Below are positions 1-64,000 of a stretch of 64,000 nt of DNA, in pieces. The notes under the pieces are model-generated. The model worked only from the letters and a program-made list of their open reading frames with translations. It was not told where the DNA came from and searched no databases. Position 1 is the first letter of the stretch. Each line of letters begins with the position of its first letter. Source of the stretch: Elusimicrobiota bacterium (GTDB lineage: Bacteria > Elusimicrobiota > Elusimicrobia > UBA1565); assembly GCA_043827405.1 (NCBI GenBank), contig JBDRPD010000054.1, positions 79,691 to 143,690 on the forward strand, read 5' to 3'. A program made the position numbers and the translations under genes.

Positions 1-1
1 G

Positions 2-1795
2 CGCTGGTTCGCCTATATCGATAAAAAGCTGCAGGGGCCGTATACGGCGCAAGAGCTTAAAGCGCTTCCCGGATTCGGCCCGGATACCGAGGTCACTTTA
101 TCCGACCACGAGGAATTTTGGCTGCCCGCCAAAAAGGATAAGGTCCTTAGTAAGCTGTTCGCGGCGCCGGCCGCCAGGAAGGAATGCCGAACCGCCGGGG
201 CGGACAAGCGATACGTCGTCTGCCCGCAATGCGGCGCCGGGATGGAGCTGGAGGCGGGTCGGCACCGGACGCATTGCGCCTACTGCGAGTCGCCGCTTAC
301 TTTCGAGAAAGGCAAGGGGACGGGGGGAGTGCTCGTCGCCGCCGACTGTCCTTCCTGCGGCGGCATGGTGCAGTATCCCGAAGACTCGCGCACCGCGCAC
401 TGCGCCTACTGCGACGCCTATCTCGTCATTCTGGGCAGCAACCGTCTTTACCGCTTCTACGCGCCGGCCCGCATTACGCGGGACCAGGCAGCGGCCGAAG
501 CGCGCGCAGGACTGCGCGGTTGGACGCCGGAGGATGTCGACAGCGCGCTGCAATTGAACTATGTCCCGTATTGGCGTTATCACGCCATGGTCTTCTACTG
601 GAACATCGGCCTCAAGACCCAGGATATCCCGGGCTTCCGTGCCGAGGACCTCAGCGGCGAGGAGATCCAGAGTATGGGCGGCCTGGTCCCCGGCAGCGGC
701 AAGATCAAGGAGCGGATGCGCGATTTTCGTTCGCGGCGGCTGGACCGCAGCATGCGCGCCGCGAGTGAGCCGCTGGGCTATCCTGGCGCGGGTGACCGCG
801 TGAGCCGCCTGCCGCTGCGGCCTTACAGCCGCGATGAGATGCTCCGAGACGGCGAGATCCTGCACGTCGTGGTCACGCGCGAAGAGGCCGAGAAGGCGAT
901 CGGCGTGACCGCCTATGAGGGGTTCAAGGACGATACGCTTATTCAGGAGTTGGAGCATGGAGCAATTCTTAATGGAAGGCTGTCGGTCGTCTACCTGCCG
1001 TTCTGGACGGTGGATGACGAGAAGGGCCGGCACCTGGTGCTGGATGGGATAGAAGGGCATGCGGTGAAGCCTTACGGCGCGTCCGCCGAACTGGCCGGGC
1101 GGCCGCCGGTGGAAGACGGCGCCGCGCCTCCCAAGTGCGTGCTGGCTCAGTGCGCCCGCTGCGGCGGCGAGCTGAAGATCCAGAACTTCCAAGTCTTGTT
1201 TCTCTGCCCCGACTGTCAGCGGGTATGGCGCATCGCGGGTGACCGTCTGGTCGAGCAGAGCTTCCGCCTGGTCGAGCCCGCCGCCAAGTATCGTGCTGGA
1301 CTAGCCGCGGGGCTCTACATGCCCGTATGGCGGCTGCGCGTCACGCTGAAATCCGGCGCGCGCGCGATCGCCGACCAGCAGGCGCTGCGCGAGCTGGTCC
1401 CGGACACCGTTTATACCCGGATAGCCAAGGACCCGGGCAAGCCCGTATATCTCTACATTCAGGGCTGGGGCAATATGGTCTACCCGCGGCTGAGCAAGGT
1501 GCCGCAGCGCTACACCCGCCGGCAGCCGGAACTGGAGTTCGCGGAGAAGGGCTCTTTCGGCGCGGTCGTGCGCGCGGTCTACGGGCCGGAAGGCGTGCGG
1601 CGCATGCCCATGCTGATGCTGCTCGGCGTCGCCCACCTGCGCAAAAGCGTCATCGAGACGCTGCGCGGCATGGAGATCGAGATAGCGGAGACGGAACTGC
1701 TCTTGATCCCCTGCGTCGAAAAGCACGGCCAGTACATCGAGAGCCTGCTGGGCATCGCCGTGGGCAAGCCGGAGTTCAGCGAAGCGCGGCGCTGA
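2..1795 (+). CDS. GYF_2/DUF4339-like N-terminus plus multiple CxxC zinc-ribbon protein (5' partial)
   Basis: The frame of ORF 242..1795 stays open back to base 2: RWFAYIDKKLQGPYTAQELKALPGFGPDTEV...FW (GYF_2-like), then CPQC, CAYC, CPSC, CAYC and later CARC, CPDC pairs. Confidence 0.7.
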   Translation, partial: RWFAYIDKKLQGPYTAQELKALPGFGPDTEVTLSDHEEFWLPAKKDKVLSKLFAAPAARKECRTAGADKRYVVCPQCGAGMELEAGRHRTHCAYCESPLTFEKGKGTGGVLVAADCPSCGGMVQYPEDSRTAHCAYCDAYLVILGSNRLYRFYAPARITRDQAAAEARAGLRGWTPEDVDSALQLNYVPYWRYHAMVFYWNIGLKTQDIPGFRAEDLSGEEIQSMGGLVPGSGKIKERMRDFRSRRLDRSMRAASEPLGYPGAGDRVSRLPLRPYSRDEMLRDGEILHVVVTREEAEKAIGVTAYEGFKDDTLIQELEHGAILNGRLSVVYLPFWTVDDEKGRHLVLDGIEGHAVKPYGASAELAGRPPVEDGAAPPKCVLAQCARCGGELKIQNFQVLFLCPDCQRVWRIAGDRLVEQSFRLVEPAAKYRAGLAAGLYMPVWRLRVTLKSGARAIADQQALRELVPDTVYTRIAKDPGKPVYLYIQGWGNMVYPRLSKVPQRYTRRQPELEFAEKGSFGAVVRAVYGPEGVRRMPMLMLLGVAHLRKSVIETLRGMEIEIAETELLLIPCVEKHGQYIESLLGIAVGKPEFSEARR

Positions 1796-1865
1796 CCGCT
1801 CGCGGGTAATTTTTTGGTATAGAGCCCTTGCCAAGAGGCCGCGCATCCCGCATGCTATTGATGTA

Positions 1866-3332
1866 ATGCGACCACCGAGAAGCATGCTCGTGAGCGCCGT
1901 TCTGCTTATCGCCGGTCCGGCATGCGCCGGCGGTTCCGATGTCGCTCTTATCACCGCGGCGCTGCATTTACGGCAAAGAACATACAACGCCGATCAGGTG
2001 GTCGAGGATATCGACAAGCAGGTGCTGCAGGACCTGTACACCGCACAGTCGGCCCAGGGCGTGCTGACCGATATTCACGTCGCGCTCAGCGGGATATCTC
2101 CCGACAGCACCCGCTATTTCGGGGGGCTGGGGCCGGAGCTGTTCGCCGCGCGGCAGAAAATCGAAGGGGGCGTCGGTGCTCTGGCCGGCGCGCCGGGCGA
2201 CTGCAAAACCGGCTCGCTCGCGCAATGGCAGCTCGCCGTCGACGGGCGCCGCCGCATACAGGATGCCGTGGCGCTCGCCGCCCGGGCGCGAACGCGGGTC
2301 CGGCGCTTGCAGGAGCTGGAGGAACGACTCGCGTCGCAGGTCAGCGAGCAGCGCCGCCGCGGCGATTCCCAGTTCGTCCGCCTGGAGCGTCTGCGGCAGG
2401 ACTATAAGCGGGCGATAGAGCGTATCGCCGCGCATCTCGACTCCGGGCTGGGTGCGGCGGCTCTGCGCGCGATAAATGTCGCCGGCAAGCCTGACTGCGC
2501 GGAGGCGAAAGAGCTTTATCGGATGTCCACAACCGCGGGCATCGGCGCCGGCCGCGGCGGGGCGCAAAACGGCGAAAGCGCCGCGGCGGGAACCGTCCCG
2601 GTATCCGCGGGCGGGGGCGTCTCCTCCGCTCTTTTGCCGCGCGCACCGACCGAGAGTTCCTGGGTCGACAATCGGGTGACGGGCGCGGTGAGTACGGGGA
2701 AGACGCTTTCGGCCCTGGAGGCCTACGAGAAAAACACCTACGGCTCCTCTTACCCCATCTTAAGCCGTGAGGATTGGGGCGCGCGGACGATGAAGCGGGC
2801 GCCGAAGAAGCATAACCCCAACCGCATGACCGTGCATCATACCGTGGGGCATCAGGCGATCAGCCGGGCGGACGCCGTGCGGAGCATAAAAGGCGCCCAG
2901 AACTTCCATATGGATACGCGCGGCTGGAACGATATCGGCTACCACTTCCTCGTCGACGGAGCCGGCCGCGTTTTTGAGGGCGTGCCGGTCGATGTCGTCG
3001 GCACCCATGTCGGCAACAATAATACCGGCAATATCGGCATGTCGCTGATGGGAAACTTCGAAGTGCAGAAGCCGACGACCGATCAGCTGGGCAGCCTCGA
3101 ACGCCTGGCGTCGTTTTTAACCGTTCGCTATCACATCGACGCCGCCAATAAGCTGCTGCCGCATCGGCACTATAATGCCACGGCATGTCCCGGACGCAAC
3201 GTGGTCGCCGTTCTCTCCTGGTTCCGGATGCAGGTGGCGCGGCGGGCCGGCGTCCTGTCCGGCCAGCTCCTGGCGCAGAGCGGTGCGGACGAGGGGTTTA
3301 TTCCCCTCGTTGTCGTCCAGCCCCGGACCTAG
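1866..3332 (+). CDS. Secreted N-acetylmuramoyl-L-alanine amidase (Amidase_2/PGRP-like) with N-terminal helical region
   Basis: Signal peptide; C-terminal SREDWGA, TVHHT, GWNDIGYHF, HRHYNATACPG (Zn ligands H/H/C). Confidence 0.85.
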   Translation: MRPPRSMLVSAVLLIAGPACAGGSDVALITAALHLRQRTYNADQVVEDIDKQVLQDLYTAQSAQGVLTDIHVALSGISPDSTRYFGGLGPELFAARQKIEGGVGALAGAPGDCKTGSLAQWQLAVDGRRRIQDAVALAARARTRVRRLQELEERLASQVSEQRRRGDSQFVRLERLRQDYKRAIERIAAHLDSGLGAAALRAINVAGKPDCAEAKELYRMSTTAGIGAGRGGAQNGESAAAGTVPVSAGGGVSSALLPRAPTESSWVDNRVTGAVSTGKTLSALEAYEKNTYGSSYPILSREDWGARTMKRAPKKHNPNRMTVHHTVGHQAISRADAVRSIKGAQNFHMDTRGWNDIGYHFLVDGAGRVFEGVPVDVVGTHVGNNNTGNIGMSLMGNFEVQKPTTDQLGSLERLASFLTVRYHIDAANKLLPHRHYNATACPGRNVVAVLSWFRMQVARRAGVLSGQLLAQSGADEGFIPLVVVQPRT

Positions 3333-3847
3333 CGCTCGATCGCCAGAATCTCGACTTCGAAGGTCAGGTCCTTCCCGGCATAGGGATGGTTGAAGTCGAG
3401 CGTCGCGCTGGCGCTCCCGACCGCGACCACCGCGGCCGACTCCAGGCGTCCGCCCTGCATGCCGTGGACCTTGCCGCCCGGCTTTAGGTGCTGCGCCTGT
3501 TCGCCGAAGCGCGCGAGCGGGACGCTGCGGACCGCGTCGGGATCGCGGAGGCCATAGCCGCTTAGCGCGGGGACCTGAACCGTCTTTTTCTCTCCGGGCC
3601 GCAGTCCGAGCAGGGCTTCGTCCAGTCCCGGCACCAAATCTCCCGCTCCCTGCACTACCGTCATCGGCTCGCGGCCGTGGGTTGTATCAACGGGCTTCCC
3701 GTCCGCCGCGGCCGAGAAGTGCAAGCGGACGGTCGAGCCCGGGTGAACCGCCCGTCTCGTTTGTCCGTACTTGATCAGAAACGCGGATGCCGCGGCGAAA
3801 AGGATCGCGCCGATGATCCAGGGCCATAGTGAGCGGCGAGTGGACAT
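3329..3847 (-). CDS. FKBP-type peptidyl-prolyl isomerase (SlyD/SlpA-like) with N-terminal membrane anchor
   Basis: GAGDLVPGLDEALLGL, YG, DFNHPYAGKDLTFEVEIL; start moved to ATG 3847 (MSTRRSLWPWIIGA) just after the upstream stop. Confidence 0.85.
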   Translation of the reverse strand: MSTRRSLWPWIIGAILFAAASAFLIKYGQTRRAVHPGSTVRLHFSAAADGKPVDTTHGREPMTVVQGAGDLVPGLDEALLGLRPGEKKTVQVPALSGYGLRDPDAVRSVPLARFGEQAQHLKPGGKVHGMQGGRLESAAVVAVGSASATLDFNHPYAGKDLTFEVEILAIER

Positions 3848-3849
3848 GG

Positions 3850-5004
3850 CTACTTCAGCTTCTCGACCGCGCCGAACTTCCGGTCGGGAGAGAAGATAGC
3901 GAAGATCTCGCGGTCCTCGGCGGTGAGTTCGCCCTTGACCAGCTTGACGAGATAGACTCCGAGGCCGGGGCCGAGCATGAGCCCCTGCCCGCACATACCG
4001 ACGGCCTGCAGGAAGCCTTCGGCTTCCCGCGACCAGCCGACGAGAGGTGAGCCGTCGGGCGACATCGGATAGAGTCCCCGCCAAGTGCGCCGGACCTTGA
4101 GGTTGGCGAGCTTGGGCATCAGGTCCACCATGCGCCGCGTGATCAGGGGCAGGAAGTCGGATGTTTCGCGGCGGTCGGTCCCCACCATGGGCGGGTCCGG
4201 GGTGACGCAGAAGATTACCTGGCCGGTGGTATGCTGGTAGAAGTAGTAGTTGGCGGAGCCGGGCGCCGGCCGGATGTCGACGACCATCGGTTGCAGGAAG
4301 CGCGCTACCGGTTCGGTCACGCCGGCTTCGTGAGAATCAGGGTTTACCGGGACGTCGACTCCCGCGAGCCGGGCGACCTCGCGGGCCGCGCCGCCGGCGG
4401 CGTTGATGACTATGGGCGCGCTGTAGGCGCCGGCGTCGGTCTTGACGCCGCGGACCTTGCCGCCCGCGACAAGAATTTCCGTTACTTTTTCACTGAAGCG
4501 GAATACCGCGCCCCGCTCCCCGGCGTGCCGGTAGAAGGCATGATTGAGCAGCAGCGGGGAGACATTGCCGTCGTCGGGAGAAAGCGTGCCGCCAAGGAGG
4601 CCGTCGGGGTTGAGACCCGGCACCGCGCGCAGGAGATCGTCGCGGTTGAGCCAGCGGATATTTAGGCCATGCTCGGTCTGCACCCTGAGGAGGTCCTTGA
4701 GGATGCGCTCCTCGCGTTCGCGGTAGGCGACGAAGGAGTAGCCTCCTTGGTACCATTCGATTTCGTCGCCGTAGGTTTCTTTCCAGGTCGACAAAATCTC
4801 CAGGCTCTTGAGACCGACGCGGATTTTGGCGATATCGGAATGGGTCGCACGGATGCCGCCGATGGCCGCCTTATTGGCGCCCTGGCCGACGCTGGGATAG
4901 GCGTCAAGCACTAAAGTCTTCAGGCCGGCCTCCGCCAGGTAGAAGGCGGCGGGGGTGCCGATGCTGCCGGCGCCGATAATGATAACGTCGAAAGTCTTAG
5001 CCAT
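3850..5004 (-). CDS. FAD-dependent amine/amino-acid oxidoreductase (DAO family; sarcosine oxidase beta / proline dehydrogenase beta-like)
   Basis: IIIGAGSIG Rossmann motif, INAAG, RTWRGLYPMSPDG, GMCGQGLMLGP. Confidence 0.88.
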   Translation of the reverse strand: MAKTFDVIIIGAGSIGTPAAFYLAEAGLKTLVLDAYPSVGQGANKAAIGGIRATHSDIAKIRVGLKSLEILSTWKETYGDEIEWYQGGYSFVAYREREERILKDLLRVQTEHGLNIRWLNRDDLLRAVPGLNPDGLLGGTLSPDDGNVSPLLLNHAFYRHAGERGAVFRFSEKVTEILVAGGKVRGVKTDAGAYSAPIVINAAGGAAREVARLAGVDVPVNPDSHEAGVTEPVARFLQPMVVDIRPAPGSANYYFYQHTTGQVIFCVTPDPPMVGTDRRETSDFLPLITRRMVDLMPKLANLKVRRTWRGLYPMSPDGSPLVGWSREAEGFLQAVGMCGQGLMLGPGLGVYLVKLVKGELTAEDREIFAIFSPDRKFGAVEKLK

Positions 5005-7094
5005 CAGCCTTCCTCAATCTTCGCTCCCGCAAGCACGCCCATGGGCACTTCGATGAACATCGGCCGGCCGACGTCCAAAGTTACCTCGTCGAGCGGGACG
5101 CCCTCCTGCCGGAACAGAAATTTGATTAGGCTGGCGCAGGTCTTGGCGCCGCAGGCCCCCATGCCGGCCCGGGTGATGGTCTTGATCTCGTTCATGTCGC
5201 GCACGCCGTCTTTGATCAGCTTGCGGATGTCGCCTGCCAGAACCCGTTCGCAGCGGCAGATGACGGTGTCATCGGTCAGGCGATTAACATAGGCTTCCAT
5301 CGGCACAGACACTTCCTGGCCTTGTACGCGGAGGCCGGCGATGCGCGCGGCGATGTCTTTGGGCGCCAGGAGCTTGACGAGCAGCGTGCGGTTGAGCTTT
5401 TTGGCGGCGATGACCTTAAGAACTTCGACTTCCCCGAGGTCCTTGCCGTCGATGTCGAGCACCTTGACCCGGTCTCCCTTCTCGATGCGGTCCTTGGGGA
5501 ACTCATGGGCTAAAGTAACGACGGGATGCTCGGGATCCTTTTTCGAGTCGACGAGCGTGATGGCGAGGCCGGGGCAGATCGTCACGCACTGGCAGCAGCC
5601 GGAGCAGCCTTTCTCGCTCTTGCCGCGCGCGAAGAGCGGCGTTCGGCGCAGGTCGCCCTCCATCTCGATAAGATGCTCCGGACAGACCGAGGTGCATGGA
5701 TTACAGGGAATCTCCTGCCGGCAGTGGAATATCGGCCGTACGCCTTCCGTTTTCTGCGGCAGCAGCTCCTCGGCGACGGGCCCCGGCTTGGACTTCAGAA
5801 TCTTCTCGGTCTCTACCCAGTCGGCGAGAATCTCGGTCGCGCTGCGCCCGAGGGCGCGGGCGATTTCCAGCCCTTTGATCTTGCCCGAGAACATCGCCGC
5901 CGAGGCCTCGGCGATTTCGTGGGCGTCTCCGGCGGAGTAGGCCTTGAGCCCGAACTTTACCGCTTTGCGGTAAAACTCGTCGACCGGGTCGAGGCCGACG
6001 GCGACTAAAATGGTATCGCAGGCGAAGGAGCGTTCGGTGCCGGGGACCGGCCGCCACTGGTCGTCGATTTTGGCGATCGTCACCGATTCCACGGAGTCTT
6101 CGCCGTTGGCGCTGAGCACGGTATGCGAGGTGTGGATCGGCACGCCGAAGCGGAGCAGCTTGTCTTCGTGGACTTTGTAGCCGCCGCAGCGAGGGAGCGC
6201 CTCGATCAGGCCGACTACCGCGAGCCCCGCCTGCAGGGCATGATAGCCGGCGATCAGGCCGACATTGCCGCCCCCGACGATGAACAGCTTCTCGGCCGGG
6301 CGCACCAGATCGCGATTCACCAAAGTCTGGAAGGCTCCCGCGCCGTAGACGCCGGGCAGGGTATTGCCTTTGAAGGCCAGGGACTTCTCGCGCGCTCCGG
6401 CAGCGACCAGCAGCGTCCGGGGAGCGACCAGCACGTATTCGGTGCCGCCGCGCAGCAGGCCGACTTTGCCGTCGCTGAAGACCGCGATAGCGGTGGTATT
6501 GAGCCAGCGTTCGACGCTCGGATGCGCCGCGACCTGCTTTTCGAGCAAGGTCGCGATATCGATGCCCCGCGTTCCCGCGTAGCAGGCGTCGATCGAGCCG
6601 AAAAACTTGTGCGTCTGCAGGACAAGCTTGCCGCCCAGGCGGTCCTTATCGTCGACGAGGAGCACTCCGGCCCCGGTCTTGCCGAGCTCGACCGCGGCGG
6701 AAAGCCCCGCCGGGCCGGCGCCGATGATCAGGCATTCTACCTCCAGTTTCCGGGTCGCATGAAATCCGTTCGGCGCTTTCATTTCCGGCAGTACGGGGTT
6801 GCCCTCCGCCGGTTCCACGCGCAGCCCTTCGCGGACGGGGAACATGCAGGACTTGACCGGCAGGTCGTCGGCCAGCACCATGCACTGCGAGCATTGGCCG
6901 TTGGCGCAGAAGATGCCCTGAGGCGAGCCGTCCTTGTGATGATGCCCGAAGATGCGGATGCCGTTGGCGAACAGCGCGGTGGACAGCATCTCGCCGTTTT
7001 TTGCGGAAAGCCGATCGCCGCGCCAGGTGAAGGTGACTTTTTCGCCTTCGGCAACGGCGAGTATGGGATGGGATTTAATCCGATGGTCGCTCAT
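5004..7094 (-). CDS. Multidomain flavoprotein: 2Fe-2S, FAD/NAD oxidoreductase, 4Fe-4S ferredoxin and BFD-like 2Fe-2S domains
   Basis: FCANGQCSQC; IIGAGPAGL; IVGGGNVG; CRQEIPCNPCTSVCP and CSGCCQCVTICP; CRCE...GMGACGAKTC; start set at ATG 7094 (MSDHRIKSHPIL). Confidence 0.85.
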   Translation of the reverse strand: MSDHRIKSHPILAVAEGEKVTFTWRGDRLSAKNGEMLSTALFANGIRIFGHHHKDGSPQGIFCANGQCSQCMVLADDLPVKSCMFPVREGLRVEPAEGNPVLPEMKAPNGFHATRKLEVECLIIGAGPAGLSAAVELGKTGAGVLLVDDKDRLGGKLVLQTHKFFGSIDACYAGTRGIDIATLLEKQVAAHPSVERWLNTTAIAVFSDGKVGLLRGGTEYVLVAPRTLLVAAGAREKSLAFKGNTLPGVYGAGAFQTLVNRDLVRPAEKLFIVGGGNVGLIAGYHALQAGLAVVGLIEALPRCGGYKVHEDKLLRFGVPIHTSHTVLSANGEDSVESVTIAKIDDQWRPVPGTERSFACDTILVAVGLDPVDEFYRKAVKFGLKAYSAGDAHEIAEASAAMFSGKIKGLEIARALGRSATEILADWVETEKILKSKPGPVAEELLPQKTEGVRPIFHCRQEIPCNPCTSVCPEHLIEMEGDLRRTPLFARGKSEKGCSGCCQCVTICPGLAITLVDSKKDPEHPVVTLAHEFPKDRIEKGDRVKVLDIDGKDLGEVEVLKVIAAKKLNRTLLVKLLAPKDIAARIAGLRVQGQEVSVPMEAYVNRLTDDTVICRCERVLAGDIRKLIKDGVRDMNEIKTITRAGMGACGAKTCASLIKFLFRQEGVPLDEVTLDVGRPMFIEVPMGVLAGAKIEEG

Positions 7095-7153
7095 GCTGTA
7101 AACGTCGACACGCAAAGGGTTCAGCCAGGAATTTTTACCATTTTTGCCGCGCG

Positions 7154-7996
7154 TCAGGCGCCCGGCTTGAAAAAGCCGAAACGCAGCGCCCGCTTGGGGC
7201 ATTTCGCGACGCAGATGCCGCAGGAGGTGCAGTCGGCGAGCCACGAGCTCTTTCCTTCGAGCAGGCCGTGGATCGACGGGCAGGGCGAGAGCTTAAGGCA
7301 GGCGGAGCAGTCCCGGCAGAGGCCTCTTTCCAGCCGCACACCGAGCAGGGCGAAGCGCTCCAGCACCCAGGACAGCAGGCCCACCGGGCAGATCAGGTAG
7401 CAGTAGGGACGGTAGTAGAACAGGCTGGCCCCCAGTATGCTCAAGAACAGCGCCACCAGGTGCGTCGTCGGCTTCCAATGGAACATCTCGAAGCCGTTGA
7501 AGTAGTCGTAGGTTATGGTGCCGAAGAAGAACAGGCCGATAAGGAATATCGCGAAGAGCGCGGTGCGTACGGCGTTGGTGATTCGGAAGGGGAGGTTTTT
7601 TAGTTTCTTGACACCCGGGATCATGAAGACCAGCTCCTGCAGGGCGCCCAGCGGACAGGCCCAGCCGCAGAAGAGCTTCTTGCCGATAAGGCTGAGCACG
7701 ATGATAACGCCGATCCCGGCGATCAGGGGAGGGGGATACTTCCCCTGCAGCCAGCCGAAGGCCATCAGCTTGGTGAGGGTGCACATTGGACTGGGGTGCA
7801 TGCCCAGCAGGCGGCCAAGCTCAGGGATGACCAGGCCGCCGAGTCCGCCAAGCAGTAATACAGAGCCGATCAGCGCGGTGATGCGTGCGGGTTTTTTGCT
7901 GCGGCGTGTGAGCAGGAGCGCTATTCCGAGCGCGGCGAGCAGAAAGAAGACGAGATGCTTGACCGAGAAGATCAGCGAGGCCCCGCTATGGTGCAT
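7154..7996 (-). CDS. Membrane 4Fe-4S binding protein (YccM/NapH-like)
   Basis: Several TM segments, FCGWACPLGALQE, YCYLICPVG, CRDCSAC..CP, CTSCGICVAKCP. Confidence 0.8.
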   Translation of the reverse strand: MHHSGASLIFSVKHLVFFLLAALGIALLLTRRSKKPARITALIGSVLLLGGLGGLVIPELGRLLGMHPSPMCTLTKLMAFGWLQGKYPPPLIAGIGVIIVLSLIGKKLFCGWACPLGALQELVFMIPGVKKLKNLPFRITNAVRTALFAIFLIGLFFFGTITYDYFNGFEMFHWKPTTHLVALFLSILGASLFYYRPYCYLICPVGLLSWVLERFALLGVRLERGLCRDCSACLKLSPCPSIHGLLEGKSSWLADCTSCGICVAKCPKRALRFGFFKPGA

Positions 7997-8066
7997 ATTC
8001 CCTCTATTTTTAGGATAGCATATCGCGGCGGCTAAGAATTTGTATCCTCAATACCGGTATTCGCTG

Positions 8067-8885
8067 ATGAAATACACCGTTCTTATACGCGCGGACGAAG
8101 ATTTCGACCGCAAGGTCCTCGCCCAGGCCTTGGCCGCCAGCCGCGGGGTGCCGGTAATCGATACTTTGCCGGCCGCCATGCGATGCTGGGGAATCGTCGA
8201 GGAGGATATCGAGCGCGCGGCCGCTGAAAAGCTCGCAGCGGAGCTGCGCGCGGCCGGCCTGGAGGCGTATGCCGCCGAGAGCGGCGCGCTCGTGAAGCTC
8301 CCCGCGGCGCTGCCGGTTAAATCTTTGGCGTTCACGGATGCGGGGCTCGATGCGGTATGCGAGCCGAGAGAAAAGTTCACTATTCTGCCGGACGAGGTCT
8401 CGCTGATCGCGGCGGCGATCATCCCGCATACGACGATACGGGAGACGGCGCAAGAGCAGAAGCCGGGCATGGCGCAGAAGCTGCAGAAAACCGCCCTCAA
8501 TCTCGCCGTTCCCGGACTCGGGCATGTGCTGGAGGCGGTCCGGCCCGGCGCGCAGGCGACGGTACGGAAGACCGGCGATGCGGGCCACCTCCTGTTTTTG
8601 GATATTTTCGTCGGCTCGCCGGGGAGGCGGCTCCGTTTCGACGGCAACCGGCTCCAGTACGGCTTTCTCGGCGATAAAATGGTGCACAGCACCCTGATCA
8701 ATTTTAACCTGTTCGTTAAGGGGCTGGTTAGGATGGCCGTTCGAGCCAAAAGCAATAAAGGCGCGCGCATTATTCAAAGCGGCCGGCCGGTGAGAGAGAT
8801 GGGATACGCGTCGATAGACGATATGGACCGTGAATCACGGTGTATCCTGACCGGCATCAAACAAACGAGTTCGGGTGAACCATGA
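8067..8885 (+). CDS. Hypothetical protein
   Basis: Protein-like composition, fills the gap, ATGA overlap with gpmI; start at ATG 8067 chosen. Confidence 0.65.
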   Translation: MKYTVLIRADEDFDRKVLAQALAASRGVPVIDTLPAAMRCWGIVEEDIERAAAEKLAAELRAAGLEAYAAESGALVKLPAALPVKSLAFTDAGLDAVCEPREKFTILPDEVSLIAAAIIPHTTIRETAQEQKPGMAQKLQKTALNLAVPGLGHVLEAVRPGAQATVRKTGDAGHLLFLDIFVGSPGRRLRFDGNRLQYGFLGDKMVHSTLINFNLFVKGLVRMAVRAKSNKGARIIQSGRPVREMGYASIDDMDRESRCILTGIKQTSSGEP

Positions 8886-10498
8886 AACTTGAGAAACTGT
8901 CCGGCTACAATAAATTCCCCGGGCCCCTGGTAACGGTGATCATGGACGGCATGGGCATCGGCAGGCCCGACGCCTCCAACGGCCTCCACGTCGCGAAGAT
9001 GCCGCACCTCAACGCCCTGCTGCGCGAGCCCCTCTACGTCCAGCTTAAGGCGCACGGCAAAGCCGTAGGCCTGCCGTCGGATAATGATATGGGCAACTCC
9101 GAGGTCGGCCATAACGCGCTGGGCGCGGGCCGGGTCTTCGCCCAAGGGGCGCAGCTCGTCAATAAGGCGATCTCTTCGGGACGCATCTTTACCGGCAAGG
9201 CCTGGAGCGAGCTCGGCCGGCGTGCCGCCGGCGGCGGCACGCTGCATCTGATCGGCATGGTTTCGGACGGCAACGTCCACAGCCATGTGGACCATCTCAA
9301 TGCCCTTATCGACCGCTGTGCCGGCGACGGCGTCAAGCGTCTGCGCGTGCACTGCCTGCTCGACGGCCGCGATGTCGGCGAGAAGAGCGCGCTCGACTAC
9401 CTGGAGCCGCTGGAGAAGAAGCTCGCCGCGGTCTCCGGTTCCGGCAGGGATTACCGCATCGCTTCGGGCGGCGGCCGCATGGTCACTACCATGGACCGCT
9501 ATGCGGCGGACTGGAGCGTGGTGGAGCGGGGCTGGAAAGCGCATGTCCTCGGCGAAGGCCGGCAGTTCGCTGCGGCGTCCGCGGCCGTCAAGACGTATTA
9601 CGACGAGAATCCCAAGATCACCGATCAGTATATGGACAGCTTCGTGATCGCCGAGGCCGGCCGGCCGGTGGGGACGATCGAGGACGGCGATGCCGTGGTT
9701 CTTTTTAACTTCCGGGGCGACCGGGCCATCGAAATTTCACGCGCTTTCGAAGACGCGGATTTCACCGCGTTCGACCGCCGGCGCCGCCCCGACGTCTTCT
9801 ATGCGGGGATGATGCAGTATGACGGCGATGCGCAGATTCCAAAAAACTACCTCGTTGAGCCGCCGGCCATCGGCCGCACTCTCGGCGAATATCTCTGCGC
9901 CGCGGGCCTGACCTCTTACGCCATTTCCGAGACTCAGAAGTTCGGCCATGTGACCTACTTCTGGAACGGCAACAACTCCGGCTATCTCGACGAGAAGCTC
10001 GAGCGGTATGTGGAAATCCCGTCGGATAGGGTGAACTTCGATCAGAAGCCGAAGATGAAGGCGGCGGAAATCACCGACGCTGTATTGCCGGCGATCGCCG
10101 GCGGCGAATACAAGTTTATCCGCCTGAACTACGCCAACGGGGATATGGTGGGCCATACCGGGATCGAATCCGCGATCATCACCGCGGTGGAAGCGGTGGA
10201 CGAGTCGCTCGGACGGCTGCTGCGGGCGGTCGAAAAAGCGCAGGGCGTCCTGCTGGTGACGGCCGATCACGGCAATGCCGACCAGATGTGGACGGAAAAA
10301 AACGGCAAGCGCTCGCCGTTTGTCGCGCATACCTTGAACCCCGTGCCCTTCATCGTTAAGGACTTCTCCGGCGCCGACCAGTGGAAAATGACGGCGGTTG
10401 AGAACCCCGGGCTGAGCAATGTCGCGGCGACGATATGCCGCCTGCTGGGCTATGCGCCGCCGGAAGACTATGATCCCGCGCTCATGGCGCTGAGGTAG
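8882..10498 (+). CDS. gpmI: 2,3-bisphosphoglycerate-independent phosphoglycerate mutase
   Basis: IMDG, DMGNSEVGHNALGAGR, SDGNVHSH, LDGRD, FNFRGDRA, NGDMVGHTG, TADHGNAD. Confidence 0.96.
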   Translation: MKLEKLSGYNKFPGPLVTVIMDGMGIGRPDASNGLHVAKMPHLNALLREPLYVQLKAHGKAVGLPSDNDMGNSEVGHNALGAGRVFAQGAQLVNKAISSGRIFTGKAWSELGRRAAGGGTLHLIGMVSDGNVHSHVDHLNALIDRCAGDGVKRLRVHCLLDGRDVGEKSALDYLEPLEKKLAAVSGSGRDYRIASGGGRMVTTMDRYAADWSVVERGWKAHVLGEGRQFAAASAAVKTYYDENPKITDQYMDSFVIAEAGRPVGTIEDGDAVVLFNFRGDRAIEISRAFEDADFTAFDRRRRPDVFYAGMMQYDGDAQIPKNYLVEPPAIGRTLGEYLCAAGLTSYAISETQKFGHVTYFWNGNNSGYLDEKLERYVEIPSDRVNFDQKPKMKAAEITDAVLPAIAGGEYKFIRLNYANGDMVGHTGIESAIITAVEAVDESLGRLLRAVEKAQGVLLVTADHGNADQMWTEKNGKRSPFVAHTLNPVPFIVKDFSGADQWKMTAVENPGLSNVAATICRLLGYAPPEDYDPALMALR

Positions 10499-10502
10499 GG
10501 CT

Positions 10503-11396
10503 TTGCTGCACTTCGCCGTCTCGGGCGTCGACGCGCCGCTGTGGCTGCCGCCGCTGTTCGCTTTTGTCGTCTCCTTTTTCACCTCGATGGGCGGTGTGAG
10601 CGGGGCTTTCCTGCTGCTGCCTTTCCAGGTAAGCGTGCTGGGCTACACCTCGCCGTCCGTCAGCGCCACCAATCAGGTCTACAATATCGCGGCTATCCCC
10701 AGCGGCGTCTACCGCTATGTGCGCGAAGGACGCATGCTGTGGCCCCTGACCTGGACGGTGATCGTGGGGACTCTGCCGGGAGTCTTTATCGGCTCCTGGG
10801 TGCGGGTCGCCTATCTCCCCGATCCGCAGAACTTCAAGCTCTTCGCCGGTCTGGTGCTGCTCTATATCGGCGGGCGGATGGCGGCGGATGTCCTGCAGAA
10901 GAAGACCAAGGCGGCGGCCGACGTCCAGCCGCGATCATTGGACGCGGTCAGGGTTTTGCGGTTTACCGCCCGCCGTTTGGAGTTCGACTTCGGCGGCGGG
11001 ACCTACGCCTTTTCGCCGGCGGGAGTCTTTATTATGTGCCTGTTTGTCGGCATGGCGGGGGGGATCTACGGGATCGGCGGCGGGGCGATACTCGCGCCGG
11101 TCTTTGTGTCGGTGTTCGGCCTGCCGGTCTACGCGGTGGCCGGAGCCACCTTGATGAGCACCTTCGTCACCTCGATAGCCGGCGTCATCTTTTATCACGT
11201 CCTCGCCTTGTACTATACGGGGTTGACCGTGGCTCCCGACTGGCTGCTGGGGCTGCTGTTTGGGGCCGGGGGGGTATGCGGGATGTACTTGGGCGCGCGT
11301 TGCCAGCGTTTTGTTCCGGCGCGGCTGATCAAAGGCGTCCTCTGCTTCTGCATCCTGTTTGTCGCCCTCAAATACGTTATTGGATTTTTTGTCTAA
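10503..11396 (+). CDS. Sulfite exporter TauE/SafE family membrane protein
   Basis: SMGGVSGAFLLLP and GIYGIGGGAILAP internal repeat, about 8 TM segments. Confidence 0.85.
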   Translation: MLHFAVSGVDAPLWLPPLFAFVVSFFTSMGGVSGAFLLLPFQVSVLGYTSPSVSATNQVYNIAAIPSGVYRYVREGRMLWPLTWTVIVGTLPGVFIGSWVRVAYLPDPQNFKLFAGLVLLYIGGRMAADVLQKKTKAAADVQPRSLDAVRVLRFTARRLEFDFGGGTYAFSPAGVFIMCLFVGMAGGIYGIGGGAILAPVFVSVFGLPVYAVAGATLMSTFVTSIAGVIFYHVLALYYTGLTVAPDWLLGLLFGAGGVCGMYLGARCQRFVPARLIKGVLCFCILFVALKYVIGFFV

Positions 11397-11402
11397 TTCG
11401 CA

Positions 11403-11469
11403 TAGGACGTAAGGCCCAACGGCGCACGGGCCTTCGGACCCGACGTCTCCCGCCTGGTTCGTCTATACT
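11403..11469 (+). promoter_or_regulatory. Tandem 16-bp palindromic boxes (24-bp period) plus -10 TATACT
   Basis: TAGGACGTAAGGCCCA (11403-11418), CGGGCCTTCGGACCCG (11427-11442), TATACT (11464-11469); same geometry at 26530-26596. Confidence 0.5.
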
Positions 11470-11480
11470 TAATAGATCTC

Positions 11481-12422
11481 ATGCGTGTATTTATTTTCCT
11501 GCTTTCAGCGCTTCTTGCCTCGCCGCTTCATGCCGAGCGGCTGGAGTCCGCTGCCCTCTCCGGCGCCGCCGGCTTCGGCGCGCTGCCGCGCATCCAGCCC
11601 GCCCCCGTCGCCGCCCCCGCCGGCATTTCGGTCGTCGATCCGTCGTGGATCGTCGTCGAAGGCCGCGGCGCCGAGCTGGAGCAGGCCAAGCGGCTGTTGA
11701 TCGCTGCGGCCGCCATCATCGGCCGCACGCCCACCGGCCAAATTCTCGCCCGCACCTTGACCCAGGGCGGCGGCCGCGTCATCGTCAATAAGGACGGCAG
11801 CTTCTACGTTTCCGACGACGACAACGCCGTCGTCGCCGGTCCCGATTTCGTCAATCCCCGGACGCCGGCCGTGCTCTCGCCCTTGTTTGCGCACGAGCTC
11901 GAGCATCTGGTGCAGGGACAGGGCGGCGTCAAAGGCAAGTCTGCGCGCGGCGCGCGCGAGCTGGGAGCTTTTCTTGTTCAATGCCGCCTTTGGATCGAGG
12001 CCGGCGCGCCCACCAATGACGCCGACTGGGAGCGCAACGGCAGCAACTCGCAGGACATGTGGGCCTGGATCGAATATCCGCACTCCGCCATGGCGGCGCT
12101 CAAGCTGCGCGGAAGGCTGGACTTCAGTTTGGCCGAGCGCAAGGTTCGGCGCTACTGGCGGGATGTCCTAGGCGAAGAGGCGTCCTGGCGCGGGAAGTGG
12201 TCGGCGAAATTCCCTAAAGATCGCGACAGCCGCGAGGCGGCGCTGTTTATTCTGGAGCAGGCTTCGCGGTTCGCTGAGGGCCGTTTGGGCGGCAAGGTCT
12301 CGCCGTGGCTGCCGGATTATCTTGAAGACCTGGCGGCGGGCCGTTCGCCCAAGCTTCCCGAAGACGCTTCCGCCAAAGACCGCGCCTTTATTGAGACCAT
12401 GAGTTCCGTATTCGGCCGTTAA
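11481..12422 (+). CDS. Secreted hypothetical protein with HExxH motif (possible zinc peptidase)
   Basis: Signal peptide MRVFIFLLSALLASPLHA; FAHELEHLVQ followed by RELGAF. Confidence 0.65.
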   Translation: MRVFIFLLSALLASPLHAERLESAALSGAAGFGALPRIQPAPVAAPAGISVVDPSWIVVEGRGAELEQAKRLLIAAAAIIGRTPTGQILARTLTQGGGRVIVNKDGSFYVSDDDNAVVAGPDFVNPRTPAVLSPLFAHELEHLVQGQGGVKGKSARGARELGAFLVQCRLWIEAGAPTNDADWERNGSNSQDMWAWIEYPHSAMAALKLRGRLDFSLAERKVRRYWRDVLGEEASWRGKWSAKFPKDRDSREAALFILEQASRFAEGRLGGKVSPWLPDYLEDLAAGRSPKLPEDASAKDRAFIETMSSVFGR

Positions 12423-13138
12423 GCGGTCTCCCAGATTAGAACCTCGGCGCCGTTTTCAGCTTCGGCGCGCAGCTCCAGAGAGCCCGCTTCGGTAAGCCGC
12501 GCGGCGTCGCCCTGTGCCAACATCCCCGAGCCCGCCAGTTCGGCCGCGCCCTTGGCGATGAAAACGTGAACGTGCTTGGCGCTCGGGATCGGGACCTTTT
12601 CGCCGGGCTTGAGCCGTCCGGCCCACAGCGCCGCGTCCTTCTGGTGGATCATGATCGCCGCGTCCCCGGCTTTGCCGGAGGCGACGCAGACGAGGCCCCC
12701 ACGGTCGAGCTGGTCGTTGACGTCGAGCTGCTCATAGCCGGGCCGCACGCCGGCGGTGTCCGGCCGCACCCACATCTGTATCAGCCGTACCGGCGCGGCG
12801 GCGCTGGGGTTCATCTCCGAATGCCAAATGCCGAAGCCCGCGCTCATGCGCTGAATGAGGCCGGGGTATATGACTCCGCGGTTTCCCGTGGAGTCTTTGT
12901 GCGCTAGCTTGCCGTCGAGAACCCAGGTCACGATTTCCATGTCATGGTGCTGGTGCGTCGTAAAGCCGGTGCTCGGCAGGATGATATCGTCATTGAGGAC
13001 GATCAGCAGGCCGTGTCCGGTATTGCCCGGCTCGTGATGCGGTCCGAAGTTGAAGGAATGATGCGACTCCAGCCATGGCAGGTCGGTGCGGGCGCGCTCG
13101 GCGGCCCGCCGGATGTCGACGCGCTCGGCGGTCTTCAT
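12419..13138 (-). CDS. Pirin family protein (YhhW-like)
   Basis: HSFNFG, LNDD, FTTHQHHDMEIVTWVLDGKLAHKDSTGN, QRMSAGFGIWHSEMN, IQMWV. Confidence 0.93.
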   Translation of the reverse strand: MKTAERVDIRRAAERARTDLPWLESHHSFNFGPHHEPGNTGHGLLIVLNDDIILPSTGFTTHQHHDMEIVTWVLDGKLAHKDSTGNRGVIYPGLIQRMSAGFGIWHSEMNPSAAAPVRLIQMWVRPDTAGVRPGYEQLDVNDQLDRGGLVCVASGKAGDAAIMIHQKDAALWAGRLKPGEKVPIPSAKHVHVFIAKGAAELAGSGMLAQGDAARLTEAGSLELRAEAENGAEVLIWETA

Positions 13139-13722
13139 GCGATGAACTTCCCGGCAAAGGCGATCTCAGCAAGCCGCTTGCGCCCGGAAGGCGCCTCCTG
13201 CGCGCGCAATTCTTCGGGCAGCTTGATCTTGTCCGCGGGCACGCCGACCGCCGCCATGGCCTGCACCTCGTAGCCTTCGGGTACGTCAAGGTCGGCGCGG
13301 GCTCTTTCGTGATCGAAGCCGCCCATGCCGTGCGCCGCCAATCCCATGGCGGCCGCCTGCAGGGCGAGGCTCATCCAGGCCGCGCCGGTGTCGTAGGCAT
13401 GCGCGGCGTTCGGCTGATCATTGTGCTCAAAGTGCGTGCGCGACAGGAAAACGAAGAGGGCGCCGCTCTCTTTGGCCCAGCTTTGGTTGAAGGGAACGAG
13501 CAGGTTGAAGAGCTTGTTCCAGGAGCCGGTCCCCTTGCGGGCATAGACGATGCGCCAGGGCTGGCTGTTGTAGCATGAGGGGGCCCATTTGGCCGCTTCG
13601 ATAAGCGAGCGCACCTGTTTTTCCGACAGGGGTTCTCCGCTGAAGGCGCGGGGGGACCAGCGATTGATGAAGAGCTCGTTCACGTCGGCTTCGGGGGTTC
13701 GTGTTTTAGCTGCTGTGCTCAT
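13135..13722 (-). CDS. Nitroreductase family protein
   Basis: RWSPRAF, EAAKWAPSCYNSQPWR, YDTGAAW, HGMGGFD; AAGGAG RBS. Confidence 0.93.
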   Translation of the reverse strand: MSTAAKTRTPEADVNELFINRWSPRAFSGEPLSEKQVRSLIEAAKWAPSCYNSQPWRIVYARKGTGSWNKLFNLLVPFNQSWAKESGALFVFLSRTHFEHNDQPNAAHAYDTGAAWMSLALQAAAMGLAAHGMGGFDHERARADLDVPEGYEVQAMAAVGVPADKIKLPEELRAQEAPSGRKRLAEIAFAGKFIA

Positions 13723-13751
13723 ATGGTTTTCTCCTTAGGTCGTCCGCCCAT

Positions 13752-13817
13752 AGTATAGGCGATCAACTATTATTAATCAAATAAATTGATTTAATATAAT
13801 AAATAGATTCTATCTAT
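13752..13817 (-). promoter_or_regulatory. Sigma70 promoter of nitroreductase-pirin with upstream LysR-type (OxyR-like) boxes
   Basis: Minus strand TTGATT (13780-13775), 17 bp, TATACT (13757-13752); ATAA-N7-TAAT (13781-13795) and ATAG-N7-CTAT (13803-13817) 22 bp apart. Confidence 0.65.
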
Positions 13818-13861
13818 GATGGTATCGCGCCGGTTCCGCGCCGAAAGCTATACTTTCCAGG

Positions 13862-15094
13862 ATGCCGACGCAAAAGAAGCGGGAGATCGAACGCAACCTT
13901 CCTCTCTATAAAATCCTGTCTCTCCTGAAATTCACGCCCTTCATGCTGCCGGTGATCGTGCTGTTCTGGCAGGAGAACGGCATGGATATGTTCGACGTCT
14001 ATCTCCTGCAGGGCATTTACGCGGTTTTCGTGGTGCTGCTCGAGGTGCCGACCGGCATGGTGGCCGACCGCATCGGCAAAAAGACGAGCCTGCTCATGGG
14101 TCTGTTCGCCTTCATATTCGCGGTGGCGGTTTACGGCTCGGGTCACTGCTTTCTCACCTTTCTCTGGGCGGAACTCGTGCTGGCTGTAGGGAGCTGCCTG
14201 ATGTCGGGTGCCGACAGCGCCCTGCTCTACGATTCGCTCCAGTACCTCGACCGCGAATCCGAGTACCAGCAGCTGGAAGGCGAGGCGCGCTCGCTGGCCA
14301 TGGTCGGCTTCGCGGTCTCCAACCTGCTGGGCGGCGTCATCGCCCATATCCTGTCGTTTCGCGCCACGGTGTGGATTACCGGTATCGGACCGATTTTGGC
14401 GCTGTTCGCCGTCTGCGGTCTGCGCGAGGTGCAGATCGTGCGCCGCTCCGCGACGTATAAGGCCGAGGCCGCCGCCTACCTGCGGCTGATCGGGGATGCG
14501 CTCAGGTTCGTGCGCAAGCAGCAGCTTGTGCGCTGGCATATCCTGCTCTTCGCCGTGCTCGGCGCGAGCAGCACCTGGCTGCTGTGGCTGTATCAGCCCT
14601 ATATGACCTTATGCGGCCTGCCGGTTTGGTCGTTCGGCGTAATCTTCGCCCTCTTCAACTTTTTCGCCGCTTTTATGAGCGCCATCGCGCATCGCGTATC
14701 CAAGCGCTTCGGGGACCAGAATACTCTGACGCTGCTGATGAGCCTGCAGATCCTGCCGCCGCTGTTAATGAGCCTGTTCGTGACGCCTCTCAGCTTCCTC
14801 TTCATCCTCGGCCACCAAGCGGTGCGCGCCTTCATGTTCCCGTTCGTGCAGGATCTGGTCCTGCGCCATACTTACGAGGACAAGCGCGCCACCATGCTGT
14901 CGCTGTGCGCCATGTCGAGCCGGCTGTTCTTCGCGCTGACCTGCCCGTTCATCGGGCTGATGGGAAAGCACCTCGCCATACCGACGAACATGGCGGGACA
15001 GGTGGTCATGCTGGTCGTCATTTTCGCTGTGCTGTCGGCGATGTATCTCCGCATTCCAGCCAAATACTTCACCGTGAAGACCAGAGAGGCATGA
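13862..15094 (+). CDS. MFS transporter
   Basis: LEVPTGMVADRIGKK (motif A), SGADSALLYDSL, about 12 TM segments, KRATMLS. Confidence 0.9.
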   Translation: MPTQKKREIERNLPLYKILSLLKFTPFMLPVIVLFWQENGMDMFDVYLLQGIYAVFVVLLEVPTGMVADRIGKKTSLLMGLFAFIFAVAVYGSGHCFLTFLWAELVLAVGSCLMSGADSALLYDSLQYLDRESEYQQLEGEARSLAMVGFAVSNLLGGVIAHILSFRATVWITGIGPILALFAVCGLREVQIVRRSATYKAEAAAYLRLIGDALRFVRKQQLVRWHILLFAVLGASSTWLLWLYQPYMTLCGLPVWSFGVIFALFNFFAAFMSAIAHRVSKRFGDQNTLTLLMSLQILPPLLMSLFVTPLSFLFILGHQAVRAFMFPFVQDLVLRHTYEDKRATMLSLCAMSSRLFFALTCPFIGLMGKHLAIPTNMAGQVVMLVVIFAVLSAMYLRIPAKYFTVKTREA

Positions 15095-15095
15095 T

Positions 15096-16550
<1,455 letters not shown>

Positions 16551-16578
16551 ATTATGCGCTTCTTCATCGGAGGCCCCA

Positions 16579-16833
16579 GTGGACGTTCTTGAGTACGCGA
16601 AGAGCCGAGAGACGGATATGGTCAAGCTCTACAAAAACTTGGCCGAGCAGTCTTCTCAAGAGTCCATACGTAAAGTGTTCCTGGCCTTGGCCGAGGAAGA
16701 GGCCGAGCAGTTTTACCTGATGGCGGCGCGCAACGAGGAGAATCCCGTTCTGCAGGAAGTATTTCGCTGGCTGGCCAAGCAGGAGGGGCGGCACCGGGAG
16801 GTGCTGGGCCGGGCCAGGGACCGCATCCGCTGA
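16579..16833 (+). CDS. Short rubrerythrin/ferritin-like protein, apparently internally deleted
   Basis: GGAGG RBS and GTG start; A..RE....LY..LA, VF..LA.EE, FY..AA, VF..LAKQEGRH; only 84 aa with one ExxH. Confidence 0.6.
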   Translation: MDVLEYAKSRETDMVKLYKNLAEQSSQESIRKVFLALAEEEAEQFYLMAARNEENPVLQEVFRWLAKQEGRHREVLGRARDRIR

Positions 16834-17027
16834 GCGCTGTGGACTCCCTTTCTCCTGCGCGGCGGCCATCCCGCGCCGCCGAAGGTCTCTCGTCGTTCAT
16901 GAAAAATGCTTTAATACACGTCCCCAGGCCATCCTCAGTAATCCGGTCAATCCCGCATACTGCTGCGTAGGCCGCAAACGATGCCGGGGCGCGTATTATC
17001 GCCGGAAAATCGGTGGAAACCGGGTTT

Positions 17028-18065
17028 ATGACACAGGGCAGAAAGAAAGAGCATCTGAGAATTTGCGCCGAGATGGACGTCGAATTCCAGCATAAAACGA
17101 CATTGCTGGAGCATGTCCATCCGGTCCATGCCGCCTTGGCGGAGATCTCAATCGATGAGATAGACACCGGGACGAGCTTCATGGGACGGAAGCTGCGCGC
17201 GCCGCTGCTGATCAGCGCCATGAGCGGCGGGGTTACGCACGCTCGCGACCTCAACCGGGACCTGGCGCGCGCGGCGCAAAAGCTCGGTATCGGTTTCTGT
17301 CTGGGCAGCCAGCGTCCCATGCTGGAAAACCCGAAGCTGATCGGCACCTATCAGGTCCGCCGCTTCGCTCCCGACGTGCCGATTCTGGGAAATATCGGCG
17401 TTCAGCAGGCCGCCGCGGCGAAGCCCAGGGACATCGAGCGGTTGGTGACCTGTATCGAGGCCGACGGTTTGGCGGTGCATCTCAACCCGGCGCAGGAGCT
17501 GAGTCAGCTCGAGGGCGACCGGCGCTTTCCGGACGGCTACCGTACCCTGAAGATTCTCGCCAAGCGCCTGCCCGGCCGGATCATGGTCAAGGAGACCGGC
17601 TGCGGCATCTCGCGCGAGGTCGCCCGGAAGCTTAAGCGGGCCGGCATCCGGGTCGTGGATACGGCCGGCGCCGGCGGCACCTCGTGGACCCGGGTGGAGC
17701 ATCTGCGCAACGGAGTGAAGCCCGCGGCGCGCGGCTGGCTCGACGAATGGGGCATCCCGACGGCGGCGTCCCTCATGGACGTGGCCCCGCTGGGGCTTAA
17801 GGTCGCGGCATCGGGCGGGCTGCGCAGCGGCTACGACGCGGCCAAGTGTCTGATGCTGGGCGCCGACGTCTGCGGCATGGCGCTGCCGGTCCTGCGCGCC
17901 TATATGCGGGGAGGTTATCCCGCCGTACTCGCTTTTTTCGAACAGGTCCGGCGCGAGCTCAAGACCGTCATGCTGCTGGTCGGCGCCAAGGATATCCCCT
18001 CGCTCAAGAAACATAAGCCGGTAATCACTGGAGAACTCGCGGAATGGGCAACCCGGACAAGATAA
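17028..18065 (+). CDS. fni: Type 2 (FMN-dependent) isopentenyl-diphosphate delta-isomerase
   Basis: RKKEH, ISAMSGG, GSQR, HLNPAQE, KETGCG, GAGGTSW, WGIPT, SGGLR; start at ATG 17028 (GTG 17013 alternative). Confidence 0.95.
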   Translation: MTQGRKKEHLRICAEMDVEFQHKTTLLEHVHPVHAALAEISIDEIDTGTSFMGRKLRAPLLISAMSGGVTHARDLNRDLARAAQKLGIGFCLGSQRPMLENPKLIGTYQVRRFAPDVPILGNIGVQQAAAAKPRDIERLVTCIEADGLAVHLNPAQELSQLEGDRRFPDGYRTLKILAKRLPGRIMVKETGCGISREVARKLKRAGIRVVDTAGAGGTSWTRVEHLRNGVKPAARGWLDEWGIPTAASLMDVAPLGLKVAASGGLRSGYDAAKCLMLGADVCGMALPVLRAYMRGGYPAVLAFFEQVRRELKTVMLLVGAKDIPSLKKHKPVITGELAEWATRTR

Positions 18066-19408
18066 ACCAGCCGAACGATCCGAAAGAAGAGAAGCCGCAG
18101 CATCGCACCTCGCGGCTGTCCGGCTTCTATAAGCTCGACGTCTCGGAACGGCTGGACAAGCTCGACGAATGGCTTCCCCTTTCAAACGAGGAAAAGTGGA
18201 TGCTCAAGAAGGAGACGCTGTCGCTCGAGAAGGCCAATATGATGATCGAGAACGTCATCGGCATTTTCGGGCTTCCCCTCGGTCTCGCGGTCAACTTTCG
18301 CATCAACGGCAAGGACTACGTCATCCCGATGGCGGTGGAAGAGACGTCGATCGTCGCCGCCGCCGGCAATATGGCCAAGCTTATCCGCGAGAACGGCGAT
18401 CTCACGGCCTCCTCCAAGCGCGCCATAATGGAAGGGCAGATTCAGCTGTTCAACGTCGACCGTATCGAGACCGCCGTCAAGAAGATTGAGAAGGCGAAGG
18501 AACGGCTCCTGCGGGTAGCCAACCAGCAGGACCGGATGCTGGTCCGGCTGGGCGGCGGGGCCAAGGATCTTTACTGCCGCAAGATCTCCACCGAAAGCGG
18601 CCCCATGCTCATCGTCCATCTGGCCGTCGCGGTGGTCGACGCCATGGGCGCCAACGCCGTCAACACCATGGTGGAGACGCTGGGACCCATTATCGCGGAG
18701 ATCGCACAGGGAGAGCTGCTGTGTCAGATCATCACCAACCTCTGCGATAAGTCGCTGATCCAGGCACGTTTCGAGATCGGCGTCGACTGTCTCGCGAAGG
18801 GGGATTTCTCCGGGCTGCAGGTCGCGGAGCGGATCGTGAAGGAGTATCACTTCGCCGACGCCGACCCTTACCGCGCCGCGACGCATAACAAGGGCGTCAT
18901 GAACGGTATCGACGGGATCGTCATCGCCACCGGCAACGACTGGCGCGCCGTCGAGGCGGCCGCCCACGCCTACGCCGCCCGTACCGGCCGCTATCGGTCC
19001 CTGACCAAGTATCGCATCGAGGATAATAAGCTGATCGGTGAGATTGAGCTGCCGCTGGCGGTCGGCGTGGTCGGCGGCGTGACCAGGCTGCATCCTGCCG
19101 TCGAGATCCTGCTCAAGATTCTAGGCAAGCCGTCGCGGCGCGAGCTGGCGGAGATTATGGCGGCCGCCGGTCTGGTGCAGAACTTCGCCGCGGTGCGCAC
19201 TTTGGTGACCGAGGGAATCCAGCGCGGGCATATGACTCTGCATGCCCGCAATGTGGCCTACTTCGCCGGCGCCATCGGCGAGATGGCGGTTCATGTGGCC
19301 AATCAGATGGAGCGGGAAGGGCTGATCCGCTTCGACCGGGCCAAGGAGATTCTGAAGAATCTTCTCGTGCACCGGCAGAACGAGAACGGCGACGGAGAGG
19401 AAGCGTAG
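18044..19408 (+). CDS. mvaA: Class II hydroxymethylglutaryl-CoA reductase
   Basis: ENVIG, PMAVEETSIVAA, DAMGANAVN, THNKGVMNGI, GNDWRAVEA, GIQRGHMTLHARN. Confidence 0.96.
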   Translation: MGNPDKINQPNDPKEEKPQHRTSRLSGFYKLDVSERLDKLDEWLPLSNEEKWMLKKETLSLEKANMMIENVIGIFGLPLGLAVNFRINGKDYVIPMAVEETSIVAAAGNMAKLIRENGDLTASSKRAIMEGQIQLFNVDRIETAVKKIEKAKERLLRVANQQDRMLVRLGGGAKDLYCRKISTESGPMLIVHLAVAVVDAMGANAVNTMVETLGPIIAEIAQGELLCQIITNLCDKSLIQARFEIGVDCLAKGDFSGLQVAERIVKEYHFADADPYRAATHNKGVMNGIDGIVIATGNDWRAVEAAAHAYAARTGRYRSLTKYRIEDNKLIGEIELPLAVGVVGGVTRLHPAVEILLKILGKPSRRELAEIMAAAGLVQNFAAVRTLVTEGIQRGHMTLHARNVAYFAGAIGEMAVHVANQMEREGLIRFDRAKEILKNLLVHRQNENGDGEEA

Positions 19409-19419
19409 ACTCAAGCCGT

Positions 19420-20394
19420 ATGAAGACCGCAACCGAGAAGGCTCCGTCAAAGCTGATTCTGCTCGGCGAGCATGCCGTGGTCTACGGGCAGCCGGCGATC
19501 GCGGTGCCGCTGCGCGAGCCCTCCGCTGAAGCCGTGGTGACCGAGACGAGCGAATCCGAGCCGGTCGCCGTCGAGCTGAAGGATTTCGGTCTCCGTTGGA
19601 CGCGAGGCGAGAAGGCGGAGGCCGAGGAAATCCTTCCGTTCGCGCATATCGTCCGGTCCTGCATCGAAGACGGCGGCCGCATGCCGGGCCGCGGCTGGAA
19701 GCTCTCGATCCGATCGGACATTCCCATCGGCTGCGGTCTGGGCAGCGGCGCCGCTGTTTCCACCGCCGCGCTGCGGGCCATCCATCGTTTTTTCGGCTTC
19801 GCTATCGCGCCGCGAGAGCTGTCCGCGCTCGTCTACGAGACGGAGCGGATGCTGCACGGCACGCCGAGCGGCATCGATAATACCGTTATCGCGACCGAGC
19901 GTCCCGTTCTGTTCCGTAAGGGAGAGGACGGGGAATTTATCGAGCCGCCGGCGGCTCCCATCTTTTTCGTCATCGGCTATACGGGCAAGCGGCATAAGAC
20001 GTTCGCGGTCGTGACCGAGGTCGCGGAGGCGCGCGCGGCGGATCCCGAGACCTACGACGGGATATTCGCGGACATCGGCGAGATAACCCGTAAAGGCGCC
20101 GCCGCCTTCCGGGCCGGCGCGTTTGCCGAGCTCGGCCGGCTCATGGACGAGAATCACCGGCTGCTGGAAAGGCTCGGCGTTTCCTCACCCGAGCTCGAGC
20201 GCATGGTCCAGGCGGCGCAGGCCGCGGGGGCGCTCGGCGCCAAGCTGAGCGGCGCCGGCCGGGGCGGCTGCATGGTGGCGCTGGCGCCGGACGCCGTCGT
20301 CGCCGGCAAGCTTGAAGAGGCGCTGCGCCGGGCCGGTTCGGTTATGACCGTGACGACGGGAATTCTGCGGCGCAAGGCGGCGGCATGCGGGTGA
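19420..20394 (+). CDS. mvk: Mevalonate kinase (GHMP family)
   Basis: PSKLILLGEHAVVYG, PIGCGLGSGAA, HGTPSGID, KLSGAGRGG. Confidence 0.94.
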   Translation: MKTATEKAPSKLILLGEHAVVYGQPAIAVPLREPSAEAVVTETSESEPVAVELKDFGLRWTRGEKAEAEEILPFAHIVRSCIEDGGRMPGRGWKLSIRSDIPIGCGLGSGAAVSTAALRAIHRFFGFAIAPRELSALVYETERMLHGTPSGIDNTVIATERPVLFRKGEDGEFIEPPAAPIFFVIGYTGKRHKTFAVVTEVAEARAADPETYDGIFADIGEITRKGAAAFRAGAFAELGRLMDENHRLLERLGVSSPELERMVQAAQAAGALGAKLSGAGRGGCMVALAPDAVVAGKLEEALRRAGSVMTVTTGILRRKAAACG

Positions 20395-20939
20395 TCGTCG
20401 GGCTCTCCGGCGCGTCGGGCGTGGTGATCGGCGTCCGCTTGGTCGAAGAGCTGCTGGCCCGCAGCTGCGAGGTGCATGCGGTCGTCACCTCTTCGGCCTG
20501 GGACGTCCTGCGCCACGAGATGGGGGCGGACTTCAAGTTTCCCGCCGGGGCCGCGCTCTACGAGCAGAAAGACGCGAAAGCGCCGTTCAACAGCAGCTCT
20601 TTTCGCGCCGCCGCGATGGTCGTGGCGCCCTGCTCCATGAAGTCGCTGTCCGCGATCGCCGCCGGCTACGCCGATAATATTTTAGTGCGGGCGGCGGACG
20701 GCATGCTGCGTACCGGCGGGAAGCTGATCCTGGTTCCCCGGGAGACGCCGCTGTCGCTCTCGGCGCTGGAAAATATGGCGTCCTTGCGGCGTGACGGCGC
20801 CCTGATCGCTCCGCCGATGGCGGCGTACTACCACGGACCCAAGACCGTCGACGATATGACGAATTTCTTCGTCGGCAAGCTGCTCGATCTGCTGGGTCTC
20901 GAAAATGATCTGTACCGGCGCTGGAGCGGTGGAGCATAG
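20385..20939 (+). CDS. ubiX: Flavin prenyltransferase (prFMN synthase)
   Basis: VGLSGASG, PCSMKSLSAIAAGYADN, RAAD, LVPRETP. Confidence 0.94.
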   Translation: MRVIVGLSGASGVVIGVRLVEELLARSCEVHAVVTSSAWDVLRHEMGADFKFPAGAALYEQKDAKAPFNSSSFRAAAMVVAPCSMKSLSAIAAGYADNILVRAADGMLRTGGKLILVPRETPLSLSALENMASLRRDGALIAPPMAAYYHGPKTVDDMTNFFVGKLLDLLGLENDLYRRWSGGA

Positions 20940-20940
20940 A

Positions 20941-22215
20941 ATGGATATCGGCTCGATTATCAAGATGTTCCAGGACGCCGGCGAGCTCACGACGGTGGGG
21001 GAAGAGCTCGACCCCGTGCTCAAGGCGGCGGCAGCGATCCGCGCCGCCGAACCCGCGCCCGTGCTCCTGGATAACGTGCGAGGCAGCCGGATCCTGGCCA
21101 ATATCATGCCGACCCGGGACGCGCTGGCGCGGCTGCTCGGGGTCGATCCCGCCCGGTTTTTGCCCGAGCTGGCGGCCAAGCTGGAGGGGGGCGGCGCGGG
21201 CTGTGTCCGGCGCGACGCCGTCTTCGGCGACGAGGAGATTCCGCTGGCCGAGCTGGAGCGGCTGCCCTTTTTGACCTACTACAGCGTGGACGGCGGGCCC
21301 TATCTGACGGCGGGCGTATGGGTCGTTCGCGATCCCCGGCATGGAGTGAATCTTTCCTATCACCGCATGATGCGGACCGGCCCGGGACGCGGTACCGTGC
21401 GCGTTGTGGAGCGGCGCGGCACCGATACCGCGATGAAGAACAGCGGCGGCACGCTGGAGGCGGCGATCTGTATCGGCGCTCCCGCGCCGGTGCTGTTCGC
21501 GGCGGCGCTGTCGCCCGCGCCCGACATCAACGAGCTGGACATCGCCGCGCGCTTCGGCGAGCTGGAGCTGGTCCGCTGCAAAACGATCGACGTGGAGGTC
21601 CCCGCTTCCTGCCAGCTGGTGATCGAGGGCCGGTTCACCGGGGAGACCGGGGCTGAAGGTCCCTTCGTGGATATCACGGGGACGGTAGATGTTGTCCGGC
21701 AGCAGCCGGTGTTCGAAATTACGCGGGCGGCTCGCCGCAGGGATGCCGTGCTCTACGATATCGTACCGGGACGGTCCGATCACCGGACGCTGATGGGGAT
21801 TCCCAAAGAGCTGGATATTTACCGCGAAGTTTCCAAGGTCTGCCGCTGTCTCGACGTATCCATCACGCCGGGCGGCGCTTCCTGGCTGCACGCGGTCATC
21901 CGCATCGCCAAAGAAAAAGGGCAGGACGGACGCGCGGCGCTGGCGGCGGCGTTCGCCGCGCACCGCTCGCTCAAACACTGCGTTGTCGTCGATGAAGACA
22001 TCGACATCCGCAATCCCGCCGCGGTCGAATGGGCGCTGGCGACGCGGTTCCAGGCCAATACCGACCTGCTGCTGCTCGACGATCAGCCGGGCAGCTCGCT
22101 TGATCCCTCCGTGCATCACGAGAGCGGCAAGGGCAGCCGGGGCTCGAAGCTCGGGCTCGACGCCACGATTCGCGAGGGCGGCGAACCGTCGCTGTTCAAG
22201 AAGATAACCGAGTGA
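20941..22215 (+). CDS. UbiD-family prFMN decarboxylase; by context trans-anhydromevalonate 5-phosphate decarboxylase
   Basis: NLSYHRM, EGPFVDITG, KHCVVVDEDID, EWALATRFQA, SSLDPS, KLGLDAT; lies between mvk/ubiX and the AcnX/IPK genes; start at ATG 20941. Confidence 0.88.
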   Translation: MDIGSIIKMFQDAGELTTVGEELDPVLKAAAAIRAAEPAPVLLDNVRGSRILANIMPTRDALARLLGVDPARFLPELAAKLEGGGAGCVRRDAVFGDEEIPLAELERLPFLTYYSVDGGPYLTAGVWVVRDPRHGVNLSYHRMMRTGPGRGTVRVVERRGTDTAMKNSGGTLEAAICIGAPAPVLFAAALSPAPDINELDIAARFGELELVRCKTIDVEVPASCQLVIEGRFTGETGAEGPFVDITGTVDVVRQQPVFEITRAARRRDAVLYDIVPGRSDHRTLMGIPKELDIYREVSKVCRCLDVSITPGGASWLHAVIRIAKEKGQDGRAALAAAFAAHRSLKHCVVVDEDIDIRNPAAVEWALATRFQANTDLLLLDDQPGSSLDPSVHHESGKGSRGSKLGLDATIREGGEPSLFKKITE

Positions 22216-23453
22216 ACCTGTCCGCGGAAGAACAAGATGTCCTCGACGGCAAGCAGGGCGCCGGGGCCGCCAAGGCCATGGAGATTCTGCGGGCGCTGGG
22301 CCGCATCAGCGGGGCGCCGGATATGGTCCGGGTCGGCTCAGTGCAGGTCTCGGGCGTAAGCTACAAGAATATCGGCGAGCATGGGCTCGCCTTTCTCAAT
22401 GAGTGGGCGGCCCAAGGCTCCAAGGCGGCGGTACCCGCTTTCATGAATCCCGGCGGCGCCGACCGCAAGCTGTGGAAGGCCTTGGGCTTTCCGGCGGATT
22501 TCGTCGAAAAACAGGCGCAGGTGGTCGCGGCGCTGGAGGGCCTGGGCGTGCAGCCGACCTTGACCTGCACGCCGTACCATATCGGCATCAAGCCGCAGCC
22601 CGGCGAGCATGTCGCCTGGGCGGAGTCCTCGGCGGTCGTGTTTGCGAACTCGGTGCTCGGGGCCCGGACCAACCGGGAGGGCGGACCGTCGGCGATCGCC
22701 GCGGCGCTGACCGGGCGGACGCCCCGGCACGGCCTGCATACCGACGAGGGGCGGCGGCCTACCCGCGTCGTTCAGGTGAAATGCGGGGTCAAGACGAGCG
22801 CCGATGCCGGCGCGCTCGGCTACCTGATCGGCCGCGTCCTGGCGCAGGACAGCAAGGGCGGAATCCCGTATATCGCGGGGGTCGAGCCGCCGGAAGGAGC
22901 GGCGCGGCTGGCTTGGCTTAAAGCGCTCGGCGCCGGGATGGCCGCTTCCGGTTCGGTAGGCCTGTATCACCTGGAGGGCGTGACGCCCGAAGCGGCCGCC
23001 GCGGGGGCCGGGTTCGCCGACGCCGCGCCGGAGCGTACGGAGATCGTCTCGCTGGCGGAAGGCTATCGTAATCTGAACGCCAAACAGGGCGCTATCGACG
23101 TGGTGGCCCTCGGCTGCCCGCATGCCTCGCCCGAAGAGCTGGAGCATGTTGTGCGGCTGCTGCGCGGCCGCCGGACCAAGCTCCCGCTGTGGATTTTCGT
23201 GGCGGAAGGCGTGCGCCGGGAGGCGCAGGCCGCGGGCGTCGCGGCGGAGCTCGAGAAGTCGGGAGCGGTCCTGCTCGCCGACACCTGCCTGGTGGTGGCG
23301 CCGCTCAAGGAGCTCGGGATCCGGGGCGCGGTGACCAACTCGGCCAAGATGGCATTTTATCTGCCGTCGCATCACGGCGTAGGCGTGCGCTTCGGCTCGA
23401 CGGAAGAAGGCGTTGAAACCGCGGTCGCCGGGGAGTGGAAATACGATGCCTGA
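22212..23453 (+). CDS. Aconitase X large subunit (DUF521); by context phosphomevalonate dehydratase large subunit
   Basis: SGVSYKNIG, TCTPY, WAESSAVVFANSVLGARTNREGG, GCPH, DTCLVV, TNSAK (three Fe-S cysteines). Confidence 0.9.
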   Translation: MNLSAEEQDVLDGKQGAGAAKAMEILRALGRISGAPDMVRVGSVQVSGVSYKNIGEHGLAFLNEWAAQGSKAAVPAFMNPGGADRKLWKALGFPADFVEKQAQVVAALEGLGVQPTLTCTPYHIGIKPQPGEHVAWAESSAVVFANSVLGARTNREGGPSAIAAALTGRTPRHGLHTDEGRRPTRVVQVKCGVKTSADAGALGYLIGRVLAQDSKGGIPYIAGVEPPEGAARLAWLKALGAGMAASGSVGLYHLEGVTPEAAAAGAGFADAAPERTEIVSLAEGYRNLNAKQGAIDVVALGCPHASPEELEHVVRLLRGRRTKLPLWIFVAEGVRREAQAAGVAAELEKSGAVLLADTCLVVAPLKELGIRGAVTNSAKMAFYLPSHHGVGVRFGSTEEGVETAVAGEWKYDA

Positions 23454-23844
23454 GAAGCGGCTGGAGGGGCGGGTGATCTTCGGCGGCGCCGCCGCGGGCC
23501 GCGTCTTGAAGTCCGAGCAGCCTTTGGGCTTTTTCGGCCATATCGATCCCGAGACCGGCGTTTACCGGGAAGCGGGGCATCCGCTGGACGGCCGGCTGCT
23601 CAGCGGCCGGGTGCTGGTCTTTCCGCGGGGCAAAGGCAGCACGGTGGGCTCCTACATCATCTACGCGCTGCGCAAGACCGGCAAGGCGCCCGCGGCGATG
23701 ATCATCGGCGAATGCGATACCATCGTCGCCGTCGGCGCCATCATCGGCGAGATCCCCGCGCTGGACAGCGTCGACCTTTCATGCCTCAAGGACGGCGACG
23801 CGGTGCGGGTGCGGGACGGGGAGGTTTTCATTGAGCAAGCTTAG
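23446..23844 (+). CDS. Aconitase X swivel (small) subunit (DUF126); phosphomevalonate dehydratase small subunit
   Basis: FFGHIDPETG, GHPL.G, VFPRGKGSTVGSY, KAPAAMI; ATG 23446 overlaps the large-subunit stop. Confidence 0.9.
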   Translation: MPEKRLEGRVIFGGAAAGRVLKSEQPLGFFGHIDPETGVYREAGHPLDGRLLSGRVLVFPRGKGSTVGSYIIYALRKTGKAPAAMIIGECDTIVAVGAIIGEIPALDSVDLSCLKDGDAVRVRDGEVFIEQA

Positions 23845-24625
23845 CGTCTTCGTCAAGCTGGGCGGGTCGTTTATCACCGACAAGAATGTGGCCGACAGCC
23901 TGGCCGGGCCGCGCATTGAGACCGCCGCGCGCATGATCGGCGAGGCGCTGGGGCAGAGCGAAATGTCCTTGGTGCTCGGCCACGGCGCCGGCTCGTACGG
24001 CCACATCCTGGCGCAGAAGTACGATGCCGTGCGGGGCGTGCATCCCGAGTTGGGCTGGGAAGGCTACTACAAGATCCGCGAGTCGATGACCGAGATGAAT
24101 TTGCGTTTCGTGCGCCACTGCGGCGCCGGCGGGCTGCATCCCGTGACGATCTCGCCGCATGCCGTGGCGGCGGCGGCGGACGGCCGGCTGGAGCGCATCG
24201 ATACGCGCAATATCTCCGAGCTGCTTAAGCAAGGGCAGATTCCGCTGCTGCACGGCGATATCGTCCCCGACCGCGTGCGCGGCTTCACTATAGCCTCTAC
24301 CGAAGCCCTGCTCGCGGGGCTGGCCGAGCATATGCGCTTCGACCGGGTGGTGATGATCAGCGATACCGTCGGCGTGCTTGACGAGAAGGGCCGGACGATC
24401 GAGATGCTCGACGACGGCGGGTTCGCCGCGGCCGCGGAGCATATCGGCGGAGCCGGCGCGCCCGACGTTACCGGCGGGATGCGCCGGAAGGTGGAGCAGC
24501 TCTTTTCGCTGATCCGCGCCGGCCGTATCGGCGAGGCGCGTATTACCACCTGCGCTGAAGAGCCCGAGAACCTGCGGCGGGCGATCCTCGGCGACGGCGG
24601 CGGCGGAACGCTGCTGCAGGCCTAA
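23831..24625 (+). CDS. ipk: Isopentenyl phosphate kinase (amino-acid kinase fold)
   Basis: VKLGGSFITDK, HGAGSYGH (IPK-type His), PLLHGDIV, DVTGGM..K. Confidence 0.9.
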   Translation: MSKLSVFVKLGGSFITDKNVADSLAGPRIETAARMIGEALGQSEMSLVLGHGAGSYGHILAQKYDAVRGVHPELGWEGYYKIRESMTEMNLRFVRHCGAGGLHPVTISPHAVAAAADGRLERIDTRNISELLKQGQIPLLHGDIVPDRVRGFTIASTEALLAGLAEHMRFDRVVMISDTVGVLDEKGRTIEMLDDGGFAAAAEHIGGAGAPDVTGGMRRKVEQLFSLIRAGRIGEARITTCAEEPENLRRAILGDGGGGTLLQA

Positions 24626-24636
24626 CGGAGGAGAAT

Positions 24637-25059
24637 ATGCCCTGTCTTGAGATCACCCTGCCGAAGACCGACCGCGAGACCAAGGCGAAACTCGCGGACT
24701 GCCTGACCGAGGCCTTCGCGAGCAGCACCCTGTTCGGCAAGGAGATATTCGGCGTGCGGTTCTTCGAGTACGGTCCCGGCGAGGCGGCGGTCGGCGGCCG
24801 GCTGGTGGACGGCGATGAAAAGAGCCCCTATCTGCACGCCCTGCTGTACTGTCCCCGGATTACGCGCTCGACCAAACAGAAGCTGGCGGAAGCCCTCACG
24901 GAAGCTTTTGTTCGGGGTACGGGCCGGGAGGACTGGAGGCCGGTTATCCATATCTGCGAGCACCCCTACGACAATGTCGCGGTGGAGGGGCGGGTCTTGT
25001 CCGAGGCCTTCGAGGAGTGCGCGAAGAAAAGCTTCTACTACGAGCTGCCCAAGGATTGA
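24637..25059 (+). CDS. Tautomerase superfamily protein with two beta-alpha-beta repeats (fused 4-OT/MIF-like)
   Basis: GGAGGAG RBS; Met-Pro start; internal repeat PCLEITL..TDRETKAKLADCLTEAF / PYLHALL...ITRSTKQKLAEALTEAF; AVGG/AVEG ends. Confidence 0.8.
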   Translation: MPCLEITLPKTDRETKAKLADCLTEAFASSTLFGKEIFGVRFFEYGPGEAAVGGRLVDGDEKSPYLHALLYCPRITRSTKQKLAEALTEAFVRGTGREDWRPVIHICEHPYDNVAVEGRVLSEAFEECAKKSFYYELPKD

Positions 25060-25060
25060 A

Positions 25061-25903
25061 ATGTCCGACGCCTTCGCGCCCGGAACCCTGCGGCGCCTTG
25101 TGCTGGGACGTACCGTCAGCGCACTACAGAGCGGCGCCCTGCGTCCCATCCCGACCGGAAGTGAGCTTGTCGCACAGGACGGCGTCGAATTCGTCGTGCG
25201 CATTTTCACCAACCTCGCCCGGAAGGAGACGCACCGGAAGGGGCGGGACAACAAGAACCCGTTTTTACCGCCGGAACAGGACCTGACGGTTGCCGGCGTC
25301 TCCGCTGCGCATTTTTGCATTCTTAACAAGTTTAATGTCTTCGCTCATCACCTGCTCATCGTCACCCGGGAGTTCGAGGAACAGGAGCGCCTGCTGACGG
25401 CGGCGGACTGCGCGGCGCTGCTGCGCTGTATGGCGGAATATGAAGCGCTCGGTTTCTATAACGGCGGCGAGACCGCCGGCGCGAGCGAGCGGCACAAGCA
25501 TCTGCAGCTGGTGCCGCTGCCGCTGACGACGCGCGGGCCGTCGGTGCCGATCGAGGCCGCGCTTGCAGGAGCGGAATTCCGCCACGGCATCGGGATGTCG
25601 GTCCGGCTGCCGTTCCGGCATGCGCTGGCCGCCGTGGAGCCGCGGTGGTCTGCGGACCGGATGCTGGAAGCTTATCACGGCCTGCTCAACGCGGTCGGGG
25701 TCGACGGGGCGGCGCCCTACAACCTGCTCATGACCCGGCGCTGGATGCTCGCGGTGCCGCGGGCGGCGGAGAAATTCGGGTCGGTATCGATCAATGCCCT
25801 CGGCTTCGCGGGCTCCCTGCTCGTGCGCAACGCCGCTGAGCTGGCCAAGCTCAAGGAGCTCGGCCCGATGAACGTGCTAAAGAGCGTCGGCTGTCCGCGC
25901 TGA
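25061..25903 (+). CDS. ATP adenylyltransferase / Ap4A phosphorylase II (Apa2-like)
   Basis: NPFLPPE, LNKFNV..HHLLIVTREFEEQ, GFYNGG..AGASERHKHLQ (HxHxQ), YNLLMT, INALGFAG; start at ATG 25061. Confidence 0.9.
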   Translation: MSDAFAPGTLRRLVLGRTVSALQSGALRPIPTGSELVAQDGVEFVVRIFTNLARKETHRKGRDNKNPFLPPEQDLTVAGVSAAHFCILNKFNVFAHHLLIVTREFEEQERLLTAADCAALLRCMAEYEALGFYNGGETAGASERHKHLQLVPLPLTTRGPSVPIEAALAGAEFRHGIGMSVRLPFRHALAAVEPRWSADRMLEAYHGLLNAVGVDGAAPYNLLMTRRWMLAVPRAAEKFGSVSINALGFAGSLLVRNAAELAKLKELGPMNVLKSVGCPR

Positions 25904-25906
25904 CGC

Positions 25907-26446
25907 TTATTTCTTCTTCGCTTTCTTGACCCGCGCGGTGATGATGTCGTCGAGCCCTTCCGGCTTGTCCGGCAGCTTGAAGTCGTACTTGAGCTGCGAC
26001 TGGCGCGTGCGGGCGCTCAGGAACCAGCCGTCCAGGCAGACCTGGAAGACTTCCTTTTCGCCGGCGGCCAGCGGGCCGCGGCCTTCGATGCGGATGCGCA
26101 CCTGGCGCGTCTCGCTGCGGTAGGGGATTTCGTGACAGATCTGCCCGGCCGGCGGGATGTTCTGGCAGCGCTGCTCGTAGATGGTCGCTTTGAGGAACTT
26201 CATCTCCGATAGCGGCCCGTCGCCCTCTTTAAATGTTATGTCCTCGCAGTCGCGGGTCCAGCGGGAGATCATGCCCGCGGTCTGAAAGCCGGCTGGGGCG
26301 GCTGCGGCGGTCTTGCGCGCCTGCTTGACGACCGCTTTGACATCGATCGATCCCTGGTCAAAATTGATGTTGGGCTCCGCGGCGGCGAAGCTCCAGAGTC
26401 CTGCGGTGACGGCGAAAACGGCGGCGATTCTGATCCCGTGCTTCAT
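25907..26446 (-). CDS. Secreted hypothetical protein
   Basis: AGGAGG RBS, signal peptide, INFDQGSIDV N-terminal motif, four cysteines. Confidence 0.75.
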   Translation of the reverse strand: MKHGIRIAAVFAVTAGLWSFAAAEPNINFDQGSIDVKAVVKQARKTAAAAPAGFQTAGMISRWTRDCEDITFKEGDGPLSEMKFLKATIYEQRCQNIPPAGQICHEIPYRSETRQVRIRIEGRGPLAAGEKEVFQVCLDGWFLSARTRQSQLKYDFKLPDKPEGLDDIITARVKKAKKK

Positions 26447-26500
26447 GTTTTGCCTCCTGAAAGGTAAATTTATTGTACACCCGGACGCGCTATGACAATA

Positions 26501-26596
26501 TAGGTCGATAGTCCCAGTACTTTTTCATATAGGCCCTAGGGCCTATATTCCGCTAGGCCTCCCGGCCCGGGGAGTCCTGCTCCCGCGCGCTAACCT
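26501..26596. promoter_or_regulatory. Three palindromic TAGGNC-N4-GNCCYR boxes in a divergent promoter region
   Basis: TAGGTCGATAGTCCCA (26501-26516); perfect 22-bp palindrome ATATAGGCCCTAGGGCCTATAT (26527-26548); TAGGCCTCCCGGCCCG (26554-26569); -10-like TAACCT (26591-26596, +) and TACAAT (26477-26472, -). Confidence 0.55.
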
Positions 26597-26624
26597 ATTA
26601 GCGATGGAGCGCATGGGGGAGATA

Positions 26625-27242
26625 ATGAAAAACAGAATTCAGAAGGCGGTCATTTTGCTGCTGGCTTTCATGCTCCTTCCGGCCGTCGCGGCGCGGGCGG
26701 CGAAATCCGCCAAGCGCACCTGCCGTTTCTATGTCGCCAACAGCAAGAAGTCCGGTTCCCGCTTGCTGTGCCTCAAAACCTGCCCGTCATGGACCTATTC
26801 AGTGCGCCTGCAGGGGCAGAGCGACCACTTCTGCATGCCGCGCCACGTCTTCGGATCGGAAGGAAAGCGCAACGCTTTTGTGCGCGATAATATGGGCGGC
26901 GCCGCGAATAATACCGTGCGGCGGGCGGGCTCCAAGCCCGGCCGGAAGATCAGCAGCACCGGCAGCGGCGCCTATGTCGGCGACGATCCGGCCAACAATG
27001 TCCGGGTGAGCTGCAGCGGGCCCAAGCGCATTACTTTCGGCACGGTGGTGGATGATAAAGGCCGCTTTCTCGGTTATGATCGTTCCACTATCGAGAAGGC
27101 CGTACAGCGGGGCGATATTACCGCGCAGGAAGCCGCCGGTATGACCATCTCCCCGGTCGCCAAGCGGCGGCGTGCCGACGGCACGGCCTACTATACCGAC
27201 AGCCGCACCGGCAGGATCGTTGATCCGGACTCCTTTAAATAA
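26625..27242 (+). CDS. Secreted basic hypothetical protein
   Basis: GGGGAG RBS before ATG 26625 (ATG 26604 alternative); signal peptide MKNRIQKAVILLLAFMLLPAVAARA. Confidence 0.65.
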   Translation: MKNRIQKAVILLLAFMLLPAVAARAAKSAKRTCRFYVANSKKSGSRLLCLKTCPSWTYSVRLQGQSDHFCMPRHVFGSEGKRNAFVRDNMGGAANNTVRRAGSKPGRKISSTGSGAYVGDDPANNVRVSCSGPKRITFGTVVDDKGRFLGYDRSTIEKAVQRGDITAQEAAGMTISPVAKRRRADGTAYYTDSRTGRIVDPDSFK

Positions 27243-27252
27243 CACCAAAGTT

Positions 27253-27600
27253 GACTCCGTCGTAAGAACACCGTCGTGTGGCGCGTTCGCGCGGGGGCGC
27301 CTTACGCAGGTAAGGCCGCGCCCTCCAAGGCCATCGTGGGTGCTTGCGTCCAGTACCTCAGCGCCCGCCGCAGGTTGCACCCCGCGGCCTTGAGCTGCAC
27401 CACCAAATTCGTCCGACGTCCCCGTCTCACCCGCAACTTCCCCAGCCCCGGCCCCCGCTTGAGCTCCGAGTTCGTCGCCTCGATCCCCGCCCGAATCGCG
27501 CAGCGCTCCTTGAACTCGGGTTGCGCCTCCTGCTGCTTGAGCCACTCCCCGGCCTTCGTCCGCCCGGTCGGGCACTTCGCCGCCGGCGCCTTTACTCGGC
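27253..27600 (-). mobile_element. Remnant of an IS1182/IS5-like element: transposase C-terminus and probable terminal repeat
   Basis: My translation of the minus strand gives ...QPEFKERCAIRAGIEATNSELKRGPGLGKLRVRRG...QLKAAGCNLRR...* (stop 27302-27304), DDE_Tnp_1_6-like; no N-terminus; end-like GACTCCGTCGTAAG at 27253. Confidence 0.7.
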
Positions 27601-27765
27601 GCCATCCAAAACGCGCCGGGCCTTCGCCTCGCCAAGATGCCGTCGTGGCTTCGGCAATACCAGCAGGTCGCAGTGCATCGCGTCAAACACGCGCCGCCAG
27701 GTATCCAGTCGAGCGTCCGTCCGTCCGGATTCGAGTAGTTGAATATGCTGCTGGGATGTCCTTAT
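27592..27765 (-). pseudogene. Fragment of an XRE-family helix-turn-helix protein
   Basis: SQQHIQLLESGRTDARLDTWRRVFDAMHCDL resembles the recognition helix and C-terminal half of HTH_3; the N-terminal helices are not evident. Confidence 0.5.
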
Positions 27766-27811
27766 AGAATCCTGACCGGCCGCTTGTATAGGGATCCCAT
27801 CCCATGTGAGA

Positions 27812-27833
27812 ATAACATAGTTAACTATGTTAT
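27812..27833. repeat. Perfect 22-bp palindrome (operator-like)
   Basis: ATAACATAGTTAACTATGTTAT equals its own reverse complement; nearby direct repeat GGGATTAAAG x2 (27842-27862). Confidence 0.7.
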
Positions 27834-28164
27834 CGCCAGAGGGGATTAAAGAGGGATTAAAGTCTCCTATGGCCGCCACGGAGCCGACATATGCATCCTC
27901 CCATTCGGCGAAACAGCCGAGGCAGGCCCTTCGCTTCGCCTGCGGCGGGCGGCTTTCGCCCCGTCCGGCTGCGCCGGCCGGCGCGAAAGCTCCTTAACGA
28001 CCGCTCCAATCATGGCGCCGTGTCCGGACGTGGGATCACCGGGACTTTTTACGAGGGAACCAAAGTTACCTGCCCATCCGCGTCAACATTTCGTAAAATT
28101 GCCCATTAAGGGGCCTCGCCCCAATTTTCCTCATTGACCCCAGCGATGATGCAGGAGCCGTGAA

Positions 28165-30831
28165 ATGAAGGCCAAGCGAAAAATAAAATCCCGCAAACGG
28201 AAGCCTCCGGAAACGGCGCGCGCGGAAAGCGATGCGATGCTGCGCGCCACCGTCGAAGGCCTGCCCTGCTGCTTTTTTACCCTGGACGACAAGGGCCGCT
28301 ATACCATGCAGAATTCGCTCTGCCGGAATCATTGGGGAGATATTACCGGCAAGCGTCCAGGAGATATCGCGCCCAATGCCGAGGCCGCCGCGTTGTGGAA
28401 GGTCAATAATCGCCGGGTGCTGCGTACCGGCGCGGTGGTCGAGAGCGAGATGCGGTTTCCCGAAAATGGGCGGATGAATTACCACCGCAATATCATTTCG
28501 CCGATCCGCATCGGCGGCAAGATCAAGGGAATCGTCGGCCTGGATTTTGATATTACCTCGCGCAAGCGGGCGGAAATGGACCTGCGGCTGCACAGCGAGA
28601 TCATGCGCCATGTCGCCGAGGGCATTTGCATGGTGCGGTTGGATAAAGAGCAGATCGTCTATGCCAACCCAAAGATGGAACGGATGTTCGGCTACGATCC
28701 AGAAGAGCTGCTGGGCAAGCATGTTTCCACCCTGGGCGTGTTGGACGCCGTTTATGTCAAGCAGCTGTTAAAGACGATTACCCAGGGGCTGGATGATGAG
28801 GGCCGTTGGCAGGGCGAGGTCCACTGCAAGCGCCGGGAGGGCGCGACCTTCTGGTGCAATCTGAGTATCAGCACCTATGAACACCCCGAATTCGGGATGG
28901 TTTCGGTCGGGGTGTATCATGATATCACCCGGCGCAAGCTGGCGGAAGATACGCTTAAGTCGAATACGGAGATGATGCAGCGTGTTGTCAATTCCTCGGT
29001 GCTGCAGATGTTCCTTTATCAGAAGGAAGGAAGCGACTTCATCCTGCGGGAAGTTAATAAAGCGGTCCGTGATCTCGGCGGGGGCGAGGGGGCGTCGCTG
29101 CTGGGGCGCCGCCTGTCCGAGATCGCGATCAATGAGCCAAAAATTCAAAAGGCGATCAGAACCTGCTATCGAGAGCAAAGCGTCAATATGCGGGTTGAGG
29201 CCGAGCATAAGCAGCATTCGACCGGAGTGCTTCGGCAGTACTCCGCGGTCTGCACCTTCGTACCCCCGGATAAGGTATTTGTGAGCGCGGAGGATATTAC
29301 CGAGCGCGAGCTGGCCAAGCGGGATGCCGTCGTCGCCGAGCGCTGCTATACCGAGCTTTTTGAGCAGGCCGGCGATTTTATCCTGGTGCTGGAGCCGGTT
29401 GGGGAGGGCCCGCCGATCATTATCGACGCCAACGAAGCGGCCTTCAGGCAGCATGGCTATACGCGCAAGGAGATGATCGGCCGGCCGGTCTCCATGCTCG
29501 AGACCGCGGAGTCGGCGATGAATGACCCGCAAAGGCTGGCGCAGCTGGCGGCGGAGGGGTTCGCCTGCTTCGAGGTTGAGCATCGACGCAAGAACGGCTC
29601 GCTCTTCTGGGCCGAGGTCTCGGCCAAGATGGCGGAGGCCGGCGGCCGCCGGGTCATTATGTGCATCGAACGCGACGTTACCGAGCGGAAACGCGCACAG
29701 GCGGCGCTTATTAAAGGGCAAAAGATGGAATCCTTGGGCCAGTTGGCCGGCGGGCTCGCCCACGATTTCAATAACTTGTTGACCGCTGTTATCGGCAATA
29801 TTTCCATCGCTAGAAAAAAGACGGATTCCAGCGATGTCCGCGAGCTGATCGATGAGACTCTGGATGCTACCCGGGCCGCCCAGAGTTTGGCGCAGCAGCT
29901 GCTGACCTTCGCCCGGGGAGGGAAGCCGGTTGCCGCAGTCGTCGATATGCGAGCGCTGTTAAAGGATGCGGTTGTCTTCGCGGCGCGCGGTTCAAAAGTC
30001 AAATGCGTTTTTTCCCTGAACCGGGCCCTGCATCCCGTGAAGGCGGATGCGGCGCAGTTAACGCAGGTGCTGCAGAATATTGTCATCAACGCGGTGCAGG
30101 CCATGCCCCAGGGCGGCAAACTCCGGGTACGAGCGGTCAATACTGAGCTGGCTCCCGCTAATGCTTTGGCGCTGCCGGCCGGGTCCTATGCAAGTGTCGA
30201 GATCGGCGATGAAGGCCGCGGCATCGCGGCGGAGCATCTGGAAAAAGTATTCGAACCTTACTTCAGCACCAAGGAATCAGGCCGCGGCTTCGGGCTGGCT
30301 ATCAGCCATTCGATTATCACCAAACATGGCGGGCATATCGCGGTGCAATCCACGCCGGGAGCGGGGGCTGTTTTCACTATCCATCTCCCCGCGCTGCCGG
30401 GAGTGCGGCCATCGGCCGTTGAGAAAACGGGCAGGCTCAAGGCCGGACGCGGCAAGCTGCTCATTATGGACGATGAGCCCCAGGTCGCCAAGGTGCTCTC
30501 GCGCATCGTCAAGGAGCTGGGCTATACGGCGTACACCGCGGCCGACGGGAGCAAGGCGCTCAGCGCCTGGCGCAAAGCCAAAAAGGCGGGCCAACCCTTT
30601 CGTGCCGCCATTATGGACCTGACCATCCCGGGCGGTATGGGCGGCGAGGAAGCGATCAAGAAGCTGCGCCGTACGGACCGGGCGGCGGTGGTGATCGTTT
30701 CCAGCGGCTATGCCAATGCGCCCATCCTGGCGAACTACGGAGATTACGGCTTCGCTGACGTTCTGGTCAAGCCTTACCGGATCGGCGACGTGTCCAAGGT
30801 GTTGAGCCGGGCCTTGAGCCGCCGGCAGTAA
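28165..30831 (+). CDS. Cytoplasmic hybrid sensor histidine kinase (about four PAS domains, HisKA, HATPase, receiver)
   Basis: PAC ends DITSRKRAE, DITRRKLAE, DITERE, DVTERKRAQ; GLAHDFNNLL; NAVQAM, DEGRGI, FEPYFSTK, GRGFGL; MDDE..MDLTIP..KP. Confidence 0.93.
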   Translation: MKAKRKIKSRKRKPPETARAESDAMLRATVEGLPCCFFTLDDKGRYTMQNSLCRNHWGDITGKRPGDIAPNAEAAALWKVNNRRVLRTGAVVESEMRFPENGRMNYHRNIISPIRIGGKIKGIVGLDFDITSRKRAEMDLRLHSEIMRHVAEGICMVRLDKEQIVYANPKMERMFGYDPEELLGKHVSTLGVLDAVYVKQLLKTITQGLDDEGRWQGEVHCKRREGATFWCNLSISTYEHPEFGMVSVGVYHDITRRKLAEDTLKSNTEMMQRVVNSSVLQMFLYQKEGSDFILREVNKAVRDLGGGEGASLLGRRLSEIAINEPKIQKAIRTCYREQSVNMRVEAEHKQHSTGVLRQYSAVCTFVPPDKVFVSAEDITERELAKRDAVVAERCYTELFEQAGDFILVLEPVGEGPPIIIDANEAAFRQHGYTRKEMIGRPVSMLETAESAMNDPQRLAQLAAEGFACFEVEHRRKNGSLFWAEVSAKMAEAGGRRVIMCIERDVTERKRAQAALIKGQKMESLGQLAGGLAHDFNNLLTAVIGNISIARKKTDSSDVRELIDETLDATRAAQSLAQQLLTFARGGKPVAAVVDMRALLKDAVVFAARGSKVKCVFSLNRALHPVKADAAQLTQVLQNIVINAVQAMPQGGKLRVRAVNTELAPANALALPAGSYASVEIGDEGRGIAAEHLEKVFEPYFSTKESGRGFGLAISHSIITKHGGHIAVQSTPGAGAVFTIHLPALPGVRPSAVEKTGRLKAGRGKLLIMDDEPQVAKVLSRIVKELGYTAYTAADGSKALSAWRKAKKAGQPFRAAIMDLTIPGGMGGEEAIKKLRRTDRAAVVIVSSGYANAPILANYGDYGFADVLVKPYRIGDVSKVLSRALSRRQ

Positions 30832-30865
30832 CGGCGGCGCGGTCCAACGCACTCACCGGCGCCCG

Positions 30866-31513
30866 ATGAACGAAAAATCCCAATTCTGGAAAGAGCGGGC
30901 CATCTGGCTCGCCCGGTTTACCATCGTCTACAACCTGCTGGAGGGATTCGTCTCCATCGGCTTCGGGGTCAAAGACGAAGCGCTAAGCCTGGCGGGTTTC
31001 GGCGCCGACAGTTTCATTGAGGTGGCTTCGGCTTTTGTCGTTCTGTGGCGCCTGCGCCGGGAGACCGGGGCGGATTCGCCGCTGTCGCTGGACGCGGAGC
31101 GCCGGGCCACGCATATTATCGGCTGGCTTTTTCTCGCGCTCGCGGCCGTCGCAGCGTCCGCTGCCGTTATGAGGCTGGTGATGCGCGGCGCTCCGGATAC
31201 AACGGTCCCAGGTCTAGTGATCTCGGTGCTTAGCCTTTCCTTCATGTTCTATCTATGGTCGGCGAAGCTCAGGGCGGGGCGGGCGCTCGACAGCGCGACC
31301 ATAATGAAGGACGCGGCTTGCTCGCTGGCTTGCATTCAGCTGTCCTTCGTATTGTTCGCCGGCAGCCTGCTCTATATCGCTCTGCCCGCTCTGTGGTGGG
31401 CCGACGCGGCGGCGGCAATTCTGATCGCAGGCTTCATCGCCCGGGAGGGGGTCGGGACGGTGCGTGCCGCGCGCCGCCCGGATTTTAAGGGAGGATGCGG
31501 CTGCTGCTCCTAA
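30866..31513 (+). CDS. Cation efflux (CDF-like) transmembrane protein
   Basis: YNLLEG, SLAGFGADSFIE, VVLWRL, WWADAAAA; C-terminal GGCGCCS. Confidence 0.8.
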   Translation: MNEKSQFWKERAIWLARFTIVYNLLEGFVSIGFGVKDEALSLAGFGADSFIEVASAFVVLWRLRRETGADSPLSLDAERRATHIIGWLFLALAAVAASAAVMRLVMRGAPDTTVPGLVISVLSLSFMFYLWSAKLRAGRALDSATIMKDAACSLACIQLSFVLFAGSLLYIALPALWWADAAAAILIAGFIAREGVGTVRAARRPDFKGGCGCCS

Positions 31514-31515
31514 AC

Positions 31516-32634
31516 ATGCACTTTTTCCTCGTCGCCGTTATCGCAATCTATTTGGGAATGCAGTACTACCTGGCGTGGTGGGTGGTGCGCAGTTTCCCCG
31601 GCCTGCCGCTGTCCCCGTACGCGATCCGCTTGATTATCCTGTCGATCGCGCTGAGCTTCCCGCTGTCTTTTTATCTGCTCCGGCGTTTTCCCAGCCCACT
31701 TACCGAAGTCTTCGGCGTCGTCAGCCTCGTCTGGTTCGGCATGTCTTTTCTTTGTCTGGCGACGGCGGTCGCCAGCGACGTTATGCTGCTGGCCGCCCGT
31801 TGGGCCGGCGCGCCGCCGCAATGGCGTCAGATATACGCTTGGGGGACGCTCGCGCTGATGGCGTCATTAAGCCTGTTTTCTTTTTGGAACGCGCTGCGGC
31901 CGCCGCTGGTCAAGACCGTGGAGGTCCCGCTGCATAATCTCCCCGCCGCGCTCGACGGATTTTCCATCGCTCTCGCGTCCGATATCCACCTCGGAATCAC
32001 CCTGCCGTTTAGGCACCTCGAGCGGTCGGTTGAGCGTATCAATGCCATGGACGCCGATCTCGTCGTCTTCGCCGGGGATATCATGGACCGCGGCTTCCGT
32101 CATCAGGAGCGCTCGATCACGCTGGCCTCCTCCATTCGCGCCAAGCACGGCAAGTATGCGGTTCTCGGCAACCATGAGTTATATCATGGTGTCGCCGAAT
32201 CCGTGGCCTGGCATGAGCGGGCGGGTTTTGATCTGCTGCGCGGCCGGACGGTCGTGCTGCCCAATGGCCTGCAGGTCGCCGGGGTCGACGATGTGCGGAC
32301 CGCCCGGGTTACCAAGGAAGATATGGCCAGGCTCTTTTCCGGGCTCGACGCCGGCAAGCCGTCCGTGTTTATCTCCCACCAGCCTCAGGTTTTCGACCTC
32401 GCCGCGGCGCATGGCGTGGGGCTGACCCTGTCCGGCCATACCCATGGCGGACAGATATTCCCGTTTCACCTCCTGGTCAAGCTGGCCAACCGCTACCTTT
32501 ACGGGCTCTACGAGAAGAACGGTTCCTACCTCTACGTCACGCAAGGGACGGGCTATTGGGGCCCGCCCATGCGCCTGCTGACACGGTCCGAAATCACGCG
32601 GATAGTCCTCAAGGCGCCGGTCGCGGCGAAGTAG
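31516..32634 (+). CDS. Membrane-anchored metallophosphoesterase (YkuE-like)
   Basis: N-terminal TM segments; SDIH, GDIMD, GNHE, SHQP, SGHTHGGQ, GYWGPPMR. Confidence 0.9.
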   Translation: MHFFLVAVIAIYLGMQYYLAWWVVRSFPGLPLSPYAIRLIILSIALSFPLSFYLLRRFPSPLTEVFGVVSLVWFGMSFLCLATAVASDVMLLAARWAGAPPQWRQIYAWGTLALMASLSLFSFWNALRPPLVKTVEVPLHNLPAALDGFSIALASDIHLGITLPFRHLERSVERINAMDADLVVFAGDIMDRGFRHQERSITLASSIRAKHGKYAVLGNHELYHGVAESVAWHERAGFDLLRGRTVVLPNGLQVAGVDDVRTARVTKEDMARLFSGLDAGKPSVFISHQPQVFDLAAAHGVGLTLSGHTHGGQIFPFHLLVKLANRYLYGLYEKNGSYLYVTQGTGYWGPPMRLLTRSEITRIVLKAPVAAK

Positions 32635-32654
32635 AACGGCGCGGCGCTGTTCGG

Positions 32655-33860
32655 CTAAGCGACCGCGGCGGGTTCTCTTTCCACGGGCACGGCGCTGCGC
32701 AGGTCGCAGACCGGCAGGCGGAGCGCGTAGCGCGGAGCGGCCGCGCCGGGCGCGGTCCGCTCGTCGAAGCGCCCATTATGGCTGTCGAGAATCCACTCGA
32801 CGCCTTCAGCACCGCTGTCCGTGGCGGCTTCTTTCTGGGGCGGCGGCGCATCCTCCATTTCCATCGGCGTGCCCGTGATTTCGATCCGCAGCCAGGCTTT
32901 CAGGTCCTTGCCGAGCTCCCACCATTGGGCGGCCCGCACCTCCGAGGTCATGGCGATCTTGCCGCCGGCGGGCATCGCGCCCATAATCTCCTTGAAGACG
33001 CTGTAGAAGAACGTGGCCAGGTGTTCCTTGCTGGCCGCGATGTGGACCCGCGGAACGTCGGTGATATCGATCTCGTAGTTCTTCTCGTGTACCGCGGGCC
33101 CCAGCTTGTAGATCGTCCGCTCCAGCGCCTCCTCGATATCCATGGGGGCGAGCACTACGCTCACTTGTCCGAATACGTCGCCCATGCGTTTGAACTGGCC
33201 GCGGATGCCGTCGATTTCCCAGAGGATGTCGTCTTTGCTCTTGCCGGTCAGGCCTTGGGTGGCGGTCGAGATGCGGTCCATGGGTTTCAGGACGGTGCCC
33301 TGGACCTCGTTGAACAGGCGGCGGCTCGCCGCCAGGTGTTCGCGCCACAGGACCTGCTTCCTCTCCGCTTCCGCCAGGGCGCGGCGTTTTTCGTGGATGA
33401 GGCTCGAAAGGAAGGTGCTGAAGAAGGAGGCGACGATCAGCATGGCGAACGGCAGCAGGTGCTCAGGCTTGGAGAAGGCCTCCGGGGCAAAAGCCGCGGT
33501 TATGCCGTAGAAGGAGCAGGCGATACCGGCGACAATGAAGCCGCACAGCAGGTTCTCCATCAAGAGCGCCCCGATGATCGCCACAAAGTAGGCGATGTAG
33601 AGGTTGACGTCGAGGCCGCTGGTGGCATAAATCACCAGCGTGATCACGCCGATATCGAGGAGCGAGGCGTAGAGGCTCCAGTCGGGCGGGATCTTCTGCC
33701 GCCGCATGCTCCAGACCAGGCCGAAATGGAGCAGCGCATAAATAAACAGCAGAGCGACGGATAGCCCTTGGGGCAGCCGCGGTTCGGGGCTGTAAAGCAC
33801 CGCGAGCAGAAGAGTTAGAAACAGTACGGCGCGCAGGTAGAAGAGTTGTCTTAGTGCCAT
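32655..33860 (-). CDS. Membrane sensor with degenerate (probably inactive) histidine-kinase domain
   Basis: TM sensor resembling PilS-type kinases, then HK-like spacing but no H-box His (FNEVQGTVLKPM), no N-box Asn, eroded G1 (EITGTPM), ILDSHNGR. Confidence 0.6.
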   Translation of the reverse strand: MALRQLFYLRAVLFLTLLLAVLYSPEPRLPQGLSVALLFIYALLHFGLVWSMRRQKIPPDWSLYASLLDIGVITLVIYATSGLDVNLYIAYFVAIIGALLMENLLCGFIVAGIACSFYGITAAFAPEAFSKPEHLLPFAMLIVASFFSTFLSSLIHEKRRALAEAERKQVLWREHLAASRRLFNEVQGTVLKPMDRISTATQGLTGKSKDDILWEIDGIRGQFKRMGDVFGQVSVVLAPMDIEEALERTIYKLGPAVHEKNYEIDITDVPRVHIAASKEHLATFFYSVFKEIMGAMPAGGKIAMTSEVRAAQWWELGKDLKAWLRIEITGTPMEMEDAPPPQKEAATDSGAEGVEWILDSHNGRFDERTAPGAAAPRYALRLPVCDLRSAVPVEREPAAVA

Positions 33861-33964
33861 GGTAGCCGCATTATATCATCCCCGGCGGTCTAGACAATAA
33901 AGCAGGGATGAAATTGCCTTGACGCTCATCCGAGCGGTTGATACTCTAGAGGCCGGAGGGAGCC

Positions 33965-36094
33965 ATGGATTGTCCTAAATGCGCGCAGCCGACTCTTAAG
34001 GAATCGCTCGGCCCCAGGGGCGTCGCGGTCGACTTGTGCAAGCGATGCTACGGGATATGGTTCGACAAAGGGGAGATCTATTCCTATGTCCGGGACCAGG
34101 AGCGGGTCTACGATTTTCTGCGCGAGGCCTACCAGGAGACCAAGGACTCCCAGCGCAAATGCCCCCGCTGCACCACCGCCATGCGCGAGGTCGAGCTTAA
34201 GGACGCGGGGATCGTCATTGAGGCCTGCTCGACCTGCGGCGGCAACTGGTTCGACGAGGGCGAAATCGTCCAGCTTAACCGCACTCTCGGTACCGGCATC
34301 AACCCGCAGGAGCCGGACTACATCCAGGCGGTCGAAAGCTCCTGGCAGGCGGCGGCGCGCGGGGAGAAGCCGCGTCCGCAGATGGAGAGCGCTGCGGGGA
34401 CGCTGACATTTGCCGCTGCGGGCGACGCGTCCTGGAAGGCCATGGCCGGCGCTCCCCTGGCCGCCCTGCCCGACCTGGCGCTGCGCTCCTGGGGGACGCT
34501 GGCGGCTCTCTACGGCGTCCTCACGGCCTTCATGTTCGTCATCGTCTTCTACCTTAAGGTGGATATGGACTACGCCTTCGCCTTCGGCGCGCTCGGCATC
34601 GTCCTGCAGTTTTTGCTCGCGCCGTACCTGACGGACCTCTCGCTGAGCTGGCTCTACAAGATGCGGTGGCATCAGCCCGCGGAGCTGCCGCCTTTTTTGC
34701 GCGAATTCATCGCCGAAGCCTTCGCCAAGGAGAAGGTCGCCTTCCCGCGCGTCGGCATCATCGAGGACGGCAGCCCCAACGCCTTCACCTACGGCCACTA
34801 TCCGGGCGACGCGCGCTTGGTCTTCACCCGCGGTCTGCTCGACATCCTCGATGAGGACGAGGCGAAGGCGGTGGCGGCGCATGAGATCGGCCACGTCATG
34901 CACTGGGATATGGCGGTCATGACCATGGCGGCGCTGGTGCCCTTCATCCTCTACTATCTGTACCGGCTGTTCCGGGACCTCTCGAACAGCAGGAGCCGCT
35001 CCTCGTCGTCGAAGAAAGGCAACCCCTTCCCGCTGCTGATGATCATCGCCTACGTCCTCTACCTGATCACCCAATACCTGGTGCTGTTTTTATCGCGCGT
35101 GCGCGAGTACTACGCCGACCGCTATGCCGGAGAGATTACGCAGATGCCCAACAAGATGGCCACGGCTTTGGTCAAAATCGCCTACGGTCTGGCCGGACGG
35201 CGCAAGAGCAAGCAGGAGAAGGAAGAGGGGGCGCCGCCCGCCGTCAAATCCCTGGGCATCTTCGACGCCGCTTCGGCCAAAGCCATGGTCGCGGCGTCGC
35301 TGGGAGCCGAAAAGAACGTGTCGACCGAGAACCTTCTCGGCGCCATGCAGTGGGACCTGTGGAATCCCTGGGCCATGTACTACGAGTTCAGCTCGACGCA
35401 TCCCCTGACCGCCAAGCGCATCCAGCGCCTGGGCGAGCAGGCGGCCAGCTGCGGCCAGCGGCCGCTGGTGCTCTTCAACCTGGAGCAGCCCGAGAGCTAC
35501 TGGGACGATTTCTTTGTCGATCTGTTCTACGCCTGGCTGCCGCTGATCTTCGTCGCCGCCGTGGGGTGCTTTCATTTCCTTTCGGGACGCGAGATGCCGA
35601 CTCAGCCGGCCTGGCTCGTTTACGTGGCGGCGCTGTGCATGGGCTATATCGGCAAGACGATGTTTTCCTGCCGGACCGGCTTCTTCCCGGAGATGAGCGT
35701 GAGCGCGCTGCTCAAGCGGGTCAAGGTATCCAAGGTGCGCGGGGTGCCGGCCACTATTGAGGGTACGGTCATCGGCCGCGGCGTTCCCGGCTATATCTTC
35801 TCTGAAGACCTGGTGCTGCAGGACCAGACCGGCTTCATCTTCATCGACTACGAGCAGCCCTTGGCCGTCTTTGAATTGCTTTTCGCGATCACCAAGGGCC
35901 CGCGGCTCATCGACCAGAAAGTGATGGTGGAGGGCTGGTACCGACGCGGACCGGTGCCTTTTTTCGAGGTTCGTCGCATCCATCACCGCGAGGGTGTCAG
36001 CACCTGCTGGACGCTGGAGGCAAAGTACGTCCTGGCGGGGCTGTTTCTGGCGCTGTCGCTTTTGTGCGGGCTCGGGATTCTCGGCACCTTCTAA
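33965..36094 (+). CDS. M48 (HtpX-like) membrane zinc protease with two N-terminal zf-TFIIB-type zinc ribbons and C-terminal extension
   Basis: CPKC..C..C.GIWFDKGE twice; PNAFTYG, AAHEIGHVMHWD, SRVREYYAD, STHPL. Confidence 0.88.
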   Translation: MDCPKCAQPTLKESLGPRGVAVDLCKRCYGIWFDKGEIYSYVRDQERVYDFLREAYQETKDSQRKCPRCTTAMREVELKDAGIVIEACSTCGGNWFDEGEIVQLNRTLGTGINPQEPDYIQAVESSWQAAARGEKPRPQMESAAGTLTFAAAGDASWKAMAGAPLAALPDLALRSWGTLAALYGVLTAFMFVIVFYLKVDMDYAFAFGALGIVLQFLLAPYLTDLSLSWLYKMRWHQPAELPPFLREFIAEAFAKEKVAFPRVGIIEDGSPNAFTYGHYPGDARLVFTRGLLDILDEDEAKAVAAHEIGHVMHWDMAVMTMAALVPFILYYLYRLFRDLSNSRSRSSSSKKGNPFPLLMIIAYVLYLITQYLVLFLSRVREYYADRYAGEITQMPNKMATALVKIAYGLAGRRKSKQEKEEGAPPAVKSLGIFDAASAKAMVAASLGAEKNVSTENLLGAMQWDLWNPWAMYYEFSSTHPLTAKRIQRLGEQAASCGQRPLVLFNLEQPESYWDDFFVDLFYAWLPLIFVAAVGCFHFLSGREMPTQPAWLVYVAALCMGYIGKTMFSCRTGFFPEMSVSALLKRVKVSKVRGVPATIEGTVIGRGVPGYIFSEDLVLQDQTGFIFIDYEQPLAVFELLFAITKGPRLIDQKVMVEGWYRRGPVPFFEVRRIHHREGVSTCWTLEAKYVLAGLFLALSLLCGLGILGTF

Positions 36095-36122
36095 GCGGCG
36101 TATTCCGTGCTACAATGGCGGG

Positions 36123-37184
36123 GTGAAGTTTCCAGGGCTTGCGGCCGCCTGCCTGCTCGTTTTTGCCGTTCCGGCGCTTGCTGACGCTCCGAACGAGTCT
36201 CTGAGCTCTCAGGCGCAGCGGGCGTTCCATGAAGCGGCGGCGTCGTCTCCCGGCGCTTACCGTCCCCGGTCTCAGCCCTTTAAGCCCTTCTCCTTCGCCG
36301 TGATCGCCGACTTTCAGACCGGTGAAGGGCATGACGATTTCGGCACCCCCGGCTATGACGACCGCTTCGAATCTCTGCCGCCGGAAGACGAGCGTATAAA
36401 GAAGATTCAGCTGGCGATCGACAAGGTCAACCGCCTGGCCGGCGCGCAGGATATCCGTTTTGTATTTATCGCCGGAGATCTCACCAACAGCGCCGAGCGC
36501 TCGGAGTTCCAGGCCGCCAAGTCCATGCTCGACGGGCTGCAGGTTCCGTATTTCCCGATCATCGGCAACCACGACATGTGGCCCTATGTCTGGAAGGGCG
36601 CCGAGGCGCCGGCGCCGCTGGGCAAGCAGTACTTCGACGAGGTGTTCGGCAGCTACGTGAAAACGCTGCCCGATATCTTTCCCGGCAAGATCCGGTCCGC
36701 GGGCGGCGGCGAGTTCGTCAACTACATCTTCTCCTACCAGGGCATCGGCTTCATCGTCGCCGACTGGAACTCGCGGACGGCCAGCCCGTTCGGCCCGGGC
36801 GCCAGCCCGGGCGCGCGGCTGCACGATTTCGCCGGCGGCACCTACCGTTGGCTGACGGATTTGCTGCGCGGCGGCTGGCAGGACGACAAGTCCCGGGTGT
36901 TCCTGTTCCAGCACCACCCCTTTCGCGCCAAGATGCCGCGTGAAATCGCGGGCTGCTTTACCCGCGGCGATACCGCGCGCATGCGCGACCTGCTGCGGGA
37001 GCGGATCGGAAGCCCGCGGCTGGCCGCGGTGCTCGCCGGCCATCAGCACCGAACCTTCGACGGCCCCGCCTTCGACGGCTGGCCGGAGCTGCGGCAGATC
37101 GAGACCGACTCCGCCAAAGAGGAGTCTTCGGTGACGGTCGTGACCGTGGATTCGCCGGACTCTTTTACCTTCCGCCGCTACTGA
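36123..37184 (+). CDS. Secreted calcineurin-like metallophosphoesterase
   Basis: Signal peptide from GTG 36123; IADFQ, AGDLT, GNHD, QHHP, AGHQH. Confidence 0.85.
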   Translation: MKFPGLAAACLLVFAVPALADAPNESLSSQAQRAFHEAAASSPGAYRPRSQPFKPFSFAVIADFQTGEGHDDFGTPGYDDRFESLPPEDERIKKIQLAIDKVNRLAGAQDIRFVFIAGDLTNSAERSEFQAAKSMLDGLQVPYFPIIGNHDMWPYVWKGAEAPAPLGKQYFDEVFGSYVKTLPDIFPGKIRSAGGGEFVNYIFSYQGIGFIVADWNSRTASPFGPGASPGARLHDFAGGTYRWLTDLLRGGWQDDKSRVFLFQHHPFRAKMPREIAGCFTRGDTARMRDLLRERIGSPRLAAVLAGHQHRTFDGPAFDGWPELRQIETDSAKEESSVTVVTVDSPDSFTFRRY

Positions 37185-37190
37185 GCCCGG

Positions 37191-38153
37191 CTACTCGATC
37201 TCGTCGCCGATCATGTCCTCGAGCACGTCCTCGAGGGTGACCACGCCTACCAGCTCGCCGTCGGAGCTCAGCACCACCCCGATCTGGGTACTGTGGCGCA
37301 GGAACAGCTCCAGGAGCTCGTTGATCGGCATGTCGTCGCGTACGAACCGCACCGGGCGCATGAGCTCGACCATGGTGGTGCTGTGATCCAGCTCCATCAG
37401 GGCTTTGAATATGGTCTGCCGGTAGACCACGCCGATGATGGCGTCCGGGGCGCTGCTCATGCAGATGAGGATGCGCTTGTAGCGCCAGTGCGCCGCCTCC
37501 ACCTTGGTCATGGCCAAGGTCATCTTCTCCGGCAGCCGGCGGATCTTGGAGTAGGGCGTCATGATGTCGCGGGTCTTGATGTCGTTGAGGCGCAGGGCGT
37601 TGCGCAGCCACTTGGCTTCCTGCGGCAGAATCTTGCCGCCCTCCATGCTGAGCAGAGCCGTGCTGACCAGGTCTTCTTCCGTCGGCGACGCGATGCGGCC
37701 GGACTTGCCGAAAAAGCCGCTGACCGCCTCGGCGACGCGGATATACGGCCACAGGCACCAGACCGCGATCTGCAGGGGCATGGCGAGCTTGGGCGCCAGG
37801 GTGTCGGCGAAGCGCACGCCCAGGCTTTTGGGGGTGATCTCGCTGCAGAACAGCACCGCGGCGGTATACCCGAGGGAAAACGGCATGAGCCAGTAGTGGC
37901 CGTACTGGATTTCCACCAAAGCGCCCGCGAGGACGCCGCCCATGGCGTTGAATATGGTATTGAGCGCCAGGATCGCGGCGATGGGCTGGTCGATGTTCTG
38001 GCGCAGATGCGCCAGCGTCTGGCCGCCCGGGCTGCCCAGGCGGCGCAGCGTTTCGATGCGTCCCAGGGGGATGGAGTAGAAGGCGGCTTCGGTCAGCGAG
38101 CACAGGAAGGAGCCGGCGAGGCTGCCCAGGACGATGAGGGTGATCAGGTTCAC
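37191..38153 (-). CDS. CNNM/DUF21 plus CBS-pair membrane protein, copy 1
   Basis: CSLTEAAFYS, PIAAILALNT, SEITPKSLG, DIMTP, GVVTLEDVLEDMIGDEIE. Confidence 0.9.
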   Translation of the reverse strand: MNLITLIVLGSLAGSFLCSLTEAAFYSIPLGRIETLRRLGSPGGQTLAHLRQNIDQPIAAILALNTIFNAMGGVLAGALVEIQYGHYWLMPFSLGYTAAVLFCSEITPKSLGVRFADTLAPKLAMPLQIAVWCLWPYIRVAEAVSGFFGKSGRIASPTEEDLVSTALLSMEGGKILPQEAKWLRNALRLNDIKTRDIMTPYSKIRRLPEKMTLAMTKVEAAHWRYKRILICMSSAPDAIIGVVYRQTIFKALMELDHSTTMVELMRPVRFVRDDMPINELLELFLRHSTQIGVVLSSDGELVGVVTLEDVLEDMIGDEIE

Positions 38154-39116
38154 CTAGTCGATCTCCGCGCCGATCATATCTTCCAGCACGTCCTCCATGG
38201 TGACCACGCCGACGAGCTTCCCCTCGTCGCTCTTGACCACGGCGATCTGGGTCTTGTTCTTGACGAAGAACTCGATCAGGTCATGGGACGGCAGGTTGGA
38301 GCTCACGAAATGCACGGGGATCATGAGCTGCTTCATCGTGGTGTCGGGGGCGCGCCGCAGCTTGGCGGCGAAGACGCTGCGCCGCAGCACCAGGCCGAGA
38401 ATCTCGTCGGGATTGTCGTCGTTGGCTATCAGGACGCGGCTGTAGCGCCAATGGCTCCAGTCCGCCTTGACCTCCGATAGCGGGAGGACGTCCGGTATCC
38501 GCTTGATATTCTCGTAGGGCGTCATGATGTCGCGGGTTTTGATGTCGTTTAGCCGCAGGATATTGCGGATCCACTTGCCTTCCTGCTTGAGGATCTTGCC
38601 GCTGGCCTCGCTGAGCATGGTCATGCTGATGATGTCCTGCTCGGTGGGGTGCGAAAGCCGTGAGGAGCCGCCGATAAAGCGGGTAACCAGGGACGAGATC
38701 TTGACGAACGGCGCCAGGGTCCAGATGAGGATCTGCAGCGGCCAGGCCAGGGCCGGAGCCAGGCTGTTGGCGTAGCGCACGCCCAGGCTTTTCGGCACGA
38801 TCTCGCTCACGAACAGAATCAGGACCGTGAACGCGCCCGAGAAAATGCCGATCCCGAGATTGCCGTAATACGTCTCGACCAGGGCGCCGGACCAGATGGC
38901 GCCCAAAGTCATCACCATGGTGTTGACGATGAGGATGGCGGCGATCGGTTCGTCGACGCGCTCGCGCAGCTTGGCGAGGCGGAGCCCCAGCGGGCTCTGC
39001 AAGCGCTTAAGCGTCGCGATGCGGCTGCGCGAGACGGAATACAAAGCGGCCTCGCTCAGCGAACACAGGAATACGCCGATGAGGCTGACGACGACAATAA
39101 CCGCTATAGCGAACAT
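38154..39116 (-). CDS. CNNM/DUF21 plus CBS-pair membrane protein, copy 2
   Basis: CSLSEAALYS, PIAAILIVNT, SEIVPKSLG, DIMTP, GVVTMEDVLEDMIGAEID. Confidence 0.9.
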   Translation of the reverse strand: MFAIAVIVVVSLIGVFLCSLSEAALYSVSRSRIATLKRLQSPLGLRLAKLRERVDEPIAAILIVNTMVMTLGAIWSGALVETYYGNLGIGIFSGAFTVLILFVSEIVPKSLGVRYANSLAPALAWPLQILIWTLAPFVKISSLVTRFIGGSSRLSHPTEQDIISMTMLSEASGKILKQEGKWIRNILRLNDIKTRDIMTPYENIKRIPDVLPLSEVKADWSHWRYSRVLIANDDNPDEILGLVLRRSVFAAKLRRAPDTTMKQLMIPVHFVSSNLPSHDLIEFFVKNKTQIAVVKSDEGKLVGVVTMEDVLEDMIGAEID

Positions 39117-39238
39117 TCGTTAGGCGAGGGAGGCTTGTACATATATAAGGTGCGGAGCGGAATTTTTCAAGGGCGGATCAGCGGGAGTATACGAAATCAG
39201 CGTTCGGGGTTGGGGGAGCCAACCGGCGGCCTCGCCCC

Positions 39239-39460
39239 CTACTCGACGTCCTTCGTCATGGAGTAGAGGTCCGCCGCGAAGAGCGCCCCGAGAAGGAGCG
39301 TCAACCCGACGGCCGCCGTTATACGGGTCGGCGCCGGCTGGACCAGCAGCCATTTCCCCATCGCCCCGAGCTTCATGAAGGTCCCCAGACAGAAGGCCCA
39401 GACGAGAAGAGTCAGCGGCGGTGCGTAGTGGCAGCGTATCGCCACGTCGCGCGCGCGCAC
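39239..39460 (-). CDS. Possible small membrane protein
   Basis: 73-aa ORF with two hydrophobic segments starting just after the upstream stop; no recognisable motif. Confidence 0.3.
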   Translation of the reverse strand: MRARDVAIRCHYAPPLTLLVWAFCLGTFMKLGAMGKWLLVQPAPTRITAAVGLTLLLGALFAADLYSMTKDVE

Positions 39461-39462
39461 TA

Positions 39463-40980
39463 TCAGCTCTGCGGCCGGCCGGGGAAGTCGATCTTGAGTC
39501 CTGCGGCGTTCTTGATGAGCCGGCCGGGGAGCTCGGCTTTAAGCACCAGGCCGGTACCGGTGATCTCGAGGCTCTCAAAGAACGTCTCGCCGTCGGCGGG
39601 CCGGGCGGGGGCGCCGTCGATGCGGATCACCGCGTCGGCGGGGAGGAGGAAGTCCTCGTCGCCGTCAGAACGGTTGATCATATCGATCTTTGTGAGTCTG
39701 AGCAGATAGCCGGGACCCGCGGCCTCGAAGCTGTTGACCGCGGGCATGAGCCAGGAGCCGTCGTTTAGCACGAAGTTCTTGCTGAAAGAGAAGCTGCCGT
39801 CCACGCCCTTCGGGGCGCTGATGCGGACATGCGTCAGCGGCGAGGTCTCGAAGGCCTCCAGGGCCTCGGCGATGGCGCGCAGTTCGCCTGAGAGTTCGGC
39901 GTTGGAACGGGCCAGCAGGGCGGGGAAATCAAACTCGGCCTTGGCCGCGGCGACCAGGGCCGCCTCATCGGCGGGAGCGACGGGATAGGCGGCGCGCATC
40001 TGTGAGAAGACGGCCTGCCCGGCCGCGACGGCGGACTTCCAGCCGGCCGTACCCGCCGCGTCCAAGAGGTAGCCCTGCCCCGCGCCGGTGGAGTAATAGC
40101 GCCACTTGCTCATCTGGCCGAACTCGACCGGGTTTTTGAGCCGGCCGATCAGTTTGTCGGTCCCCCGCATCACCTTGCCCGGACCGCCGGTCAGTTTGAG
40201 TTCGGCGTAGTGGGCCATGCCCTCCAACCGCTCCTGACCATCCTCCACGTCGGCGCAGCCCTGAGGGTTGGCCTGGCGGCGGGCGTTGCGGACGGCGATG
40301 AACATGCGGGCGTAGCGGCGGGCGTCGGGGGTGCGTAAAGCGTCCACGGCCGCCGCGAGGGCGGCATTGGCAAGGTTGGCCAGGGCCACGTCCGTCCCGT
40401 CCGCCTTGGGGTAGCGGGAGGGGAAGTGCTTCATCGTGAAGGCGGTCTCTTGGAAGACATGAAAGCGCTCATGGACCACGGTCGCCACCGTCCGGTCGGC
40501 CTTCCAGCCGGCCTCGGATTTTATGGCGAAGGTGTCCTCGCCGCCCAGCGGGGTATGGAACAGGAACGGGCCATTGAAGGGCGGAGTCACGTCGGTCGCG
40601 TGATGCACCGTGATGCCGCCCTGCCGCAGAGGCCGGTAGCCGGCGGGGGGAGCGGGGTGGTTGATCAGGAAAGCCCCGCCCGCACCGTCGAAGATCTGGA
40701 TGGGCTGGGCCAAGGGTTCGTAGCCGGGCCAGACGGAAGACGCGGCGTTCTCACGAGCGGCCGCCAGGAGACCGGCCGGGATGAGGGGGAGGTTCGCGGT
40801 CTTCTTGGGTCGGATATCCGGCGTCAGGTCCGGCATGACCGGCACGGCCGGGCCCTTTCGCGGGGCGGCCCCGTCGAATTCCCGGTCCCAGCGGGCCTTG
40901 TCGGCCGCGCCGGGGACGAGCAAGACTTCCCCGCGGGCGGCGGGAGCGAACAGCACGAAAAGGGCCACTAACAGCCTCAT
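39463..40980 (-). CDS. Secreted hypothetical protein with gluzincin-like HExxH...E motif
   Basis: Signal peptide; TVVHERFHVFQ and downstream LEGMAHYAE. Confidence 0.7.
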   Translation of the reverse strand: MRLLVALFVLFAPAARGEVLLVPGAADKARWDREFDGAAPRKGPAVPVMPDLTPDIRPKKTANLPLIPAGLLAAARENAASSVWPGYEPLAQPIQIFDGAGGAFLINHPAPPAGYRPLRQGGITVHHATDVTPPFNGPFLFHTPLGGEDTFAIKSEAGWKADRTVATVVHERFHVFQETAFTMKHFPSRYPKADGTDVALANLANAALAAAVDALRTPDARRYARMFIAVRNARRQANPQGCADVEDGQERLEGMAHYAELKLTGGPGKVMRGTDKLIGRLKNPVEFGQMSKWRYYSTGAGQGYLLDAAGTAGWKSAVAAGQAVFSQMRAAYPVAPADEAALVAAAKAEFDFPALLARSNAELSGELRAIAEALEAFETSPLTHVRISAPKGVDGSFSFSKNFVLNDGSWLMPAVNSFEAAGPGYLLRLTKIDMINRSDGDEDFLLPADAVIRIDGAPARPADGETFFESLEITGTGLVLKAELPGRLIKNAAGLKIDFPGRPQS

Positions 40981-41103
40981 ACCCTATAGAGTAGAGGGAA
41001 TGGACGGCGTCGGCATGAGCCGTTAGGGGCGGTCCCGGGGAGGGACCTTCAGCCCGTATTAAAATGCTGCTTCCGGAAGCTTTTTGCATCAGCGGCGGGA
41101 AAA

Positions 41104-42480
41104 TCACCGCGCCGGCGCGCGCAGCACGTCTTCGGTCACCAGCCGGTCGGTGATCCGCGACCATTCGATGCGCAGCTTGCGCCGCAGCACTCCGTGCTGT
41201 ATCCGGCTGAAGCGGTTGGCGTCGAGCACGTTGACGGCGGAGATATAGTCGTTAAGCGAGGCCTTGGCGTAGGTATAGTTCTCGGACTCGTCTTTGAGGA
41301 CGTTCTCCGCCAGCCGAATCTTCGTGTCGGTGATCTCTTCGAGCCGGGTTTCGCGCTCCATGCGCAGGTGGAGGTTCAGGATGTCGGCACGCAGCCGCTC
41401 ATGGGTGTTCTGCGTCGCCAGCTCGGTCCGGCGCCGCTCGACCTTGGCGATCTCGTGCGCGGCCTTCCCCTGCTGATCGGTAAAGAATGGGAATTCGATG
41501 GAAACCCCCGCCATGGCCTTGTTCTCCGGCTTCTCGATGCCGGGCTTTTCGCCCCGGCGCTCGTACTCGAAGAGCAGGCTGATCGACGGCAGCAGGGCGT
41601 CCGCCTCGCGGGAGACCTCGAGCGAACTCTTGTCCTCCAGCAGGCGCAAGGTCCGGTAGGTGCGGCTGTCGCCGCGGAAGCGCGCGTACATCTCATCGAA
41701 GCTGCCCGTGAGAGGCGCGGGCGGCGGGGGCGCCGCCGGGACCAAAGTCTCCGCGCTCTTGTGCCGCAGGACGCGCTGGACGAGGTTGAGGCGGCTCACA
41801 TAGGCCTCCTCCAGGTCGACCAGCTTCTCCTTTTTGCCCAGAACCTGCAGCTCGATCTTGTTGACGTCGATGGTCTTGGCGATGCGCGCATTCGAGCGCT
41901 GGCGCATGTTCTCCAGCAGCTTCAGATTCTCTTCATAGGAAGAGCGGCCTATCTGCAGGTTCTCATAGGCCTCGTACCAGTCCAGGTAGAAGCCCTGGAC
42001 GGCGGCCAGATAGTCCTCGTAGGCTTCGACGATCTGGTAGCGGGCGACGTCGGTCTCGAGGCCGACGATCTTCCTGAGCAGGCGCGTCGAGCGGCCGAAG
42101 GCGTTCTCGGCGATCGGCTGGGCCAAAGCGAAGGTTAGCGCGGCCGCGTCGTGATTGGGGCGGCTCGCGGGCGGCGTCAAGGTGTAGGAAGCATCGAGCT
42201 CGGTTCCCGCCAGTGGGAAGAGCTTGCTTAGGCCCGCCGTCGTCTTGTCGTCGTTTTCATCGATGTCGAGCGAGGCCGACAGCTCTTCCCGCACGCTGAG
42301 GACGAAGTCGCGCGCGGGAAGGCGCAGGTCCTGCCGGTGCTTGAGGGCGAGCTCGGCGATCAGGATCTCCTCGAACTGCGTGTCGTTACGGACGGCGAGG
42401 CGCAGGAACTCGTCCATCGTCAAGGTCCGCGTCGAGGCCGCGGCGGGGACCGCAAAAAGCAGCAGGAACATCAGCTTCAT
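41104..42480 (-). CDS. TolC-family outer membrane efflux protein
   Basis: Signal peptide from ATG 42480, helical repeats, LLPSISL, GVSIEFPF; overlaps the RND stop. Confidence 0.8.
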   Translation of the reverse strand: MKLMFLLLFAVPAAASTRTLTMDEFLRLAVRNDTQFEEILIAELALKHRQDLRLPARDFVLSVREELSASLDIDENDDKTTAGLSKLFPLAGTELDASYTLTPPASRPNHDAAALTFALAQPIAENAFGRSTRLLRKIVGLETDVARYQIVEAYEDYLAAVQGFYLDWYEAYENLQIGRSSYEENLKLLENMRQRSNARIAKTIDVNKIELQVLGKKEKLVDLEEAYVSRLNLVQRVLRHKSAETLVPAAPPPPAPLTGSFDEMYARFRGDSRTYRTLRLLEDKSSLEVSREADALLPSISLLFEYERRGEKPGIEKPENKAMAGVSIEFPFFTDQQGKAAHEIAKVERRRTELATQNTHERLRADILNLHLRMERETRLEEITDTKIRLAENVLKDESENYTYAKASLNDYISAVNVLDANRFSRIQHGVLRRKLRIEWSRITDRLVTEDVLRAPAR

Positions 42481-45400
42481 GCCGCGCCTCCCCACAGCCG
42501 CGTGCGCCAGGACTGCAGTACGGCGTAGAGGCAGGGGACCATGAGCAGGGTGATGACGGTGCCGAAGAGCAGCCCCCAGCTTAGCGCGAGCATCATCTCG
42601 GCCAGCATGTCGTCGTAGCCTGCCAGGCCGTAGGCGGTGGGCAGCACGCCCGCCACCGTGGTCAAAGTGGTGAGGATGACCGCGCGCAGGCGCGTCTTGG
42701 AGACTCCCGCGATCTTCCGGTTGATTTCGCCGGCCGCAGCGGGGGCGACGAACTCGTCGTCGAGCTTGACCAGCATGACGATTGAGTCGTTGATGACGAC
42801 GCCGGCCAGTCCCAGGGCGCCTACCGCGGCGAAAAAGCCGAAGAGGACCTTGCCGTGCAGCAGGAAGGCCAGGGCCACTCCGGCCGCGCCGAAGGGAATG
42901 GCCAGCATGATGATGAGGGGCTTTACCCCCGAGTCGAAGAGCACCGCGAGGACGATGTAGATCAGCAGGAGCGTTAAAAGGATGGCGTTTCTGAAGTCCT
43001 TCTTGGACGCCCGCGTATCTTCCACCTCGCCGGTGAAGGTCAGCCGCGTCGTCGGGTACTGGGAAAGGATGTCGGGGAATACCTCGTTTTCAAAGTGCTC
43101 GGCGATCTCAAGCGGCGTCATTTTCGCTTTTTCGATGAGATCGGCGTCGATCGTCGTCGTCCGCTTCATCTCGCGCCGGGAGATGGAGGTCGGCGAGGTG
43201 ACCTGCTCTACCGAAACGATGTCGCGCAGCGGCACCAGGTAGTTGCGCGTGTTCTCGACCGGGATGTCGAGGACCTTCTCGATGTCGTTTTTGGCGTCGT
43301 CGACCGTGGTCAGCCGGGCGCGGACCTCTTCGTCGCCGTTGGAAAACTCGTAGACGATGATGCCTTCCAGCGCGGCGCGGAAGGTCGAGGAGACGTCGGT
43401 CGGGGTGATCGAGAGCCGCTTGATCTTCTCGCGGTTGATGGAGATCCGGTACTCCTTGGTGAAGAAGCCCTCGTCGATCTCGGCGTTTTTCAGCTGCGGA
43501 TGGCTGTTGAAGCGCTGGCGCAGCTCAGCGGCGACCTTTTTGCGGATAGCGTCGTTGTTCTCCTGGACGAGAAGCTCGATGGGGCTGCCGGAGTCCGCCC
43601 CCCAGCGTCCCTTGCTGAAGCGTAGCTTGTCGAAGCCCTTGAGTTCCGCGATTTTGGCTTCCAGCTCTTTGACGATCTGACCGGCGGACTTCTTGCGCTC
43701 TTCCTTGGGTACGATCTCGATGAGGTAGCGGAACTGGTTCTCCTCAACGGCGCCGCCGCGCCGGCCGCGCGCTATCATGGTGCGAAAGCCCACCATTTCC
43801 TTGCCGATATAGGGGATCAGGATATCGTCGATCTGCTGCGTCATGCGGGCGGTATCGTAGCGCGTCGAACCCGGCGGCGTATAGCCGCTGAGCGCGATGT
43901 CCCGCGTCTCTTCGCGGGGGAACATGACGAACTTCATGCGCGCGGCCGACAGATAGGCGATGCCGACCAGGAGCGCCGCCAGCGTCGCGAGTATCAGCCA
44001 GCGGTACGGCAGAACTCTCTCCATGGCGCGGCCGTAAGCCGCTTCGACCTTGTCGAACCAATGGCCGTCGGCCGCGGCCGCTTTCCGCGCGCTGGCCCAG
44101 GGCAGGTGCAGGTTCATGTGGCCGGGCAGGATGAGCAAAGACTCGAACAGGCTCGCTCCCAGCATGAGGAAGATGATGGGGGGGATAAAGGCGACGAAGC
44201 GGCCGAAGTGCCCGGTGAAGAAGAACAGGGGGATGAAGGCGATGCAGGTGGTCACGACGCTGGCGATGATGGGCATCATCACGTAGGCCGTGGCCTTGAC
44301 CACGGCGACGCTCTGTTCGACGCCCTTCTGCACCTCGCGGGTGATGTCTTCCGCCACGACGATGGCGTCGTCGACGACGATGCCGAGCACGATGATGACG
44401 GCGGCCAAGGTCGTCCCATTGATGGTATAGCCGAGCCAGGCGCCCATGATCATGGTAAAGGCGATGGTGAAGGGGATGCCCATCGCCACCCAGACGCCGG
44501 AGCGCTTGTCCAGGAAGATGAACAGCGTGCCCAAAATAAGGAGAAAGCCGATGCCGCCGTTGATGCCGATCAAAGACAGGCGGTTGCGCACGTCGATCGA
44601 TTCGTCGTCGAGCAGGACGGCGCGGATCGTGGTCCCTTTAAGGTTGTTTTTACGATAGCGTTCGACGGCCGCTGTGACGGCGTCGAGCGAGTCGAGAATG
44701 CCGAAGGACGGGCTCTTGACGATGCTGAACATGACGGCCTCGCGGCCGTTGACCTTGATGACGGACTTGTTCTTCTCGTAGGTGGCCTCGATTTCGGCGA
44801 CCTGGCCGAGCCGGATCACCTGGCCCTCGAATCCGCCCTGCACCACGAGGTCGCCGAGGCGTTCGACGGTGTTGAGCTCGGAGAGCAGGGTGACCTTGGG
44901 TTCGCCCTTGGCCTCGATCGAACCCGCCGGCTGGCGGATGTGGTTGGAGCGGATCTCCCGCATCACGGTATTGAAGGGGATGTCGTATTTGACGAGCTTT
45001 TGCGGGTAGAGCCGGATCTGCAGCTCCTCTTTGAGGTAGTTGGACTTGTCAACGCTGTGCACCTGGGGCAGGTTTAACAGCTGGTTTTCCAGGGCGAAGG
45101 CGTAGCGCTGCAGCTCGCGGCGTTTCTCCAGGTCGAAGATCACGGCGTTCTCGTCGTAGAGCGCGACGTCGAGGATGGCCTTCTTGGCGGTCTTGAATAC
45201 CCGGATCGAGGGATCGTCGATCACGTCGTCGGGGAACCGCACATCAAGGACGGCGTTGCGGATTTCGGCGATCACCTCGTCGATGTTCGGCAGGTCCGGC
45301 TCCAGCTCGACCGAGACGCTGCCCTGGCCGACGGAGCTCGTGCCGGAAAGGCGGTAGACCCCGTCGAGAGAACGGACTTTTTCTTCGATGGGCTTGGTAA

Positions 45401-45635
45401 CGTAGTACTCCACGTCTTCCGCCGGCGCACCCGGATAGCTTACCGATATGCTCACCCGGTCGAAGGTCACCGCCGGCATCTCCTCCTTCTTGGTCTGCCG
45501 CCACGCGAAGGCGCCGCCGATCAGGACCAGGAGGAACAGGAGGTTGGTCAGCAGGTGTCTTTTTGCGAAATAGGCGATGAAGTGTTCAAGGGGTGTATAG
45601 TCCGGCACATGGGTTAGACGTTGATGCGGGGTCAT
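42477..45635 (-). CDS. RND efflux permease (AcrB/CusA superfamily)
   Basis: YPGAPAEDVEYYVTKPIEE, LGIVVDDAIVVAE, GVVINDSIV, RLRAVILTTLTT; 1052 aa. Confidence 0.94.
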   Translation of the reverse strand: MTPHQRLTHVPDYTPLEHFIAYFAKRHLLTNLLFLLVLIGGAFAWRQTKKEEMPAVTFDRVSISVSYPGAPAEDVEYYVTKPIEEKVRSLDGVYRLSGTSSVGQGSVSVELEPDLPNIDEVIAEIRNAVLDVRFPDDVIDDPSIRVFKTAKKAILDVALYDENAVIFDLEKRRELQRYAFALENQLLNLPQVHSVDKSNYLKEELQIRLYPQKLVKYDIPFNTVMREIRSNHIRQPAGSIEAKGEPKVTLLSELNTVERLGDLVVQGGFEGQVIRLGQVAEIEATYEKNKSVIKVNGREAVMFSIVKSPSFGILDSLDAVTAAVERYRKNNLKGTTIRAVLLDDESIDVRNRLSLIGINGGIGFLLILGTLFIFLDKRSGVWVAMGIPFTIAFTMIMGAWLGYTINGTTLAAVIIVLGIVVDDAIVVAEDITREVQKGVEQSVAVVKATAYVMMPIIASVVTTCIAFIPLFFFTGHFGRFVAFIPPIIFLMLGASLFESLLILPGHMNLHLPWASARKAAAADGHWFDKVEAAYGRAMERVLPYRWLILATLAALLVGIAYLSAARMKFVMFPREETRDIALSGYTPPGSTRYDTARMTQQIDDILIPYIGKEMVGFRTMIARGRRGGAVEENQFRYLIEIVPKEERKKSAGQIVKELEAKIAELKGFDKLRFSKGRWGADSGSPIELLVQENNDAIRKKVAAELRQRFNSHPQLKNAEIDEGFFTKEYRISINREKIKRLSITPTDVSSTFRAALEGIIVYEFSNGDEEVRARLTTVDDAKNDIEKVLDIPVENTRNYLVPLRDIVSVEQVTSPTSISRREMKRTTTIDADLIEKAKMTPLEIAEHFENEVFPDILSQYPTTRLTFTGEVEDTRASKKDFRNAILLTLLLIYIVLAVLFDSGVKPLIIMLAIPFGAAGVALAFLLHGKVLFGFFAAVGALGLAGVVINDSIVMLVKLDDEFVAPAAAGEINRKIAGVSKTRLRAVILTTLTTVAGVLPTAYGLAGYDDMLAEMMLALSWGLLFGTVITLLMVPCLYAVLQSWRTRLWGGAA

Positions 45636-45673
45636 AAGTGTCGCGGAACTTGTACAATCAATCGGCTTAAGCG

Positions 45674-46204
45674 ATGACGGAAAGAGACGATAATATAATA
45701 AAAAAAGTTCAGTCCGGCGATACGGAAGCCTATGCTGAACTGGTGCGGCGGCACCATCAGAGCATTTTGCGGCTATGCCGTTCCATGCTGGGCGGCGGCG
45801 CCGACGCCGAGGATGCCGCCCAGGAATCCTTTATCAAGGCCTACCGTTCTCTAGCGGGATACCAGGGGCAGGCTTCCTTCTCTACCTGGATATACCGGAT
45901 CGCTTCCAACAAGTGCCTGGATGTGCTGAGAAAAAGGGGACGCGAGAGAGCCGAGCCGTTGGAGGCCGCGGGAGAGCTGGCGGAACCCGTTGAGGACCTG
46001 GAGAGCCGCGAGCAGGCGGCGGCCCTGCTTTCCGAGCTGTCTCCGGAGTACCGCCTGGCGCTGACTTTGCGGGAGCTCCAGGGCTTTACCTATGAGGAAA
46101 TCGCCGAGACCATGAACTGCTCTTTGGACTCGGTCAAGGCGCGGCTGAGACGCGCGCGCGCTGAGCTGGCGCGACACTTTTTAGTGTCCCGGAGCGTCCA
46201 ATGA
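45674..46204 (+). CDS. ECF RNA polymerase sigma factor
   Basis: DAEDAAQESFIKAY, FSTWIYRIASN, LRELQGFTYEEIAE, VKARLRRAR. Confidence 0.93.
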   Translation: MTERDDNIIKKVQSGDTEAYAELVRRHHQSILRLCRSMLGGGADAEDAAQESFIKAYRSLAGYQGQASFSTWIYRIASNKCLDVLRKRGRERAEPLEAAGELAEPVEDLESREQAAALLSELSPEYRLALTLRELQGFTYEEIAETMNCSLDSVKARLRRARAELARHFLVSRSVQ

Positions 46205-46217
46205 GTAAGAGGACAGC

Positions 46218-46520
46218 GTGACCGACGATGAAATAACGGAGAAAATCCGCCGGCTGTTTTCCCTGGAGCCGATGCCCGGCCCGGATGACGGCTTCGTCCG
46301 CGGCGTCATGGCGGTGATCAGAAAGGAGGAGGCCGCCGGCATCGAACTGCCCTTTCGCTGGTGGGCGCCGGCTTTCGCTTTCGGCCTGGCCGCCGCTATT
46401 TTTGTGTTCAGCCTGCCGCAGCCGGAGACCGCGGCATCCGCCGGTATCATGCTCGCGGCCGCGGATACGGAGCCGGCCGGCATTGACGAAATGCTGGGGA
46501 TATCGTTGGAGGAGCAATGA
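46218..46520 (+). CDS. Putative membrane anti-sigma factor
   Basis: Follows the ECF sigma gene; PDDGFVRGVM motif then a single TM segment. Confidence 0.65.
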   Translation: MTDDEITEKIRRLFSLEPMPGPDDGFVRGVMAVIRKEEAAGIELPFRWWAPAFAFGLAAAIFVFSLPQPETAASAGIMLAAADTEPAGIDEMLGISLEEQ

Positions 46521-46882
46521 AGCTGGACAAGAGGCAGGTCGCGATGTGGCTCAGCCTGGGCGCGGTCCTCGGGGCCCTCATAGTCGGCGTACTGGGAAGG
46601 TGCCATTTCCAGCGTCACAAGCGCTACCGCGACCCCGAGCATGTGGTCAGGAAGATCAGCTCCGGCCTTGATCTCGCTCCGGAGCAGCAGCTGGAGATTA
46701 AAAAAATAATCATTAAAAAACAAGAAGATTTCAATTCCCTGCGCGATGAGGCCAAGGCCAAGCGCAAGGTCCTGCGGGAGGATATGCGCGACCATATCCG
46801 AAAAGTGCTCACCCCCGAACAGGCGGCCAAGTTCAACGAGCGCGTCGCCAAATGGGACAAGCCTCACAAGCGCCGTAATTGA
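46517..46882 (+). CDS. Periplasmic Spy/CpxP-like helical protein
   Basis: N-terminal TM; LDLAPEQ and VLTPEQ (LTxxQ) motifs; ATGA overlap. Confidence 0.75.
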   Translation: MKLDKRQVAMWLSLGAVLGALIVGVLGRCHFQRHKRYRDPEHVVRKISSGLDLAPEQQLEIKKIIIKKQEDFNSLRDEAKAKRKVLREDMRDHIRKVLTPEQAAKFNERVAKWDKPHKRRN

Positions 46883-46975
46883 CCCGCCTCAATATCCCCC
46901 GCCATTAGTTTTTTGTACCATGCAGGCGCTGCCAATGCGCGAGGCGGTAGGCGCTGACAGAAGGAGAGAAACACT

Positions 46976-47920
46976 ATGCGAAAGAAAGTATCGTTGATCG
47001 GCGGCGGACAGATCGGCCAGATTTTGGCCATGCTCGCCGCGCAGAAGGAGCTGGGCGACATCGTCGTTTTGGACATTCCGGAGCTCGAGGGCGCCGTCAA
47101 GGGCAAGGCTTTGGACCTGGTGGAGATGGCTCCGCACGGGAACTATGACGCGAACCTTATCGGTACCAGCAACTTCGAGGATATTAAGGATTCCGATGTC
47201 GTTATCATCACCGCGGGCCTGCCGCGCAAACCCGGCATGACGCGCGAGGATTTGCTCGCTACCAACATCAAGATCATCAGCAACGCGGCCAAGCAGGTCA
47301 AGAAGTACGCCCCCAAGGCTTTCTGCATCGTCGTGACCAACCCGCTGGACGCGATGGTCTACGTCTTCCACAAGGTCAGCGGACTGCCCAAGAACCAGGT
47401 CGTCGGCATGGCCGGACAGCTTGATGCCGGCCGCTGGCGTGCCTTCATCGCCATGGAGCTCGGCGTCTCGGTCGAGGACGTGGCCGGCACCGTGCTGGGC
47501 GGTCATGGACCGACCATGGTTCCGCTTCCGCGGCTCACCACCGTGGGCGGCGTGCCGCTGACCGACCTCCTCGACAATGCGGCGATCGAGCGCATCTCCA
47601 AGCGTACCGCCGAGGCGGGCACCGAGATCGTGAAGCTGCTGGGCAAGGGCTCCGCCTTTTTCAGCCCCGCCTACAGCGCGATCAGCATGGCCGAGGCCTA
47701 TCTCAAGGACAAGAAGCGCCTCATCCCCTGCGCGGCGCTGTGCGAGGGGGAGTACGGCGTGGACGGGCTCTACCTCGGCGTGCCGGTGCGCATCGGCGCC
47801 GGCGGCGTAGAGAAAGTCTATGAGATTACTCTCACCGACGACGAGAAGGCGAAGCTCGCCAAGACGATCGAGGCCGTCAAGGTCACCGTTAAGGAGTGCG
47901 ACGTCGAGGTGACCGCGTAG
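46976..47920 (+). CDS. mdh: Malate dehydrogenase (LDH-like)
   Basis: IGGGQIG, GKALD, TAGLPRKPGMTREDL, TNPLDAM, LGGHG, GSAFFSP. Confidence 0.95.
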   Translation: MRKKVSLIGGGQIGQILAMLAAQKELGDIVVLDIPELEGAVKGKALDLVEMAPHGNYDANLIGTSNFEDIKDSDVVIITAGLPRKPGMTREDLLATNIKIISNAAKQVKKYAPKAFCIVVTNPLDAMVYVFHKVSGLPKNQVVGMAGQLDAGRWRAFIAMELGVSVEDVAGTVLGGHGPTMVPLPRLTTVGGVPLTDLLDNAAIERISKRTAEAGTEIVKLLGKGSAFFSPAYSAISMAEAYLKDKKRLIPCAALCEGEYGVDGLYLGVPVRIGAGGVEKVYEITLTDDEKAKLAKTIEAVKVTVKECDVEVTA

Positions 47921-47943
47921 GCGTCAGCCTCAAGTCGATTGAA

Positions 47944-47977
47944 AAGCCGGGGGAGGGCCAAGGCCCTTCCCCGGCTT
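47944..47977 (+). terminator. Strong hairpin downstream of mdh (terminator or mRNA stabiliser)
   Basis: AAGCCGGGGGAGGGCC-AA-GGCCCTTCCCCGGCTT; short U-tail only. Confidence 0.6.
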
Positions 47978-48007
47978 ATCGATTCCGCGTTCATTCAAGG
48001 AGCTATC

Positions 48008-48829
48008 ATGCTAGCACGCAAGAAGATTGCCGTGATCGGGGCGGGCCATATCGGATCGGCGCTGATCGGGGGGATGCTCAACGCCAAGCTAGCCGCGCCC
48101 GGGCAGATCGTCGCAACCCGGCGCAGCGCCGCCGCCCGCGATGAGCTCAAAAAGAAGTGGGGCATCGCCGCGACCGGCGACAACCGCAAGGCCGCCGCCA
48201 AGGCGGACATTCTGCTGATCGCGGTCAAACCGCAAAACGCGCGCGAGGTGCTGGAGGACCTCGCTCCGGCCGTCACCACCCGGCACCTGCTGGTCAGCGT
48301 TATGGCCGGCATCACGACATCGACTATCCAGGCCTGGCTGGGCAAGGAAGTCCCCGTCGTCCGGGCGATGCCGAACACTCCGGTCCTGGTCGACGCGGGC
48401 GCAACGCCCATCGCCAAGAGCGCGGACGCCGCCGATACGCATCTGCGGCTGGCGGAATCGATCTTCCGGGCCGTCGGTACCGTCGAGGTCGTCCCGGAGC
48501 GGTTTATGGACGCCGTCACCGGCCTCTCCGGGTCCGGTCCGGTCTACGTCTTCATGATGATCGAGGCGCTGACCGACGGCGGAGTGAAAGTGGGGCTCCC
48601 GCGCGCGATCGCGGCTCGGCTCGCGGCGCAGACCGTCTTCGGCGCCGCCAAGCTGGTCATCGCGACCGGCAAGCATCCCGCGATCCTCAAAGACGACGTG
48701 ACCACGCCGGCGGGCACCGCCATCGAGGCTATTCACGAGCTGGAATCCCGCGGGCTGCGCTCGGACCTCATGCACGCGGTTATCGCCGCGACCCGGCGCT
48801 CCGAGGAGCTGAGCCGGACGCTGAAATAG
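48008..48829 (+). CDS. proC: Pyrroline-5-carboxylate reductase
   Basis: IGAGHIG, AVKPQ, VRAMPNTP, TGLSGSGP, VTTPAGTAI; start at ATG 48008. Confidence 0.95.
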   Translation: MLARKKIAVIGAGHIGSALIGGMLNAKLAAPGQIVATRRSAAARDELKKKWGIAATGDNRKAAAKADILLIAVKPQNAREVLEDLAPAVTTRHLLVSVMAGITTSTIQAWLGKEVPVVRAMPNTPVLVDAGATPIAKSADAADTHLRLAESIFRAVGTVEVVPERFMDAVTGLSGSGPVYVFMMIEALTDGGVKVGLPRAIAARLAAQTVFGAAKLVIATGKHPAILKDDVTTPAGTAIEAIHELESRGLRSDLMHAVIAATRRSEELSRTLK

Positions 48830-48842
48830 GAACTGCCCGCGG

Positions 48843-49463
48843 CTATGTTTTGATGCCGGGCGTCTCGTGGACGCCGGTGGCGATGCGGTCGAAGGCGGTG
48901 CCGGTCCGGAACTCCCGGTCGAGACGGAAGCCGTCGGCGGCGCGCACGACGCGGAAGATGTCGGGGTTGCGCATGGCGGACGCCTGCGCGAAGGCGAAGC
49001 GCGGGTCCACGGCGTTGAGAAACAGGCTGATGGCGTTGCCGTGGCTGCTGAGGGCAAGCGTTTTTCCCGCGTGGCGGTCCGCAATATCCGTTACCGCGGC
49101 GAACATCCGTTTCTGGCAGGCCGCGGAGCTCTCGGCATTTGGCAGGGCGTAGGAGTAGTCCTCCCAGGACTTGCGCCAAACCTCGGTGAAATCATCGATC
49201 CAGCCGGCGGATATCCTTCTTTCCCGCAGTTCGGGGTTTAGCCGGAACTCCTTGCCTGCCGCTTCGCAGTAGGGCTTGATGGTAGCGACGCAGCGGCTGT
49301 AGGGGCTGGTGTAAACCTCGTCGATGCCGAGTTCCTCGATGATGGGTGCGATGGCGGCCGCCTGCTGGATTCCCTTGTCGCTCAGCGGCCATTCCGGCTC
49401 GGTCAGTTCGACTTTCGGATGCGACTGCGCGTGGCGCACGAAATAGATGACGGTTTCCGCCAT
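48843..49463 (-). CDS. Histidine phosphatase family protein
   Basis: FVRHAQS, TSPYSRC, LRER, SSHGNAI. Confidence 0.88.
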   Translation of the reverse strand: MAETVIYFVRHAQSHPKVELTEPEWPLSDKGIQQAAAIAPIIEELGIDEVYTSPYSRCVATIKPYCEAAGKEFRLNPELRERRISAGWIDDFTEVWRKSWEDYSYALPNAESSAACQKRMFAAVTDIADRHAGKTLALSSHGNAISLFLNAVDPRFAFAQASAMRNPDIFRVVRAADGFRLDREFRTGTAFDRIATGVHETPGIKT

Positions 49464-50837
49464 CTACCGGGCGCGGAGCACGACGTCCGACTGGGAATCG
49501 TAGGTCGGCGTCTGGTCGCGGTTCTGCCGCCGCGCCTCGTCCTGGACGCGGGGCTTGAGATAATTGAACAGGCCCCTGGCGGTGACGCGTCCCTGTTCGT
49601 CAACGGCCGCGCCGTTGAGGCCCTGGAAGAAGTAGTAGGTGAACATGCCATGGCCGTACTCCGCGAGGGTCGTGGTAATCTGCAGGCCGTTGGCGGCGGT
49701 AAACAGCGTGAGCTTTCCTTTGACGGGGAGATCGGTATTCACCTTCATGACCAAGGGCCGGGCGCCTTTCGCCAGCACCGAACGGCCGCCCGCGCCCGAG
49801 AAGCAGGCGTCCAGAACAGCGATCACTTCCCGGGCTTTCAGGCTTTCCAGGTTCCGGTAGAGATCCTTGATCGGGTAGCCCGTGTCTTTCAGGAAGTTGG
49901 GATCGCCGTCCCAGGGGATCAGATAGGCTTCGCCGGTCACCGGGTTGGGCGCCCCGTGGCCGGAGAAGTAGAAGTAGACGCGGCTGGTCGGCCCTACGTT
50001 GCGCGGCAGCCATGAGTTGACGTACTTTACCAGCGCGGAGCGCACCGCCTTGTCCCCGGAAAGGCGGATGATGTTGCGCTCGGGGATGCCGAGGGCGCGA
50101 AAGTGATGGTAGGCCGTTTCCGCATCGCGCACGCCGAATTCGGCCGCCGGCAGGTTGGAGTAGCTGCCGATGCCGACGATCACTGCGAAATCCGCCGGCC
50201 GCTCTTGGCCGCGGAAGCTCGCCCGCAGCACGGGCGGGAGGTCGCGGTCGTCCGCGGTGACGGCGGACGGCCGCGGCAGCGCGGCGGCGGGAGCCGTAGG
50301 CGCGTGCGCCGCCAGCAGCATCTGGATGTTGCTGTAGCCTTTGTCGCTGGCGGCATTGATCGCCTTATCGTCCGGCACTCCTCCGGATTTAAGCAGCATT
50401 TGGACGATGCTCATAGAGCCCTTTATCGACGCAAGCTGCAGCGGTGAGTTCAGGTTGCGGCCGCCCTTGTTGGGATCAGCGCCTGCGTCAAGGAGGATGC
50501 GGACGGCTTTTTCGTCCTCGATCTCTACCGCGACGTAGAGCGGTGTTGGGTTGAAAGCGGGAGACAGCATTACGAGTTTGTTGGGGTCAGAGCCGGCGCG
50601 TAGCAGCGTCTTGATCACATCGTGGTGCCGCTTATAGAGGGCATAGTACATCGCGTTGCGGCGAATCATCGGCGCATCAAGCGTCATCGGACGCGCATAT
50701 CGGTCGGGATCGGTTTCTCCGCGCATGATGATGGCTCCGACTTCGGCGGCATCGCCATTTTTCGCCGCCCGCATCAGCGGCGTGGCGCAGCCTGTAAGTG
50801 AGATAGCGAGGACGAGAAGAGTGATTTTCTTAAGCAT
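49464..50837 (-). CDS. Lipoprotein with ankyrin repeats and caspase-like (peptidase C14) domain
   Basis: Lipobox ISLTGC from ATG 50837; TPLMRAA, TPLYVAV, SPLQLAS; YFSGHG and LDACFSG dyad; QTP end. Confidence 0.88.
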   Translation of the reverse strand: MLKKITLLVLAISLTGCATPLMRAAKNGDAAEVGAIIMRGETDPDRYARPMTLDAPMIRRNAMYYALYKRHHDVIKTLLRAGSDPNKLVMLSPAFNPTPLYVAVEIEDEKAVRILLDAGADPNKGGRNLNSPLQLASIKGSMSIVQMLLKSGGVPDDKAINAASDKGYSNIQMLLAAHAPTAPAAALPRPSAVTADDRDLPPVLRASFRGQERPADFAVIVGIGSYSNLPAAEFGVRDAETAYHHFRALGIPERNIIRLSGDKAVRSALVKYVNSWLPRNVGPTSRVYFYFSGHGAPNPVTGEAYLIPWDGDPNFLKDTGYPIKDLYRNLESLKAREVIAVLDACFSGAGGRSVLAKGARPLVMKVNTDLPVKGKLTLFTAANGLQITTTLAEYGHGMFTYYFFQGLNGAAVDEQGRVTARGLFNYLKPRVQDEARRQNRDQTPTYDSQSDVVLRAR

Positions 50838-50865
50838 GCGGAAAGTATATGAAATGCTTCGCCGG

Positions 50866-51441
50866 TCAGTGCCCGGCGAAGCCGCGGGCCGTGATGTCCC
50901 AAGGGGGGGAGGACTCGATGGCGGGAAGCACATCTGCCGGCGCGGCCGCCACGCGCCACATGTCGCGATGGCGCTCGTCTAAAAACTTCTCGACTACGGC
51001 TTTCTCGAGCTGGGCGATCAGCGGATCGTAGTAGCCGCGGATATTGACGATCACGATGGGCTTGAGAAAGAGGCCGAGCCGTTTCCAGGTGATCGCCTCC
51101 AGCAGCTCCTCGAAAGTCCCCGTTCCGCCCGGCAGCGCGCATAGGGCGTCGGCGCTTTCCATCATGAGCTTCTTGCGCTCGTGGATGTCGTTGACTACTT
51201 TCAGCTCGGAGACGCCCTTATGGCCCCATTCAAGCTCCTGCATGAATTCGGGGATGATGCCGATCACTTGGCCTTTGGCGGCGAGGGCGCCGTCGGCGAG
51301 GCTGCCCATGAGCCCCACCGAGCCGCCGCCGTAGATGACGGTATGGCCGTTTTCCGCCAGCCGGCGGCCGAGCTCACCGGCGGCGTCGAGATAGGCCGCG
51401 TCCACGCTGCGGCTCGACGCGGCGTAGACGCAGATATTCAC
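50866..51441 (-). CDS. LOG family (TIGR00730-type) nucleotide phosphoribohydrolase
   Basis: NICVYAASS, YGGGSVGLMG, HERKKLM, LPGGTGTFEEL; GTG 51441 overlaps the upstream stop. Confidence 0.9.
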   Translation of the reverse strand: MNICVYAASSRSVDAAYLDAAGELGRRLAENGHTVIYGGGSVGLMGSLADGALAAKGQVIGIIPEFMQELEWGHKGVSELKVVNDIHERKKLMMESADALCALPGGTGTFEELLEAITWKRLGLFLKPIVIVNIRGYYDPLIAQLEKAVVEKFLDERHRDMWRVAAAPADVLPAIESSPPWDITARGFAGH

Positions 51442-52085
51442 GCCGGCACTTTTCTGAAGGCCGCTTCGGCGACGAAGTGCCGTTCGGGCTGATCGCCGCC
51501 GTGGGTATGCCAGGGGCCGATGTCTTCCATGCCCGCGATCATGGTCAGCGCGCCGAACACCTGCCGGAGCTCGCCCGGCTTGAGGAAGGTGCGGATGCGG
51601 CCGTCGCTCGTCTTGTATGAGTGCTCGCCGATCAGCTCGCAGTTGTCGCGGTACCAATGGTAGGCCGGCTCCTGGATGGTGAAGGCGTTGACGAGCAGCA
51701 GCCCGTCGTCGCGCAGCCAGGAGGACGCTTTTTTCGCCAGCGTTTGGATGCCGTCGCGGTCAAGGTCGGGAATGATGCCGAACAGCAGCACCGCGGAATA
51801 GGCGCCGGGCTTCTCCCATCGGTCGAAGCCGCAGAGATGCGCTTCCACCGGCAGCTGGTCCCCGGCCGCCGCCTTTTTGATCGAATCGACGCCGACCTGC
51901 GAAAGGTCGACGGCGTGGACGCTGTAGCCTTCCTTTGCCAGATAGAGGGCGTTGCGTCCCTGGCCGGCGCCCATATCAAGGACGGGGTGGGCGCGGTCGA
52001 TGCGGTCTTGATAGATCTGCACGATGCGCGACGGCTTGTCGCCGAAGAGCCGCTCTTCCTGCCGGTATTTTTCATCGTAAGACAT
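51438..52085 (-). CDS. Class I SAM-dependent methyltransferase (TehB-like)
   Basis: VLDMGAGQGRNALYLA, AVDLS. Confidence 0.87.
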   Translation of the reverse strand: MSYDEKYRQEERLFGDKPSRIVQIYQDRIDRAHPVLDMGAGQGRNALYLAKEGYSVHAVDLSQVGVDSIKKAAAGDQLPVEAHLCGFDRWEKPGAYSAVLLFGIIPDLDRDGIQTLAKKASSWLRDDGLLLVNAFTIQEPAYHWYRDNCELIGEHSYKTSDGRIRTFLKPGELRQVFGALTMIAGMEDIGPWHTHGGDQPERHFVAEAAFRKVPA

Positions 52086-52147
52086 CGGGAGGCCTATATT
52101 ATCAAAGAAGCCGTAACGTTTTCCTGGATGAGATAGCGGCTGACGTC

Positions 52148-52690
52148 TTAGGGCTGCGCACGCAGCAGGCGCCGAATATTCTCGCCGATATCGTCGATAT
52201 TGGCCTTGGCTTCAATCTTCGCGCCGGCCGCCAGCAGGATCTCGACGATCTTCATTTCGCCTCGATGCGCGGCGCGCATTACCGCCGATTCCCCGTCGTC
52301 GCCGGCGGCGTCGGGGTCGGCGCCGAAACGCAGCAGCAAGCGCACCGCTTCGGCGTCGCCCTGGTCAATCCATTCGGCCAAAAGCCGGCTCATGCTCTGC
52401 GCCGCCTGCTCGGGAGTTTCGCCGGATGCGGCGAGAATCTTTCGCATCGCCGATTCGTCGTGCTCGCGGATGACCCGGTCGAGAGGGGTTTCTCCGGGAG
52501 GCCCATACTTGCTTAAGGCGCGATGGTATATCTCCACGCCGACGGCGCAGGCGAACAAGACCGCGACCGCGCATCCCACCCACAGCGCCAGTTTGCCGGC
52601 GGGGATCTGGGTCAGCCGGTGGGCGAGGAATATCCCGGCGGCCGTCAGCAGGACGGTGAGTAAATGCCAGGTGCCGGTTTTTAGCTGCAT
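52148..52690 (-). CDS. Membrane protein with ankyrin repeats
   Basis: Two N-terminal TM segments; LLLRFGADPD, GESAVMRAAHRG, ILLAAGA. Confidence 0.75.
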   Translation of the reverse strand: MQLKTGTWHLLTVLLTAAGIFLAHRLTQIPAGKLALWVGCAVAVLFACAVGVEIYHRALSKYGPPGETPLDRVIREHDESAMRKILAASGETPEQAAQSMSRLLAEWIDQGDAEAVRLLLRFGADPDAAGDDGESAVMRAAHRGEMKIVEILLAAGAKIEAKANIDDIGENIRRLLRAQP

Positions 52691-52800
52691 GGCTCGATCA
52701 TAGTTTACTTTATCGTCGCCGGTGTTATTATTGGCGGCGGTCCTTCACTCATATCCGGCAGGCGCTAATTAATCCTGCGGGATTCTGGAGAACACCGGAT

Positions 52801-53244
52801 ATGAAGATGATTACAACAGAAGATCTGTGCCGTCGGATGAATGTGGGCCCGGTCGCCGTATTTGACGTGCGGGGGGATACGGACTATGAACAGGGGCATA
52901 TCCCGGACGCCAAGACCGCGCCGCTGGGCTCGTTGGGGTTTCGCGTGGCGCATGTCATGAATCCAGGTTCCTTTGTCGTCGTCTACTCGGGCGGCGGCGA
53001 CTGCCGGTTGGCCTCCGAGGCCGCTGCGCGGTTGCAGAATCTGGGGATGACCAACATCCACTGCCACGAAGCGGGCTTGGCGGGCTGGCGGGCGGCGGGG
53101 CATCCGGTAGTAGGGTCGGTAAAGGCCAAGGTCCACACCTACGGCGAGTTTGTGAGCTGCCGGCCGATCGTTGTCGATCGGGAGCAGGCCTACGGCGGCG
53201 TCTTCAAGGGCATTCCAGACAGCGTCGAGGGCGCGGGCGGCTAG
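52801..53244 (+). CDS. Rhodanese-like domain protein
   Basis: FDVRG..DYEQGHIPDA, VVVYSGGGDC, AGLAGW; ends in EGAGG. Confidence 0.82.
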   Translation: MKMITTEDLCRRMNVGPVAVFDVRGDTDYEQGHIPDAKTAPLGSLGFRVAHVMNPGSFVVVYSGGGDCRLASEAAARLQNLGMTNIHCHEAGLAGWRAAGHPVVGSVKAKVHTYGEFVSCRPIVVDREQAYGGVFKGIPDSVEGAGG

Positions 53245-54149
53245 CCGTCCCGCCGGTCCGACCAGTCGACATGCTTGAAGCGCCGGTGTATCCACAGCCA
53301 CTGCTCCGGGTGCCGGCGTACCCATTGCTCTACCCGGGATGCCAATACCTGGGTGGCCGCTTCGGTGCTTTCCAGGGCCGGGCCGAAATCCAGTTCCGGT
53401 TCGATAACGATATGCGAGATACCCTTGGGGTCACGGTAGGTGTAGGCGGGGATGACGGCGGCGCCGGTCCGTTTGGCTAATGGTCCGATCGCCGCCAAGG
53501 TCGCGACCTTGACTCCGAAAAAGCGGACCGGGACGCCCATCGGCGCTCCCGCATACTGGTCGTTCATGAAGGCGACGGCTTCCTTTTTGCGCAAGGCCCG
53601 GAGCACTGTGGACATGGATCCTGGGTGGAGGGCCGGGCGAACTCCCGTCGACAAGCGCTGTTCGGTGAATAGCTTATGGAGCCAAGCCGGTTTTAGGATG
53701 GTCGTGACTATGGTTAAGGGGATGCCCGCGAGCGCGCCGGCCGCGGCCAGCATCTCCCAGTATCCGACATGGGCGGCCACGAAAATGACTCCTTTGCCTT
53801 TGTCGCGGGCCCGTTCCCAATGAGCAAAGCCTTCGACGACCGAATGCCGGGCCATATAGCTCCGGTAATGTCCCTTCGCCGGGGAGAAGAAATGCATGTA
53901 TTCGAATAAGAGCAGGCCGTAGTGCTCGTAGTTCCGGCGGGCCAATTCGGTCCGCGCGCCGGCGTCGAGTTCGGGATAGCCGTTGCGTAGATTTTCCAGA
54001 ACGATCCGGCGCCGGAACAGGCCCAAGGCGAACGCCAGTCGTCCCAGCCGCCGCCCCAGGAACAGTTCCGCTCCACGGGGGAGCGCGGCAGCCAACAGGC
54101 CGAAGAAGAAGAGGATGATTCGCAGCGGTACCGAGAGCAGCGGGCTCAA
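53241..54149 (-). CDS. Lipid A late acyltransferase (LpxL/HtrB family)
   Basis: AAHVGYWE, FMNDQ, VRFFG, VRRHPEQWLWIHRRFK; TTG 54149 overlaps the upstream TGA. Confidence 0.9.
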   Translation of the reverse strand: MSPLLSVPLRIILFFFGLLAAALPRGAELFLGRRLGRLAFALGLFRRRIVLENLRNGYPELDAGARTELARRNYEHYGLLLFEYMHFFSPAKGHYRSYMARHSVVEGFAHWERARDKGKGVIFVAAHVGYWEMLAAAGALAGIPLTIVTTILKPAWLHKLFTEQRLSTGVRPALHPGSMSTVLRALRKKEAVAFMNDQYAGAPMGVPVRFFGVKVATLAAIGPLAKRTGAAVIPAYTYRDPKGISHIVIEPELDFGPALESTEAATQVLASRVEQWVRRHPEQWLWIHRRFKHVDWSDRRDG

Positions 54150-55600
54150 GGGATTTTTACCGCCGTTTCTCCGCGCAGGAAAGCGATCGCCTCCGCGACG
54201 GAATACTCCGTCCGACGCAGACGTCTCTGCAGCTCGCGCACCGGGCTGATGTCGCCGAGGGTGACCACGGGCTTCTCGCCCGGCTGCCCCACGCCGCAGG
54301 CGGCCAGCAGGCCGTTGCATAGGCACATCGCGCCCTTGGTCCGCCACAGCGCGCCGCCGGACTTCTTAAAAATGGCGGGGTCGTCGGCCGAGCACAGCCC
54401 TACGGCCCGGCGGCCCATGGGCCGGTAGCCGCGCAGATGTCCGACGTTGCACCTTCTTGGCCGCGCCTCGTAGACGGCCGGATCGCCTATCGTCCCGGGA
54501 ACGAGCGCCACCTTGAAGGGGTAGGTGCTGGGAGATGCGCAGGGGTCGGTTACCACTTCAAGCTGCCGCTTCCAGATCAGCTGCAGCACGTTCCGGCGCA
54601 GGTTTGGATACATCCCGGACTCGTTGGCCAGGGCGAACAGCGTGCCCACCTGACGGCGGCGCGAGCCCCGGTCGGCGTCCGGCTGCTCCGGATGGCCGTA
54701 TCCCCCGGCCAGCCAGAACGGCAGGCCGAGCGCGGCGACGGCGTCCAGATCCGCGTCGTCTTCCGGCCCGTACATATAGTGGCCGCGCTCGTCGAGCTTC
54801 TTCTTGAGCGGCGGAGCGTTGTGCCCCCCGGCCGGCGGCGCTTCGATCACAAAGCCTTCGGGACGCGTTTTGTCCGAGGCGGCCAGCCCGGCCGCCTGCA
54901 GATGCGAGCTGACGATGGCGAAGAATGCCGGCCGTGCGGGAGGCGGCAGGCTGTCGCCGACCAGCTCTTTAGGATCGAAGCGGATTCTGTAGGTCCCGCC
55001 CGGCACGGTCGCTACCTGGACCGAGAGCTCGGCCGGCTCGTTACGGGAAAGCCGGTTCATGATATCGGGGATATCGCTGATGTCGCCCGCCCCCATGACG
55101 ACCCAATCGGCGCCTGCCAGCATGGCCCCGTAGAGACCGTAGAGGAGCGGACGTTCGATCTTGCGCAGGAAATTGATGCCGATAGGCCGGTCCGGAGCGG
55201 CCTTCTTGGTGCGCCATATATGCGCGAATGTGGCCGCGATGGTAAGAATCTGCACGTCGCGCGGCGGGGTCATCCCGCCAATCGAGATGCCTCGGAAGGG
55301 AACGGTAACGATCTTTCCTCCCGGGATATGATAGTTGGTGTAAAGGCGGTCGATGTCGCCGGCCAGCGCCGGTATTGCGCCGCCGCAGGCGGTGAAGGCC
55401 TCGCGGATCTCGTTGTTGGCGTCGCCCAACTGCAGCCGGTGAACGTAAATATCGGCGAGGGCCGTGGCGGAGAGACTGCCGGAAATGCGTCCGCCGGGGT
55501 GGTTGGCCGCCGCGGCTACAAGCTCAATGCTCGAAATGTCCGCGCCCATGCCGCCGACGAGGATGTCGAGATCTTTCCAAGCTGCCGGGGCGGGGGGCAT
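54146..55600 (-). CDS. Nitronate monooxygenase/FabK-like FMN TIM-barrel flavoprotein with C-terminal cysteine cluster
   Basis: ILVGGMG, IGINFL, VMGAG, EAPPAGGHNAPP, FWLAGG, QVGTLF, ESG, CNVGHL, LCS, CLCNGL. Confidence 0.8.
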   Translation of the reverse strand: MPPAPAAWKDLDILVGGMGADISSIELVAAAANHPGGRISGSLSATALADIYVHRLQLGDANNEIREAFTACGGAIPALAGDIDRLYTNYHIPGGKIVTVPFRGISIGGMTPPRDVQILTIAATFAHIWRTKKAAPDRPIGINFLRKIERPLLYGLYGAMLAGADWVVMGAGDISDIPDIMNRLSRNEPAELSVQVATVPGGTYRIRFDPKELVGDSLPPPARPAFFAIVSSHLQAAGLAASDKTRPEGFVIEAPPAGGHNAPPLKKKLDERGHYMYGPEDDADLDAVAALGLPFWLAGGYGHPEQPDADRGSRRRQVGTLFALANESGMYPNLRRNVLQLIWKRQLEVVTDPCASPSTYPFKVALVPGTIGDPAVYEARPRRCNVGHLRGYRPMGRRAVGLCSADDPAIFKKSGGALWRTKGAMCLCNGLLAACGVGQPGEKPVVTLGDISPVRELQRRLRRTEYSVAEAIAFLRGETAVKIP

Positions 55601-55624
55601 AGTCGAGATTCCTTACCGGGGGTG

Positions 55625-55654
55625 AGGAAAGGCCCGCGCCAAGAGGCGCGGGCC
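55625..55654 (-). terminator. Intrinsic terminator after csp
   Basis: GGCCCGCGCC-N4-GGCGCGGGCC stem (55631-55654) followed on the minus strand by TTTCCT. Confidence 0.65.
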
Positions 55655-55679
55655 CATCCTTTGAATTGATGCTAGCGGG

Positions 55680-55883
55680 TCAGGCGACGGCCTTGACGTT
55701 CCCGGCGCGCGGTCCTTTTTCGGACTGCTCGACGTCGAACTCGACCTGCTGGTTTTCCGCCAGGGTCTTGAAGCCGTCGGCCAAAATGGACGTGTGATGG
55801 ACAAAAAGGTCCTTGGATCCGTCCTCCGGCGTGATGAAGCCGAAGCCCTTCTGATCGTTGAACCACTTTACGGTGCCTTTCAT
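55680..55883 (-). CDS. cspA: Cold-shock protein
   Basis: [32 protein letters not shown]. Confidence 0.96.
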
Positions 55884-55986
55884 ATTATGAATCCTCTGGT
55901 ACGGTTTGTAAGCTGCGACTTACACGCTTCTGGAAAGTGATCCTTCGAAAAGAGGTGAATCGCGGAGCTATGATTGCTGCGTATGT

Positions 55987-55995
55987 ATTATAGCA
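55987..55995 (-). promoter_or_regulatory. Extended -10 promoter of csp, giving a 5' UTR of about 100 nt
   Basis: TGCTATAAT on the minus strand. Confidence 0.6.
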
Positions 55996-56032
55996 CGATA
56001 TCCGGCCCCGCTGGAGACGGTACGGAGGGGCC

Positions 56033-56434
56033 TTAGAAGGCTATCTCGATGCGGCACTTTATGGCGTAGCCGCAGGGCTGCGGGATGCCGCCGAACCCCT
56101 CCGCTTTGCAGGTGCCGGAGGCTTCGCCTTGCGGTTCTTGAGCCTCGACCATCGCGCCGATCTTCTCGCTGAAATCGAATTTTCCGACGCCGCAGGTGCC
56201 GGGGCAGCCGCAGGCGAAATTAGTCGCGTCCGCCGAGGTGAACCGGCGGGTCTCTTCTTGGACGAGGACGTTCTGCGGGCTGGTTATGGCAAGCTGGATG
56301 GTGAGACTGGAGATTTCGGGATGGAGCTGCCTTAGCGCCGGCCCGGTGGCTGTCGGGTGATCGCTCTGCGCTCGCCGCTGGATTTTCTTCTGGTTTTTGC
56401 TCGGTCCCGGCTTTTTTCGTCTCTGAAATCGCAT
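56033..56434 (-). CDS. Small Cys-rich hypothetical protein with basic N-terminus
   Basis: AAAGGAGG RBS before ATG 56434; MRFQRRKKPG...; CGCPGTC, C, C, C. Confidence 0.7.
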   Translation of the reverse strand: MRFQRRKKPGPSKNQKKIQRRAQSDHPTATGPALRQLHPEISSLTIQLAITSPQNVLVQEETRRFTSADATNFACGCPGTCGVGKFDFSEKIGAMVEAQEPQGEASGTCKAEGFGGIPQPCGYAIKCRIEIAF

Positions 56435-56519
56435 GCATGCCCTCCTTTGGGTCGGCGGGTGATGGTAGCAATAAGCGTGCCGCCAGCGATACCCCCGTCC
56501 AGCGGGTGCGGAGAAGCCG

Positions 56520-57890
56520 CTACTCCCGCTTCCTTCTTTCCTTTCTGCTGAAGAATATTTCGAATCCGGTTTTCTTTTTTTGCCGTGCGGGCCGCGGTGC
56601 GTCGCTTTTTTTCTTCTTGTCGGGGCGCTCCTTCTTCTTTCCGGAGAATTCTGTTTTCGGATATCCCGGTTCGGCGGGATCGCGCGGCTTTCTTTTCCAC
56701 GGCTTCGTGAACGGTTTCGGCTTTCTGTCGTCGCGCTCGGGCTCGGGAGCTCCCGCCTCCTCGAACCCTTCAAGCTTCTCGCGCTGGAAGGGATTCTTGA
56801 TCTGCCGTTCGATCCGGGCGAGGCGCTGGCGCTCCAGCTTCGCTACCAGCGAAATCGCGCTGCCCTTATGTCCGGCGCGGCCGGTGCGGCCGATCCGGTT
56901 GATATAGTCGTCGGAGGTCCGCGGGAGCTCGTAATTAACCACATGCGGGAGCGAGTGAATATCCAGGCCGCGGGCGGCGATGTCGGTGGCGATTAGAATT
57001 TTGAATTTCCCGGCCTTGAACCTCTTTAGGGTTTGGGTGCGCAGCGACTGCGGTTTCCCGCTGTGGATTACGCGGGAGCTGAGCTTGCACTCCATGAGCT
57101 TGTCTTTGAGCGCGTCGGCGCCGGCTCTGGTCCGCGTGAAGATGAGGACCTGGCCCCAGGCTTGGGTTTTGCAGAGCTTCGCCAGCGCCTTGGGTTTGTC
57201 CTCGTGCGCCACGAAGTAGACGATGTGGGAAACCTCGTCGGGGGTCTGATTGCGTTCGCCGATCTGGATGCGCAAGGGGTTATTAAGGACCGCTTGTACG
57301 AGTTTTTCAATTTCATCCGTCGACGTCGCCGAGAACAGCAGGGTTTGCCGCTCGCGCGGCGCCCGCGCCAGGATTTTGTGAATATCGTGCACGAATCCCA
57401 TGTCGAGCATGCGGTCGGCTTCGTCGAGCACCAAGGTGCTCAGGTTCTGCAGCGAAATGCGGTCGCGGTTGAGGAGGTCGAGCAGCCGGCCCGGGGTGGC
57501 GATGATGATATCCACGCCGCGTTTGACCTCCTTGATCTGGCGCCTGAACGGCGTTCCGCCGGCGATGGTCGCGGATTTCAGCCGGAGATAGGCGCCGTAG
57601 GCCCGTACGCTGGCGCTGACTTGCGCGGCGAGCTCGCGGGTCGGCACAAGAATCAGCGCCCGCGTTTCGCGTTTCCCGGCTCTGGCGCCGCCGGCGTTAA
57701 TCTGGAGCAGGGGGAGGGCGAAGCTCGCGGTTTTCCCGGTTCCGGTATGGGCGCTGCCGTACACATCCCGGCCTTCTAAAATGGCGGGGATGGACTGCAG
57801 CTGGATCGGCGTGGGATACCGGTAGCCTTTATCCGCTACCGCCCGGCACAGCTCTGGGCACAAACCTAGGCCTGCGAATGAATTCTTGAT
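56520..57890 (-). CDS. DEAD-box RNA helicase (RhlE-like); start codon uncertain
   Basis: SF..LGL, PTPIQ, HTGTGKT, PTRELA, TPGRL, LDEADRMLDMGF, FSAT, ARGLD, RIGRTGRAG, basic tail. Confidence 0.93.
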   Translation of the reverse strand: MKNSFAGLGLCPELCRAVADKGYRYPTPIQLQSIPAILEGRDVYGSAHTGTGKTASFALPLLQINAGGARAGKRETRALILVPTRELAAQVSASVRAYGAYLRLKSATIAGGTPFRRQIKEVKRGVDIIIATPGRLLDLLNRDRISLQNLSTLVLDEADRMLDMGFVHDIHKILARAPRERQTLLFSATSTDEIEKLVQAVLNNPLRIQIGERNQTPDEVSHIVYFVAHEDKPKALAKLCKTQAWGQVLIFTRTRAGADALKDKLMECKLSSRVIHSGKPQSLRTQTLKRFKAGKFKILIATDIAARGLDIHSLPHVVNYELPRTSDDYINRIGRTGRAGHKGSAISLVAKLERQRLARIERQIKNPFQREKLEGFEEAGAPEPERDDRKPKPFTKPWKRKPRDPAEPGYPKTEFSGKKKERPDKKKKSDAPRPARQKKKTGFEIFFSRKERRKRE

Positions 57891-57930
57891 GCTATAAGCA
57901 TAGTACTTATGAGGGCGGGGAGAAGTCCGT

Positions 57931-58608
57931 TTAGAGCAGGTGGAATATATACTTTGAGGAGAGGTAGACCCCGACGCAGATAAAGACCACCCCGGTGATC
58001 CGTCGCGCCCACCATTCAAAACGCGTCAGGCTGTCAAACGCCGTCCCCAGCCGCTTAAGCCCAAAAGCCATTACCAACGAAAAACCGAGTACCGGCAGTC
58101 CTGTCCCTAGGCCGTAAAGGGCGGGCAATCCGACCGAGGAGTTCCATTTCGCGGCTAGCGGCAATAGGCTCCCGAAGAACAGCGCGGCGGATACCGGACA
58201 AAACGACAGGGCGAAGATCAGGCCCAATGGCGCCGCCGCCCATATGCCGTGGGAGTCCGCAAAGGACTGCAGGCGGGCGCCTAATCCTGTGCTCGGGAAG
58301 TCGATTCGGATGAGCTCAAGGAGTATCATGCCGACCAGCACCAAGATGGGCGCCAGGAGCTTGTTCATCTGGTTCTGGAGGAAAAAAGACACGGCGGGGA
58401 CGGACAGCGCCAGTGAAACCAAGATGACAGCAAGCCCCGCATAGGCGAGCATCCGGCCCAGGGTGTAGAGGAGGCCGGTCATGAAGACCTGTCGAGGCCG
58501 GCTGAACCGCTTGCTTATATACGAGATGGCCGCGATATTGGTCGCCAAAGGGCAGGGGCTGATCGAAGTCAGGATTCCCAGCCAGATCGCGGACATAATC
58601 TCCAGCAT
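57931..58608 (-). CDS. arsG: ArsG-family (DsbD/CcdA-like) membrane permease
   Basis: WLGILTSISPCPLATNIAAISY, YTLGR, FALSFCPVSAALFFG; start at ATG 58608. Confidence 0.8.
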   Translation of the reverse strand: MLEIMSAIWLGILTSISPCPLATNIAAISYISKRFSRPRQVFMTGLLYTLGRMLAYAGLAVILVSLALSVPAVSFFLQNQMNKLLAPILVLVGMILLELIRIDFPSTGLGARLQSFADSHGIWAAAPLGLIFALSFCPVSAALFFGSLLPLAAKWNSSVGLPALYGLGTGLPVLGFSLVMAFGLKRLGTAFDSLTRFEWWARRITGVVFICVGVYLSSKYIFHLL

Positions 58609-58613
58609 GCTCC

Positions 58614-59108
58614 CTACTTCTTGTCCGGCTTGAGGGTCGCTCTGACTTCGCTCTGCACGTATTCCGTAAAGGCTTCCTGATCTCCCACCAGCTGCCATAT
58701 TTGATCCAGATTCTTCCAGCGCAGCTGCTTCCCATCAGCCAGCACCGAGACGATCAGGGCCTTGGTAAATAACTGATAGTCCTTGATGAAATGCTGGTTC
58801 TTCTTTTCGTCGATGTTTACTGTGCGCCACTCAAGACTGCCGGTTTTAAGTTCCGTGGCAAAAGCGGCCTTCAAGGCTGCTTCTGAGTACGCCTCCAGCT
58901 TCTTGCAGGTATAGCAGCGGGCGGTCCCGTGGAAGTAATAGGCGATTACTCGCGGAGAGTCGGCCCTTTTAGTCACTGGCGGAGGTGTTTGGTCCTCTTT
59001 ATTCTGTTCCACTGGCCCCGGTTGCGAGAAAGATCGCGCCGTCAAATAGACGACGCTGCAGGTGACGAACAGCAGCAGTATCCCGGCTTGTACTTTCTTT
59101 GAACGCAT
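58614..59108 (-). CDS. arsF: ArsF-family thioredoxin-like membrane-anchored protein
   Basis: YYFHGTARCYTC, WKNLDQIW. Confidence 0.78.
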   Translation of the reverse strand: MRSKKVQAGILLLFVTCSVVYLTARSFSQPGPVEQNKEDQTPPPVTKRADSPRVIAYYFHGTARCYTCKKLEAYSEAALKAAFATELKTGSLEWRTVNIDEKKNQHFIKDYQLFTKALIVSVLADGKQLRWKNLDQIWQLVGDQEAFTEYVQSEVRATLKPDKK

Positions 59109-59174
59109 GACTTGCTCCTAAGAACCGCCGAGTTTCCCGGTCATCGGTGCCCTTGCGATTCCGTTTGGCGGATG

Positions 59175-59405
59175 TCAGCCGAGAATCTTTTTGATCTCGT
59201 CGCCGGATGGAACTTTCCCGACCACCTTCACTTTACCGTCGACGGCGAGCGCCGGGGTCATCATCACGCCGAATTTTGTGATCTCATTAATGTCGGTAAT
59301 CTTCTCAAGTTCGTATTCCAGGCCCAGCTCCTTGGCGGCGGACTCCGCGGCCTCGGCGAGCCTGTGGCATTTGGGACAACCCGTACCTAGTATCTGGATC
59401 TTCAT
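59175..59405 (-). CDS. arsE: Small redox-active disulfide protein (MTH895/ArsE family)
   Basis: IQILGTGCPKC, GVMMTPALAVDG. Confidence 0.85.
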   Translation of the reverse strand: MKIQILGTGCPKCHRLAEAAESAAKELGLEYELEKITDINEITKFGVMMTPALAVDGKVKVVGKVPSGDEIKKILG

Positions 59406-59419
59406 TGCGGCCTCCTGAT

Positions 59420-60718
59420 TTAGAATATGGCTCCGTAGAACATTCCCGAGACCGTCGCCATCACGATCACGAGAGAAACGAATACGACGGTCTTTTTCGT
59501 GCCCAGCACGCTGCGAATCACCAGCATGTTCGGCAGGGACAAGGCGGGACCGGCCAAGAGCAAGGCCAGGGCCGGGCCTTTACCCATCCCGTTGCCCATG
59601 AGCCCTTCAAGTATGGGCACCTCGGTAAGCGTGGCGAAGTACATGAATGCACCGGCCACTGAGGCGAAAAGGTTGGCCCAAAAGGAGTTGCCGCCGACCG
59701 CGCGATGGACCCATGCAGCGGGAATCAGGCCCTCGTGCCCCGGCCGGCCGAGCAGGAGTCCCGCTACGAGGACCCCCGCCAGCAGGAGGGGGAGAATCTG
59801 CTTGGCGAATCCCCAAGACTGTGCGAACCAGTCCTGGGTCTCGCCGCTGGTGGTGCTGGTGATGGCGGAAAGCCCGATTATCCCCGAGGCGAATGCGATC
59901 ATGGGCTCGTGGGGAAAGGCCAAAGCCAGCACAACGGTCGGAACCGCGGCAGCCAGTATCTTCCACCAGGGAAGTCCAAACCATCGGGCCAGGATAACTC
60001 CCAATGCGGCGGACAGGACAGCTGTCACCAGCCACTTGCCTGAATAAATCGCGTACCACAACCCGACGGCTTCAACCGGCTTCCCCCAGTTGGCAAAGAC
60101 CAGGATGGCGACCATCACTGCGAAGTAGACTGCGTTCTGCCACAGGGGACGGACGACTTCGGGTTCCGGCATAACCATTTGCGCCGCGGCTTTTTCGAGC
60201 TCTTCCTTGCGGAAAATCAGATGCATGAGTAGACCGATGACTATGCTGAAGATGATCGCGCCCACGGCGCGCGCGATTCCCATCTCCAGCCCCAGCACTC
60301 GTGCGGTGAGGACAATGGCCAGCACATTTATCGCGGGGCCTGAATAAAGGAAAGTCGTCGCTGGTCCCAGGCCCGCCCCCATGCGGTAGATGCCGGCGAA
60401 TAAGGGAAGTACGGTGCAGGAGCAGACCGCCAGGATGGTCCCCGAGACCGAGGCGACCCCGTAGGCCAAGACTTTGTTTGCCTTGGCGCCCAGGTACTTC
60501 ATGACCGACGCCTCGCTGACGAATACCGCGATGGCGCCCGCGATGAAGAATGCCGGCAGCAGGCACAGGATCACGTGCTCCCTGGCGTACCACTTGACCA
60601 GGAGCAGGGCCTCGATCATCGCGGTGTCGAAGCGGGGAGCTCCAACGGGCAGATAAAAGCACGCAAGAAAGACCGCGCTGATCGCGGCCAACGGTTTCCA
60701 TTCTTCTTTCCAGTTCAT
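59420..60718 (-). CDS. arsP: ArsP/DUF318 permease
   Basis: HVILCLLPAFFIAGAI, AVCSCTVLPLF, FLYSGPAIN, MYFATLTEVP, GPALSLP. Confidence 0.88.
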   Translation of the reverse strand: MNWKEEWKPLAAISAVFLACFYLPVGAPRFDTAMIEALLLVKWYAREHVILCLLPAFFIAGAIAVFVSEASVMKYLGAKANKVLAYGVASVSGTILAVCSCTVLPLFAGIYRMGAGLGPATTFLYSGPAINVLAIVLTARVLGLEMGIARAVGAIIFSIVIGLLMHLIFRKEELEKAAAQMVMPEPEVVRPLWQNAVYFAVMVAILVFANWGKPVEAVGLWYAIYSGKWLVTAVLSAALGVILARWFGLPWWKILAAAVPTVVLALAFPHEPMIAFASGIIGLSAITSTTSGETQDWFAQSWGFAKQILPLLLAGVLVAGLLLGRPGHEGLIPAAWVHRAVGGNSFWANLFASVAGAFMYFATLTEVPILEGLMGNGMGKGPALALLLAGPALSLPNMLVIRSVLGTKKTVVFVSLVIVMATVSGMFYGAIF

Positions 60719-60728
60719 TCTCTCGGTC

Positions 60729-61049
60729 CTACCGCATCAACAGCAGGTGCTGTTTCGCCGCGGACTTCAGCACCGCCTCGACACAGGAGAAGAACTTCAT
60801 AACGCATGGGGTCAGGAGGCTGTAGAATACCTGGGTCCCGCGTTTTTCATCCCGCACGATCCCCGCGTTCTTGAGGATGGAGAGGTGTTTGGAGACCGTG
60901 GAGATATCGGCGCCGATGGACTTGGTCAGCGCCTGGACACAGCGTTCTTCGCGGCAGAGTTCATCCACAATGAAGAGCCGTGTGGGGTGGGCCATCGCCT
61001 TGACGACTTTGGCGCGCGCTGCGTATTTCGCCTGCGATTTGGGGTCCAT
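60729..61049 (-). CDS. arsR: ArsR/SmtB family transcriptional repressor
   Basis: KAMAHPTRL, ERCV, STVSKHLSILKNAGIV, KRG..VFYSL, C-terminal C......C. Confidence 0.92.
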   Translation of the reverse strand: MDPKSQAKYAARAKVVKAMAHPTRLFIVDELCREERCVQALTKSIGADISTVSKHLSILKNAGIVRDEKRGTQVFYSLLTPCVMKFFSCVEAVLKSAAKQHLLLMR

Positions 61050-61071
61050 GATGGGGCCTCGGGCTGCCTAA

Positions 61072-61108
61072 TATTGGTAATTATGCCAAATAGCCAAGGA
61101 ACTGTCAA
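61072..61108 (-). promoter_or_regulatory. Sigma70 promoter and overlapping ArsR-type operator
   Basis: TTGACA (61108-61103), 17 bp, CATAAT (61085-61080); imperfect inverted repeat TATTGG-TAATTATG-CCAAATA over the -10. Confidence 0.7.
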
Positions 61109-61281
61109 ATCGGGAAGGTCCTGCATGGTGGGCAGCGTCCGGGACGGCGCGCGAAGTTCCTAGGAGTTCGGGTTTTCTGAAAAAATGTTGCCCGTCGTTG
61201 ACGATTATCGAACTGACGGCGGTGCCGGGGAAAAATGAGGGAACCAATCGCAGGGGGCAATCGTATGTAGGGGTGGGTTTT

Positions 61282-61803
61282 ATGAAACGTGAGACTTTCC
61301 AGGATGTCGTTGGTATCGAGCGCCGCATTTATCTCCTGCGCGGTCAAAAGGTCATGCTGGATCGGGACTTGGCGGAGATGTATGGTGTCTCAACCAAGCG
61401 GCTTAATGAGCAAGTCAAGCGCAACCCGAAGAGGTTTCCTGCGGATTTTATGTTCCAGTTGAACAAGAAGGAGTTGGCTGATTGGAGGTCGCGAATCGCG
61501 ACATCCAATCCAGGTGCAAAGATGGGCATCAGGAGGCTGCCCTACGCATTTACGGAACAGGGCGTGGCTATGCTTTCCAGTGTCCTCAACAGCGAGCGGG
61601 CTATCCTGGTCAACGTCCAGATCATGAGAACCTTTGTGCGCCTGAGACAGATGCTGACTTCCAACAAGGAACTCGCCCACAGGCTCAATAAGCTGGAGAA
61701 GAAATACGACTCCCAATTCAGGGTGGTCTTCGACGCAATTCGGGAACTGATGGCTCCGTCTGAATCCCCTCGCAAGGCCATCGGATTTCAACTGGGCAGT
61801 TAA
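61282..61803 (+). CDS. ORF6N-domain (KilA-N-like) DNA-binding protein, copy 1
   Basis: IERRIYLLRGQKVMLDRDLAEMYGV, RFPADFMFQL, PYAFTEQGVAMLSSVLNS, IGF end. Confidence 0.92.
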   Translation: MKRETFQDVVGIERRIYLLRGQKVMLDRDLAEMYGVSTKRLNEQVKRNPKRFPADFMFQLNKKELADWRSRIATSNPGAKMGIRRLPYAFTEQGVAMLSSVLNSERAILVNVQIMRTFVRLRQMLTSNKELAHRLNKLEKKYDSQFRVVFDAIRELMAPSESPRKAIGFQLGS

Positions 61804-62032
61804 GCACAATCGTCCGTCCTTTTACTCAAGATTCTCGTAGGGGTGGATGCCCCGAAAGATCGAAGGCCCTCTAACTGAAGGGCTTTTGCGCTGTTCACCT
61901 GTGATAATGAGTCTAGGAAGTGGTTGGCCCTAACCGACAATATTAGAACCGGGCTAAAAGAGGGAGTGCAGGAAATTCCAGCACTTTTCGCTGGTTCCGC
62001 CGGACCCCAATAGGATGGTGCTCGAACCGGGA

Positions 62033-62551
62033 TTAGCCGGGCTTAAACCCGATCCTGCGCGGCGGCTCATCACCGGGCTCCATCAGGTCTCTGATTGCGT
62101 CAAACAGAAGACCGATTTTCTCATCGTGGTTCCCGACCCGCTTTTCCAAGTCTTTCAGTTTCCGCGCCAGTTCTTTGTGGGCGCCTATTATGCGTCTGAG
62201 CCGGACGAAGGCTCGGGCGATTTGAACACTCGCACGAACGGCGATAGGCGTATTGAGAACGCTGGCAAGCATTACAGCGCCGTGTTCCGTGAAAACATAG
62301 GGGCGGTATCGACGACCGCCACGGCCTATTTTTGAGGTTGCAAATTGCAACCTCAAAGATTGGACCTCATTTGCGTATAGCTGGAACCTAAAGTCCGAAG
62401 GGAAACGGGCACTGTTTCGTCCCGCTTGTTGATTCAGGCGTTTGGTTGAGACGCCGTAAATATCCGCCAGGTCTTCATCCAGCATGACGCGATGGCCCCG
62501 GATCAGCAGGATACGCCGCTCAATCGTCTCCGGCCCGACAGGCAGTCCCAT
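62033..62551 (-). CDS. ORF6N-domain DNA-binding protein, copy 2
   Basis: IERRILLIRGHRVMLDEDLADIYGV, RFPSDFRFQL, PYVFTEHGAVMLASVLN, RIGF end. Confidence 0.92.
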   Translation of the reverse strand: MGLPVGPETIERRILLIRGHRVMLDEDLADIYGVSTKRLNQQAGRNSARFPSDFRFQLYANEVQSLRLQFATSKIGRGGRRYRPYVFTEHGAVMLASVLNTPIAVRASVQIARAFVRLRRIIGAHKELARKLKDLEKRVGNHDEKIGLLFDAIRDLMEPGDEPPRRIGFKPG

Positions 62552-62829
62552 ACTACTTATACGAATAAGACCCGTAAATGGTTCCCAAGATTTGCGTAAC
62601 GGACGAAGAAAAGGCCATCCCCATGGAGGGCCTTCGTGCGTTTAGATTTTTTAAGTGTTCTTCGGACTGCTGAAATGGTTGCCGTTATTGGAGGATGTTC
62701 GTAACTGGTTCACCGAAAAATTGCCGCATGTCGCCGACGCCATCCCCATACACCTGCTCTACGAAGACCTCAACGTAGCCTATCCTATACGCCGGCCCCG
62801 CGCGGTCCCCGGCACCGCAGGAGGCCTCC

Positions 62830-63741
62830 ATGGAAACTAAGCTTCGGCTATCCCCCTATGAGACGGAGGCCCGCCTCCCGGACTTTCTGCGATATCTGGA
62901 GGTTGAGCGCCGGGTCTCGGCCAATACCGTCCTGACCTATCGCTATTCCCTGCGCGGCTATCTGCGGCACCTGGAAATTGGCGGGACCCAGCCCGCCCAG
63001 ATGACCCGCGAGACGGTCCTGGCCTATCTCGACGACCCAAAGCGCCGTAGCCTGACGCCCAGCACCCGGCACCAGGCCGTCTTCGCCATCCGGCTCTATC
63101 ACAGGTTCCTGCGCCTCAAGGGCTACGCGGAGACCGACCCCACGGCGAACATCCCCCTGCCCAGGGTAGACCACAGGCTGCCTCAGCCCCTTACCGTAGC
63201 GGAGGTGGAGAAGTTCCTGGCCGCGCCCAAGGGCTCTAAGTTCATACACATCCGCAACCGGGCGATCCTGGAGCTGCTCTATGCCACAGGCCTTCGCATC
63301 AGCGAACTCACCGGGCTCCAGGCCAGCCAGACGGACCTAAAGGCCGGCTACCTACGCGTAAGGGGGAAGGGCGGCAAGGAGCGGATCGTGCCCTTCGGCG
63401 GCCGGGCCCGCAAAGCCGTCCGAGGCTACCTCGCTGCCAGGAAGAAGAAGTTCCCAGGCGTGGCGGAACCGATGTTTCTGAACATCCACGGCCATGGGTT
63501 GACGCGGGGCAACCTGTGGCAGCAGCTCAAGGACTACGCCCGCCGCGCCGGGATCACCCGGAGGGTCTCGCCGCACGTGATTCGCCACAGCTTCGCCACG
63601 CATATGCTCTCCGGCGGGGCGGACCTGCGCGCTATCCAGGAGATGCTGGGCCACCGCCGAATCACGACCACAGAAATTTATACCCATGTGGAGCCCGACC
63701 ACCTGCGTCGCGTCTGGGACCGGGCTCATCCCCTGAGATAA
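62830..63741 (+). CDS. XerD-like tyrosine recombinase
   Basis: AGGAGG RBS; LLYATGLRISEL, GKGGKER, SPHVIRHSFATH, MLGH, TTEIYTHV (R-K-H-R-H-Y intact). Confidence 0.93.
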   Translation: METKLRLSPYETEARLPDFLRYLEVERRVSANTVLTYRYSLRGYLRHLEIGGTQPAQMTRETVLAYLDDPKRRSLTPSTRHQAVFAIRLYHRFLRLKGYAETDPTANIPLPRVDHRLPQPLTVAEVEKFLAAPKGSKFIHIRNRAILELLYATGLRISELTGLQASQTDLKAGYLRVRGKGGKERIVPFGGRARKAVRGYLAARKKKFPGVAEPMFLNIHGHGLTRGNLWQQLKDYARRAGITRRVSPHVIRHSFATHMLSGGADLRAIQEMLGHRRITTTEIYTHVEPDHLRRVWDRAHPLR

Positions 63742-63796
63742 TCAGGGTTCTTTCCTCTCGATTCGACCTGGGCTCTCGTATAGACTATCGACGAGG

Positions 63797-64000
63797 ATGA
63801 ACCATTACCGCATACCCGTCTATCAGGTCCGCTTGGTCCGCCACGCCCGCCACCGTGTGGCCAGCATGGAGATCAAGGAGCCCAGGACGGCCGTCTACGT
63901 GCTCAGAAGCTACCTCAAGGGTGTGGACCGCGAGCACGTGGTTGTCATCCTCTTGGACGCCGGGAACGCGATTATCGGGATCAACACCGTGTCGGTGGGC
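63797..64000 (+). CDS. RadC/JAB domain protein (3' partial)
   Basis: My translation: MNHYRIPVYQVRLVR...YLKGVDREHVVVILLDAGNAIIGINTVSVG, running off the window. Confidence 0.85.
   Translation, partial: MNHYRIPVYQVRLVRHARHRVASMEIKEPRTAVYVLRSYLKGVDREHVVVILLDAGNAIIGINTVSVG

What the first reader, a model, noticed from the sequence alone, without database searches (positions are those of the whole stretch)
17028..24625. Complete archaeal-type (anhydromevalonate-phosphate) mevalonate pathway as one operon in a Gram-negative bacterium
Seen: eight co-oriented, overlapping or nearly abutting genes, fni-mvaA-mvk-ubiX-ubiD-acnX(L)-acnX(S)-ipk, with catalytic motifs intact and no phosphomevalonate kinase or diphosphomevalonate decarboxylase among them. 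The same window carries lipid A acyltransferase, TolC, ECF sigma and peptidoglycan amidase genes, so the host is bacterial. Established: this is the gene set of the modified route defined in Aeropyrum pernix and Methanosarcina mazei. It runs MVA to MVA-5-P, to trans-anhydromevalonate-5-P (Fe-S AcnX), to isopentenyl phosphate (prFMN UbiD/UbiX), to IPP (IPK), and uses 2 rather than 3 ATP. To my recollection bacterial examples have been characterised only in Chloroflexota (Ca. Promineifilum), and archaeal genes are usually scattered. Inference: a diderm, probably anaerobic, possibly Elusimicrobiota bacterium makes isoprenoids by the archaeal route. The genes look as GC-rich as their neighbours, suggesting an old acquisition.
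Basis: partly seen in the sequence, partly recalled or inferred. Interest (0 to 1): 0.93.

Follow-up and report, generated by a model that had tools for sequence, protein, structure and literature searches.

The report
Archaeal mevalonate operon replacing MEP, Elusimicrobiota
An uncultured Gram-negative bacterium of the Elusimicrobiota has lost the usual bacterial route to isoprenoid building blocks and carries the archaeal route as one eight-gene operon, a route that the papers I could search report in bacteria only for Chloroflexota.

Summary
The eight genes are there, with unbroken frames and one copy each, and match the archaeal (anhydromevalonate-phosphate) route. AcnX-L keeps 13 of 14 substrate and Fe-S residues of the Thermococcus enzyme. 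The host is Elusimicrobiota; the same gene order occurs in 9 of 401 phylum genomes searched, in two families (32, 33, 38). Six of the nine, this one included, lack dxr, ispG, ispH and ispF, and here those genes are missing from contiguous DNA (36, 51, 70, 71, 75, 77). The operon is therefore probably the sole IPP source, also for hopanoids. HMG-CoA may come from leucine breakdown (about even odds against an assembly gap). The closest labelled relatives are KSB1, then Chloroflexota. Not found for Elusimicrobiota in nine paper searches, but two key papers were unavailable. This scan noted a similar operon in Gemmatimonadota and leucine-fed mevalonate operons in Bacteroidota. No enzyme was assayed.

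The parts
17028..18065 (+). fni, type 2 (FMN) IPP isomerase
   Evidence: TIGR02151 345 bits, cut-off 281
18044..19408 (+). mvaA, class II HMG-CoA reductase; the only HMGR in the genome
   Evidence: TIGR00532 401/260; best PDB matches 6dio and 1qax; single copy
19420..20394 (+). mvk, mevalonate 5-kinase
   Evidence: TIGR00549 246/163; best PDB matches 6mde and 4hac
20385..20939 (+). ubiX, flavin prenyltransferase (prFMN synthase) for the decarboxylase
   Evidence: TIGR00421 202/109; single copy
20941..22215 (+). ubiD-family decarboxylase, inferred anhydromevalonate-phosphate decarboxylase (AMPD)
   Evidence: TIGR00148 302/245; far below cut-off for UbiD PRK10922 (115/788), TIGR03701 (107/496) and VdcC (139/650). 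It shares the EGPF-x-D-x-T motif with 67 of 68 AcnX-adjacent UbiDs.
22212..23453 (+). acnX large subunit, phosphomevalonate dehydratase (type IIb AcnX), Fe-S ligands C119/C302/C359
   Evidence: PF04412 457 bits; 7CNR 303 bits vs 206 for hydroxyproline dehydratase; 13 of 14 residues listed for TkAcnX identical
23446..23844 (+). acnX small subunit (DUF126 swivel) with the catalytic Ser-Thr-Val of TkAcnX
   Evidence: PF01989; 7cnr_B 142 bits vs 66 for the type I enzyme
23831..24625 (+). ipk, isopentenyl phosphate kinase
   Evidence: NF040647 147/120; best PDB match 3k4o
24637..25059 (+). tautomerase-like gene, abutting ipk, probably co-transcribed, not conserved beside the operon in relatives
   Evidence: PF01361; 11 bp after ipk; absent from the operon loci of 8 of 8 relatives
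25061..25903 (+). Ap4A phosphorylase (Apa2-like), last gene before the top-listed terminator-like hairpin (25882-25908); not conserved beside the operon in relatives
   Evidence: PF19327 and PF09830; terminator scan; absent in 8 of 8 relatives

Best explanation
The operon encodes the archaeal modified mevalonate route from HMG-CoA onward. HMG-CoA is reduced to mevalonate (class II HMGR) and phosphorylated to mevalonate 5-phosphate (MVK, 1 ATP). The two-subunit Fe-S AcnX dehydrates it to trans-anhydromevalonate 5-phosphate. The prFMN-dependent UbiD, supplied by UbiX, decarboxylates that to isopentenyl phosphate. IPK makes IPP (second ATP) and Fni makes DMAPP. In this bacterium the route has replaced the ancestral MEP pathway and is the only evident source of IPP for undecaprenyl phosphate, polyprenyl chains and hopanoids. 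Shown by sequence: gene identities, residues, gene order, MEP gene loss in contiguous DNA, host phylum. Inferred: enzyme activity, expression and flux. The source of HMG-CoA is less certain. Six of 8 relatives have an archaeal HMGS-thiolase-DUF35 module elsewhere in the genome; this genome shows none, and my leading reading (about 0.45-0.5) is leucine breakdown through methylcrotonyl-CoA carboxylase and methylglutaconyl-CoA hydratase.
For: Family scores and PDB matches. Diagnostic residues. The AcnX-L tree nests it among phosphomevalonate-dehydratase-like sequences, including Thermococcus; an AU test rejects grouping with other bacterial AcnX, p=0.0016. The same 8-gene order is in 9 of 9 operon genomes, and 0 of 44 loci with the more distant bacterial AcnX have any mevalonate gene nearby. 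HMGR occurs in 9 of 9 operon genomes and 0 of 20 operon-less relatives. dxr, ispG, ispH and ispF are absent from the same 6 of 9 operon genomes but present in 19-20 of 20 operon-less ones. In this genome cdsA abuts rseP without dxr, the ispA-side locus lacks dxs and ispH, radA and its partner gene are not followed by ispDF, and the ispG region is contiguous without it. Downstream sinks are present: shc, hpnH, hpnA, FPP synthase, two squalene/phytoene-synthase-family genes and an uppS orthologue. Leucine route: mccB-hydratase-HMG-CoA lyase cluster as in operon-less G180, a single shared biotin carboxylase, an acyl-CoA dehydrogenase orthologue, a heterotetrameric 2-oxoacid dehydrogenase E1, and no LeuA-type hit.
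Against: No activity was measured and no characterised AMPD sequence was available for direct comparison; the best PDB match of the UbiD is 6h6v (210 bits; a furan-dicarboxylate decarboxylase, recalled). Three of 9 operon genomes keep all four MEP genes tested, so the operon is not always the sole route. The AcnX Fe-S cluster is oxygen-sensitive (PMC10040528, passages) while this host encodes oxidases. For the leucine step: this genome keeps two HMG-CoA lyase homologues that would compete for HMG-CoA, it has no dedicated MccA, and a 108-contig assembly can miss a 3-kb HMGS module.
Confidence: 0.88

Rival explanations
1. The lower pathway is as described, but the upper half is the ordinary archaeal HMGS-thiolase-DUF35 module, lying on a piece missing from this assembly.
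For: 6 of 8 relatives with the operon have archaeal HMGS over the TIGR00748 cut-off, with archaeal thiolase and DUF35 where examined. The genome is in 108 contigs. The module occupies different sites in different genera, so it could lie anywhere.
Against: The genome is 97.97% complete. The three sites where relatives keep the module are assembled here without it (C39, C83, C105). G268 (93%) and G276 (99%) also lack it, and in both the carboxylase operon runs on without HMGS where congeneric G176 has it. All 3 HMGS-negative genomes keep HMG-CoA lyase; 5 of 6 HMGS-positive ones lack it.
Confidence: 0.4
2. The cell scavenges mevalonate from the environment. The lower operon salvages it to IPP, and the class II HMGR can run oxidatively with HMG-CoA lyase to burn the excess, as in Pseudomonas mevalonii mvaAB (recalled).
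For: The HMGR is of the NAD-linked 'degradative' family and its best structures are 6dio and 1qax. The genome has two lyase homologues and no HMGS.
Against: No transporter is conserved beside the operon: the upstream MFS and glpK genes are absent in 8 of 8 relatives. The lyases are unlinked and occur in 17 of 20 operon-less relatives. The same HMGR sits in operons of genomes that have HMGS and no lyase.
Confidence: 0.1
3. UbiD/UbiX and AcnX are an aromatic-acid decarboxylase and a hydroxyproline-type dehydratase that happen to lie among mevalonate genes.
For: Both families hold such enzymes. The best PDB match of UbiD is not an AMPD. NCBIfam's only hit for AcnX-L is the hydroxyproline dehydratase model, at 285 against a cut-off of 700.
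Against: The residue pattern is that of the mevalonate-phosphate enzyme. The AU test rejects grouping with other bacterial AcnX. The gene order is conserved in 9 of 9 genomes, and in an archaeal contig beside HMGS and HMGR. No PMK, DMD or MEP alternative was found in the genome.
Confidence: 0.03
4. The contig is an archaeal-bacterial chimera or a contaminant.
For: No single listed public contig spans the whole 18-kb stretch laid.
Against: Contamination is 0.48%. One 8647-bp contig with no differences covers 18918-27564, across the right border, and long contigs have similar depth (13-19) over flanks and operon. A second study covers all 30 bins, with long pieces about 95-99% alike. In G176 and G276 the operon sits between cdsA and dxr in the bacterial rpsB-tsf-pyrH-frr-uppS cluster. 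GC3 and tetranucleotide use are typical of the genome.
Confidence: 0.01

Closest known systems
Archaeal modified mevalonate pathway of Aeropyrum pernix and Methanosarcina mazei (PMDh, AMPD, prFMN synthase, IPK; PMC12547664, PMC10040528, PMC8184944, passages)
   Same: Same enzyme set below mevalonate, two-subunit type IIb AcnX with three Cys ligands, UbiD plus UbiX, IPK, no PMK or DMD.
   Different: The host is a diderm bacterium with respiratory oxidases. HMGR, MVK and type 2 IDI share one operon with the four signature genes. No HMG-CoA synthase was found in this genome. Likely products include hopanoids; archaeal ether-lipid genes were not searched for.
Archaeal mevalonate pathway of Ca. Promineifilum breve, Chloroflexota (Kanno et al. 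2024; seen only as a reference-list title and as cited in PMC13001223)
   Same: Bacterial host. 8 of 23 Chloroflexota-labelled loci hold ubiX, ubiD, acnX-L, acnX-S and ipk in the same order. AcnX-L falls in one large clade with the Chloroflexota sequences.
   Different: Different phylum and envelope. HMGR and fni lie in 0 of 23 Chloroflexota loci, mvk in 1. Identity is only about 50-55% (AcnX-L) and 33-35% (IPK). KSB1-labelled proteins are closer; an AU test rejects Elusimicrobiota+Chloroflexota without KSB1, p=0.0009, groups named after seeing a tree.
Leucine-to-mevalonate shunt of trypanosomatids (PMC5993337, passages) and bacterial Liu leucine catabolism (recalled)
   Same: Isovaleryl-CoA dehydrogenase, methylcrotonyl-CoA carboxylase and methylglutaconyl-CoA hydratase can deliver HMG-CoA to HMGR.
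   Different: Trypanosomes also have thiolase and HMGS and use the eukaryotic lower route. Here the shunt would be the only entry and would feed the archaeal lower route. This is inferred, not shown.
Archaeal thiolase/HMG-CoA synthase/DUF35 complex (recalled; TIGR00748, PRK06064, PF01796)
   Same: HMGS present in 6 of 8 related operon-bearing genomes and 0 of 20 operon-less ones, with thiolase and DUF35 where examined.
   Different: Not found in this genome. In G344, G176 and G316 it follows the methylcrotonyl-CoA-carboxylase/hydratase genes.

Membership tests
Archaeal (anhydromevalonate-phosphate) mevalonate pathway | Two-subunit type IIb AcnX (PMDh) with Cys at sites A, 1 and B | tested here: met
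   C119, C302 and C359 align with Thermococcus C110, C283 and C342
Archaeal (anhydromevalonate-phosphate) mevalonate pathway | Mevalonate-5-phosphate-binding residues of TkAcnX, without the hydroxyproline-specific Asp/Trp/Thr/Ile | tested here: met
   13 of 14 large-subunit positions identical, position 47 Ser for Ala as in several archaeal-clade rows; small subunit keeps Ser-Thr-Val, with Phe where Tk has Leu. Many of these positions are shared by all AcnX-II rows; the discriminating ones are 47-53.
Archaeal (anhydromevalonate-phosphate) mevalonate pathway | UbiD-family AMPD with a UbiX partner | tested here: met
   Both present, adjacent, single copy; motif shared with 67 of 68 AcnX-adjacent UbiDs. 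No characterised AMPD sequence was compared directly, so orthology rests on context and motif.
Archaeal (anhydromevalonate-phosphate) mevalonate pathway | Isopentenyl phosphate kinase and mevalonate 5-kinase | tested here: met
   NF040647 and TIGR00549 over cut-off; PDB 3k4o and 6mde
Archaeal (anhydromevalonate-phosphate) mevalonate pathway | No PMK, DMD or PMD used | tested here: met
   Four PF00288 matches in the genome: MVK, IspE-like, HddA-like, ThrB. No dedicated decarboxylase model was searched genome-wide.
Archaeal (anhydromevalonate-phosphate) mevalonate pathway | Formation of trans-anhydromevalonate 5-phosphate; [4Fe-4S] cluster; prFMN cofactor | not testable with these tools
   Needs enzyme assay
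Complete mevalonate pathway from acetyl-CoA | HMG-CoA synthase (with thiolase) | tested here: not met
   0 matches with PF08540, TIGR00748 and PF01154, and with phmmer and tblastn using relatives' HMGS; the other tblastn queries hit. Four bacterial-type thiolases are present. The assembly is incomplete.
MEP pathway (ancestral in this order) | dxs, dxr, ispD, ispE, ispF, ispG, ispH | tested here: not met
   dxr, ispG, ispH and ispF not found; dxs and fused ispDF missing from their syntenic sites; only an IspE-like gene remains, 100 bits vs cut-off 139
Leucine (Liu) route to HMG-CoA | Isovaleryl-CoA dehydrogenase, MCC (carboxyltransferase, biotin carboxylase, carrier), methylglutaconyl-CoA hydratase | tested here: inconclusive
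   Carboxyltransferase, hydratase and lyase form a cluster; the acyl-CoA dehydrogenase is 62-63% identical to those near MCC genes in three relatives; only one biotin carboxylase (AccC), as in G180 and G316. Substrate specificities are inferred from context.
[quoted passage not shown] | Cys-x-Cys site C and ring-binding residues | tested here: not met
   The query lacks the second Cys after site B and has the site-1 Cys; NF051439 285 vs cut-off 700

The most novel reading that the evidence does not exclude
This bacterium and G268 have neither the MEP pathway nor HMG-CoA synthase. All their isoprenoids, hopanoids included, would be built from imported leucine, passed through the Liu enzymes to HMG-CoA and then through an archaeal lower pathway. 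That pathway would have entered Bacteria from an archaeal lineage with the same gene order and spread among Chloroflexota, KSB1, Elusimicrobiota and Planctomycetota. The nine genomes would record the replacement in progress: MEP plus operon, operon plus archaeal HMGS with the lyase lost, and operon plus leucine only.
Probability: 0.42. Interest if true: 0.78.

Novelty: new member of a known kind. Interest (0 to 1): 0.6.

Why it matters
The route is described as archaeal, and a 2026 review names only Chloroflexota among bacteria (PMC13001223, passage). This extends it to outer-membrane bacteria and shows it replacing the MEP pathway in six genomes, with three genomes holding both. It probably feeds hopanoids, so some bacterial lipid biomarkers could carry a mevalonate-type, or even leucine-derived, isotope pattern (inference). 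The host encodes oxidases, so its Fe-S dehydratase is a candidate for better oxygen tolerance, a known limit of this ATP-saving route in E. coli (PMC12547664, passages); the eight genes are already one compact bacterial operon.

Tried and rejected
HMGS searches of this genome gave nothing; the nearest thiolase-fold hit is an OleA-like gene in an ole cluster. PF01154 is a poor test for archaeal HMGS: it missed G344 and scored FabH in G088, G268 and G276, so I count HMGS from TIGR00748. Expression: no RNA holder listed, and the one RNA run laid touched 2 of 30 bins; this is no evidence either way. The promoter scan found no site upstream of fni (2 sites in the region, 1.4 expected by chance), and terminators were 11 found against 7.0 expected. 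An AU test of Elusimicrobiota plus archaeal contig L232 did not finish. The metagenome scan meant to fetch KSB1 or Planctomycetota loci returned none whose nearest reference was of those clades, so gene order in those phyla is unseen. The IPK search listed no Planctomycetota-labelled protein. Naming the 50%-cluster representatives largely failed: 1 of 10 clusters carried a name. A motif check of the IspE-like protein matched none of my three recalled patterns, which is uninformative. A Fisher test of MEP loss against operon presence gave p=1.8e-4, but kin are not independent, so I do not rely on it. Kanno et al. 2024 and Hoshino and Villanueva 2023 are not held. The upstream MFS and glpK genes and the downstream tautomerase and Ap4A phosphorylase were rejected as pathway parts because 0 of 8 relatives keep them beside the operon.


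Full report
1. Observation. Eight co-oriented ORFs span 17028-24625 with gaps of -22 to +11 bp. They score as type 2 IDI, class II HMGR, MVK, UbiX, a UbiD-family decarboxylase, AcnX large and small subunits, and IPK. Six pass an NCBIfam cut-off; the small subunit is just under (148/163), and the large subunit is named by Pfam (457 bits). Each is single copy in the genome. The window's bacterial markers are confirmed. The window is G000:C54; the genome has 4.33 Mb in 108 contigs and is 97.97% complete with 0.48% contamination.

2. Enzyme identity. AcnX-L matches the Thermococcus structure 7CNR at 303 bits against 206 for the hydroxyproline dehydratase; the small subunit gives 142 against 66. 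Of 14 large-subunit positions (11 substrate contacts named in PMC8184944, passages, and the three Cys ligands, PMC10040528, passages), 13 are identical and position 47 is Ser for Ala (reference row T. waiotapuensis). Most of these positions are common to all AcnX-II rows; the 47-53 segment separates the groups. UbiD scores far below the cut-offs of quinone and aromatic-acid decarboxylases and shares one motif with 67 of 68 AcnX-adjacent UbiDs, archaeal ones included. Its best PDB match is 6h6v at 210 bits; I had no characterised AMPD sequence to compare. IPK and MVK match PDB 3k4o and 6mde best. The four GHMP kinases in the genome are MVK, IspE-like, HddA-like and ThrB.

3. Host and spread. 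The two best of 69 genome-collection loci are labelled Elusimicrobiota (72% and 67%), followed by Chloroflexota at about 48-55%. In a sample of 401 genomes of the phylum, 9 have the AcnX-L: this one, 2 of 9 others in its family and 6 of 48 in a second family of the same order. All 9 have the same eight-gene order, at 51-76% identity. In G176 and G276 the operon is inverted between cdsA and dxr within the rpsB-tsf-pyrH-frr-uppS-cdsA-dxr-rseP cluster (G176 annotated; G276 from coordinates). GC3 is 0.81-0.87 against 0.82 +/- 0.05, and 24% of 523 genome windows are further from the mean tetranucleotide profile. Public contigs of two studies cover 30 of 30 bins of 12000-30000; one may be the source of this DNA, and no listed piece spans the whole stretch. 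The tool labels both runs groundwater metagenomes. A chimera is very unlikely.

4. MEP loss. I compared the 9 operon genomes with the 20 operon-less relatives listed (of 392 without a match; same family or order, not a random draw). ispG and ispF are present in 3 of 9 and 20 of 20; dxr and ispH in 3 of 9 and 19 of 20. The same six genomes (G000, G316, G268, G312, G367, G380) lack all four; G344, G176 and G276 keep all four. HMGR is in 9 of 9 and 0 of 20. Kin are not independent, so this is a pattern, not a test. In G000 the loss is in assembled DNA: cdsA is followed by rseP 58 bp later on C8; ispA on C66 is no longer followed by dxs and ispH; radA and its partner on C83 are not followed by ispDF; and the C66 region whose genes flank ispG in relatives is contiguous without it. 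An IspE-like gene remains, below cut-off. Squalene-hopene cyclase, HpnH, HpnA and FPP synthase pass cut-offs, two SQS/PSY genes are present, and an uppS orthologue is kept. Hopanoid genes in Elusimicrobia are already reported (PMC7306690, passages).

5. The missing upper half. No HMG-CoA synthase was found in G000 by three models, phmmer or tblastn, while the other tblastn queries hit. Archaeal HMGS passes cut-off in 6 of the 8 other operon genomes and in 0 of 20 operon-less ones; archaeal thiolase was seen after it in G312, G316, G344 and G176, and DUF35 in the four checked. In G344 and G176 the module follows carboxyltransferase, hydratase, biotin carboxylase and carrier genes in one run. 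In G316 it lies two genes after the carboxyltransferase-hydratase pair, at the locus where G000 and operon-less G180 have HMG-CoA lyase. The lyase is absent from 5 of 6 HMGS-positive genomes, present in 3 of 3 HMGS-negative operon genomes and in 17 of 20 operon-less ones. G268 lacks both MEP and HMGS and carries carboxylase, hydratase and acyl-CoA dehydrogenase genes about 8-14 kb from the operon on the same contig, with no HMGS where congeneric G176 has it. G000 has the carboxyltransferase-hydratase-lyase cluster, one biotin carboxylase (as G180 and G316 do), an orthologous dehydrogenase, a heterotetrameric E1 and peptide transporters; its two PF00682 matches are both lyases, so no LeuA was seen. 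Leucine feeding of the mevalonate pathway is shown in trypanosomes (PMC5993337, passages). Against this: the retained lyases compete for HMG-CoA, specificities are inferred from context, and a small module can be lost from an assembly. I put leucine at about 0.45-0.5, an assembly gap at 0.4 and mevalonate scavenging at 0.1.

6. Origin. In AcnX-L trees (230 rows, FastTree; 56 rows, IQ-TREE LG+G4 quick search) the Elusimicrobiota sequences form one clade (SH-aLRT 99) that includes a Planctomycetota-labelled protein; a UbiD with the same label and contig length behaves alike. The neighbours are KSB1/Zhuqueibacterota-labelled proteins (95 in FastTree, 82 in IQ-TREE; 100 for UbiD in a midpoint-rooted tree). 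KSB1-labelled IPKs are also next, at 44-50%. These, the Chloroflexota rows and five or six unlabelled rows form a clade (97) whose nearest outside row is L232 (support 86). L232 is a 35%-GC contig with archaeal IF-2 and Trm1 and the order mvk-ubiX-ubiD-acnX-L-acnX-S-(one gene)-ipk-ipk, then thiolase, HMGS and class II HMGR. In the UbiD tree L232 lies among the other metagenome rows, so a single entry into Bacteria is suggested by AcnX-L but not proven. AU tests reject Elusimicrobiota+Chloroflexota without KSB1 (p=0.0009) and Elusimicrobiota with non-PMDh bacterial AcnX (p=0.0016); groups were named after seeing a tree. Rows left out: AcnX sequences under about 330-350 aa and three quarters of the proteobacterial outgroup loci L045-L078. 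KSB1 and Planctomycetota labels come from record names; I did not see their gene order. Whether the nine genomes reflect one gain with many losses or repeated transfer is open.

7. Physiology. G000 encodes an aa3-type cytochrome c oxidase (PF00115 500 bits; CoxB over cut-off), cytochrome bd, citrate synthase, succinyl-CoA ligase and malate dehydrogenase. Five of 9 operon genomes have a strong COX1 match, G344 a weak one, three none. 'Probably anaerobic' is not supported; a facultative or micro-aerobic life fits better. The archaeal route worked in aerobically grown E. coli when PMDh was highly expressed (PMC12547664, passages).

8. Literature. Nine full-text searches listed no paper whose title or abstract start links Elusimicrobiota or KSB1 to this route; most hits I saw only as listings. 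Passages read: PMC6107057 (Chloroflexi the only bacterial phylum with an archaeal-type route, written before PMDh/AMPD were known; 0 mentions of Elusimicrobia), PMC13001223 (2026; Chloroflexota only; 0 mentions), PMC11052028 and PMC8237579 (0 mentions), PMC7495880 (no link). Kanno et al. 2024 and Hoshino and Villanueva 2023 are not held; I saw only their titles in reference lists, and their trees or supplements may already list these phyla. No supplements were read. Public records already label some Elusimicrobiota proteins as isopentenyl phosphate kinase. Earlier notes of this scan describe a similar operon in Gemmatimonadota and leucine-fed mevalonate operons in Bacteroidota; these are unchecked leads.

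9. Verdict. A real operon for the archaeal lower mevalonate route plus HMGR and IDI, in a new bacterial phylum, where it has replaced MEP in this and five related genomes. The MEP replacement series, the link to hopanoids and the possible leucine-only entry keep it well above ordinary: interest 0.6.

Noticed in passing
G000:C40, L119:5591-10162: oleA-oleB-oleC-oleD-like olefin biosynthesis cluster downstream of large ketosynthase-containing ORFs; its OleA is the only FabH-like hit in the genome.
   Followed up: no
G000:C93, L137:7682-8608: An IspE-like kinase survives in the tsaE-tsaB-TPR-ispE-spoVG-glmU-prs cluster although the other MEP genes tested are gone; relic or other function.
   Followed up: partly
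L232 and L233 (metagenome contigs): Archaeal contig with a whole mevalonate cluster: two tandem IPK genes, a type 1 IDI-like gene and a 503-aa HMGS with about 160 extra N-terminal residues.
   Followed up: partly
L261:5790-6794 and L263:19132-20100: Archaeal-type contigs with the AcnX/UbiD route also carry a diphosphomevalonate decarboxylase (over cut-off) or an MvaD-like gene nearby; L261 also has [FeFe]-hydrogenase maturases HydE, HydF and HydG.
   Followed up: no
P0197: A 616-aa UbiD-UbiX fusion within the KSB1-labelled AMPD clade.
   Followed up: no
G316:C41 (L142:5928-8585): A second HMGS-thiolase-DUF35-like triad next to a hydrolase; it may be a different enzyme complex such as a PhlABC type (recalled).
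   Followed up: no
G312, L085:15301-16313: fni matches in two overlapping frames at the contig end, a frameshift or assembly error.
   Followed up: no
G268, L226:7179-7985: An undecaprenyl-diphosphate-synthase-like gene abuts the acyl-CoA dehydrogenase at the end of the leucine carboxylase cluster.
   Followed up: partly
window 16579-16833: Short rubrerythrin-like ORF between glpK and fni (PF02915); any role in protecting the Fe-S enzyme is speculation.
   Followed up: no
window 56523-63741: Lower-GC end of the contig (56-60%) with an RNA helicase, ArsG-family permease, ArsR regulator and a XerD-like recombinase, possibly a small island.
   Followed up: no
G000:C45, L132:1408-2361: A second HMG-CoA-lyase-family gene directly upstream of tolQ/tolR-like genes, with an OPT-family transporter on the opposite strand.
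   Followed up: no
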